Positions 1 through 64,000 of a DNA stretch of 64,000 nucleotides are shown in pieces. Origin of the DNA: Geosiphon pyriformis uo1 (lineage: Eukaryota; Fungi; Glomeromycota). The notes under the pieces were generated by a model, which was given only the letters and a program-made list of their open reading frames with translations, searched no databases and had not been told where the DNA came from. Position 1 is the first letter of the stretch. Each line of letters opens with the position of its first letter. The translations under genes and the position numbers were made by a program. The stretch lies in assembly GCA_016748015.1 (NCBI GenBank), contig JAAOMT010000012.1, forward strand, positions 175,583-239,582. Direction: 5' to 3'.

Positions 1-510
1 ACTTGGAAATGAGTCCTCAACAGGCTGGACGGTTATCCATATGATGACCATGAAATCTAAAGAATGGCAAGTGCCAAGGCCGAAAACGCCATGCCCGAAG
101 AAATACAAGAAATTAAGGACAACCCTTGGATGCCCAAATATAATGAACCTGACTACCCCGAGAATGATTTCTTCACAGATGACCCAGACACATTTCAGAA
201 CTGATATCAGGAATTGGCCCCAACTCACGAAAAACAGGAGCAAAGGTTGGCCGATTTGAATACCAAACTGTGTGATCACTATTTGATCCCCTGTCATTTC
301 CAGTACTGCAACAAATGTGATCTTATGTTCAATCTGTCTCCAAGAATACTGTTTCCAATCACCAAACTACCTGAACCCGAAGAAGAGGTATTGATTACCG
401 AGGACATGTCATTTCAAGATCCAACTGAGGATACTGAAACAGAACAGTATCTCGCGTATTCTGACCTATCCAAAAAACTAGAGCTAAAATGGTATAGTGA
501 CAACGAGGAA

Positions 511-912
511 GGAATCTGCCCTAAAAAAACACATGACACCAATGCCAGTTTTGACCTACAATACCCTGGACAATGATCCATTATTATAGCCCCACATTTC
601 CTCGTAAAAATAGATCTTAAGATAGCGTTAGAAATTCTTGTTAGTACAATGGTACAAGTTGCCTTTCGATCTAGTCTAGCCAAGAAAGGAATCGACGTAA
701 AAGGAGGAATTATCGATGCTGGTTACACAGGAAACATTATTGTAATACTACAGAACAATTCGGACAGACTCTACAAAATAGAATCACAAGAAAAGATTGT
801 CCAAGCTATCTTCCTACCCATAGTTAAAATATCCCAATTAACCCTGGTAACAATCTGAGAAGAATTAGGCCTTACTGCCTGAAGAATCAACGGATTTGGA
901 TCAAGTGAAAAA
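511..912 (+). pseudogene. dUTPase domain of Gypsy A pol
   Basis: Motifs ASFDL (motif 1), RSSLA (2), GGIIDAGYTG (3), IVQ (4) and GFGS (5) across ORFs 214..576 and 649..858; in-frame stops present. Confidence 0.9.
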
Positions 913-1536
913 GGAAACATACCAGTTAATTTCATGGAGGAAAACAGTAACCAGGTAGAATTTATTAACACTGATACCATCATCTCCATTCCCCCATACC
1001 GACAATACATCCTTAAGGTGAATTGAAAGATCCAAGATCAAGTCCTGTTATTTGAAGCCAGTTCCGAAATCTGTTCCCTAGCCAATGTTGCTAATCTATA
1101 CCTACTGGCCAAAGCCCATAAACACTTCAAAATCCTCATCCACAATCCAATAGAAGATGTTATTGAAATCCCTAAAGAGACCTTCGTCAGTTCCATATCC
1201 ACAGATATTCAGAATTCTAAAAAATCCCAGTCTATTCCAGATTTTGCACAATTATTCTTATTCTGTGACATTACCTCACAAGTATGGAATTTGCCAAAAG
1301 AAAGTTACTTGTTCACACCAGAAGAGATCAATAAATTGAATTTAGGAAATTTAAGTACCCTGCAACAAATGCAATTCAAAGTCTTTCTGAATCAGTATGC
1401 TGATGTCTTTGCAAGTGAAAATGAGTTTGGACACACTGACATTGTGAAGCATCAGATTGATACAGGAGACACTCGACTGATTAAGCAATGAGCTTACCGT
1501 GTACCCCCATTTGACAATAACCTAATTAAGCAAGAA

Positions 1537-2736
1537 ATGCAACGGATGCTTGATAACGGCCTAATTAAAGAATTATTAAGCCCTTGGTCCTCTCCAGTAG
1601 TCTTGGTTACCAAGAAAAATGGAAAAGTGCAATTCTGCGTAGATTATCAAAAACTAAATAGCATCACGCGAGAAGATAGTTATCCCACTCCCCTCATCCA
1701 GGAAATTCTGGGCAATCTAGGAAAAAAAAAATGGTTCTCATTATTAGATTTAGCAAGTGGTTACTGGCAAGTTGAAATAGACCCCAAAGACAAAGAAAAA
1801 ACAGCGTTTACCACTCAAGATAGAAACTTCAAGTTTAACATAATGCCTTTTGGACTTTGTAATGCTTCTGCCACATTTCAATGTCTGATAGATGTAGTAT
1901 ACAAAGGAATCCTTTGGAAATCAGTAGTAGTCTACCTAAATAACACAAACATATTCTCCGAAACATTCAATGACCATCTGCTCCACCTGCAACAAGTCTT
2001 CGAATGCTTTCGTAGTGCTGGATTGAAACTCAATCCCAAGAAGTGCTTCTTTGGAAAAACCGAGTTAAAATTCCTAAGACATGTAATTGGCAAGGACGGA
2101 GTTAAATCCGATCCAAATAAAGTACAAAAAGTCAAGGATTTTCTAGTCCCAATCAACCTCAAAGAATTACGAAGATTTCTAGAATTGGCAAGATATTATT
2201 GTCAATTTGTCAAAGATTTCTCGAACATCACAAAACCACTTCATCAATTGTTGTCCAAATATGTACTGTACTTGTGGAAGGAAGATTAACAGAAAGCATT
2301 CGACTATCTCAAGCAGCAATTGATCACATCTTCAATCCTGATTTATCCAGATTTCACTAAATGGTTCATTGTCACTACGGACACCTCGAAAAATGCTCTA
2401 GGAGCAGTCTTATTACAGATAGGACTGGACAATAGAAAACACCCAGTTGCCTACACTAGTCGCAGTACCAGCCCAGCAGAAAAGAATTACAGCACAACAG
2501 ATCTGGAATGTCTCGCCATTTATTGGGCCATACAGACTTGGAAACATTACCTCAGTTAACCATTTGACCTATATACCAACCACAAAGGACTTATTTGGTT
2601 ACTTAACAATCCACAACTAGAAGGAAAATATGCAATATGGAGTACTTATCTGCAACAATTCCCACTCAAAGTCGATTACAAGGAAGGATCCAAGAACACC
2701 AATGCCGACAGTTTGTCAAGGATGCCACAAACCTAA
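1537..2736 (+). pseudogene. Reverse transcriptase + RNase H of Gypsy A
   Basis: SPWSSPVVLV.KK.G...FCVDY..LN, LDLASGYWQ, MPFGLCNA, YLNN (YLDD after G>A), TDTS..ALGAVL, NYSTTDLECLAI, ending NADSLSR; stops present. Confidence 0.95.
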
Positions 2737-2746
2737 TCCCAGACCC

Positions 2747-3750
2747 ATGGACACACTCATTTATCAATGACTATATCAGTACCTATTGACACTATGTTTC
2801 AAGGAGATATTATCTCAACAAAAACAAAGTACCATATGAAAACAAGCCCAAAATTATTTTATTCAAGACAACCAACTATATCGACGAGAACGCTGAAACC
2901 ACTCCAACCCACAATGACTAATCAAGGACAGTGAAAGAGAAACTATACTATATAGCGTGCACTCAGATCTGACTGCAGGACACTTTAACAAAGATGCTAC
3001 CCTTGAAAGAACACTAAACTTATACTATTGGCCAACAATGTACAAAGACATTTTCAAATACATGCTCAATTGTGACATATGTCAGTAAAGAGAAGAAGCA
3101 AGATCAACAGAACCACTTCGACCCATTCCAATTGGAAATCCATTTGATAGAATTGGGATCAACTTGGTTGGACTTCTTTCAATTACATCCCAAAAAAATC
3201 GCTATATTGCTATAGCCATAGACTATCTTACAAAATGGCCAGAAGCCAGAGCAATCCAAGTGGCCAACGCCAAAACAGTAGCCGAATTTGTGCATCAAGA
3301 CCTAATTTGCCAACATGGATGTCTGAAAGAATTATTATTTGATCAGGAAACACACTTTGTTAATAATACGCTGACTGAACTAAGCCAACAGTTTGAAATA
3401 AAGAGACCCTTATTATCACCATATCATCCACAAATGAATGGACTGGTAGAATGATTTGACAGAACACTGTGCGAAGCACTAGCAAAAATAAGTCATGAAA
3501 ACAAACAAGAATGGGACTTATTCATACCTTCTGTACTCTTTGCATACCGAACATTAAAACAAAATACGACTCAGTTCACACCGTTCAAACTAGTCTATGA
3601 AAGAAAAGCAATGTTACTGATTAAATGAGTGATATCATCATACCCAACAGAAACAATTAATGAAGAAAATTTTGAAGCTATCTTATACCAAAGAATGTAC
3701 CAGCTAATGGAAATGTTGGAAAACAATCAAACATTACATGAACAAAGCCA
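2747..3750 (+). pseudogene. Integrase of Gypsy A (own ATG, 3'-truncated)
   Basis: H-x5-GH...YYWP...C-D-I-C zinc finger, IDYLTKWPEA, DQETHF, SPYHPQMNGLVE. Lacks the GPY/F module and nearly all of the extra 3' ORF seen in relatives. Confidence 0.9.
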
Positions 3751-3805
3751 TGATAACAGATACATATGGTTTTGCAGGAGCTCAATTTTAAAAAAAGAGG
3801 GATAA

Positions 3806-4869
3806 TGTTATCTAAGTAGAAAAACCAATCTAAAGTTATGAAAAAATGTAACCAAAACGTGACATAACACAGAATAATGCACAATAATATTGGATAATGT
3901 GTTATAACATAGGATAACGTGTTATAACACAAGATAATACAGAATAGTGCGCAATAACATAGAATAACATGTTATAATGTAGAATAATACAGAATAATAT
4001 GTAATAACGTCAGATAATGTGTTATAACATAGGATAACTAGTGATAATGTAGAAAAACAAAGCAATAACAGAAACAACAAAGCAATAGCTAGCAATAGCA
4101 AAACAATTGAAAGCAATCCTGTAAAACCAAAAGAATATATAAAAGCAAGTAGTTGTAGAAGTAAGAAAAGACAAACAGATAGATACAAACCTCTAAACAA
4201 GAATTAAATATCCATATCTCTTTATCCTTTATTATCTTCCCTATTTCATCTCCTGAAATAAACCAATTATTAAAAAGAAATCAGAATCATGAATTTATGT
4301 TCTCGAACTTCATGGAATTTACGTGAATTAACCCTTGTCTCATACCTCCATTCTAGAACAGATGCTATTAGCATAACTGTCTTGAACTTATTAATGATTT
4401 GGACCAATCACTCTTGATCACAGTGATTGACGATACTAATTTATCTTTTTTTTTTCTTTTTTTTTCTTTTTTTGTCTTATTTTTGTGGAGCAGCAACATA
4501 GTAAAATTGACTGTCTGGGAATAGACTTCGTGATAGCCTGGTAAAAAAGAGAAGCTCCCCCTAAGTTTTGGATATTAACATTATCTTGTTAGCTTACCAG
4601 AAGGGTGAAAAGACAATGCCAGATCCTAACAACTGCGCTTGTTAGCTCGAAGAAGAAAGCTCACATTTACAAAAAACATTGTAATCAATGAAAAACAAAC
4701 TCTGTGCCTTATAACCAAAAAACTCAATGGGTAAATTCACATCCAGGAATAGACCTTCAGAGACTGATAATTAAGACTAAGCTAACAGAATTACGCGGAA
4801 GATACATCATCCATAATTGAGAGCACCAAACATTACTATTTCCCATACCCATCAAGTTTATCTGTAACA
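3806..4869 (+). repeat. 3' LTR of Gypsy A (~1064 bp) containing a 10-bp-period ATAAC/ATAAT array (~3862-4050)
   Basis: Directly follows the PPT; TGTTA...TAACA termini. Confidence 0.8.
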
Positions 4870-5079
4870 ATGCTTTTTATAATCCAAACATAATCATGCA
4901 GAATGGAGATTTGGACCTAGACTCAACATATCATGTTTTAAAAATACTAATTATAAATGGTAATGCACCCAACCCAATGTAAACAAAACTGTACACAATA
5001 CAATATATTTCTAACTTCTTGAAGAATATTTATTAAGCTGTCACACAATTAACTTGATAAGCTTTGAAAACATGATCAC

Positions 5080-6030
5080 TTAAAAGAGGTATTAGAAAGT
5101 TAATAATAGATAATAGTTGTGATTTTATTAACAGATTTATATTTTTTAATAATTTGCTTCTTTACTTATTACTGGAATTGGTTTCCAAGTACCTAACAAT
5201 GTTTTCTTAATTTGTCTTGTTTTAAAAAAGTCTATTCTTTTCATTCGTGCAATTTTACTGAATTTTTTTATTTCTTCACTTAATATCCATTTATGGCTAA
5301 TATCACAAAAAACACAATTAGAGACATTTGGATTTACAAACTGTGTCTTTCTTATCTGAACTTGAAATCAATTTGATTCAGCAATAAAGCTAGGATGTAT
5401 ATGAGACCTGTATATTTTACTTTTAGAATATCCAATAACATTAAAAAAGTTAGTATGCAATCTCTCAAATTTGATACAGTTATGTGCTGCAATTTCTCAA
5501 TGCCATTGTAAAAATGTAGAAGGAATCAATAATTTGAGCATTTTCTTAATTTTTTCAAGTATTGCATCATGGCCTTAATGTTAATTTAAAAGTTTAGATT
5601 GAGAAATTACAATTCTTTCTTGAATCAGCTTGCAAACTTCAGACTTCAATTATAGTCATTGTTCTTTATCAGCAATTTCAATTAATTGGTAAATAAAATA
5701 GTGCCAAGCAGACCAAATTGGTACAAACATTTGTCTAACTGCAAGTCTTAATAAAGACCTATTGAAACAAACTCCAATGGAAAATTTAATAATTGCTTGT
5801 AAATAAAAAAAGACTTGTTTATACTTTAACCTGAATGTAGAATCTATTTCATTTTGAGTCCATTCTAAGTAACCTTCAACAGATGAATTTTCCTTAGAAA
5901 CAATATATGGTCATATTAATTTAGAAGCTATTGCATGCCTATATATATTACATATCAAATTCTACGACTTATAATGATCAGAACATTTTTTAAAAAACTG
6001 CAGTTGACTTTCATTCCAATATTCCTAACA
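5080..6030 (-). pseudogene. Degenerate transposon-associated protein (DUF6589-like)
   Basis: Manual minus-strand translation through stops gives CSDHYKS*...RHAIASKLI*PY...YLEW...MFVPIWSAW...YQLIE...GHDAILEKIKK...KRIDFFK. Family call is from remembered motif similarity only. Confidence 0.45.
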
Positions 6031-6212
6031 TTATGTAAAGTATTTTATATTGATATTTCAATTGATATAAGTATTGCTGTGTTTAGAAGGCTTGACAACA
6101 TGACATTGTATTATTTTCTATGTGATTATGCAAGTATGTGAAGAATCAAATTAACAGTCTTCATTATTGATTATCAGTTGGGATTAAGAGGCAAAAAGTG
6201 TTGTAAATGCAT

Positions 6213-6854
6213 TGTTACGATTGAAACACATAGTTTTTATTAATTATCACATGTATTAGCCACTAATGTCATATAATTAGCCACCCTATTTTTAGATAGT
6301 AATCATTGATCTGATCATTAACCTGGTCATTGACCACTTTAGATAGCTATATAAATGATGATTCCCTTAGCTGTAAAAAGACATGATCAAAGTAATAAAA
6401 TAAACAATATCAATTACTTCTTTTCATAATTGCTTATTCCTCTTTTCTTATCTTCAAGTATCTACTTGTTGGCATTCACATATCTTATCTTTTCTCCTTC
6501 TTGATTTGTATTTGTTAGAATTAACCTGAAAAGCAATTGGCTTGCTCTTGTAATTCATTGAATAAAGAAACAATTGAAAAGTACAACAATACCTGTTATT
6601 GATTCTAAGAATCACCGAGTTGAGGCATAAAATAATAGCAGTGGTGTTATCTTGTTGACAATCACGGACTATTCCTCTACCTTCAGATTTAAGAAAAGAC
6701 TAGCGACTGTGATTTTTATGAGACTGATCACACATCTTGAATTCCTATTTATTCAATTCGCTCCCTTATTGTAATTTTTTCTTTGTTTATTTCCATTGCC
6801 ATACAATACTGTTTTCTTTTGCTATTTGTTAGCTTGTTACTCCAACCCATAACA
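6213..6854. mobile_element. Solo LTR (642 bp) of a family not seen elsewhere in the window
   Basis: TGTTACG...CATAACA inverted termini and a perfect 4-bp TSD GCAT (6209-6212, 6855-6858); internal TATAAA and AATAAA. Confidence 0.8.
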
Positions 6855-7093
6855 GCATTATCAAAATTAGGTTTTTTTTTACTGAGAATTTGTGATTTGC
6901 ACTTAGAATCCTACAGTTGTATTAAAACCTTCATTTTTATAATTTGGCTGCTTTTTATAATCTGAGGCACCTCATATGACATAAGACACTTCACATGTCC
7001 AATTAGATATAAGGCAAAATAATGTTTGAGACATAACAGATATATCAATGCATTATAAAAGCAAAATGCAATAAAAAGTGTGTTCTTATTAAC

Positions 7094-8648
7094 ATGCCAA
7101 AAAATGTGAACCAAAAGCGAGCAGCAATCTCCTTGGAGACTAAAAAAGCTCTCTGTCAGTACAAACTAAAGCATTCTAATTACTCAACAAATAGACTTAT
7201 TAAAATATTTAATCTAAAGATTGACTGCTCTACAAAAATACTCACAAAATCAGACCAATGAATTGAAAAAAATGTATTTGGCAACTTTGGTCAATTGACA
7301 AAGGACAAGAAAGAGATGTTTCTAAAGATAAATAATGCATTGAGAGAATGAATGCTTGGAGCACTAACTACCAACTGCATTCTTACTGGAAAAATTTTAC
7401 AAATAAAAGCTCTCAAGTTTGCTGAAAAGTTTTCAGAAGAAAATAACTTTAAAACATCAAATAGTTGGTTAGAAAAGTTCAAGAAACATCATAATTTGCA
7501 TCATATTAAGATGTATAGCAAAGCAAATAGTATCCTCTTGGAAATTTTACCAGAAGAATGAGAAAAACTGCATGAGATTATTAGCAAATATGATCTAAAT
7601 AATGTTTACAATACTGATAAGACAGCATTATTCTTTAAAATGCCACCAAATACAACTTTGGCAACAAAATTTACTTCTGGAACCAAGCGTGATAAGAGTC
7701 AAATTACTATACTTCTTGCTTATAATGCAACAGGTAGCATCAAGTTGCAGCTTTTAATTATCGGTAAAGCTGCAAAGCCATAATGTTTTTGCAATATTAA
7801 TATAAATACACTTTCAATCACTTATTATTACAATACAAAAGCATAAATGCAAACTGATATTTTTAGTGAATGACTTAATTTATTAAATGAAGAAATGTGT
7901 TACAAGAAAAAAAAGATTTTACTATTGCTTAATAATGCTGGTTTTTATGGTAAAAAATCTTTAGTATTATCTAATATTATAATTAAATACCTACTATCCA
8001 ATACAACATCCCATTTGCAACCATTAGATGCAAAAATTATTACATCTTTTAAGACACAATACTAAAAGTTGTTTCTTTTCCATCTTATTAATCAGTATGA
8101 TGGCAAAATTCCAATATCAACAGTAACATTAAAGGATGTGATTGACTTTCTAATTGATGTATAGTCAATGGTAACAACAACTACAATTCAAAACTGTTGG
8201 CATTATACGGAAATTCTAAATAATAGTTAAATGCCAGCCCATCCATTAGATATTAAACAAAAACTCCTACAAGAAGTACAAGTTCTTATTGAGCATGTTG
8301 ATATTGACAAGCTATTGGCAATAGATTTTATTAATATTGACAAGTTTGAACATTATTCACTTATGCCTCAGAGAATAAAATTATGGATCTTATTAACAAC
8401 AAGTATAGTGGAAATTCTAATATAAATGAAGATTTAGAAAGTAAAAATGAAGATAAATCTTTGTCTTTGCTATCTACATATTAAGATTAAAACTGTATTT
8501 GAAAATACATTGCACTATTGTGAAGAGCAGTATAATAAAAAAGTTGATTCAAACTTTTTTAAAACTTTGAAAACATTAATTCATAATACTGTTCTCAAAG
8601 TTTAAGAAAAGAAAAAACAGTTGCAAATAAATAGCTTTTTTAAATAAA
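7094..8648 (+). pseudogene. pogo/Tigger-type transposase (CENP-B HTH + DDE_1)
   Basis: ILTGKILQIKALKFA..FKTSNSWLEKFKKHHNL (HTH); VYNTDKTALFF, ITILLAYNATG, LLLLNNAG, NTTSHLQPLDA (DDE_1); many stops. Candidate right TIR ends ...GTTCACTG+TA at 8788-8790; left TIR not found. Confidence 0.9.
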
Positions 8649-9113
8649 ATATATATAATTGGTTATTATATTATGCATGTAATATATAGATCATGTGATA
8701 AGATATTAATTATTTTTTATAGTCTCATCTTTCTATAGTCATCACAAATGTGCTGATCAAAAGATGTGATTATAAAGAAAGTTCACTGTATACTTCTTTC
8801 TTATTGGTTATTTTTCTACTTATTATGATTTTTATTTTTATAAGTAATAATAAAGTGAGTAGAAAAGAAAATTTGAATACAATATAAAAACTTTTACAAA
8901 ATATTATAATTGTATTAGTTGATAAAGCATTTTCTAAACATTAGTATAGTAAAACCAAATGTTTTTCTAATAAACAATTATCAAAATTTTACAAATTAGA
9001 ATTGCTTGTTACCAAATTGGTAAAATTTTTTAAGTTTGATAATATGTCTAAAACTAATTCTTTGTTTTATGCTTAATTAGTTTTTAATATAAAAAGAATT
9101 TTTAAAATGTAAA

Positions 9114-9602
9114 TTTTTTTTTATCATTTAATAAGTAAAACCCAAATGTCATCTAGTATAATATATTAAACTAAGTGATCTAAACTAGGTGCAAATTATG
9201 TATTTTTTATACATAACTAGTCACTTAGGCCAATTAAAGCAACACTATAGAACTATCTTAATAGATACTATATTATTAGTTCCAAAAAAAACTGCAAGGC
9301 TTGTGAAAACCAAAACTAATATCATGTGTTTCCACAATACCAAATAATTTAACAACACTATTAAAAAGTAGTGATGAAAACTCATAGATCTTTAGAGGCA
9401 CCAAACTATTACTTATAATTAAACTTTTTTTTTCCATAATTACTCTAAATCTAGCTCTTATTAACCATATCTCTATTTAATAAGCCACTCTCAAATCTCT
9501 TATCAAGTCAATAATTAACTTGCCAGCAATTTTAGTACAGCCAAAAATAGACAAAGTTTCTGAATACTAATATTTAAAAACAAAGTTTTTGTACAAAGCT
9601 GT
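9114..9602 (-). mobile_element. LINE 3' end (ORF2 C-terminus, 3' UTR, poly-A)
   Basis: Minus strand reads ALYKNFVFK...EIWLIRARFRVIMEKK...ISFGFHKPC, then a conserved tail and an A-run (T-run near 9114-9122). Confidence 0.7.
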
Positions 9603-10504
9603 TGTTACAGATAATTATTTAGGGTGTTAAAACAAATAACAAACTTATAACTTGGTGCTTAATTGCTATAATAGTGGTAATTTCTGAAGATTTTTATGGT
9701 CTGAAGATTTTGGGTTGAGTCTTTTGTATAATAAACAGAGATTTAAGTATTGTTTTATTCATAGCTTTTCAGAATCACAATTTTGTCAAATTTTTTTCTC
9801 TGCATAATGGCCAGTAATCTTTCTGGTAAGCTATTTTTAATTATAAGTGTTCTATCTTTGTTTTATGAGTCTTTTACCAGTTCTTTTGACATCAGTAATT
9901 CTGTACATTAATCTTTAATCAATTAGTAAATAATAACAAAACAAAAAAGAAAAAAATAAATAAAGAAATAAGTCAAAGCAAGAAAGAGTTAATATCTTAT
10001 CAATAGTTGTGATTAAGAACTATTGGTCTAGTATAATTAAGTATCAACAATTATCAACATAAATTTGTTAATAGTGGAAAGATAAATTGTAATAATAACA
10101 AGTATTTTATTAATATTTGATGTTTTCACTTTAAGTTATAGAATACTATCATATAAAAAGATAGATATGAAATGAAACTGATGGTTCTAAACTAAAGATT
10201 TTGTCTTTTCTGCTTTTAATACTACCACTATATATAAATAAATTTTATTGTACAAGATTCCTTGAATTTCTTAATTTTCTAACTAGAATTTCTGGAATTT
10301 CTGAAATTTTGGAATTTCTGGAATCCTGTAATTTCTTGAAAAAAATTCTGGGATTCTGGAATCTTGCAATTCTTTATACAAAAATCTTATAATTCTGAAA
10401 TCCTGCAATTCCTCTTAGAAAAATTCTGGAATTCTACTTTTATTACACCTATTATAATTAGCTAATTTATGTACTAATATAATTTTTATATTCTATAAGT
10501 AACA
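9603..10504 (-). repeat. LTR with 9-bp GGAATTYCT U3 array (10255-10435)
   Basis: TGTTACAG...TAACA termini; R/U5 homologous to the LTRs at 42283 and 30074; same subfamily as 13145-13956. Confidence 0.85.
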
Positions 10505-11271
10505 CTAATTTATTTTAGCAGTCATGTTTTTTTGATAAGCTATTTGTAAATTTTTTAAATTTTATATCCTTCCTTTGGAGTTTTTTATTAAACTATTTTT
10601 AATGTCAATTACTTAGTGCTTAATTTTTTCAATCAGTTAATAAATCAACAAACAACAAAAAAATAAAAGAAATAAAAGAAAATAAAGAAAATAAGAAAAG
10701 AAAATAAAAATTAATATCTTGTTAATAGCTATAATCAAGAGCTATTGTTTCAGTGTGGTTAAGTGTTGGATTTTATTAACATGGAATATTGATAAAGTAG
10801 AAATAATTAGTATTTTTTAATTAAGTGGTAATAATATGGATTCAAGTAGTAATTGATAATTTATTAATAAGTAATATGGATTTTGAACTGCTTTTAACTG
10901 CTTCTTAACTGGAAATTCTAACTGTGTATTTTAGCTATAAAGTTTAGCTATTCATCAATTCTGTTTTTTCTGCTTTTAACACTCTTACTATATATATATA
11001 ATTGATATTTTACAAGATCTTACACATTTGTAAGCAATGTGCTTTAATTTTTTGAGCAATGTTTACATTGCTGAATGATATGCCTTAATCTATTGACATT
11101 GCTTATATTGTTAAGCAATATGTCATAATTCACTGATATAGCTCTTATTGCTAAGCAATGTGTCATAATTCATCAGCAATGTGCTTATATGCTCAATACT
11201 ATTTTTTTATTGGTCTATTTTCCTATCTGTTTTTCCTATTATTTCTTTTATACTTTTTTTTATGAGTAACA
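10505..11271 (-). repeat. Truncated LTR (palindromic-array U3 type)
   Basis: Homologous to 11572-12593 but lacks its U5 end; ends ...ATGAGTAACA. Confidence 0.85.
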
Positions 11272-11571
11272 CTGTCATTTTTCTTATAGTTAAAGCTGGT
11301 TTTTTTAATCAAATACTTTTTTTTCATATTAACACTGTTAGACTTGATAGTGTTACCAGCTTTTGAATTTCATAAATAATTATTTAGTTTTTTAGCAGAA
11401 ATCTTTTTGTTACTAATACTGTCTTTTAAAGTACCACTTCTTTTTTTTTTCTAAATAAGACAGGTTTAATACTGATATTAAAACCAAAATTCTTAAAAGT
11501 CTTTTTCATAATAGTAATACTAGAGCCAATAGTGGCTTTGTAATCAAGCAAAAATAATTTGAATTTATTGT
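11272..11571 (-). mobile_element. LINE ORF1 N-terminal fragment
   Basis: Minus strand reads IGSSITIMKKTFKNFG..IKPVLFRKKK...GNTIKSNSVNMKKKYLIKKTSFNY, resembling the LINE ORF1 starts I recall from this lineage. Confidence 0.55.
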
Positions 11572-12593
11572 TGTTATAAGTAATTATTTGAGATGTTAAT
11601 GTAAATAACAAACTTGTAATTTGGTGTTCAATAACTGGTACAGTTAATAATATTTAAAAGTTTTGGTATTTGAAAATTTTAGTTAAGTTCTTTGTATAAT
11701 AAACAGAAATTCAATGCTGATATCTTGTTGTAATGTTTCTAATTTTTTTTCCAACTCTTGAGTTGGTATGCTTTAGTATCCATAGTTTCCCAGAATGTCT
11801 ATTCTGTTAATTTTTTTTTTAGCTTAATAACTAATATCTTCTGATAAGTTATCTTCAATTTTGAATGTCTACTCTTATTCTTGAGTCTTTTATCAATTTT
11901 TTTTAACATTAGTACTCCATGCATTAATCCTTTAATCAGTTAGCAAATTAATAAAACAACAAATAAAATAAAATAAAATAAAAAAAAAAAATAAAAAAAA
12001 AAATAAAAAAAAAATTAATATCTCATTAATAGCCATGATCAAAAGTTATTGTTTTAATATGGTTAAGTATTGGATTTTATTAACATAAAATGTTAATAGA
12101 GTAGATATAATTAATATTTCTTAATTAAGTAATGATAACATAGATTCAAGTAGTAATTGATATTTTATTGATAAATAATTTAATTCTGCTTCAAGTTGTA
12201 GAAAACTACCTTTTAAAAAAAAAATAAGATATAATTAATGTGTCAAGTATTAATTCTGAACTGGATTCTAACTGGAAATTCTGTCTTTTCTGTTTCTAAT
12301 ACTCTTGCTATATATACATAATTAATGTTCTATAAGATTTCATATATTTATGAGCAATGTGTCATTATTTCTTAAACAATATTTACATTGTTAAGCAGTG
12401 TATTCTAATTTACTGACATTGTTTATATTGTTAAGCAATATGTTTTAATTTATTGATATTGTTTATATTGCTAAGCAATGTGCCATAATTCACTAGCAAT
12501 ATATTCACATACTTAATATTATTCTCTTATTGGTCTATTTTCCCTATCTGTTTTTTCTACTATTTTTTTTGTATTTTTTTTCTATGAGTAATA
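11572..12593 (-). mobile_element. Solo LTR
   Basis: TGTTA...TAATA termini and a perfect 4-bp TSD TTGT (11568-11571, 12594-12597). Confidence 0.9.
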
Positions 12594-12659
12594 TTGTATT
12601 AAATGGTAAAAAACTTCTTTTAAAAAACCTATATGACTTTTTTTTAGGAATTTAGGACA

Positions 12660-13144
12660 AAAAAAAGAAAAAAGTTTTGTTATTAATACAAATTATGATT
12701 TAAAGTAGTGCCAAAACAATAAATATTTTTGGCTGTTTCTTTAGAATCAGAAAAAAATATTACAAATCCAAAATATATGAATTTAAGACTATTAAGGCAA
12801 CTACTATTAAGTGTATAATTGAGAAAAAGATGGAAAATTTTTGTTTAAATAAAAACTATATAATTAAGAGTATATTAAAAAACTCTTTTACAAAGTAGTA
12901 TTAAATTATTTAATGATTGATGAAAAACTGGTATTGAAACTTGATAAAATTAAATTCAATATTAATATTATTATGAAGAGTTGGACAAAAAATACATAGT
13001 CTTTGAAAGACTCTTAAAGCTTTAGACTAATTAGTATGCTTTTTTAAGTTATATTAATAATACTGTCTTTTTAAATATTATAAACATTATTAGTTTTGAG
13101 AAATTGGTTTAAATAATAAAAAATTTGCCAAATAAAAAGACTAC
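12660..13144 (+). mobile_element. LINE ORF2 fragment (region just upstream of RT), heavily mutated
   Basis: Decayed IEKKMENFCLNKNYIIKSIL...KVVLNYLMIDEKLVLKLDKIK...IMKSWTK...VISFEKLV*IIKNLPNKKT, the typical pre-RT 'LPxxKAxG' segment. Confidence 0.65.
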
Positions 13145-16100
13145 TGTTATTTATAGAAATAAAAATCATAATAAGTAAAAAAATAGTCAATAAAAAAGAA
13201 ACATAATAAAAAAAAGAATTTCAAAATTTTTTTTAAGAAATTACAAAATTACAAAATTGCAGAATTTTTTTAAAAAATTGAAAGATTTTAAAAAATTTTG
13301 TATAACACAAATTATGTATATATAATAAAAGTATTAAAAGCAGAAAAAACAAATTCATATAGAAAACAATAATTAAAAACAAGTAATTATCTAATACTTT
13401 TCTCTTTAAAAAATAGTTTTCTATAATTTAATATGAAATTATACTCATATTAATAAAATATCTATTATTATCCAAATTTATGTTATTATTACTTGATTAA
13501 AAAATATTAATCAATTTTATACTATCAATATTCTATGTTGATAAAATTCAATACTTAACTATACTGAACCAATAACTCTTGATGAGATACTAATTTTTTA
13601 TTTTTATTTTTTTTATTTTTTTTATTTTTATTTTTTTTGTTGTTTACTAATTAATTAAAAAATTTAAGTATTAAGTAATTGACATTAAAAATAATTTGGT
13701 AAAAACCCAAGAACAAGGGTAGAAAACTTAAAAATAATTTATCAAAAGAGCATAATTGTCAAAATAAATTAGCCATTACACTAAAAAAAAAATTTATAAA
13801 AGAAACTAACAATTAAATTTCTGTTTATTATATAAAAGACTCAACCAAAACTTTTAAACTCCAAAACTTTCAGAAATCATTATTATCAACAGTTATTAAG
13901 CACCAAGTTATAGATTTGTTTATTTGTTCCAACATCTTAAATAATTATTTGTAATATTTAATACTCTTTGTGAAATATAATTTAACAAAAAACCAGCATT
14001 AATATTTATTATCTGAAACAATAACAGAATCAAAAGTAATAAAAACAAATTATTTGAAATTTACAAAAGCTTTATTTCAATACTATCAAACTTATTTTGG
14101 ACTAACAAGTAACTATTGACCAGCAGAATCATCTTTTAACTTTTATATTAACAAAAAAATTATATTATACTTGGAAAACCAAAGAGATTTAAAAGCTGTC
14201 TTCAAAAATTTCTATAATGAATTACTTCAAAACATTATGTTTCTATAAAATTATTTGTTCATTTTATTAATTACAGAAATAAATTAAGAAATTGAAAATT
14301 ACACCCAACAGAGATTTTTTATTATCTTTACAAACAAAAATATAAGAAAGTTATAAATTTTAACTGAAACACCAAAAAAAATACAACTATCTATTTAAAA
14401 AAAACCAAAAATTATTTAATTTATTTATTTATTATACTATTATATGTCCAAAAACATCATCTAAATAACAGTAACTGTTATAATTATATTAAAAATACTA
14501 TTATTCAGAGTATTATTCCAAAATAATCAAAAAAAAACCAATTTATTATAAACCTATGGCAGTTTCTTTGAAAAATTTAAATTATAATTATAATTAGCAA
14601 TACCATTAGGACTTTAATTATTATTATTCCAACCAAATTTTGGATCTACCAGTAATTGGGCAGACATTAATCCAGAAGAAAAAAAAACAGTAATCAGGAA
14701 AAAAATAATCAGAACTTGATCCCAAACAATCCAAAAGTTCAAACTCCAATTGTTTAAATCTAGCAAAATCCAAATAATTTAAATCCTGTTTTTATTTTTT
14801 TACAAAACTTATCTTCACTAATCCCAATTAATCAACCACCAGTAGTATTAATTGTTACTTATTAATAATAATCACAATTACAACTATTGGTATTAATGGT
14901 CTATATATTAATTATCAAATTAAAAAAATTTACCAGTAAAAAAAACAACATTCAAGTATGGCTAAACAATATAGCAAAAGTTATTACAGCCAATAAATAG
15001 GACAATATTAGAGTCTTTCAAATAATTTTCTACTTTTTATAAAACACTATCAACTTATAGTATTAAGATTTTGATGTATTTAAAACTGCATTTCTACAGT
15101 ATTTTAGTAATAATAATAGCATCAATTATCTGTTAACTAGTTTTATTACAATCAAGTAAAATAATATTAAAGCAGTCACTATTTGCTTAGAATGCTTTCA
15201 CAGAAATTTGCGCCAAATTCAAGCAATTAATGCTGATTACTTTACAACATCACAAATTTTAAATACATTTATTCATGAATTATACAGTAGCCTTCTGCAA
15301 TAAGTATGTTCAATGTATTTAAATACTCTCTAAGATACAGTCACATATACCAGAGATTTTAAATTGACAAAACTCAAAGCCAACTATATTTAAATTATCA
15401 ACTTAATAATGAATAAATCATCTAAATTAAATTTTAAATTGAAACAATTCTGTAATTTAATTAATCAAAAATTAAAAAGATACTTAGCTAACAGTCCAGC
15501 AATCTATTAATTTTCTCAATATTGCAACAATCAAAAAAACCCAAATCAATTTTAAAATTAGTTATATCTATCATTATCAACAAATTAATTATGGCAGCAA
15601 AAAATACATAATTGCTACTACTATAATAAACAAAGCTATCTAAAAGCAGATTGCCACTTTAGATCTAACAATTTATGATCAAAAAACCAATATAAAAACC
15701 ACAATTGCAGATGTCAAACTTCAAGTTATGTTAACAACTCAATTAAACAATATTAATATTAGTTTTATTATACTCAAATAATACAATAATTAATATATGT
15801 ATCTCTAATCTATTTAATTTTAATACTGGTAATTTATTAAGCCTTACAATCACAAATAATTTATTAACTTCAACAAATTTAAGCACTGTTCCAAAATACT
15901 GTGCCAATATTAACTGAAAATCTAAGGCCAAAAATCATTTATATTTAACAGAATTGAAAATTGACAATAATAATAGATCAACTAATCTTTATTTTATTAA
16001 ACCAGCCATCAAGATTATGTTAATGAAGTTTAAAAAATAAATATATCCAAAACCTAAATTCCCAGAGTTATTTAAGTTTCTTAGTTATTTTAGAAAATAC

Positions 16101-17520
16101 TTAATTCAACAATTCAGAATTACTAACACAACCACTAACCAACAAAATCTTACCAGTAACTGTTATTAAAGACAAATCTCTTGTAATTATATTTTTTTTT
16201 GAATTAGGAGAATTAGCAATAACATTTCTATTTAATAAAGTTACTCTTAACACTAAATCTATTATTACTATATATACTGATACCAAAGTTAATAGCTAAT
16301 CTATCAAATTAATTTTAATAGTGGATTAATAGACAGTATTATTACATAACAATTCATGAATTAATTAGATTGCCATGTTAATTGCACTATTAATACCAGA
16401 ATTATTACAGTTAATAGAGCAATCAAGACTCTTATTGGTAAAATAAACAACTTTTTTTTAAGTCAATAACATTATTACATATATCAAAGTTCTTATTATA
16501 AAAATCATATAATACCAAGCTCTTATTAATAATAACTGGCTATTCAAGATCAATGCTATGCTTAATTAAAATATACAAAAGCTACAGCTTAGTTAAAATA
16601 ATTAATATACTCAGATATTAGTTATTTGTAGATACTTTAAAACAACCCAATTATAGTTACTGATAAAATTTGAAAAAAAAAAACCTATTTGAAAAACTTA
16701 ATAAGTCTTGTAAGCAGAAAACAAGCACAACAAACTGCCACTGATCTTTTTTTAAAACAACAAAAAAAAAAAAAATCTCAAAATACTACTATTACTAAAA
16801 ACACAGCCAACAGTTGACATAGATCATATTTGACTTTAGAATTAAGAAAACAACTATTCTATATCTTACTTAAATATAAAAACTACAAGAAAAAACTTTT
16901 ATTTATAAAAGCTTAGATATTGTTTAAAAAAAACTACAAAACACATATTTGCTGCTACTATAAAACATGCTACCAAAAATGCTTTGGCTATCCAAAATAA
17001 CAAGAAAAATAGAACAATAAATCATGGTTTACTTGTGAAAAAACATTACTTGATAAAGAAATATAAAATAATATTTTTGGTTATAAAATAATATATAACA
17101 CATTATTTTAATACATGATTCTTATAAACAACTAAATAAACAGAAGAATGATTTTTAATGTTATATAGAACAGAATTTTTTTGTATTTAAATAGTTATTT
17201 ATATAATAAAAACAAAATTTAAAAAATAACAAGTATTAAAGTTAAAGACATTTTACTTTACAAAATTTTAACAATAAAAAACAACTTATCAGAACTTATT
17301 AAAACTGTTTTTATATTAAACTCAAATATTTTTGTTAATATCTTAAGTAATTTAAAGCAATTTTATAAACACTACCAAAATCTAGCACTTATTTGAAAAA
17401 AACAAGAGTAATATTTAGAGAATTAAATACTAAACTCTGTAAATATTGTCTAATTTTTAATGATTTCAAATATTGTGATGATTATAACTTTATTCACAAT
17501 CTTTTATTACATATATTAAC
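13145..17520 (+). mobile_element. Ty3/Gypsy element B: 5' LTR (13145-13956), PBS remnant, gag, protease, Cys-rich domain; truncated before dUTPase
   Basis: Colinear with the gag-PR-Cys-rich region of element D (43203-46820) but far more C>T/G>A mutated; PBS remnant TTTAATACTCTTTGTGAAA at 13957. Confidence 0.85.
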
Positions 17521-18780
17521 AAAAAACCTTTGAAATTTTGAAAAAAAAATTAGTTACAGAACTTATTCTTATATAATCTAATCTAAATTAATTTTTTATT
17601 CTTTATATTAATATATTTGGTTTTAAACTTGGTGTTATTCTCTTTCAAAAGATAAAAATAACAAAAAGCATATTATAGTTTATACCAACAGATTACTTTT
17701 TCCAGCAGAAAAAAATTACTTAATTACTAAACAAGAATACTTGACAGTAATTTAAATTACTAGTTATTAAAATAAATATCTTTTTAGTACCAAATTTTTG
17801 GTAATAACAAATTATTAAGCTTTGGCTTGACTATGTAAAAAAAAAAGCTAAAATATAAACAAATAACTTAATGAATATTTCACTTAGATAAATTTGACTA
17901 TAATATATAATATTATAAAAAAACAAATTATTAAAATGCCAATGCTTTTTTCAAACTTATTATTCAATAATAGAACAATCTTTATAAATTAAACTAACTT
18001 AATTATTAATAATTTTATTTTAACCAAACACAATAATAGACTTAGATAACTACTTTGTCTTAATAAAATTTTTAAATAAAGAACAATATCTATTGAATTA
18101 TATTTAACAACAAAAAAAACATTTGCAAAAACAATCAAATTTTTATTTAATTTACCAAAACCAACTATATAAAAAAAATAAAAAAATCTTAATTGCTTCT
18201 AAAAAATTATTAGAATTAAAAAAATAAAAATTGTAATCTATAACATATATCTTAATTTATTAGTTAAATACTTCAGAAAAACAAAAACAATTCAGAAAAC
18301 TTTAACTTGTTATTATTGGTCTATCTTAGAAAAAACATTGCTAATTATATTAAAATCTGTAATACTTGACAAAAAAAACCCCCAAAAAGATATACATCCA
18401 ATTTTTGTTGGCCAACTATTTAACAAAATTGGTATAGATGTTGTTAATAACTCCTGATGCCAATAAAATTTAGAACTGTAATTATATATTATTAATACTA
18501 ATTATAATTATAATTAATACAATCAAATGTAAATTAATTGATTATATTTCTTAATAACAATTTCTGGATGGTAATTGCAGATCTAAAATATTGAACTGCA
18601 TAAATAAGAGTGTGTAAGAATTTTGAAGCATAACAAAGTCTGTTGTTATCAGATTATATACATCAATTCTTAATTATCATTGGTGTTTCTTAATTTGCTA
18701 AGATTTTTTGTCATTATTAAGCTGATTGCTAATCTTTTATTTTATATTTGCAGGCTAATTTTGTTAATTAAATATGATAA

Positions 18781-18980
18781 TGTAGGGAAGATAAAACCAT
18801 CCGATTAGGCACACCGGCCATCAGGAAAGGCAACCATCTACTTAAGGAACACCAGCCACCAGAGAAGATAAAACCATCCGATTAGGCACACCGGCTATGA
18901 GGGAAGAAAGGAAGGCATACCATCAAATTAGGTGAGGGAAGGCAAATTCCATCCGATTAGACACATTGGCCATGAAGAAA
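18781..18980 (+). repeat. ~36-40 bp minisatellite (AACCATCCGATTAGGCACACCGGCCAT...), ~5 units; possibly an LTR edge (starts TGTAGG)
   Basis: Units start near 18795, 18832, 18872, 18918 and 18949; the array is longer in copy 2. Confidence 0.8.
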
Positions 18981-19585
18981 AAAGACGCATTGGCCCTTAA
19001 ACTATCTAGGAACGCTGGTTATTAGGCTATCCAATTAGATGCACTTGCAAACGATTTAGATGCAATGATTATAAAAAAACTCACCAATAAGGATGTTAAT
19101 CGGCCCTTAAGGATCGAATTTCGAATGATCCTTAGTAGGACGATCCAGTCGGTTCCTAACTTTAAGGACCGTCAGTTCCACAATCTCAATCACAGATTAC
19201 AACATACAGCTGGTGATTAATGCACTAGTAATACAAAGATTATCTATTAATGAAAGGTTTTTACAAGATCATTTTTATAAGTGATCACAAATAATGCAAA
19301 ATAAACGCAATGTAATAAAAACGATAATTATAAGATTCTTTCTTTGGTTTCTTGCTAATAATCTTGGAATATGCGAAAAGATCTGAATAGTTGATTATTT
19401 ACCATTTATACAAACTAGATCCAATTTTTAAACGCGTTACTAATGGGTGAATCACAGTCCGGTCCTATCTTGGGACTGGCAGTCCTTGGACTGGACGGAT
19501 TGATTAACGTCCCTATCCACCAGCCATTAGATACAATATACAGCAACTCAATTGGTAATACTGGCTGTGATTTATTAATAATTCT

Positions 19586-19996
19586 CTAATATTTGACGTA
19601 ATTCTCGTCTTGGATTTTGACAATCACTTCCTTTATGCCTTCTCTCCAGCACCTACAACAACTGTTTCGTAAACCAGCTGGTACCTTATTACAAGAATAA
19701 TGAAGATGTTGAATGGAGTTACAAAATATACAGGCAGGTCCATTGATAGGTCGGGAAGTTGAGCTTTCTGTTGATTCTGAATCTCGTTTAGAAATTGAAT
19801 ATGTCGATAGGCTGGTTGGTTCTGTCAATGTTGACTCTTCAGCTGCGTGGGTTGTATGCGATGGCGCTGCGTCGGTTGGTTCTTGTTCGAATAACGGCAT
19901 TTTTGATTGTGACTCGTGGGACCTTTTGTAAAGGGCTATTATGGCTTTATTAGCAATTTCCATATTTCTGGTTATAGCCTCGTTTGCAGAGACCAT
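19586..19996 (-). CDS. Tandem CCHC zinc-knuckle protein (gag-like C-terminus), probably frameshifted
   Basis: CIFCNSIQHLHYSC fits CX2CX4HX4C. A second knuckle CCRCWREG... is completed only by a frameshift. Ser/Thr-rich linker; CpGs retained. Confidence 0.55.
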   Translation of the reverse strand: MVSANEAITRNMEIANKAIIALYKRSHESQSKMPLFEQEPTDAAPSHTTHAAEESTLTEPTSLSTYSISKRDSESTESSTSRPINGPACIFCNSIQHLHYSCNKVPAGLRNSCCRCWREGIKEVIVKIQDENYVKY

Positions 19997-20615
19997 ATTT
20001 TTGGAGGTTTAGCCCTGGTTCCGCAGATTTGTCCATTTTTTCCTCCACGATGCAGTAGCATGGGGGCTATCGTTTCGCGCTGCCCTCGTCTACTAGCTTC
20101 TTTCCAAGTTACTGCGGCATAACCCTCCCTTTCTATCTATCATTTATTATATACAATAGCTTTTTCCCCTTTTTTATCCCCCCTCAACTTGTTGAATTGA
20201 TGATCACTTAAAATAGATAGGGACAGCTGACCTGCGCCAGCAAGGAATGCTGATACTTTCTATCGTGAATCTGATCAATATGGTGCAAACCATTTATAGT
20301 CATCAAACAATTTATATAATTTTAAATTGTTTCTAGTCTTCCAATTTTAATAATATTAAAAAACTAAACCGTAAATATGATAGATTAAGTTCTCTTTCAC
20401 ATTTACGGTTTATTTTTTGAATTATATTATATTTTATAAAGTTATTAAAGTTTAAAATTAGCCACTTTTATTATTAATCTTTAATTTTCGGATGCCGATC
20501 AATCAGATTTTAGCCAATCAGCAATCATTAAAGTCACGTTACCACGTGATAAATCATCAAAGTATTATCATTTTCAGAAAGGCTTTCAATTAATATTAAT
20601 CTAATCTCTAGATGG

Positions 20616-22600
20616 TCACTTTTTTATAAAGATATAGTATCTTTCGGCCTGTGTGTTTTTTGCTGGTGACATGGCACCATTAACCATGAATATTTCATTC
20701 ACACCACCACCATATTCGGTTGTCATTATTGAAACAGAAATCCAGATATCAATATTGTTCACACCAAGCATCAAAGAAATCATAAAAGTACTATGAGCAA
20801 TTGTCAGAAAATTTGGAAATGTCATTCGTGTTCTATTTGTGATCTTGCATCTCTTTTGATAAACATTGAAAACAACCAGCTTTGGTGTTGGGAACAGCAG
20901 ATTTAAGATAAGAATTGGAATAACTGTGATGTGATTGGTTGTTGGTCCAAGAGTAATACTATAAGCAAAATGTTTGGTATTAAGAAACATTGTAAAAGAT
21001 CAATTACTCACCTCAACTTCTATATCTTAAAGCAAGAGCACGGCTCAAAATTTATGAAAAAAATTAATGCAATTAATTTTTTAATAAATGGATTCTGTGG
21101 TAAATTATAAATGGCTTATCTTTTTTTGTAACATTATATATACAACATATGTTTTTTAATGACTGATGTTTTGAACACTTTTTTTTCGTAAAATTTTAGA
21201 AATAAATTGTGTTCTATCTGATGAGAAAAATGATTAAAAGCTTAAAAATGTAAAGTATAAGAGTAGTATTCATAATTAAAATTTAACTTGATTAGGTCTG
21301 GAAAAAAAGAACTTGCAAATTGTTTTTGCAATCTATGAGAGGTAAAAAACAGTAAGCAACTTTGAAAATTTTGACCAGTATCATTTTTATTATAATGTGA
21401 ATACTTACTTTAAATTCACAAATAATCTTTCAATGACTATAATGTTGTGTTTCAAAAAATTGCTTAGATCTAAAAAATATACAAAATCTCTTGTAATAAA
21501 GATTTCTGGTTAAATTTAATATTTGAATAATGAATTATACCAAAAAGAAATATAATAACTAAAATACTTATCATGTATTTAATCGAATCATGATCTAGTT
21601 TTAGAATTGGTTTCCTAGACTGTAAAAGAAATTTCAATTGTTGAATATTTCAACAACTTATTAGAATGTAATATATAATAACTTATCACAGTAATCAAAA
21701 AACTTACATCAATTAATGTTAATTTAGAAGAATTAAGTTGGAATTGAAAGATTTTTGGCTTTATTTTGATTGGAAGAACTGAAGTTGTCTTAAAGCCTAT
21801 AATCTTGAATAGCTCTTTTTTGTTAGTATTGTATATTTTTTAACAAGTTTGTTTTGATGCAAAAAATATATAAAACATATTAGTTCAAGTAGATAAAACC
21901 CAGATTTTTTTGTAAAGGCCTAATAAACTTCTTATTTGTAAGAATTTGGCATTTTTAAAAATGTGTGAATTATTATTAAAATACATGACATTTTCGAAAT
22001 CAATTGCAAATCCTAATCAAATTCATAAATAGATGATATCTTTTTCAAATTTTCTATTAATGTAATATAGAAAACATATATCAAGTATTAAGTAATTGAT
22101 AAGAAAGAAGTACATAATACCAACTTTAATTATGTTTAAGAATTTTGGCTCTTTGATCACATTATAATATTTTGGATATTCTTTTTTGAATGATAAATTC
22201 ATAAATAATTTGGCATATTATCAATCACTGAATATGAAAATGAAAGGTCACAACTAAGCTGTAATACTAAAATTAAAATCTATCTTAAATATTCTTATTT
22301 ACTATTTTTTTAATTAATAATCATTTGCAATAAATCTTTTATTAACTCTAAAAGATTAGTTTTAATTTGAAAATTAGGTTTCTTTTAAATTGGTTGTTTA
22401 ATTGTTAATATTAGATTTTTTTGCCCAAATTCTTTGTCATAAGTCAAAGAGGTTTTTGTAGTAATTATTTTTATTGATGTCATCTGAATTTTCGGTTCAG
22501 ATAATTTTTCCAATTCCAATAAAATTTTTTTTTTGATGAATGCCAAAGAAGCTTTTTTTGATTGTTTTTTATTCAGAACTACAAAACAGAAATTAAAGTT
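20616..22600 (-). pseudogene. Spliced cargo gene: bromodomain (~21935-22350) plus C-terminal Rsc4-like beta-sandwich (ORF 20616..20990)
   Basis: Exons translate YAKLFMNLSFKKEYPKYYNVIKEP.FLNII / YEFD*DLQLI / ENVMYFNNNSHIFKNAKFLQ; GT-AG introns; last exon SITLGPTTNHITVIPIL...LMLGVNNIDIWIS...ERYYIFIKK. 5' end uncertain. Confidence 0.75.
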
Positions 22601-22762
22601 TAAATTAAAACCAAAGAGATTTAAAGAATAGATATATATCTAAGTTAAAAACACTATTTTTATTGTGATACAATTTTGTTGTACAACATTATACAGTTTA
22701 AATCCTTTAATTCTGTTTAAGTACTAATTACACATTAGATTAATATTGCATCACATAAAAAA

Positions 22763-24901
22763 ATGCCACTTCATTCTAAAAGAAAAAGAAAAGCTAAAAA
22801 TTAAGTTAGAAATACAAAAAGATCATATAAAAAAACACATCATACTACTTCAATAAATAATTATAATATTAAAGTAAATAAATTTAACAGACTAAATGTT
22901 AATAATAGAGAGTAAAACAACAAGAATAACAATAGATGAGATGATACAGAAGATATAAAAGCCACAATTAGAATAAATACAAAATTAAAAAAACTTAGTT
23001 TAATATAAAAAAACAAAAATTATCTAAAAAAAAAGAAGTGAGACTCTTATATAACAAAAAAGATACCAAAGTCAATCTATTATGATAAATATAGACCAAA
23101 TGGTTTATTTACTAATACAGCAGTCAGAACTAAAAAAATTACTACTTTTTTTAATATTAATGATGCTCAAACTACAGACATACAATAATCTAAATTTAAT
23201 AAATTTTCAAGCAATTCAAAAAGTGAAATTGATCTGTATGCTAATCAAATAAAAAAAGAGCAAAAGTTAAAAGAACATTTAGAAAAACAACATATTCAAT
23301 TAACTGTCTTTGAATATAATTAAAAAAGAGCTATTTTTGAATATCTTACCTTGTTAAATAATAATAATGGATATGAAAAAATTAATGCTAGTTTGAAAAT
23401 TGTTCAGAAAGTTTTTATTGATGATAGCATATGAAAAGCATAAAAAATTTAATATCTTGCAAAGTATTGGTTGCTTAATAATAAGTTTCTAACATCAAAA
23501 CATAAAAAACACCAAAAAATAATTAGAATAATTAATGATGAAGACATTGCAGAAAGATGTCATATTTGGATTAAAAACCAAAACTTTAATGTCACTTCAG
23601 CCATATTTAAAAAATTCATCAAGCATGAATTGTTTCCTAATATTGGAATAATGAAAAAAAAAACTATTAGTCTTATGACTGTAGTAAAATGGTTCAAAAT
23701 TCTTGGTTATTTATTCCAACAACATCATTAAGACTTATATTATGATAGACATAAAAAAATGATGTTTTGCAATCTTAAAAAGAATTTTTAAAAAAATATT
23801 TAAGCATGAAAAATATATATTAAAGTATAAAAATAAATTTATAGATTAAATATGTCTTAATTTACTTAATGAAAAAAAAGAAAGAGCTTTTGTAGTCCAT
23901 AATGAATGTATATTTTATTCAAATAATGACAACATAACATATGGGCTAAACATAGAAATTTGTCACTAAGAAAAAAAGAAAATAAAAGATTAATCATGGT
24001 CAGTGAATTTCTAACTGAAATTAATAGATGTTTATATTTACAACAAAATGATATAGAAAACTATTCTAATATATTGGAAGAGATACAATGCTATTTGCAA
24101 TCTAGTATAAATCAAGATAGTTATTAAACAACAGACTATCTTCTTAAACAAATTAAATGTAAAGCAATTCCAATTTTTAAGAAATTATATCCAAACTGTA
24201 CAACTGTATTTGCTTTCAATAATAGCTTTAATTATACAGCATTTAGTAAAAATGCTTTAATTGCAAGCAGAATGAATTTAAGTCCAGGTAAAAAGCAATT
24301 ATTAATGTGAAATACTTTTTTTGGATTAGATAATCAATTACAATTAATGATTTTTTTGGAAACATATTCAGATGAAAAACTTCAAAAATTGTCTAAAGAA
24401 ATTAAACAAGTATTAATAGAATAAGAAAAATGGCCATTAAAAGAATTAATATTAAAATGCCAAAAATACAAAGAAAAAATCAAAGATTCTTCAAAAGTTT
24501 CTTGTTGTGCACATTAAATAATATCTTTGGAATCTGATTTTCTTGCTCAAAAAAATGCAATTGAAGAATTAATCAAAAGTATGAGACATAAATGCATTTT
24601 TTTTCCAAAATTTCATTGTAAATTAAATTTTATTAAAAGATATTGGGAAACTGCTAAATAATATGCACATAATAAATGTGATTATTTATGAAAAAAATTA
24701 TAAAGAACAGTATTTGAAAGTTTTGAATCAGTATTTTTAATAACTATTAAATGATTTTCAAGAAAATATTGGTGTTATATGAATCTTTATAGAAAAAATC
24801 TTAGTGAAAAATTAGTAAAATATGCTATAAAAAAGTATAAATTTCATAGAAAAATTCCAGATAATATTCTTGAAGAATTAGACAAATTAAATAATATTTA
24901 A
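22763..24901 (+). pseudogene. DDE transposase (ITm superfamily, 'PKFHCELN.IE' type), ~710 codons
   Basis: Decayed motifs YYDRH, HNECIFYSNN, IMVSEFL, KAIPIF, FAFNNS, PGKKQ, CCA...DFLAQK, FPKFHCKLNFIKRYWE. Confidence 0.88.
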
Positions 24902-25199
24902 ACTTTGTAATACTGTATTTGGTTTTATATTATATAAAATTTAATAAAATTTTATTTTTTATTATAAATAATATATTAAAAACACATGTATATTAACCAA
25001 TAAAATTTAATTATATAAATAAAAATACATGAAGATTATTATTTAAAATTTCAGACTAATCTACATTTTTGATGATTATAAATAGTTTGCACTATATCAA
25101 TCTTATCTCTTTTTTTTTTATCAACACTAAAGTTGGTATAAAAGTAAAAGAGTTATGGTTAATAGTAGTGTGCATTGATATTATAAATTCTTTTTAAAT

Positions 25200-25610
25200 A
25201 TTATCCTATTCATTTACTCATTCATCTTATATTATCACTTTTTTTCTTTTATTTGTCTATCTTAATATATCACTTTTATCATTTTTTTCTTATATTTATA
25301 TATGTGTATTTATTCACAACATATTATCACCTTTTTTCTTTCATTTATCTATATTAATATAGTCTGTTTATTACTTTTTTCTTATATTTATATATGTTTA
25401 TTTATTTTTATCATATTATTATTTACTTTTTATATTTTTTTATATTAATCTAGTTTTTTTACTGTTTTTTTATTGCTTTTTTTTTACATTTGTATATGTT
25501 TATTTATTCGAATCATATTCTTTTTTTTTTTTATATTTGTCTAAATTAATATAGTTTTTTTATCACTTTTTTCTTACATTTGTATTTATTAATATAGTGT
25601 TTTTATTATT
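25200..25610. repeat. Degenerate ~92-bp tandem repeat, ~4 units
   Basis: ATATTATCAC-like motif at 25229, 25321 and 25413 with matching downstream sequence. Confidence 0.6.
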
Positions 25611-26801
25611 TATTTTTATTTAAATAAAATTTACTTGTTAAAAAACAAGATTGAATAAAAATTCAAATCTTTAATTGTTATAAAAAACTTTAATATGTTA
25701 AATATGTTAATGGTTTTTCTGTTTGCTATATATTAACATTAAAAAATAATTAAAAAGAGCATAATTATAAAAAAAATTACATATTAAAAAAACTATTTAT
25801 AACTTTCAAACTATTTAAAATAATTACCAAAAGAATAATTAAAATTACTTTTAAATTTAAAATAGTATATTTTCTATCTTAAAATCTTTTTTATATAATT
25901 TTTTTCACATTAACACAAATAGTATTTACATTTTTGAAACCATTGTAAATTATAAATTAAGTAGTTATTATGAAGGTTTAGTTAATTATATATATTATTT
26001 TTGGTAAATAAAAACATATAGCCATTTTGGTTATAATAAATATATTCTTTTAATAAATTAATCAGTATACCAAGTTTTAATCAATATATAAAACATTACA
26101 GAAAAATTTTTTTATATTTAAAACAATATGTAGTCTATACAGTTTAATAAAAATGTTGTTTTCAATTTAAAAATAAAACATATTTTGAAAATAAATCTTA
26201 TTAATTATAATTACTATTATTATTATTATTATTTTAACTAAAGTAAATTATTAGTAACATTATTAATTTCTAATATAATTTCTTCTTTTTGTTTTAACTT
26301 AAGAAAAATAATATTATAAACAATATTATAGTTATAAAATTGCATTAAATTAATATTTGGATAAGTTTAAATATGTTTTATACACACATATTTAAAACAA
26401 AATACACAAATACTTTAAATACAAATTTATAAAATAAAGCAATTTGGATTTCTTAAATAAATTCAATATAAAACAATTTAACTTCAAAATAAATTTTTAT
26501 ATTAAATTACTTAAAATTATTGTTAACTGTAAACAAAATAACTGGCAAAAAAAAACAGGTCTGTTATTTGATAAATATAAAAAAACAAATAAAATCTTTT
26601 GGTTAGAAATTAGTAATATAATAAAAATTAATGTTAAAGATTTTTTACTAATTTATAAAATATTTTATTAATCTAATAAAATAAAAAATCTGATATTTAA
26701 TATGTATTAAAAATATATTAGCTAGAAAATATTTCTAATTTTTTGTATTTTTTTTCAGAATTCTTAATCTAATTAACAATTTAAAAATGATAAAAAAAAA
26801 A

Positions 26802-29040
26802 CTCTTTGTCTCCTTAATTTTATAACCACAACCAGAGCAAAGAGTAAAAAAGCTGCACCTAATATCTGTCCTAAGATATCTAATAAAATTTCAACCAGAG
26901 AAGCTCTCTCTGTTGTAAAGGCACCTAGACAGAACGTTTTAGAAGCCTTCCCTTTACCCAGTAATCATGATAAGCTGTTTTTGGTGGCCACTGAAGCAAT
27001 TTCCTTATCTTTGGCTGGTTTCTCACCAGTCAAAGTTCCCTCAAAGAGACACACTTGGATTAGTCCCAGTGTTGCCTTCACCCCAACTAAGAGCCCAAAA
27101 GTTTTTAATAATAGACCAGTTAATAAGCTGGTCTTCCCCTCCATAGCTTTTCCATTTAGTACTGCTAGCACTTTCTCTTCAAAAAAATAGTCAAAAAGAC
27201 CAAAAGTTCAGAAAAGTGGGAGCAGTTGCTTGCTTTTGCTATTGTTACACCGAACCCATTTGTGGTTCTCAATAAGATCTTAGATAAAATCTCTATAGCA
27301 TCATCTGGCATGTCATTCAAGATGGGCCAAGATCAATCACTGGCTGTATTGCCAAATGTGGAGTCTTTCGGCAGATTATTGCCAGTTTTAAAAGCAAAAC
27401 AATCTCCTTCTGTTGGGTCACCTGTTCTTGAGAATTGGGCTGATTAAATGGAAACTGAATCTAGTTTCTGGTGCTACTTCTGGTGGTGCTTAAGCAACTA
27501 TTACTAGTTATCAAAAGTTTGCTGAATGGGTGGCCTCTATTCTGGTGCTTGATGCTACTTTTAAGATCCAATTGGCTTATATTAAGGCTGTTTTTCAGTT
27601 AGTACATGGTTTTTTGGGTGTAAAGTCAGTATTAAAAGACAATGTGAAGCTGTTTTGTGTGGAGTTTGCTTCTCAAGTGTCTTTAAAAGCTGTATTTTTA
27701 GTTGAGCTTACAAGCTCTGTATAATTTTTGAGTCTGGTTCCTCTTCTGTTGCTGTTGTGCTGCGTGATGTGCCCTTGGGTGTGTCTGCTGCTAACATTAA
27801 GACAGCTCTTAGTGTGTTTGGTAGTGTTGTTCATGTTGTGCTGAAGCCTGCTGGTGTTTGACAATATGTAGTAGTTTATTTTGAAAAGTTGGATTCTGCC
27901 ATGTCTGCTTTGAATCATTGGTCAGTATTGGTGGACAAGAATAATGTTAGAATTCTTCCCTTGGTGAATCAAAATAAGACTATTTTGTTTTGTAATAGGT
28001 TTAAGGCAAGTTGGTCAACCTTTCTCCTGGCTGTACTGTCTTTAAAATCAATAAAATGATTTCTCAAGTTGGTGGCCAGACTTGTTTTATTCCTTGGTCT
28101 TCTGATTCTGGTCATTATCTTCACTTCACTCTAGTTATGTTTGGCTCCCAAGCTGATTTGAATCTTGCTGTTGCCAAAACTGGTACACTTAGGAAGTGCC
28201 ATATCTGGTGGGAGACTCCTAATTGTTGGCATTGTTTTTGGTGTTAAAAAATAGGTCACTTGGCTGTAGACTATGAAGTTGCTTTATCTCCTTTTTCTAA
28301 GACTTCCAAGGTATTCAAATCATGTTCTGTTGGTTCTTTGTCTTATGCTAAGGCATCTGCTCCCCCTGTTATGTCTGAATTTTCTCCTTTGGTGGTTTTC
28401 ACCCCTTCTGTGGCTATTGTTAATCCTGTTGTTGGGTCCAGATTGGACTCTTTGGAAAAGCAAATTTCGAATTTGGCTGCTTTGGTAAAGTCTATTGTTG
28501 AACCTGTTGGCTCTTTGGTTGTTTTGGTATTTCGTTTCCTTAATGATAATGCTGTTAAAGCTGTTCAGGTTGAGAAAAATTTCTTTTCTATGAAATATGC
28601 TTCTAACAATTTTGCCAATCTTTTGGTTGGTGTGTCTAAGAACATTGCTTGTTTTAGATCTGAAGTTGACTTTGGTGGCATGGATTATGATAATATGCAG
28701 ACCACCAAACTTTCTCTCTTAAGTAAGGACACTGTTGAATGTGTTATAGCTTTGTGGCAGATGTCAGGTGCTGAGATTAAGAGTTGTGTTAAATCTACTA
28801 GATTATTTCTTAGTGAGTTTATTTTTGATTCTAGGAATCTGAATGGTGTTATTGAAAAAATTTGTGAGTTGGGATTATTCTCACCTCCTATTGTTTCAGC
28901 TTAGTTAGTGTTTTGACTGACTCGGGTGGTTTGTCACATGTAGAAAATGCGTGATTCACATCTAATTTGTAATCCCTTAGTGACACATAGTATTAAATAG
29001 CATTTGGACACACTTTGTTAAAACGTAAATAATAAAAAAA
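26802..29040 (+). mobile_element. ORF1-only non-autonomous LINE derivative (half-LINE), copy 1
   Basis: Single decayed ORF 26822(ATG>ATA)-28904 with RRM-like segments, a CCHC knuckle (CFWC*KIGHLAVD) and a coiled coil (RLDSLEKQISNLAALV); short 3' UTR then poly-A; no ORF2. Confidence 0.85.
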
Positions 29041-29459
29041 CCAATTTATTAAAAATTAAAAAATAAAGTATAAATCAAGCAAAATAAATAGCAGATTTTT
29101 AATTAATATTCACAAATTAATATTGAATAAAAGTAAAATTAAGTCTATTAAACATAAAATTGTTATTGTTAACTTTTTAAAAAATTATTAAAATTATTAA
29201 AACAAATTATTTTCTATTATAATATTTAAGATAATAAGTTTAATAAAAAAAAATCCCAAAAAAGTATTGTAAAAAAACTAAATATACTATATTGTTATCA
29301 TGTTTAGTATTAATTAAATTAAAAAAAAACATATTTGTAAATAAAAAACAACTTTTTTTAAATAATAACATTATAATAGTTAATAATATAAATAAACTAT
29401 AATTTAAAAGTAAAAATTTAACAAATAATTTTAAGATAAAAAAGACCAATATGTTTTAA

Positions 29460-30073
29460 TTTTTTTTATATTAATATTTTACAAGTAAAATCCAAATTTT
29501 ATTTAACATAATATATTAAATTAAGTAATTTAAACTAGACACAAATTATATACTTTTTATATATAACTAATTACTTAAGCCAATTAGAACAACACTATAA
29601 ATTTATTTTAACAGAAATCATATAATTAACACCAAAAAAAATTGCATAGTCTATAAAAACTGAAACTAATATTATGTGTTTTTGCAATTTCAAGCAATCT
29701 AATAATATTATTAGAGAACAACAATAATAAATCATGAACCACTAAAAGCATAAAACTATGCTGCACAATTAAACCAGTTTTTTTTATTAATACTCTATAT
29801 TTAGATCTTACCAACCATATCTTAACACAATAAGCCATTTCTAAGTTTTATACCAAATTAATAATTTTTTGGTCAACAATCTTGAAACAGCTAAAAACAA
29901 ATACAGTTTTTAAAACTCTTGTACACAACAATATATAAAACATTGTTAAATACATATAAAAAGAGCATTTATAAGATACAAAATAATAACAAGTCCAAAT
30001 CTGATATAGAACCCAACAAAGTCAAATATTTATTAAGCAAATTCTTGTAAATAGCAAAATTTATTTTGCATAT
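29460..30073 (-). mobile_element. LINE 3' end (ORF2 C-terminus + tail)
   Basis: ORF 29626..29838 MAYCVKIWLVRSKYRVLIKKTGLI is homologous to 9247-9602; same 3' tail and A-run. Confidence 0.7.
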
Positions 30074-33000
30074 TATTACAAATGATTATTTGGATGGGTA
30101 AAATAAATAACAAACTTGTAACTTGGTGTTTAATTAATATAATGGTGTTGATTTTTAAAGGTTTTGGTAATCTGAAAGTTTTAGTTTGAGTTTTTTGTAT
30201 AATAAACAGAGATTCAAGTGTTATTTTATTTATAGCTTTTCAGAATTGCAATTTCATCAAATTTTTTTCTCAGCATAGTGGCCAGTAATTTTTTTGGTAA
30301 GCTATTTTTAATTCTATGAATGTTTTATTCTTGTTTCACAGGTCTTTTACCAGTTCCTTTGACATAAGTTACTTTATGTGTTAATTTTTAATCAATTAGT
30401 AAATAATAAACAAAACAAAAGAACAGAAAAAAAAATAAAAAAATAAGCCAAAACAAAAAAGAGTTAGTATTCTGTTAATAGCAATAATTAAGAGCTATTA
30501 GTCTAATGTAGTTAAGTATTAGTTGTTATTAACATGGAGTATTGATAATGAAAGATTGATCAAGATTCTCAAATAGTTAGTAAGAACATAAATTGAATAA
30601 AATAATAAGTATTTTTATTAATATTTAATGATTTTACTTTGGTTAATAGTAACTATCCTTGAAGTAATTTATTTTAATAAATAAGAAAGAGATTTTCCAA
30701 GTCAATTCAATATTTTTCTTGTTTCTATTACTACTGCTATATATATATAATTTGGATTATATAATATCACACATATTTTTGAACAATATTTCATAATTTT
30801 TTAAGCAATACTCATATTGTTAAACAATGTATTATGATTTCTAACAATGCTCTATATTGCTGAGCAATGTGCTATAATTTTTTAACAATGTTCCACATTG
30901 CTGAACAATGTGTTTATATGCTAAATACTATTCTTTTATTGGTCTATTTTTTTATCTGTTTTCTTTACTACTTTTTTTGTACTCTTTTTTTATGAGTAAT
31001 ATTATCTTTTTCTTTAATATTAAGCTCTGTTAAAATCTTTGTTTTGAATTAATTCCATTATTTTTTTTTCTAAGACTGTTTGTTCAACTCTGGTTTTTAT
31101 GTTTTCCACTTGTGAGTTGTTTATTCTTCTTTATTGGTTAATGGTTATTGTTTCCATTTTTGAGTGTAGTAGTATTTCTGAATAATTCTGAAATATAGTA
31201 TATAGTCAATAAATTGTTCTAACATGTAGTGTTGAATTTGTCTTCTTTCTAATAAAGTTTTTAATTTGTTGTATTATTTCTTGATTGAATATTCTTCTAA
31301 ATTTGTTAATATATAATTTTTGAATATTCAGTTTTTGTCTCAACTAATAGTAACAGTATAATATTGAAAGTTGTTTTGTCTATTGGTTCCAATTTTTTTT
31401 GTTAGTTCTACTATTGAAACCATGATAGATATTTTCTTAAACATACTCTTTACTTTTTCTATTATTTTATTTGACTAGTGTCTTATTTAGTTTTATGGTT
31501 GTTAGTATGATATGGTTCTTTTTTTTCTGTTTCTTTGAGTATTCTAGTAATAAATAGCCTGGTGATTAATAACAATTTCCATTTCTAATTATTGTTAATT
31601 CAAGGCTTAGAGTAATTGTTAAGCTATTGTGTAGATATAATCTAGTATTTCTATTTTTTATCATTGCTTTTGTTGCATATACTATGTTTTTATATTATTC
31701 TGTTTAATTAATTTGATGTATTGTATTAATAATTATAATTGGTTCTAAATCTTGTGAAATCTCATTTGGTTGGACTAGTATTTATTGTACTTCTAGTTGT
31801 AGAATATTATTGATAAATAATGATGTTGTGTTGTGATATGGTTTCAGTTAATCTTTATATGCTACTTTAGCTAAAATTTTGTTGTCACATCTTAGTTTAT
31901 AAGCTCTATTTTTTAGAATTTCTTTAATGTAGAATGATTCATTTTATTTGAAGTTAATTTTTCACTCTATTGTTTTTCTGTTTTGGTATAATATAAGAGT
32001 ATTTTGTCTCCAATCTTGAATTCAATTGGTTTGTCTGATAGTTGGTTATCATGTTGTTTTTTTTGCTTTTTTTGTAACTTTTATATATTGTCAGCTGTTT
32101 TCTGTCTTTTGTTTTTTAGAGTTTCTATTAAGTCATATGTTTTTTTTAACAATATTTCTTGAAAGTTGCTTTCTGTTATTGGTTTAGTTAGATACATATT
32201 GACTTTTATCTCAACTGGTAATGTTGCTGTTTTACTATAAACAAGTTCAAATAATGTTGCTTGTATGATATCTTGTTTCATTATCTAATAAGCAAATAAT
32301 ACTGATAGTATAAACAAATCTCATTTGTCCTGGTTTTTTTAATTGATTTTGGTAATTGCTTTATACAATGTTCTGTTAAATCTTTCAACTAAACTGTTTG
32401 TTTATAGATAATATAATAATGATAAAAGTCTCTTAATTCTAAATCTTTAACTTAATTTTGTTAAGATTCTGTTTACAAAATAAGTTCTTTAATCTAATAA
32501 CAATTCTTTTAGACATCCATGTTGACAAATCAAATTTTAATGAACAAATTTGGCTACAGATTTTGCATCTGCTTTTTGAATTGCCTTTGCTTTTGGTCAT
32601 TTAATGAAATAGTCTATGACTACTTCTATATATTTGTTGTCTTTGCTAGTAATTGTTAATAGTCCAACTAAATCAATTTCAATTTAATCAAATGGTTGTT
32701 CTATTTTAATTGGTCTTAACAGTTTACTGGGTTTTGTTTCTTCTCTTTTCTGACAAGCATTACAATTTTGAACATATTAGATGATATCTGAATACATAAA
32801 TGACCAATAATATCTTTTCCTGGTTCTTTCTATAGTTGCTTCTTTATAGAAATGTCCTGCTGTTAAATTTAAATGCATGTTGAATAGTATTGTTTTTTTT
32901 TCTAGTTCTGTGATTACTCTGAATAATTGCTCTGGATCTTTTTTGTTTTTCTAATATAATATATTTTGATGAACAATAAAATATTTTAATTGTTGTTTTA

Positions 33001-36000
33001 TGTTGTTTTATTCCTTTTAAAATAATTTCTTTTTAAACTATTGGGTATTAATATAATATTAGAGTTATAGATATTTTTGTGTGTTCATCTTTTGTTATAT
33101 TTTTGGGTTGAAATGTTCTTAAATTTGTTTCATTTGTGACAAACCATTAGCATTTCCGTTTTTTTTTTCTTTTTTTATAATATACTGTATATTTGAATAA
33201 TGAAAGTTTTATTTTTTATCTTGCATGATAACTGTCTTCAAATTTTTGCTTTTGAATTGATGTTAATCTTTTGTGATCAGTGTATATATCTAATTTCTGG
33301 CTTAAATACTCTTCTATTTAATAACTGCTTAATAGATAACTAAGTATTTTAGTGCTGGTGTTCTATAGTTTTTTTCAGCTGGACTTAAACTTCAACTAAC
33401 ATATACTACTGAATGTTCTTATCCATCTGGTTTTTTTTGATATAGTACTACTTTCAATACTTGACCAGATGTATTAGTGATAATAATAAATGACTTGCTA
33501 TAATCTAGATAAATTAGTATTAATGCTTAGATGAGCTTTCTTTTTAGTATATCAAAAGCTTCTTGCTGAATTTTTGTCTATTCATATTTTATATTCTTGG
33601 TTTGGAGCTGGTAGAATGGTTAAGCCAGTTTAGAGAAATTTTGGATAAAGTAGTAGTAATATTCAGTAAATCTCAAGAATGCTTATAATTCTATCAAATT
33701 TGTTGGTACTGAAAAGTTTTTTATTATTTTGATCTTATCTGGATCTGTTTTGATGTTATCTTTGCTTATAATATGTTCCAAGAATTTCAGTTCTGTTTTG
33801 CCAAAAAAGCATTTGGTGATATTTAATTTTAGTCTTGTTTATCTTAGTCTTTTGAACACTTGCTGTAAATAATGCAAATAATCATCAAATATTTTTGAAA
33901 ACATATTAATGTTATCCAAATACATGACAACTAATTTCCATAATAGTTTGGTGTAAATAATTTCCATTAGTTATTGAAAGATGGCTAAAGCATTGGTTAA
34001 GCCAAATGGCATTACTTTAAACTCAAAGTTTTTCTCTCTGATAGTAAATATGGTCTTCTTTTTGTCAGCTGGATTCATGATTACTTGCTAGTAACTACTA
34101 TCTAAATCCAGTGTTGAGAACCATTTTTTTTTTCCAAAAGCATTGAATAATTCCTGAATTCATAGAATTGAATAGCTATCTCCATAAGTAATACTATTGA
34201 GTTTTTTATAATCTACACAAAAGTGGATTTTTTCATTTTTTTTGCAGATTAGTACTACTAATGATGACTATGAACTTATTGATGATTAAATTAATCTGTT
34301 GTCTAATATCTGGTTGATTTCCTGTTGAATAATTTCATGGCTTGCTGGTGGTATTCTGTATGCTCTTTGTTTAATTGACATTGTATTTCCAGTGTTAAAT
34401 GATGTCAGTTCTGCCAAATTTGTTTTCACTTATAAAGATATTAGTAAAATTGTTAAGTAACATCTTAAGTTGCATCTGTTGAAACAGGTCTAAGTTTTCC
34501 AAGTTCATTTGTTTCAATTGTTCTTGTTGAAGCAAATAATATTTGTTTTGTTTATATATGATATAATATCTATATATCTACATAATTGTGGAAAGTCTGG
34601 AATAAAGTTTGGTAGTTGATTTTCAACTTTGGTGCTTAAGTATCTGATGGTGGTTTTTTTTGGTATTTCAATAGGGTTTTCAGTTGTATTGTAAATGAAA
34701 ATTTTAATGTGATTGTAGTTTTTAGCCAGTATATAGAAATTAGTGATTTTAATTTTTTCTGGTTCACAAATTGTAGCTTTTACTTCAAAAATTTGAGCCT
34801 AATCTTTTACTTTTCTCTCTATATTTAGTATATACTAGTCATATGATGGAATGAAAATTGATTGATGAGTGGAGATAATTTCTCTCTTGTTAATAACTTT
34901 TTCTTCTGCCCTATTAACTAGTATATCTATTCTATTTGTGAATTTGAATTTATTTATTTATTTATTTTTTTTACTAACATTAATTAAGCTATTTTAACCA
35001 GAGACAGAAATATTGCCTGTGTTATCTTTTTATTTAATTCAATAGTATAAGCCTTTTTGAAATTATTTTGTAGTATTGCAATAATATTTCTTATATATTC
35101 TACATCAATTATTTTTCCTCTTATATTAATCCCTTTTTTTGCTAAACTACTTTTAAATATTAGCTTAACCATAGTTGTTACTGGAATTTCCAGTGCTATT
35201 TTTAGATTAATGCAGATGTGTAAATATAGTTCCAATTTAATGGCATTTTTTCCTAAATATTTCAAATTAAACTCTATATTAGTATTATGTGTTTGTTTTG
35301 ACATAATACCTTCATTGTTATCACTAAACCATTTGAGTTTCTGCTCTTTAAAAAAATTAGAAAGTGCAATATATTGTTCTGAGTTTAAATCAGGATTTGA
35401 ATTGTCACTGTTGTCATTGTTATTTTAAATGAAGCTGAAACTATTGTTATTATTATTGTTGTCAGAGTTTGAATCACAATTGAGTGGTAATTCTGATTCT
35501 GTTTCACAACTGCTAATTGGTTCTTTTTTTTCTGAGATTGTGTAGATTATGTGTGATAATAAATTGTAAATAAGGTTACAATTATTACAATATTAAAAGT
35601 TACAGAAAATTAAGCAGTATTAACAAAGTCAAGTATTTAGCTGCTTTAAATGCTGTTTTTGCTCTTATCTAATAAGTGTTAAGTTTTGGTAATGTTTATG
35701 AAATTCTTTTGGGCCTGTTTTAATATTAAGAAATACATCAGGATTGAGAATAAGAATAATGTCAATTGGTTTTGGTAAGTTATTTTTTATTTTAAGAATC
35801 TTATTAGGTGAAGTATTTTCTATTTTGGTATTTGTTATTTGCCAGATTTCATCCTCGTCATGTAGATAATCATCCAAGTAAGAAATTGCTTAATGCCAGA
35901 CTGCATTAATAGATGTTTTACAACTTATCTAGTTACTTATGAAGATTATATACTGGCATAAAGCATCACATATTCTTCCTTATCTAGGAATGTTATTCCA

Positions 36001-39000
36001 CATTCCTTTATCAAGTAACTGTTTTCCACAAGCAAGACATGATTTGTTGTCTTATTTGTTTTGTCTTTTTGGGCAGCCATAGTGTTTTCTATGACATAGT
36101 TTGCAGTAATAATGAGTTCTGGTCCAGTGATCTTTGTCAGATAAAATTCAGGCTTCTATAGAGAACAGTTTTTTTTTGCAGTTTTTGTATCTAAGCAGAA
36201 TATATAGTGGTTTGGATTTGGTATTAGTTGAATAAAATTTTTTCCAGTTATTAATAGTTTTAGTAAAAGTATTGTTTTCTTGTAACTTATCTTTTTTTTT
36301 CTTTTCCCTTGTTGTTTCACAAGAGTATTAGTGGTAGTTCATTGTAGTTGATATCAGCCTATGAGACTTGGTAGGCTTCTCAGATAGGTTTTTTTTTTCT
36401 TCCTCAAATTCAATAAGTAGTGTCAGTATAATGGTTTTGAAGTAGTTGTAAGTAACTAATACTCAAATATATTGGCTGTTTTGGCTGAGTTGTAATTCTT
36501 GGGTGGTCTAATTGAATACTGTATTGGTTTTGGTCAGCCAATTGTTACCCAACTAAGGCTTAGTACTGGATGGCTTCTATAACTAATATTTTGATAAGAG
36601 TGGTGATGCCATTGACTTTAAACAGAAAGTTATTAATCTTACCAATTGGAGTTTTTGTGGCTTCATCAATGGTAATAATTCTGGTGTTGACAACATAATT
36701 AACTCAATAACCTAATTGGTCCATAAGTTGTTATGTGATGATGCTGTCTGTTGAATCACTATTAAGAATTAGTCTAATAGAATGGCCATCAACTTTGATA
36801 TTAATATATATTACCATAATAAGTTTGGTATTAAGGATAGCTTTATTAAAAAGAGGCATTATGATGGATTCTTCAATTTCAAATAGAAAGATAGCAGCTA
36901 ATGATTTGTTGTTGGTAATGGTTGCTAAAAGTATGTTGTAATTAATTGTTTGCTTCGGATTGAGTTCTAGGTTATTGGATAAAATGTCTTTTGGAATAAC
37001 CAGAAAACTTAAATAATTCTGGGAACTTGAATTTTGAGAGTACTCTGTTTTTGAACTTCACAAACGTGATTCTAATGACTGTTGTAATGAGCTGGAAATC
37101 AGTTAATGTATTATCATTATCAATTGCCAGTTTTGTTAAATGTAGATGATTCTCAGTCTTGGATTACTAAATATTTAAGCTGAGTTTTGTGGCAGTGTTT
37201 AAATTGTGATTAACTGATAAATTATTGGTAACTGTTAAAATTAATAGATAACTGGTGCTGAAGTTTGATATATTGGTGGTACATATATCTACTGCTGTAT
37301 TATTGATAGATAATTTGGTTGATAAGATTCTTAATTTGGATAATAATTCAGAGTTTGAATCCAGCAATTAGAGTTTTGATATTGATTTTCTGATTGTTAA
37401 TTATTTAATTTCAATCAGCAGTCTGTTTTTAAGTATTTTTGTTTATCACAGTAGTGGCAGACATATTTTTTACTCTCACTATTGATTTGATAAGAATAAA
37501 CATGACTGATTTTCGAATTAATTAGAGCTTTCTTGATTATTGTACCATTGTGAAAGTTAATAAATGGCCTGATTGTTAGCTAAATATCCTTCCAATTTTT
37601 GATTAATTGAGTTACTGAATTGTTTTAACTTTGAGTCTAAGTCAGATAATTTATTCATCACTAAATTTACAGCTTAGACATAATTAATTTCTAATTTAGT
37701 TGATTCAAAGTTTCTAATATAGATAACTACAGCTTAAAGATTGGCTAGATGTAATAGGCATATGTGTTATAGAATACTACTACATAATTCACAAATAAAC
37801 TAATTCAAGATTTGTGTTACTGTAAAATAATCAGCATTAATGACTTGAATTTGGTGCAGATTGTAATAAAAGCATTCCAAGTATGTAGTAATGCTTTTAG
37901 TTTCTCCTTGTTTAATAATGATAAAAATATTTGTCAATTAATTGATATTGTTATTATTACTAAAATACCTTAAAAATTCAATCTTGAAATTGTTGAAAGT
38001 TTGGGGTTTCTGTGCCAAGCTTTAATATCATGAGTTAGTAGTATCTTGTAAAAAATATAAGATTACTTAAAAAGTTCTGGCATTGTTCCAATTATTAGCC
38101 ATGATTGTTTTGACAATATTGTTTAACCAAGCTTGTGCATTGTCTTTTTTGCCAGTAAACTTTTTTAATTTGACAATTGGTGCATATACTATTGGTGCTA
38201 ATAGTAGTTGTTGTGGTTGCTGTTGAAGTTGTTGCTAAAGTAGTGGTTGTGGTTATTGTTGTTGTTTAGCAATCAGAACAACTGGTTAGTTTATTATGAT
38301 TACTGGAGGTAAGTTTTGGGGAACAATAAGAGTAGAGTTTGAATTTTTTTGGTTTTGTTGGATTTAAACAATTAGAGTTTGAATTTCCAGATTTTCTGAG
38401 ACCAGGTTTTGGATATTTTCTGATTGCTATCTTCTTTTTTTTCAGAGTTTGTTATTTTCCAAGAACTGGTAACTCCAAAATCTGAAAGTAGTAGTGATAA
38501 TTAAAGTTCTAATGACATTATTAATCATGAATTAAATCCTTCAAAATAATTACTGTAGGTTCTCTATAGTTTAGCTTTTTTCTGTTTATTTTGAAATAGA
38601 ATTCTGGCTAATGGTGTTTTTGCATTTGCTGTAGATGCATCTACTGATATTATGTTGATGATACTTTCAGTATGTAATGATATAATAAATATATTGGTGA
38701 TTTGACTTTTGGTTTCTTCCAAGTGGATGGTTGTATCTGCTTTAGAGTTCCTGTTGGTGTTTGCCATCTTTCTTTTTTTTTGTCAGCAAAAATGATAGGA
38801 AATTTTTGTTTAGTATATTTTTCAATTTCTCTGTTTATTTCCATAATTAGGGGCATAAATAGATAGTTTTGTGGAAGTATAATGTGCTAAAGTAGTTCAC
38901 TAAAAAAATTGTTAAAAGCAAATTCTAAATCTTCTTAATCTTTCAAGTAGTATATGATTTTTTTGTTGACATAACAATTGAAAACTGATTCTGTTGGCCA

Positions 39001-40020
39001 ATTATTACTTATTAGTCTAAGATAAATGTGATAGTAGTGAAATAAAGATTTTGTGAATTCCAAGTGGTTGGTTTCTGTTACTTCTAATTCTGCCACTGTT
39101 ACAAATAGTTGCTGTTGGTGCTGGTTTTTTGCTAAATTATACCTCATAGAGAGCACCAAATATTATAGGTGCTTATTTGGGTCAGAAATAACAAACTTAT
39201 AACTTGGTGCTCAATTAATATAATAATATTGGTTTTTAAAGATTTTGGTAATCTGAAAGTTTTGGTTTGAGTTCTTTGTATAATAGACAGAGATTTAAGT
39301 ATTATTTTATCTGTAGCTTTCTAAAATTGCAATTTTATTGAATTTTTTTCTCAGCATAGTAGCTGGTAATCCTTTTAGTAAGCTATCTTCAATTTATGAA
39401 TGTTCTATTCTTGTTTTATGAATCTTTTACCAGTTTTTTTAACATCAGTAATTCTGTGTATTAATTTTTAATCAATTAATAAATAATAAACAAAACAAAA
39501 AAATAAAAAAAAATAAAAAGATAAGTTAAGACAAGAAAGAGTTAGTATCTTATTAATAGCCATAATTAAGAACTATTGGTTTAATGTAATCAAATATTGA
39601 TTGTTATTAACATAGGATGTTAATAATAAAAGATTAGTCAAGATTCTCAAATAATTAGCAAGAACATAAATTAAATAAAATAATGAGTATTTTTATTAAT
39701 ATTTGATAATTTTACTTTGATTAATAATAACTATTCTTAAAGTAATTTATTTTAATAAATGAGAAAGGAATTTTTCAAGTCAATTTAATACTTTTTTTGC
39801 TTTTACTACTACTGCTATATATACATAATTTGGTTTATATAATATTGTACACATTTTTGAGCAATATTTCATAATTTTTTAAACAATGTGCCATAATTTT
39901 TTGACAATACTTTATATTGCTAAGCAATATGTTTATGTGCTAAATACTATTTTTTTATTGGTTTATTTTTTTATCTGCTTTTTTTATTACTTTTCTTGTA
40001 TTTTTTTTCTATAAGTAATA
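30074..40020 (-). mobile_element. Full-length Ty3/Gypsy element C (LTRs 39161-40020 and 30074-31001), heavily mutated
   Basis: PBS (reverse complement of GAGCACCAAA, 39151-39160), gag, PR (~36500-36800), dUTPase (ORF 34984..35304), RT/RH (~33130-34310), IN (~31850-33088), extra ORF (~31022-31730), PPT at 31002-31016. No matching TSD. Confidence 0.93.
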
Positions 40021-41690
40021 GTGAATAAGCTTTTTTAATTGTAGTGATATCAAAAAAAAATGGAATTCTATGTTTTTGTGTTAACTATTATTAATTAAAT
40101 ATTATTACTAAAAGAAATATATACTCTTTTTTTAAAATTAATACAATGCTAAATCAATTCAATAATACTGTTTTCTTTTTAACTATTAATTTAACTAATG
40201 AATTTTAACAAGTAAAAATAAATTCAGAAAGCAAAAAAAAAACTGTTTTTATTATTAAGTATAATATTTACAAATTTACAATTATGTTTTTTGGTCTTAT
40301 TAATGTTTTTTCTATTTGTTAATGTCTAATAAATAAAATATTCAAATCAGTAAAAAAAAACTTTGTTCTAGTTTATTTGAATAACATAATAATATACTCA
40401 AAAACTTGAAATAAACATCTTAAATATTTACAAAAAGTTTTTAATCTTCTCAAAAATGCTGGCTTTAAAATTAATTCAATTAAATCTTTTTTTAAACATT
40501 AATCTATCCAGTTTTTTGGTTATTTTATTACAAAAAATAAAATTTTTCTTAATCTACCCAAGATTAAAAAAGTTTAGAATATTAAACAACTAATAAACAT
40601 TTATAAACTATGCACTTTTTTTGGTTTGGTCTTTTATTATCAAAAATTTGTTAAAAATTTCTTTAAAATTGTCTTTTTTTTAATTAACTATTCAAAAAAA
40701 CTGTCAACTATTATTAGAATATATATTAGCAAAAAGTTTTTAAAATTTTGAAAGAAATACTAATTACAGAACTTATTCTTATATAACTTAATCTGAATCA
40801 ATTTTTTATTTTTTACATTAATATATCTGGTTTTAAACTTGGTGCTATTCTCTTTTAAAAAAATAAAAATAGCAAAAAGCATATTATAGCTTATACCAAC
40901 AAATTACTTTCTTTAGCAAAAAAAAATTACTTAATTACTAAACAAAAATATTTGATAGTAATTTAAACTACTAATTACTAAGATAAATATTTTTTTAATA
41001 CCAAATTTTTGGTGGTAACAGATTATTAAGCTTTAACTTGATTATGTAAAAAAAGAAGCTAAAATATAAACAAATAAATTAATAGATATTTTACTTAGAT
41101 AAATTTAACTATAATATACAATATTTTAAAGAAACAAATTATTAAAATAAAATACTTTTTTCAAACTTACCATTTAGTAATAGAACAATCTTTATAAATT
41201 AAACTAAATTAATTATTAATAATTTTATTTTAACCAAACACAATAATAGATTTGAACAACTATTTTGCCTTAATAAAATTTTTGGATAAAGAACAATATT
41301 TACTGAATTATACTTAACAGCAAAAAAAACATTTGCAAAAACAATCAAATTTTTATTTAATTTATCAAAACCAATTATATAAAAGAAATAGAAAAAATCT
41401 TAATTGCTTCTAAAAAATTATTAATATTAAAGAAATAAAAATTGTAATTTACAACATGTATATTAATTTATTAGTTAAATACTTCAAAAAAACAAAAACA
41501 AATCAGAAAATTTTAGCTTGCTATTATTAATTTATCTTAGAAAAAAACATTGCTAATTATATCAAAATTTGTAATACTTGACAAAAAAAAAACCTCCCAA
41601 TTGCAAAAAAGATATACATCCAATTTTTGTTGACCAATTATTTAACAAAATTAGTATAAATATTGTTAAATCTTTAATAATAACTTCTGA
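40021..41690 (+). pseudogene. RT-RNaseH-integrase N-terminus of a third Gypsy family, very degenerate
   Basis: Decayed KKNGILCFCVNY..LN, IMFFGLINV, VYLNNIII, FFGL.FYYQKFVKNF, KLGAIL; interrupted by element C at the start of RT. Confidence 0.85.
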
Positions 41691-42009
41691 TGACAATAAA
41701 ATTTAGAACTATAATTATATATTATTAATACTAATTGTAATTATAATTAATATAATCATAGATTAATTAATTATATTTCTTAGTAATAATTTTTGGATAG
41801 TAATTGTAAATTTAAAATATTAAACTGTATAAATAGAAGTGTATAAGAATTTTAAAGCATAATAAAGTCTGTTGTTATCAGATTATATATATCAATTCTT
41901 AATTTTCATTGGTGTTTTTTAATTTGTTAAGATTTTTTGTCATTATTAAGCTGATTACTAATCTTTTATTTTATATTTGTAGACTAATTTTGTTAATTAA
42001 ATATGATAA

Positions 42010-42282
42010 TGTAGGGAAGATAAAACCATTCAATTAGACATACTGGCTATTAAGAAAGACATATCATTTACTTAAAGAATATCAGCCACTAAAAAAGATA
42101 AAACCATCTGATTAAACATACTAGTCATCAAGAAAAACATACTATTTAATTAGACACACCAGCCATTAAGAAAAACATACTATTTAATTAGGCACACCAG
42201 TTATTAGAGAAGTTAAAATCATCTAATTAGGCACACTGACCATTAAAAAAGTTAAAACCATCCAATTAGGCACACTGGCTAT
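42010..42282 (+). repeat. Minisatellite copy 2 (continues at 52331-52584 and from 53495)
   Basis: Mutated units of AACCATCCAATTAGGCACACCAGCCAT, split by two LTR-element insertions. Confidence 0.85.
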
Positions 42283-43202
42283 TGTTACTCATAAAAAAAG
42301 GAAACAGATATAGGGAAATAGTAGACCAATAAGAGAACAGTATTTAGCACATGAGCACATTGCTCAGCTATGTAAAGCAATATCAAAAATTATGGCACAT
42401 TGTTCAGCAATATGGAACAATGTCAGAAAACAAGGCACATTGCTTAGCAATGTAGAGCGATATTAGAAAATTAGGGCATATTGTTCAGCAATATGAGCAT
42501 TGCTTAAGAAATCATAGCACATTGCTTGGGAATATGAGCAATCTTGTAGAACATTAATTATGTATATATAGCAGTAACATTAGAAATAGGAAAATCAGAA
42601 TTCTTTTATTAAAGACCTCACAGTTTTAAATTTCATCTAAAAAACAACTTTCCACTCACAAGTATTAATAAATAATTATTTACCATTTCAATCTACTCTC
42701 CACTATCAACACTCTATGTTGATAGCAGTTGATATTTAACCACACTGGAACAATAGCTCTTGATTATGGCTATTGACAAATAATAATTTACATATTGTCT
42801 GGGCTCATTTTTTTATTTTTTTTTATTTTTCTTTTCTTGATTTTATTTGTTGTATACTAACTAATTAGGGATTAAAGCATTGAGTAATTGATGTTATGGA
42901 TAGCTTGGTAAAAGACTCAGAAATAAGGGTAAAATTATATATATATTAATGGATAGCTTACCAGAAGAGCACAAATACCAGAATAAACCGGCCACCAAAC
43001 TGAAAACAGAAATTGGGAACACTATGCACCAACTCACTATTTCATCATTGAATCTTTGTTCATTATACAAAGAATTCTCAATCAAAACCTTCAGATAAAG
43101 ACAACATACCAATATTACCATTACCAGCCATCAGAGTAGATACTGAGCACCAAGTTACGAGTTTGTTATTTGATTTGAGACCCCAAATAATTACCTGTAA
43201 CA

Positions 43203-43221
43203 TTTGGTGCTTCCTGTGAAA
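43203..43221 (+). promoter_or_regulatory. Primer binding site TGGTGCT(C/T)CCTGTGA; priming tRNA possibly elongator Met or Ile(UAU)
   Basis: TGG 2 nt after the LTR; consensus with element C is TGGTGCTCCCTGTGAGG. tRNA identity is inference. Confidence 0.75.
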
Positions 43222-45900
43222 TATAATCCTACAAAGAACCAGCACCATCAACAATCATCCAAAAGTGGCAGAATCAGAAATCATAGGAACAAACCATTTA
43301 GGATTTGCCAAATCCTTATTTCAATAGTACAGTCAACAATTAGGATTGAACAATAATCATTTTCCAGTGGAATCAGTCTTCAACTTTTACATTAACAATA
43401 AAATCACAGACTGCTTAGGAGGAACAGTTAACATTGAATCCACAAGAGAAAATTTCTATACAGAATTATTTCAACATACCAGCTTACCAAGAAACTACAG
43501 TTTTGCACCAATTATTAAGGAAATCAATCAAACTATTGAAAAGTATACACAACAACAATTCCCCATTTCAAAGTAAACAATGAAAAGCAAAGTTATTAGG
43601 ACCATATGGCAATTACTTTGAAGGATTTAAATCATGATTACCAATATCATCAGGATTCCAATCACCACTACCTCAACCAGATTTCAGAACCACAAGTCCC
43701 TGGGAATTAACAAAATTGAAAGAGAAACAGAGAGAAGAAGAAGAATCTGAAGATCAAGAATTTACTTACTAGAACTCAATCCCAGAAAACCCGGACATTG
43801 GAATCCTGAACTTTCAGACTCAGCAAAATCTAAATTTAGAAAATCCGGAAATTGAAACTTCAAATTTTCAAACACAGCACAATCAGAATAATTGAAACCC
43901 CGACATTAATAATCAACAACACTTACCTCCAATAATCATGATCAATCCACCCCCAGCTCCACCAATCAATGAATAGCAACAACAGCCATTCCAACTGTCC
44001 CAACAACTACAATAGCCACTGCAACAGTCACAACAACAATCCCAACTAAACTTAGATCCAATGGCCTATACTCCAATAGCAAAACTTGAGAAATTCACTG
44101 GCAGAAAGGATAATGCCCAAGTATGGCTTAATGACATAAAAAAAGCCATAGTGGCTAATAGATAGAATAACACCAGAGCCATGCAAGCCATCCCATACTT
44201 TCTCCAAGATACCACTGATTCATGGTATCAAAGCCTAGTCAACAAACCCCAAGATTTCAATGCATTCAAAATTGAGTTCTTAAGATACTTCAACAACAAT
44301 AACAGCATTAATAGACTAGTAAACATCTTCACTACTATCAAACAAGGAGAAAATGAAGCAGTCACTACTTACTTAGGATGCTTCCACAGAAATTTGCACC
44401 AGATCCAAGCCATTGATGCCAATTATTTTACAGTGGTCCAAATCCTAAATCAGTTTATTCGCAGATTACACAGCAGCATTCTGCAATGCGTATATTCAAT
44501 CCATCCTGTTGATCTACAAGCAGTCATCACAAATGCCAGAGATTTTGAAGCTGCTGAATTAGAAGCCAATCATGCCCAAGCTGTTAATCTAGTAATGAAT
44601 GGATCATCTGAATTGGATTCCAAATTAAAACAATTTAGTGATTCCATTAATCAGAAATTAGAGGGATATTTAGCTAACAATCACACAATTTATTAATCAC
44701 CACAATAACACAATAATTCCAGAAACACGAATCGCTTTTAGAATTAGTTGTGTCCATCATCGTCAACCAATCAACAGTGGCAACAGGAAATGCATGTTTG
44801 TCACTATTGTAATAAACAAGAACATCTACAAATTGATTGCCACTATTACTTAAATAACCAATAATCAGAAAATCAATATCAAAACCCCAATTACCAGTTT
44901 CAAATTCCAAATAACTCACCAAACTCAAAGCCATATTATCAGAATTACTTACCTATAATACAGCAGCCATCTTATTAACCACCAGTATATCAAATGCCAA
45001 TTTATCAACTAATAACACTGGCAATTTATCAGCCACAGCCACAACCCATGTATTAGCTGCAGTCTCAGGTAATCTATCAGCCCCAACAAATTCAAACATT
45101 GCCACAGAATTTATCTTAAAATGAAACCCAAAGGCTGAGATTAACCCAATAAAACTGGAAATCATTAATAATAGTTTACTAACTGATCCCCAGTTTTTCC
45201 ACACAACCAGCAGGATCCCAACAATGGAATTCGAGCACTGGGTACACCCAAAACCCGAATTCTCAGAACTATTTAAGTCTACTGGTCACCCCAGAAAATG
45301 CTCAACCCAATAACCTGGAAACCAACCAACACCCAACACTTACCAGCAACATTCCACCAGCTACCATTACTGAAAATGAATCTCTAGATGCCATCTTCTT
45401 ATTTGAACTCAAAAAACCATCAACCATGCCATTATTTAGTAAAGCTGCTCTGGAAAAAAAACCTATTACTGCCATATATACTGATGCCAAAGTTGATGGC
45501 CACTCCATTAAACTGATCCTAAACAGTGGATCAGCTGGCAGCATCATTACAAAACAACTCATGGACCAATTAGGTCGCTGAATTGATCACGCTGCCAGTG
45601 CCAGGATCATAACTGCCAATGAAACAACCAAAACTCCCATTGGTAAGATTGATGACTTTTTTTTTGAAGTCAATGGTTCATTATTCCCATCAAAGTACTA
45701 GTAATGGAAGCAATCCAATACCAGGCATTAGTAGGAAATGACTGGTTATCTAAAACCAACACCATACTGGACTGGACAATACAGGAGCTCCAACTGAGCC
45801 AAAACAGTCAACACACATGTGTACTAGCCATGTGTGGCTATTTCAAGACCACTAACTTGACAATACTACTCATTGAATTTAAGGAAGAAGAGAAAAAACC
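43209..45900 (+). pseudogene. gag + aspartic protease of element D
   Basis: AKLEKFTG..DNAQVWLND...MQAIPYFLQDT.DSWYQSL (retrotransposon gag), CHYCNKQEHLQIDC knuckle (~44798-44840), LILNSGSAGSII (DSG>NSG) and LVGNDWL. Confidence 0.9.
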
Positions 45901-47068
45901 TACTTAAGAAGCCTACCAAGTTTCCTGGGCCAACACAGAACACAATGAGCTACTGCCAATACCTTCATAGAACAACAACAGCAAAAGAAAGCAGAGTGAA
46001 GAACTTACCTGAAAAGCTGACCAAGCCTGGAAAACCAACAACAACCAGGAAGAACAAATAAATTGGGAATAGAAAGAAGACAAAAAAGGAAAAGGAAAGG
46101 GGAAGAAAGAAGAACCAACAACCAACAGCAACCCCACTTATAATTCCTACACTACACTCCACCGATCCACTTATTGCCATCCAAAACTAATATGCATTGA
46201 TTGCAGTAAGAAATTGTTGTCAATGAGCACTTGTTGTGGTGACAATGAGAAATACACTTTGGCAACAAAATTCTACTGTTACTCATGTGTCATTGAACAC
46301 TTTGAAAGGCCAAAACAGGTTAGAAAATAGGACAATGAATTATGCTTGGCTTGTAGAAAAACTCTTCTGGACAAAGAAATGTGGAATAACATTCCTGGGT
46401 AAGAAGGAACATGTGACAAATTGTGTCAATACATGATTCTCATAAGTAACTGGATGAGAAAAAAAATGTCCATAGACACTGTTTGAAGACAAGCTGTCAA
46501 ATGTCTGGATGGGTGTCCACACAATAATAACAAAATCTGGCAAATAGCACTTGCCAAAATAGAAGGAGTGACCCCAAAAGAAATAAAAATAATTAAAAAT
46601 AATCCACCTGAATCTATAGAACTTGACTGGGATCCAAAACCAATCATAAATCTCCTAGATCCAGAACAATTTTACAAACATTATCAAGAGCTAGCACCTA
46701 CTATGAAAGAACAAAAGCAATGTTTGGAGCAGTTGAATACTTGATTATGTCAATATTGCTTAATTTCCTATGACTTTCAATATTGTAATGAGTGTGACTT
46801 CATTTACAATCCACCACCATGCATAATCTACACAATCTCAAAAGAAGAACCAATCAACAGCTGCACATTGGAATTGGAATCAGTTTTCAATCCTGATTCA
46901 AACTCTGACAATAACAATGATGAAAACACCAGTTTCAGCTCCATGCAATATGGCAACAAAAATATCAATAATTCAAACTCCAATTCAAATCCCAAAATAT
47001 ATATTGCACTTCCTGATCTCTCTAAAGAGCAGGAACTCAAATAGTATAATAATAATAATGAAAATATC

Positions 47069-47465
47069 ATGCCAAAATGTGCACATGATACCAATGCAGG
47101 GTTTGATCTAAGATATTCAGAAAAAGAAGTCATTAAATTAGAACCAAATTTGCACACATGTATTGATCTCAAAATAGCTCTAGAAATTCTAGCAACAACC
47201 ATAGTTCAACTAGCATCTAAAAGTAGTTTAGTGAAAAAAGAAATCAACATCAGAGGAGAGATAATTGATGTAAGATACATAGAAAATATTATTGCCATAC
47301 TACAAAATGATTCAGAAAAAACCTATATTATAGAACCAAATAAAAAGATAGCACAGGCAATATTCTTACCTCTGGTGAAAATATCTTAGTTAGTTTTAAT
47401 GGGAAAGAGGGAAAAATTAGGTATAACAGCAAAAGGGATACAGAGATTTGGATCAATGGATAGAA
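47069..47465 (+). pseudogene. dUTPase domain of element D
   Basis: AHDTNAGFDLRY, KSSL, GEIIDVRYIE, KIAQAIF, GIQRFGS. Confidence 0.9.
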
Positions 47466-48103
47466 TAGACATACCAGTCAATATAGCAAAGGAAGAAATG
47501 GTTGACAAAGGAGAAATTATCTCAACTTGTCAATCAATTTTTATTCCACTATATGACTAGTATATGTTAGTCATAAAAAGAGAAGTAAAGGATCAAGCTC
47601 AATTGTTTGAAGCAGAAGCCACTATTTGTAAATCAGGAGAAATTGGACTCACTAATCTCTACATATCAGCCAAAAGCCCCAAAAACATCAAAATTTCCAT
47701 CTATAACACAACTGAAAAGGTCATCAAAATACCAAAAAGAACTATTATTGGATATTTAACTACTCAAGTTGAGAATCAACTACCAAACCACATTCCAGAT
47801 TTTCCACAATTTTGTGGATATGTGGACATCACTTCACAAACCATCTATAGATGAAGTGAATGTTATTTGCTCCAACCAGAACAATTGGAACAGATAAACA
47901 TGGAGAATCTAAACCCACTCCAATAAATGCAACTGAAAATGTTACTCAACAATTTTAATAACATCTTTGCCAGTGAAAATGAATTTGGCTGCACCAATAT
48001 TATTCAGCATCAGATTAAGACTGGAGATGTGATGCCAATTAAACAAAAAGCATACAGAATATCACCAGCTAGCCATGAGATCATTCATCAAAAAATTAAC
48101 TGA

Positions 48104-49294
48104 ATGCTTGACAATAGGCTAATTCAGCCATCAATAAGTCTATGGTTATCACTAGTAGTACTGATCTGTAAAAAAAATGAGAAAATCCGTTTTTGTGTAG
48201 ACTACCAGAAACTAAATAGAGTAACAAAGGGTGATAGCTATCCAACTTTAAAGATCCAAGAACTATTTGACACTTTTGGAGAAAATAAATGGTTCTCCAC
48301 ACTGGATTTAGATAGTAATTACTGGCAAGTAGCCATGGATCCAGCCAACAAAAAAAAAACAGTGTTCACCACAAAAAAAGGAAATTTTGAGTTTAAAGTC
48401 ATGCCATTTGGCTTGATGAATGCTCCAGTCATATTCCAATGGCTTATGAAAATTGTTTATACTGGACTACTATGGAAATCAGTAGTCATATACTTAGATA
48501 ACACCAATGTGTTCTCAAAAACATTTGATGATCATCTACATCATTTCCAACAAGTATTCAAAAGGTTAAGAAGAGCTAAATTGAAACTAAATGCAACCAA
48601 ATGTTTCTTTGAAAAAACTGAACTCAAGTTTTTGGGACATGTAGTGAGCAAAGACAGAATCAAAACAGATCCAGACAAGATTGAAGTAGTTAAGAACTTT
48701 CCAGTACCAGCCAACTTGTCAGAACTAAGGGCATTTTTGGAATTTGCAGGCTACTATTACCACTTCATTAAGAATTTTTCTAAACTAGCTCAGCCACTTC
48801 ACTATCTACAAACCAAAAATGTGAAGTATGAATGGACTAAAACTCAACAAGAAGCATTCAACATATTGAGAAGAAAGCTTATCCAAGCTCCAGTATTGAT
48901 GTATCCAGATTACAACAAACTATTCATCATTACTACTGATGCATCAGGTCAAGCATTGGGAGCAGTATTCTTACAGAAAAGACCTGATGGAAGAGAACAT
49001 TCAATAGCTTATGCCAGTAGAAATTTAAGTCCAGCTGAAAAGAACTATGGAACTCTAGCACTGGAATACTTAGCTATCTATTGGGCTGTCATCAAGTGGA
49101 AAAAATACTTGAATTAAAAGTTTGAGGTGCACACTGATCACAAAGAATTGACTTCAATACAAAAACAAGAATTTGCAGATGATTGCCATATCAGATAGAA
49201 AATAGAACTTTCATTATTCAATTATACAGTACATTATAAAAAAGGAAAAGACAATGAAAATGCTGATGAATTGTCACGAATGAGACAAATCTAA
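48104..49294 (+). pseudogene. RT + RNase H of element D
   Basis: 337-aa ORF with RFCVDY, LDLDSNYWQ, MPFGLMNAP, YLDN, TDASGQALGAV; ends NADELSRMRQI*. Confidence 0.96.
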
Positions 49295-49324
49295 AAACAT
49301 TTCAACCCAAAAATATAACAAAAG

Positions 49325-50700
49325 ATGAACACACAAAAATACCAACAACTCCAGTATTATATAAATACTCAATCATTCAAGAAGAAATTATCTCAAAAAG
49401 AACAAAACAACATAAAACAGCAATCAAAATATTTCTTCAATCATCAAAATATACTTTACCAGAAAAACAAAAGGAATCCAGACCAACCAACCAGAGTAAT
49501 TACAGAATCAGAAAAAGAAACAATATTGTTTAACATGCACTCAGATCCAACAGCAGGACATTTTCATAAAGAAGCAATCATAGAAAAAACCAAAAAAAGA
49601 TACTATTGGCCATCAATGTATCCAGACATTATCTAATATGTTCAAAACTGTAATGCTTGTCAAAGAAAAGGAGGAACAAAACCCAGTGAACTATTGAGAC
49701 CAATCAAAGTAAGACAATCATTTGACCATATCAGAATTGATTTAGTTGAACCATTAACAATCACCAGTAGAGGCAACAAATATATCGCAATAGCCATTAA
49801 CTATCTCACTAAATAGCCAGAAGCAAAAGCCATTCAAAAAGCAGATGCAGAATTCATTGCCAAATTTGTTCATTAAGATTTGATTTGTCGACATAAATGT
49901 CCAAAAGAACTATTATCAGATCAAGGAACTCACTTTGTGAACAGAACATTAGCAGAATTAAGTCAGAGATTTGGAATCAAAAAACCATTATCATTACCAT
50001 ACTATCCACAAACAAATGGGTTAGTTGAGAGATTTAACAGAACATTGTGTGAAGCAATTGCCAAGATCAATCAAGAAAACCAGGATGAATGGGATTTGTT
50101 CATATCATCAGTATTATTTGCTTATTGGACAATGAAGCAAGACACTACATAAACAACACCATTCGAATTAGTATATAGTAGAACAGCAACATTACCAGTT
50201 GAGATGGAAGTCACCACTTATCCAACAGAACCAATAACTGAAAACAATTTTCAGAAAACATTGCTAAAAAGAACATATGACTTAATGGAAACATTAGAAA
50301 ATAAATGGTGAAGAGCAGCTGATAACATTCAAAAGTCACAAGAAAAACAAAAAAAAAGACATGATAATTAATTACCAGACAAACCAGTTGAATTCAAGAT
50401 TGAAGACAAAGTATTTTTACATTATACCAAAATGAAAAAACAATAGAGTAGAAAATTTGACTCCAAATGGGATGGACCATTTCACATAAAAGAAATTCTG
50501 AGAAATGAAGCTTATAAACTAAGATAAGACAACAAAATCTTAGCCAAAGCAGCACATAATAATCGACTGAAACCATATCACCAAATAGCAACATTATCTA
50601 CTAATAACATTCCACAATTAGGAGTACAACAAATACTAGTCCAACCAGATAAGATTCCATGAGATCTGAAACCAATCATAATCATTGGACCAAACATGTA
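49325..50700 (+). pseudogene. Integrase of element D (HHCC, DDE core, GPF module; no chromodomain)
   Basis: MHSDPTAGHF...YYWP...CNAC, SDQGTHF, YPQTNGLVERFNRTL, KFDSKWDGPFHI...YKL. Confidence 0.93.
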
Positions 50701-51390
50701 AAATCAAACAATAAAAGAGTAGATAAAGACACAGTATATGTGACAAAAGCAACCAAAAAAATGGAAATACCAGACCATATTCACACCATAGCTTAGCAAT
50801 TATTCCAGGCATTAAGTCAACAATCATTAGACATGGAAATTATTGTTAATAACCAAACAATTTGCTATTAAAACACCAAAAAAAAGACAAAGAATACACC
50901 ATATTAGCAAATACCAAAGAATGATAAAAACAGGTCAAATAACATAATAGAAAAAGTAAAGAACACTTTTGGGAAAATACCTATTATGGCACCAACAGAA
51001 AAACTTACAAAAGAGAATTGAAAGCAATGAACAGAACAACTTTCAATATTATACTATTACTACCAATTAGGTCAAAAGTTGAATATTCAGGAGTTGTATA
51101 TCAACAAATCCAAGAGAGTATTTAACCAAAACATAATACGGCAAATTGAAGAATTTATTGGTAAAAAGACGAACTCAACACTATATGTGAGAACAATTTA
51201 TTGACTGCACAACATATTTCAAAACTATCCAGAAATACTGTTACACTCTAATATGAAAACCATAACCATTAATCAATGGAGAAAAATGAACAAGATACAA
51301 GTAAAAAACGTGAAAAATAAAATTGAACAAACAATACTAGAAAAAAAAGTATTAGAGCTAATTCAAAATGAAGATTTCGACAGAACTTAA
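50696..51390 (+). pseudogene. Extra ORF between integrase and PPT (unknown function)
   Basis: Reads LSILYYYYQLGQKL...VRTIY*LHNIFQNYPEILLHS...WRKMNK...EDFDRT*; homologous sequence in element C (31022-31730, -). Confidence 0.6.
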
Positions 51391-52584
51391 TATTAAAAAG
51401 AAGGAGATAATGTTATTCATAAAAAAAAGAAACAGATATAGGAAAATAGTAGACCAATAAGAGAACAGTATTTAGCATATGAGCACATTGTTTAGCTATG
51501 TAGAGCAATATCAGAAATCATGGCACATTGCTTAGCAATGTGAAGCAATATCAGAAAGCAAGGCACATTGTTTAGCAATATGGAGTAATGTTAGAAAATT
51601 AGGGCACATTACTCAGCAATGTGAGCATTGCTTAAGAAATCATAGCACATTGCTCAGAAATGTGAGCAATTTCATAGAATATTAATTATGTATATATAAC
51701 AGTAGTATTAGAAGTAAAAAAATCAGAATCTTTTTATTAAAGACCTCTCAGTTTTAGATTTCATCTAAAAAACAACTTTTCATTCACAAGTATTAATAAA
51801 TAATTATTCACTATTTCAATCTACTTTCCACTATTAACACTTCATCTTGATAGCAATTGATACTTAACCACACTGAAACAATAGTTCTTAATCATGACTA
51901 TTAATGAATACTGACTTGTGCATTGTCTGGGCTCATTTTTTTATTTTCTTTTATTTTTATTTTCTTGATTTTATTTGTTGTATACTAACTGATTAAGAAT
52001 TAAAGTGCTAAGTAATTAACATCACAGATAGTCTGATAAAAGACCCAGAAATAAGAGTAAAATTATATATATATTAACAAATAGCTTACTAGAAGGGCAC
52101 AAATGCCAGAATAAACTGGCCACCAAACTGAAGACAGAAATTGGGAACACTATGCACCAACCCACTACTTTATCATTAAATCTCTGTCCATTATATAAAA
52201 GATTCTCAATTAAAACCTTCAAATAAAGACAACATACTAATATTACCACTACCAGCCATCAGAGTAAATACTAAACACTAAGTTACGGATTTGTTATTTG
52301 ATTTGAGACTCCAAATAATCACCTGTAATATCATCAAAAAAAGCATATTATCTACTTAAAAAACACTATTCACCAGGAAAGATAAAACCATCTAATTAAG
52401 CATACCAGCCATTAAAAAAGTTAAATTCATCTAATTAGACACACCAGCCATTAAGAAATATAAATATCTAATTAAGCACACCTGACAATAAAAGAAGTTA
52501 AAACCATCCAATTAGGTATATTGGCTATTAGGAAAAGCAATTATCTACTTAAGAAACACCAGTCATCCAAAAAAATAAAATCAT

Positions 52585-53494
52585 TGTTACAAATAATTAT
52601 TTGGAGTCTCAGATCAAATAACAAATCCATAACTTGGTGCTCAATATCTTGATGATATTGGTAATACTGGTACATTGATTGTATCTAAAGGTTTTAGAGT
52701 TGAGTCTTTTGTATAATAAACAGAGATTCAATGACAATGTAGTTGGTTGGTAAGTTGTTTTTCCAATTTCTGTCTTCAGCATAGTGGTTGGTTTATTCTG
52801 GCAGTTGTGCTCTTCTGGTAAGCTATTCGTTAATATATATATGATTCTACTCTTATTTCTGGGTCTTTTACCAGGCTATCTGTGATATCAATTACTCAGC
52901 ACTTTAATTCCTAATCAATTAGTATACAATAGTAAAATCAAAGAAAAAAAAATAAAAGAAATAAAGAAATAAGCCAAGACAATACACAAGTTAGTATTCC
53001 GTTAATAGTCATGATCAAGAGCTATTGTTCCAGTGTGGTTAAGTATTAATTTCTACCAACATTAAATGTTGATAGTGGAGAGTAAATTAAGATAGTGAAT
53101 AATTATTTATTGATATCTGTGATGTAGAATGTTGCTTAGGTTAAATCTAAATTAAGAAGTCTCTAAAAGGAAAGATTCTACTTTCTTTACTTCTAACATT
53201 ACTGCTATATATATACATAATTGATGTTCTATAAGATTGCTCACATTCTCGAGCAATGTGCTATGATTTCTTGAGCAATGCTCACATTGCTGAGCAATGT
53301 GCCTTAATTTTCTAGTATTGCTCTATATTGCTGAGCCATGTGTCATGTTTTCTGATATTGCTCCACATTGTTGAGCAATGTGTCATGATTTTTGTTATTG
53401 CTCTACATTGCTAAACAATGTGTTCATGTGCTAAATACTATTCACTTATTGGTCTACTATTTTCCCTATATCTGTTTTCTTTTTATGAGTAATA
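52585..53494 (-). mobile_element. Solo LTR (element D family)
   Basis: TGTTAC...TAATA termini; TSD TCAT/CCAT. Confidence 0.92.
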
Positions 53495-53498
53495 CCAT

Positions 53499-54627
53499 CT
53501 AATTAAGCATATTGGCTATAAGAAAAGAAAGGAAAACATACCATTAAATTAAATAAGAGAAGACAAATTCCATCCAAATAAACATATTAGTCATAAAGAA
53601 AAAAGATGCATTGGCTCTTAAACTATTTAGAAACACTAGTTATTAGGCTATCTAATTAGATGTACTTTTAAATAATTTAGATGCAATAATTATAAAAAAA
53701 CTTACCAATAAGAATATTAATTGGTTCTTAAGAATCAAATTTTGAATGATTCTTAGTAGGATAATCTAATTTATTCTTAACTTTAAGGACTGTTGGTTAC
53801 AAAATCTCAATTACAGATTACAAAATATAGCTGGTGATTAATACACTAGTAATACAAAGATTATCTATTAATGAAAGATTTTTACAAGATCATTTTTATA
53901 AATAATCACAAATAATGCAAAATAAACACAATATAATAAAAACAATAATTATAAGATTTTTTTTTAATTTTTTGCTAATAATCTTAGAATATGCAAAAAA
54001 ATTTGAATAGTTAATTATTTACCATTTATATAAACTAGATCCAATTTTTAAATGTATTACTAAAGAGTAAATTACAGTTCAGTTTTATCTTGAAACTGGC
54101 AGTTCTTGGATTGGACAGATTGATTAATATTCTTATTCACCAGTTATTAAATACAATATACAGCAACTTAATTGGTAATACTGGCTGTGATTTATTAATA
54201 ATTTTTTAATATTTGATATAATTCTCATCTTGGATTTTAATAATTACTTCTTTTATGTTCTTCTCTTCAACACTTACAACAACTGTTTCATAAACCAGTT
54301 GGTATCTTATCATAAGAATAATGAAAATATTAAATGAAGTTACAAAATAAACAGACAGATCTATTGATATATTAGAAAGTTGAACTTTTTGTTAATTCTG
54401 AATCTTGTTTAAAAATTGAATATATTAATAAACTGGTTGGTTCTATCAATTTTAACTCTTTAGTTGTATGGGTTGTATGTAATAGCATTGTGTTAGTTGG
54501 TTCTTGTTTAAATAACAGCATTTTTGATTATGACTTATAGAACTTTTTGTAAAGAACTATTATGACTTTATTAACAATTTTTATATTACTGATTATAGCC
54601 TTATTTACAGAGACCATATTTTTGGAG
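53499..54627 (+). repeat. Segmental duplication copy 2, distal part (hypermutated twin of ~18876-20007)
   Basis: Colinear with copy 1 up to GACCATATTTTTGGAG; CpGs lost. Confidence 0.92.
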
Positions 54628-55179
54628 ATTGTTTTAGTTATTAAAACTACCTTATCTTTGTTGGTTATGTTCAAGTTTTGAATTATGACTTGGTTTGTTT
54701 AGACTAAATTATTGTGAAGTACAAATATTTGAACATTAATGTCCTTTTTTATTGTTTTGACAAGTTCGTGTTTTTTTATTAATAAAATTCATAATAGATT
54801 TGAGATTATAATATACTTGTTATTGAGATATTAAAATTGGTCACTTTTATTATATTATTATTATATAATAGAATATAACAATTATATATAAACAGATTCA
54901 AATCTTAAAACTAATATAAAGATATTTCAATAATAAAAATTATAAAAATTTAAATAAAATTTTATAATTAGCTAATAATTTCAATTTATTATTTAAACTA
55001 TTTAAAAAAAAATTTAATTTATAATTTTTTAAAACCAAATATAATAATAAATTATGATTTTATTAATTAAATTTAAAAATAATAATTTTTTTTTGTTTTT
55101 TTTTAATTAATTAAAAATGAAAATATTAAGAAAAATATATAATTATTTAAAAAATAAATTGAAAAAATTGAAAATAATA

Positions 55180-55280
55180 TATTTTATATGATTCATACTT
55201 AGTTTAGATTGATTATTTAATATATTGTACTAGACCATGTTTGGACCTCACTCATTAAATAAAAAAATAAAAAAAAAATA
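55180..55280 (+). mobile_element. Short LINE 3' tail with poly-A
   Basis: TGATTCATACTTAGTTTAGA...TGTACTAGA...TTTGGACCTCACTCATTAAAT followed by an A-run; resembles the tails at 9114-9247 and 29460-29600. Confidence 0.5.
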
Positions 55281-55398
55281 TTTTTAATATTTAATATATA
55301 TTTTATATAATAAAAACCACTATATAAATTTTTTATTTTAAATTATTATAATATTTAATTTACAGTATATAAAACTAAATAAAATAAATTTTAATAAA

Positions 55399-57675
55399 TT
55401 TTTTTTTTTATTATGTTTTAATAAGGTGTGTCCAAACACTATCTAATACTATGTGCCACTAGAGAATTACAAATTAGATGTGAATCATGCATTTTCTATA
55501 TGTGACAAACCACCTGAATCAGTCAAAACACTAACTAAGCTGAAACAATAGAAGGTAGGAATAATCCCAACTCACAAATTTTTTCAATTATACCATTCAG
55601 ATTCCTAGAATCAAAAATAAACTCACTAAGAAATAATCTAGTAGATTCAACACTACTCTTAACCTCAGTACCTGACATCTACCACAAAGCAATAACACAT
55701 TTAACAGTATCTTCATTCAAAAAAAAAGATTTGGTGGTCTGTATATTATTATAATCCATGCCACCAAAGTCAACTTCAGATCTAAGACAAACAATGTCCT
55801 TAAACACACCAACCAAAAAATTGGCAAAATTGTTAGAAGCATATTTTATAGAAAGAAGATCTTTCTTTAATTGAACAGCATTATCATCAAGAAAACAAGA
55901 TACCAAGGCAACCAAAGAGCCAACAGACTCAACAATAGACTTTACCAAAGCAGCCAAATCCAAAATTTGCTTTTCCAAAGAGTTTAATCTGGACCCAACA
56001 GCAGGATTAACAACAGCCACAAAAGGGGTGAAAGCCATCAAAGAAGGAAATTCAGACATAACAGGAGAAGCAAATGCTTTAGCATAAGACAAAGAACCAA
56101 CAAAATGTGGTTTGAACACCTTGGGAATCTTAAGAAAGGGAAATGAAGCAACTTTACAGTCTACAGCCAAGTGACCTGTTTCTTGACACTAAAAACAATA
56201 CTGACAATTAGGAGTCTCCTACCAGATATGGCACTTTCTAAGCATACTAGTTTTGGCAACAGCAAAGTCCAAATCAGCTTGGAAGCCAAACATAATTAGA
56301 GCAAAGCAGAGATGACAACCAGAATTAAAAGACTGAGAAATGAAACAAGACTGGCCACCAACCTAAAAAATCATATTACTGATTTCAAAAACAGTACAGC
56401 CAAGAGGAAAGTTGACCAACTTGGTCTTAAACCTATTACAAGACAAAATAGTCTTATTTTAATTCACCAAGGGAAGGATTCTAACACTATTTCTGTTCAC
56501 TAATACTGACCAATGATTCAAAGCAGATATGGCAGAATTCAACTTCTCAAAATAAACCACCACATATTGCCAAATGCCAGCAGGCTTCAGCATAACACGA
56601 GTAACCATACCAAAAACACTAAGAGCTGTCTTAATGTTAGCAGCAGACATATCCAAAGGCACATTATGCAGTGCAACAGCAGCAAAAGGGAATTCAGACT
56701 CAGAAACCACCAAAAACTTGGCAATTTTAAGAGTGGCAAAACAAACAGAGCTTGTAAGCTCAACTAAAAACACAGCATCTAAAGAGGTTTGAAAAGCAAA
56801 TTCCACACAAAAAAGCTTCACATTGTCTTTTAAAACAGACTTAGCATCCAAAAAACCATGTACAGATTGAAAAACAGCCTTAATATGAGCCAATTTGATT
56901 TTAAAAGTAGCACCAGACACTAGAGTAGAGGCCATCCACCCAGCAAATCTTTGATGATTAGTAATAGTTTCCCAAGCACCACCAGAAATAGCACCAGAAA
57001 CTAGAGGAAGAGATAATTCAGTTTTTATTTGATTAGCCCAGTTCTCAAGAACAGGTGACCCAACAGGAAGAGATTGTTTTGCTTCTAAAACCAGCAATAA
57101 TCTGCTGGAAGACACTACATTTGGCAACACAGCCAGTAGTTGATCTAAGCCTATCTTGGATGACGTGCCAGATGATGCTATAAAAATATCATCTAAGATC
57201 TCATTGAAAACCACAAAGAAGTTTGGTGTAACAATAGCAGAGGCAAGCAACTGCCCCCACTTTTCTGAACTTTTGGTTTTTTTGACCATTTTTTTTGAAA
57301 AGATGGTGCTAGAAGCACCAGGTGTTGAATCTATAGAAAAAAAAACCAGCTTATTTACTGGTCTATTATTAAAAACTTTTGGGCTCTTAGTCAGAATAAA
57401 GACAATACTGGAACTAACCCAAGTGTGTCTCTTTGAGGGAACTTTGACTGGTGAGAAACCAGCCAAAGATGAGGAAGTTGCTTTAGTGGCTATCAAAGGC
57501 AACTTATCACAATTATTGAATAGAAGAAAGGCTTTTAAAACATTCTGCCTAGTTGTTTCTACAACAGAAAGAGCTTCTCTGGTTGAAATTTTATTAGATA
57601 TCTTAGGACAGATATTAGGTGCAGCTTTTTTACTCTTTGCTCTGGTTGTGGTCATAAAATTAAGGAGACAAAGAG
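55399..57675 (-). mobile_element. ORF1-only half-LINE, copy 2
   Basis: ORF 57655 to 55535 (398-aa open part MTTTRAKSKK...), with the same 5' start, 3' UTR and poly-A position as copy 1. Confidence 0.88.
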
Positions 57676-57964
57676 TTTTTTTTTCCTAATTTTATTTTAT
57701 ATTTAATATAAAAAATAAGATTTATTTAAATATTAATATAATACAATATATTTGATATATTTTATATTTTTATTAATAATTTAATTTTTGATAATAAAAA
57801 TATAAACAAAAAAAATTAAACTAGTTTTTATTTTTATTTTTATTTTTTAATTATTTTTTGTTATTAAAATATTAGCTTATTAATTTGAATATTAAATAAT
57901 TTCATAATTTTATAAGCTATTATATATTATTAAACTTATAATAAAATAACTAATTTTATGCTAA

Positions 57965-58170
57965 TTGCTTATATAGTTACTTTGTAGTAGAAATTAACTT
58001 TTTTACAAAAAAATTTCATCTATAAGTTTTTCAAAATATGTGTAGTTACTTTGCTATAAAAATTAATTTTTTTACAAAAAAATTTTATCTATAAGTTTTT
58101 TAAAATATGTATAGTTACTTTACTATAAAAGTCAACTTTTTTACAAAAAATTTTAATTGTAAGCTATCCA
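57965..58170. repeat. ~68-bp tandem repeat x3
   Basis: TAGTTACTTT recurs at ~57975, 58044 and 58112 with matching intervening sequence. Confidence 0.75.
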
Positions 58171-58448
58171 ATAATCTAAAAAAAAGAGTTATTTTAAATT
58201 CAAACTTAAAAATTATTAACAATTATTAAAATTAATAGTTAATTAATTTTAAACTGTTAATATAAAAAAGTTAATTTTAAACAGAAATAATTAAAAATTT
58301 TATGTTTTTAAAGTAAATTTTATTAATATTAATTTGTAAAAAAGATGATTTTAACTAAAATATTTAGTAAAAAATACTCTTTTTTTATATAATTTATTAT
58401 AATACTATTCTATAATTTAACATTTTTTTTTAATATTTTGTTAAACTA

Positions 58449-61400
58449 TAGTGCAAATTATTTATAATCATCAAAAATGTAGATTAATTTAAAATTTTAA
58501 ATAATAATCTTCACATGTTTTTATTTATATAATTAAATTTTATTGGTTAATATACATGTGTTTTTAATATATTATTTATAATAAAAAATAAAATTTTATT
58601 AAATTTTATATAATATAAAACCAAATACAGTATTATAAAGTTTGAATATTATTTAATTTGTCTAATTCTTCAAGAATATTATCTGGAATTCTTCTATGAA
58701 ATTTATACTTTTTTATAGCATATTCTACTAATTTTCTACTAAGATTTTTTCTATAAAAATTTATATAACACCAATATTTTCTTAAAAATTATCTAATAGT
58801 TATTAAAGATACTGATTTAAGATTTTTAGACACTGTTCTTTGTAATTTTTTTCATGAATAATCATATTTGTTATGTGTATATCTTTTAACAGCTCCCTAA
58901 TATCTTTTAATAAAATTTAATTTGCAATGAAATTTTGGAAAAAAAATGTACTTATATTCTATACTTTTAATTAATTCTTTAATTGCATTTTTTTGAATAA
59001 GAAAATCAGATTTCAAAGATATTACTTGACATGTACAATAAAAAACTTTTGAAGAATTTTTGATTTTTTTTTTGCATTTTTGGTATTTTAATACTAATTC
59101 TTTTAATGGCCATTTTTCTTATTCTATTAATACTTGTTTAATTCCTTTAGACAATTTTTAAAGTTTTTTATTTGAATATGTTTTTAAAAAAATCATTGAT
59201 TGTAATTAATTATCTAATCCAAAAGAAGTATCTTGCATTAATGATTGCTTTTTACCTGAACTTAAATTCATTCTGTTTACAATTAAAGCATCTTTACTAA
59301 ATGCTATATGATTAGAACTATTATTGAAAGCAAATATGGCTGTACAATTTAAATATAATTTCTTAAAAATTGGAATTGTTTTACATTTAATTTGTTTAAA
59401 AAAATGGTCTGCTGTTCAATAACCATCTTAATTTATACCAGATTGTAAATAGCATTATGCTTTTTCTAATATATTAGAATAGTTTTTTATATTATTTTGT
59501 TGTAAACATAAATGTCTATTAATTTTAGTTAGAAATTTACTGATTATAATTGATTTTTTATTTATTTTTTTTCTTAGTGGCAAATTTCCATGCTCAGTCC
59601 ATATGTTACACTTGTCATTATTTGAATAAAAAATGATAGACTATAAAAACTTTTTCTTTCTTTTCATTAAGTAAGTTAGGATGTATTTGATCCATAAATT
59701 TATCTTCATACTTTAACATATACTTTTCATGCTTATATATTTTTTCTAAAAATTCTTTTTAAGATTACAAGATGTTATTTTTTTATGGCTATTATAATAT
59801 AAGTCTTAATGATATTGTTGGAATGAATAACCAAGAATTTTGAATTATCTTATTGTAGTCATAAAACTAATAGTTTTTTCCTTCATTATTCTAATATTAG
59901 GAAACAATTAATGTTCAATGAATTTTTTAAATATGGCTGAAGTGACATTAAAGTTTTGGTTTCTAATCCAAATATGATATCTTTCTGCAATGTTTTCATT
60001 ATTAATTATTCTAATTATTTTTTAATGTTTTCTATGTTTTAATGTTAGAAGCTTATTATTAAACAACCAATACTTTGCAAAATATCAAATTTTTTATGTT
60101 TTTCATACACTACCATCAATAAAAATCTTTTGGGCAATTTTCAAACTGGCATTAATTTTTTTATGTCTATTATTATTATTTAACAAGGTAAGATATTCAA
60201 AAATAGCTCTTTCTTGATTATATTTGAAGACAGTTAACTGAGCATATTGTTTTTCTAAATGGTTTTTTAATTCTTACACTTTTTTTATTTGACTAGCATA
60301 TAAATCAACCTTACATTCTGAATTGCTTGAAGATTCATTAAACTTGAATTATTGTAAGTCTGTAATTTAAGCATTACTAATATTAAAGAAAGTGGTAATT
60401 TTTTTAGTTCTAACTGCTGCTTTGGTAAATAAACCATCTGGTTTATATTTATCATAATAGGTTGATTTTAATATTTTTTTTGTCATGTAAGGGCCTCACT
60501 TCTTTTTTTTTAGATGATTGTTATTTTTCCATATTAAATTAAGTTTTTTTAATTACAGCTTCCATATTTTCTGTATTATTCTATCTACTGTCATTATTAT
60601 TGTTCTACTCTTTATTACTAATATCTAATCTGTTAAATTTATTTATTTTAATATCATAATTATTTATTGAAGTGATATGATGTGTTTTTTTATATAATCC
60701 TTTTGTATTTCTAACTTAATCTTTAGCTTTTCTTTTTCTTTTAGAATAAAGTGGTATTTTTTTATATAATGCAATGTTAATTTAGTGTGTTATTAGTGTT
60801 TGGACAGAATTAAAGAATTTGAATCATGTAATGTTGTACAACAAAATTATATTACAATAGAAATAGTATTTTTAATTTAGATATATATCTATTTTTTAAA
60901 TCTCTTTGGTTTTAATTTAAATTTTAATTTCTGTTTTGTAGTTCTGAATAAGAAGCAATAAAAAAAGTTCTTTTGGCATTTATTAAAAAAAATTTTTTAT
61001 TGGGATTGAAGAGATTATCTAAGCTAAAAATTTAAGTAATATTAATAAAAATAGTTATCACAAAAATTTCTTTAATTTATAACAAGAAATTTGGACAAAA
61101 AAGTTTAACATTAATAATTAAACAACCAACTTAAAAAAAACCTGATTTTTAAATTGAAGCCAATTCTTCAGAGCTAATGAAAAATTTATTGCAAATAATT
61201 GTTAATCAAAAAAATAGTAGGTAAGAATATTTAAAATAGATTTCAATTTTAATATTACAACCTAGTTATAATCTCTTATTTTTATATTTAGTAATTGACA
61301 ATATGCCAAATTATTTATGAATTTACCATTTAAAAAAAAATATCCAGAATATTATAATGTAATCAAAAAGCCAAGATCTTTAAACATAATTGAAGTTGGT

Positions 61401-62701
61401 ACTATGTACTTTTTTCTTATTAGTCACTTAATACTTGATATATGTTTTTTATATTATATTAGTAGAAAATTCGAAAAAAATATTATCTATTTATGAATTC
61501 AATCAAAACTTACAATTAATTTCAAAAATGTCATATATTTTAATAATAATTTACACATTTTCAAAGATATTAAATTCTTACAAGTAAAAAGTTTATTAGG
61601 TCTTTACAAAAAAATCTGAGTTTTATCTACTTAAACTAATATGCTTTATATATTTTTTGCATTAAACAAACTTATTAGAAAATGTATAACACTAACAAAA
61701 AAAAACTATTCAAGATTATGGTCTTTAAAACAACTTCAGTTCTCTTAATCAAGGTAAAGCCAAAGATCTTTTAATTCCAATCTGATTCCTTTAAATTAAT
61801 ACTAATTGATATAAGTTTCTTGATTATTGTAATAAGCTATTATATATTATATTCTAATAAATTGTTGAAATATTCAACAATCAAAATTTTTTATAGCCTA
61901 AAAAACCAATTCTAAAACTAGATTATGATTTGGTTGAATATATAATAAATATTTTAGTTAATATATTTTTCTTTGGTATAATTCATTATTTAAATATTAA
62001 ATTTAACCAAAAATCTTTATTACAGAGGATTTCATATATCTCTTAAATCTAAGTAATTCTTTGAAACATAACATTATAGTCATTAAAAAATTATTTGTGA
62101 ATTTAAAGTAAGTATTTACATTATAATAATTCAAAATTACAAATAGAGCACAAATAACATTCTCAAATTTTTTGACAATTGCTCATAGTACTTTTATAAT
62201 TCTTTTGACATCTGGTGTGAACAATATTAATATCTGGATTTTTGTTCTGGTAATAACAACCAAATATGATGATAGTATAAATAAAATATTCATGGTTAAT
62301 AATACTGTGTTATCAACAAAAGACACATAGGCCAAAAGATATTATATCTTTATAAAAAAGTGATCATTTAAAGATTAAATTAATATTAATTGAAAGCCTT
62401 TCTGAAAATGATAATACTTTGATAATTTATTACATGGTAATATAACTTTAATAATTTCTAATTGGCTAAAATCTGATTGATTGGCATCTGAAAATTAAAG
62501 ATTAATAATAAAAGTGATTAATTTTAAACTTTAATAACTTTATAAATTATAATATAATTCAAAAATTAAACTGTAAATATAAAAGAAAAGAACTTAATCT
62601 ATTATATTTACAGTTTAGTTTTTTAATATTATTAAAATTAGAAGACTAAATATAATTTAAAATTATATAAATTGTTTAATGACTATAAATAATTTGCACT
62701 A
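58449..62701 (-). mobile_element. IS630/Tc1/mariner-type transposon copy 2 (4.25 kb; ~550-bp deletion in the cargo gene)
   Basis: TIRs TAGTGCAAATTATTTATAATCATC and ...ACTATAAATAATTTGCACTA, TA on both sides; transposase ~58642-60757 (-); flanks differ from copy 1. Confidence 0.92.
60942..62363 (+). pseudogene. Bromodomain/Rsc4-like cargo gene, copy 2 (bromodomain exons ~61171-61583)
   Basis: ELMKNLLQIIVNQKN / QYAKLFMNLPFKKKYPEYYNVIKKPRSLNIIE (61292-61394, flanked by AG and GT) / YEFNQNLQLI / YFNNNLHIFKDIKFLQ-GT. Confidence 0.78.
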
Positions 62702-62709
62702 TACAAATT

Positions 62710-62785
62710 ATTTTTGCAAACTATAGATTATTTTGGTAAACTATTAAATATTTTGGTAAATTATTAAATATTTTGGTAAATTCTG
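62710..62785. repeat. 20-bp tandem repeat (ATTTTGGTAAAYTATTAAAT) x3-4
   Basis: Directly visible. Confidence 0.65.
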
Positions 62786-64000
62786 AATATTATATAATTT
62801 AGTATATTACATAATCTAATTAATACAATTTAATTACATTTTTGTTCTATATAAATTAAATTATATATTAAATAATAATTCAAATAATTTGATAAAATAA
62901 TAAATAATAAATTAAAATAATAATACATACTAATAATAATAAAAATTATAAAGATAATTTTATGTTAATTAATAACTTAAATTTTTGTTAATAATAATAA
63001 TTATAATAATTGTTTTTTATAAAAAGACTTTTGTTATTAGAAATATTTAAATTCTAAAAATCCAATTCTATTATAATCTTTTTTAATTTTTGGTTTTTTA
63101 ATTTCTAGTTATTTATTTAGTGATTTTTTTTATTTTTTTTATTTGTTGTTTAGATTAAATATCTTGTTTTACAATATTTGATTTACTTTAATAAATAATA
63201 TTTTGTTTAATATTGTAATTTTTACAAATAATTTATTTAAGAATCTTAATATATTTTTTGCTATAAGTAATACTGCAGCTTATTTTTTTGATTTGAATTT
63301 AAAATAAATATAAAAGTTTATGGTTTGCTTTTATTAATTTTAATTAAATTACAAATAATTATTTTAATCCTTAAGTTGTTATTTATTTAAATAACTAAAT
63401 AATTTTAAATACTTACAAAGCAGAATTGGTTTTGAAAGACTTAATTTTTATAATTGTTATTAAATAGAATATTATTATATTATTAATATTATTTATATAA
63501 ATTATTTTAGTAAATTAAATTAAAATTAAGAAATATTTTGACATAATGAGCAATAAATATATTAATGTATTAATGGATTGTATTATTAATTTTAGTCTGG
63601 TATTTCTTATTAATATTTATAAAAATTTTATAATTGCCAATAAAAAAACTGTTTTTGGCAATATTTGCCACTTTATTAAAACAATAAACAACTTAATTAG
63701 AAAAATTCAATAAGAAATTGGCTTTAATATTAATATAGTTTCTTTTTTTATTTGAATAATATTAATTAAAAGCTTACTGTTTTGGTTTAATATCTAAATT
63801 TCTACATAATTGCTGGTTTATTAGTAGGTTTTTAACTAGTTTGTAAATTTATATTATGAAAATTTTGTATTAAAAATTTTTTATAACTGTTAAAAAAACT
63901 TTATAATAAACAATATTCAAGTATTTTTTGTATATATTATAATAATGTTAAATTTTTTAACTATAGCTTTACTTGTATATAGTAAATTGCTGACTGATTA

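Follow-up and report, generated by a model that had tools for sequence, protein, structure and literature searches.

The window analysed here, a 64,000-nt stretch of the Geosiphon pyriformis uo1 genome (GCA_016748015.1, contig JAAOMT010000012.1, positions 175,583-239,582 of the forward strand), contains two copies of one mobile element. Copy A is full-length from one terminal inverted repeat (TIR) to the other on the plus strand (20281-25094) and belongs to a long subfamily. Copy B (58449-62701, minus strand) is inverted with respect to A, is bordered by TA on both sides and belongs to a short subfamily, the whole of which lacks a 537-bp segment that spans 20851-21386 in copy A. When copy A is aligned with the reverse complement of copy B, the two match from end to end at 87% identity; transitions account for 525 of the 548 differences, and about 30% of the ancestral C/G positions of copy A are now T/A. 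The homology ends exactly at the termini and the flanking sequences are unrelated, which, together with their membership of different subfamilies, identifies A and B as the separate insertions that an earlier, sequence-only reading of the window had described. The inverted repeats at the element ends are ~27 bp long (20281-20307 and 25068-25094 in copy A; ancestral sequence TGGTGCAAACCATTTATA...), and in copy A they are flanked by TA at 20279-20280 and 25095-25096. All 39 terminus matches listed, from 26 loci, adjoin a TA; since the base outside this dinucleotide varies, the target-site duplication is TA, and a 4-bp TATA duplication was ruled out. A genome-wide search returned 61 DNA matches to the element, and a 33-nt cargo motif was matched in 51 copies. 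The family therefore comprises at least 51 copies in the 128-Mb genome, and the cargo described below is not restricted to the two copies in the window.

Inside the inverted repeats of both copies, as first noticed, a transposase gene lies head-to-head with a spliced gene, the cargo. The transposase gene of copy A (22763-24910, plus strand) is interrupted throughout by stops made by C>T changes; in the family consensus it is a single ORF of ~716 codons. Its superfamily was assigned from sub-threshold profile matches combined with the TA duplication: DDE_3 (PF13358) scored 20.6-24.4 bits against a cut-off of 28.6, and the IS630 profile NF033545 scored 20 bits against a cut-off of 100, both over the last catalytic region only. 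Relatives with 40-77% identity occur in Rhizophagus, Cetraspora, Lobosporangium, Laccaria and soil metagenomes. The Lobosporangium relative bears the name Tc1-like transposase, PF13358 is present in some of the homologues, and the Atlas clusters contain DDE_3. The N-terminal 600 residues had no match in a Pfam and PDB sequence search, the transposase had no PDB sequence match, and when N-terminal pieces and a 632-residue metagenome homologue were searched with Pfam for a helix-turn-helix DNA-binding domain, no profile matched. Further open transposase frames lie at loci on contigs C702, C416 and C706; C416:37914-38261 and C702:1429921-1430277 belong to older or more distant subfamilies of this genome.

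Exon anatomy and origin of the cargo

On the minus strand of copy A, nine or more exons of host origin make up the cargo; they correspond to the second bromodomain, part of the BAH domain and the RSC4-type Ig-like tail of a host gene. The bromodomain exons lie on the strand and at the place originally claimed for them, and the cargo continues much beyond them, down to 20616. Exon e1 (22300-22380; ..ELMKDLLQMIVDQKDS) holds the start of bromodomain 2 and marks the 5' limit of host-gene homology, e2 (22120-22222; ..YAELFMDLPSKEEYPEYYDVIEEP..) covers the ZA-loop region, and e3 (21935-22054) contains the remainder of the domain with the FENAMYFN asparagine motif. A linker exon, e4 (21707-21838; KMYNTNKKELF...), and e5 (21563-21616) lead to the BAH exons e6 (21408-21488; GDFVY..IIVIERLF, the start of the domain), e7 (21302-21340; LQKRFAGSFFFRPDQ) and e8 (21143-21220; ..FYEKEVFKTSVIEEHML). 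Host homology breaks directly after e8, where ~1 kb of host sequence, comprising the rest of the BAH domain and a disordered exon, is absent. The last exon (20616-21044) encodes the Ig-like tail; its stop codon lies near that of the host gene, whose protein is 3 residues longer at this end. The deletion in the short subfamily eliminates e7 and e8 as well as the beginning of the last exon; the cargo exons of copy B lie at 61302-62360 on the plus strand.

Profile searches were run with single cargo exons, and whole-protein comparisons used the NCBI model KAG9305422.1 (P0002), an open 290-residue model with a partial BAH domain and the Ig-like tail. Exon 2 alone exceeds the PF00439 cut-off of 21.7 bits in two better-preserved copies (27.4 bits in L044 and 23.9 in L021; positions 12-43 of 84), and a genome-wide scan with the same profile also placed five copies above the cut-off. 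The bromodomain proposed earlier is upheld to this extent, but the whole domain with its asparagine does not lie in one frame, exon 3 being shifted. The BAH domain of P0002, which aligns with profile positions 2-58 of 121 only, reached 30.1 bits where the cut-off is 30.8. For the RSC4 Ig-like C-terminal domain (PF22994; cut-off 24.2) the cargo scored 18.5 and the host protein 23.0 bits, and the two tails are 65% identical.

The host gene is KAG9290591.1 (P0001, locus L045), with which element positions ~340-2090 are collinear exon by exon. Because the cargo also shares its intron positions with this gene, the capture took place at the DNA level: what the element took up is an intron-containing stretch of genomic DNA, the 3' two thirds of the gene for an RSC-type subunit. 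The cargo is present in each of the 30 copies examined, which bears out the earlier proposal that a host chromatin-remodeller subunit gene was captured and moved with the element. The host protein has two bromodomains with ankyrin repeats between them, a full-length BAH domain (75 bits) and an RSC4-type Ig-like tail. Host orthologues of the same architecture are present in Ambispora, and Paraglomus and other early-diverging fungi have homologues of the C-terminal part, the Ig-like tail; the host gene is therefore the ancestral form. Tandem bromodomains were not found in the cargo, its host homology beginning at the second one. As to the Rsc4-like identity first suggested, the cargo does derive from an RSC-type chromatin subunit, but one that is RSC1/2/4-like (bromodomain, BAH, Ig-like) and not Rsc4-like alone. 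L031, which lies 32 kb upstream and has a TAF1-like bromodomain, was ruled out as the parent, having no similarity to the cargo.

Probable transcripts, shared frameshifts and neutral decay

Contigs from a second run of the same sample (X2) join 21838 to 21935 and 21613 to 21707, and exon pieces end at 22054 and 22300; none of these joints is present in the genomic run X1. The X2 contigs, and only these, also contain four further 5' exons on the minus strand (22483-22580, 22643-22891, 23054-23240 and 23350-23485), which lack homology to the host, lie antisense to the transposase ORF and carry stops in most frames. All joints and exon borders are GT-AG in the consensus. The cargo is therefore probably transcribed and spliced, as read from the joints, X2 having no library type on record; the element was absent from every run recorded as RNA. 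The splice support that the sequence-only reading had asked for is probably provided by these contigs, which reach a depth of 140 and cover the initial 720 nt of the transposase ORF in antisense.

Compared with the host gene, e3 has lost a single nucleotide at each of two sites, near 22036 and near 21997-22000; both deletions break its frame in all aligned copies, with no indel variation among the 29 copies aligned. One is the frameshift after DLQLI that had been noticed in copies A and B, and the second lies 36 nt upstream of it. Genome-wide, all 51 copies have the T-run frameshift and none is in frame. Accordingly, no four-helix bromodomain with its BC-loop asparagine in a single frame was found, the T-run being shifted in all 51 copies and the upstream deletion invariant in the 29 aligned. 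Both -1 frameshifts also occur in a near-unmutated copy (L046, contig C54), which is 98% identical to the C>T-reverted consensus and so validates the reversion on which the initial description relied; e7 and the last exon are open in this copy and in L002 and L004. With the lesions present in every copy examined, including the near-pristine one, the early warning that the cargo may have died ahead of these two insertions proved right. As judged from its frames, the cargo is predicted to be incapable of encoding an acetyl-lysine reader.

Decay after insertion has been neutral, by a RIP-like C>T process. Whether in exons, introns or the transposase, 0.32-0.46 of the C/G positions are mutated, and 0.26 over the terminal 330 bp. 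Within the last exon the mutated fraction is 0.40 for synonymous, 0.35 for non-synonymous and 0.33 for stop-making C/G sites; in exon 2, stop-making, non-synonymous and synonymous C>T changes likewise occur at the same rate. By this comparison of site classes, no purifying selection was seen among the inserted cargo copies, contrary to the dN/dS below 1 that a working gene had been expected to show. The last exon had seemed unusually well preserved, an impression that was ruled out by its mutated fraction of 0.36, like that of the remainder.

We estimate a probability of a little under 80% that the family is an autonomous Tc1/mariner-like (IS630/DDE_3-type) cut-and-paste transposon with a captured pseudogene as passively copied cargo. 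Its proposed history is as follows. A Tc1/mariner-like family would have acquired bromodomain 2, the BAH domain and the RSC4-type tail as genomic DNA, and the cargo, placed inside the TIRs and head-to-head with the transposase, would have been copied passively at each transposition (transduplication). By the time of amplification it would already have been a pseudogene, with two -1 frameshifts, a ~1-kb BAH deletion and neither the first bromodomain nor the ankyrin region. Chimeric RNA with transposon-derived 5' exons would be spliced at inherited sites, and the inserted copies would then decay neutrally through RIP-like C>T mutation. The suggestion that the element uses its cargo to read acetylated histones, be it for targeting or for anti-silencing, is not sustained, given the exon 3 frameshifts, the cut BAH domain, the lack of selection and the Rhizophagus relatives without cargo. 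As none of the 51 copies has an intact cargo, the system looks like passive gene capture of the Pack type, not a working transposon-encoded chromatin reader. Of the two observations that the sequence-only reading had named as grounds for such a downgrade, no intact copy and no expressed one, the first applies and the second does not, given the spliced contigs.

Age of the cargo and alternative accounts

The cargo has diverged considerably from the resident gene. At the protein level they are ~62% identical (~38% of residues differ), and over 309 codons synonymous sites are saturated (pS 0.75) while pN is 0.17; the ~310 codons of the homologous exon frames contain no stop, either in the consensus or in the pristine copy. 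In a tree, the cargo groups with the host proteins of Geosiphon and Ambispora on a branch of its own (0.51, versus 0.12 and 0.31), and its split is as old as these genera. No recent parent was found in the same genome, the nearest gene being the host gene itself, and none of the 21 bromodomain loci of the genome is a closer paralogue. Saturated synonymous sites without stops indicate that the source was a long-constrained gene and not the present host copy. We infer a paralogue that had diverged, or else a foreign orthologue, as this source, with its capture shortly preceding the burst.

The same observations imply purifying selection until shortly before the burst, and they would also fit a formerly functional gene borne by the transposon. 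A truncated RSC-like protein, selected for targeting or anti-silencing on behalf of the element, may have been kept since about the Geosiphon/Ambispora split and lost only in the lineage of the last burst. The saturated synonymous sites, the open codons, the long separate branch and the missing closer paralogue all speak for this account; yet recent capture of a long-constrained paralogue or foreign orthologue gives the same pattern. Moreover, no cargo-bearing relative was found: related transposase loci in Rhizophagus have no such cargo nearby, and a protein search with the cargo matched only Geosiphon models and the Ambispora host orthologue. With no intact copy among 51 and no selection on the inserted copies, we consider a long-lived functional cargo unlikely. 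On this account the working reader would have been expressed from a transposon promoter by way of the exons antisense to the transposase, and intact versions would persist in unsampled Archaeosporales or older subfamilies. The old divergence of a cargo with undecayed codons leads to a testable question: horizontal transfer of the element with a foreign gene, or a once-working reader.

Activity at the present day is less probable still. It would take the form of a dominant-negative RSC fragment, made from the 290-residue model or from the N-terminal half bromodomain, or of an antisense regulatory RNA, and it could draw on the depth and antisense course of the spliced contigs and on the NCBI models of such ORFs (P0002, P0007, P0013). 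However, all C>T site classes mutate equally in the last exon and exon 2, the short subfamily lost three exons at no visible cost in copy number, and most frames of the upstream exons are closed by stops. A reading of A and B as arms of one large inverted segmental duplication, the cargo being a host gene beside the transposase, could point to the mirrored arrangement that three different repeat families show about position ~41,000 of the window, but is refuted by homology that ends exactly at the TIRs with unrelated adjacent flanks, by the different subfamilies of the two copies and by the occurrence of the same TIR-to-TIR unit with TA flanks at 30 or more other loci, on other contigs.

Relation to known systems

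The parent-like host gene resembles yeast Rsc1, Rsc2 and Rsc4 and animal polybromo in its pair of bromodomains, its BAH domain and its RSC4-type tail, to which it adds ankyrin repeats; the cargo is reduced to a broken second bromodomain, half of the BAH domain and the tail. The VANC proteins of VANDAL/Hiun elements and the chromodomain integrases of chromoviruses are intact, conserved and known to act. The present family resembles them, as the sequence-only reading had proposed, in being a mobile element with a chromatin-related gene, but here the frame is broken in every copy and no selection is seen. Pack-MULEs, which are non-autonomous and of the Mutator type, carry host gene fragments between TIRs and give rise to chimeric spliced transcripts whose products are mostly non-functional. 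A host fragment within TIRs and chimeric spliced RNA recur here; the element retains its ~716-codon transposase ORF, however, and is not a non-autonomous carrier in the strict Pack-MULE sense.

The hAT transposons that carry histone H3 in the Dothideomycetes Pyrenophora tritici-repentis and Pseudocercospora fijiensis are present in tens to hundreds of copies inactivated by C>T hypermutation, so that the gene becomes visible only in a deRIP consensus; they make an 8-bp duplication, and what they captured is an intron-less transcript copy of a resident H3 gene (PMC3538342, PMC6710886). Pack-type elements of plants are also mentioned in the latter study (PMC6710886). The hAT elements and the present family alike are autonomous DNA transposons of fungi that transduplicated and amplified a chromatin gene, the copies of which were inactivated by C>T mutation. 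The Geosiphon family differs in being Tc1/mariner-like with a TA duplication, in carrying a multi-exon genomic fragment with introns, in its glomeromycotan host and in a resident gene that is only ~62% identical. A literature search on gene capture and bromodomain cargo returned no earlier bromodomain cargo and no such capture for this group, and one on transposable elements and RIP in Geosiphon listed no study specific to this genus. The family documents the transduplication of a multi-exon fragment of a chromatin-remodeller gene, the carrier being an autonomous Tc1/mariner-like transposon and its host a relative of arbuscular mycorrhizal fungi. It also bears on annotation, as several NCBI gene models are pieces of the cargo, some of them fused to real genes. 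Finally, the near-pristine copy, set against dozens of mutated ones, can serve as a clean clock, internal to this genome, of the RIP-like C>T process.

Element termini, family size and C>T decay

Copy A (window 20281-25094, long subfamily) and the reverse complement of copy B (58449-62701, short subfamily) align end to end at 87% identity, with transitions accounting for 525 of their 548 differences. Self-comparison of the window places the limit of homology at the exact element ends, which bear terminal inverted repeats of ~27 bp. Across the matches listed, from which termini at 32 loci were collected, TA stands beside every terminus and the next outward base varies, indicating a TA target-site duplication. 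A 537-bp segment of copy A (20851-21386) is absent from copy B, and its loss marks the entire short subfamily elsewhere in the genome. Since the two copies differ by this subfamily-defining deletion, they are independent insertions, as the sequence-only reading had proposed. Three repeat families, unrelated to one another, follow each other in mirror-image order on either side of ~41,000 (window ~20280-62700): this element, represented by A and B, a 2.3-kb family (26784-29058 and 55385-57693, 85% identity) and a 5-kb family (30794-36057 and 46325-51601, 75% identity). This order does not stem from a single inverted duplication.

The transposase consensus is a single ORF of about 716 codons, in which profile matches are confined to the last catalytic region (20.6-24.4 bits for DDE_3, whose cut-off is 28.6; 20 bits for the IS630 family profile). 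Relatives with 40-77% identity were found in Rhizophagus, Cetraspora, Lobosporangium, Laccaria and soil metagenomes, the Lobosporangium protein bearing the name Tc1-like transposase. Combined with the terminal repeats and the TA duplication, these matches suggest that the element belongs to the Tc1/mariner-IS630 superfamily or lies close beside it.

Searches of the 128 Mb assembly (792 contigs) returned 61 matches for the element as DNA query, 126 for a 126-residue piece of the transposase and 147 for the cargo protein; one 33-nt cargo motif is present in 51 copies. Differences between copies are almost exclusively C>T and G>A, which make up 95% of all changes in the family as a whole (copy A and loci L001-L030, L043 and L044), and 14-47% of the ancestral C/G is gone from each copy. 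All C>T contexts are affected (0.26-0.42), CpG being favoured (0.57) and a 5' T preferred (0.42), a pattern of RIP-like hypermutation in a glomeromycotan. The near-pristine copy L046 (C54:5978-9186, annotated as KAG9305422.1), which is truncated at element position ~2057 by the end of the 9-kb contig on which it lies, is 98% identical to the C>T-reverted consensus, and the reversion applied both in the sequence-only reading and in this consensus is therefore sound. In many copies of the short subfamily the last 77 cargo residues persist stop-free, at 80-96% identity, within open frames of 228-289 residues (e.g. C708:423863-424090, C778:248382-248609, C689:524450-524680); the subfamily may have arisen more recently, or the C>T process may have acted on it less.

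The cargo and its host gene

Exons were searched singly, and the NCBI model of the cargo (P0002, KAG9305422.1) was used wherever a whole protein was needed. In better-preserved copies, exon 2 by itself exceeds the Pfam bromodomain cut-off. The earlier description of the cargo as an Rsc4-like bromodomain gene holds for this domain and falls short of its extent. Collinear with the host gene over element ~340-2090 (window ~20616-22380, minus strand), the cargo comprises three exons for the second bromodomain, five further exons for the linker and the first half of the BAH domain, and a last exon for the Ig-like tail, with a stop near that of the host protein, which extends 3 residues further. Of the genome's 21 bromodomain loci, the host gene (KAG9290591.1, 1278 residues, locus C728:289000-298999) alone is cargo-like; Pfam assigns to its protein a bromodomain, ankyrin repeats, a second bromodomain, BAH, a long disordered region and an RSC4-type Ig-like tail. 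The cargo lacks the first bromodomain and the ankyrin region, and a further ~1 kb of the host gene, which holds the remaining BAH and the disordered exon, is also gone. Cargo and host introns occupy identical positions, although their sequences cannot be aligned. The shared positions imply that genomic DNA was captured, bearing out the proposed capture of a host chromatin-remodeller subunit gene. A TAF1-like bromodomain gene 32 kb before the window (C340:139000-148999), with an intron within its bromodomain, proved unrelated to the cargo.

Ambispora has the same architecture as the host protein, and Calcarisporiella has it in part, lacking BAH; Paraglomus and Actinomortierella proteins have the C-terminal Ig-like tail in common with it. 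The occurrence of this architecture in related fungi identifies the host gene as the ancestral form. Seen in the host protein, P0016 and P0004, the architecture unusually combines features of Rsc1/2 with those of Rsc4.

The Geosiphon case is a transduplication, and its nearest documented counterpart is a hAT-borne histone H3 of Dothideomycetes that was amplified and then RIP-inactivated (PMC6710886; PMC3538342). It differs from that case in transposon superfamily, in host lineage, in the capture of a multi-exon fragment at the DNA level and in the old divergence of the cargo from the resident gene.

Decay and history of the cargo

Aligned to host DNA, exon 3 of the pristine copy carries two 1-nt deletions, one after KIRKGY and one after DLQLI, both invariant across 29 aligned copies. 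The latter is the frameshift already noted as shared by A and B; genome-wide, its T-run is shifted in 51 copies and in frame in 0, so that the search for an intact cargo yielded none. A 10-nt deletion in exon 2 is private to the pristine copy, and of the 121 positions of the BAH profile P0002 matches only 2-58. In inserted copies the mutated C/G fraction is about equal in exons, introns and transposase (0.32-0.46), and in the last exon synonymous, non-synonymous and stop-making changes accumulate alike (0.40, 0.35 and 0.33), giving no sign of selection. The cargo was therefore already dead when the family amplified, as had been cautioned, and has since decayed neutrally. Nothing in these data supports a functional bromodomain reader encoded by the transposon, of the kind suggested for targeting or anti-silencing.

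Comparison of the cargo consensus with the host gene across 309 homologous codons gave pS 0.75 (saturated) and pN 0.17, and no stops were found in the homologous exon frames of the consensus or the pristine copy. Saturated synonymous and low non-synonymous divergence in stop-free frames thus point to a captured sequence that stayed under constraint through most of the time since it separated and that pseudogenised only recently. A tree built from the shared regions groups cargo (branch length 0.51), Geosiphon host (0.12) and Ambispora orthologue (0.31) in one clade (support 88/93) with no inner resolution. Recent capture from a diverged paralogue, since lost, fits these data, as does horizontal transfer after capture in a different Archaeosporales-like species. 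That the cargo functioned for a long time on the transposon would fit them too, but is improbable. No cargo-bearing relative was found: Rhizophagus loci with a related transposase lack the cargo, and the cargo protein matched only Geosiphon models and the Ambispora host orthologue.

Probable spliced sequences and fused gene models

A look-up of recorded RNA runs found none with the element. The sample has three sequencing runs, of which X1 behaves as genomic DNA. Contigs of a second run, X2, omit predicted introns (joints 21838|21935 and 21613|21707), with exon pieces terminating at 22054 and 22300; these joints were not seen in X1. A 1016-nt X2 contig runs on upstream through four more exons (window 22483-23485, minus strand), antisense to the transposase ORF and over its 5' third. 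All X2 exon borders are GT-AG on the minus strand of the consensus; the contigs, from a library of unrecorded type, probably represent a spliced chimeric transcript. X2 differs from copy A almost solely by A>G and T>C and so comes from a less mutated copy, probably L046 or close kin, and no indel was seen in its exon 3. RNA silencing of the element could draw on the antisense overlap.

Two pieces of the element, which may be exonised or chimeric, sit inside long open frames: 35 residues from the C-terminus of the transposase (C706:961436-961540, 97% identical) in a frame of 1273 residues, and 74 residues of the last cargo exon (C689:580053-580274, 95% identical) in one of 884. Three Geosiphon KAG models (P0040, P0041 and P0042) fuse cargo pieces to real genes, the partners including an iron-sulfur succinate-dehydrogenase-like protein and a methyltransferase, and are likely annotation chimeras at short-subfamily insertions.
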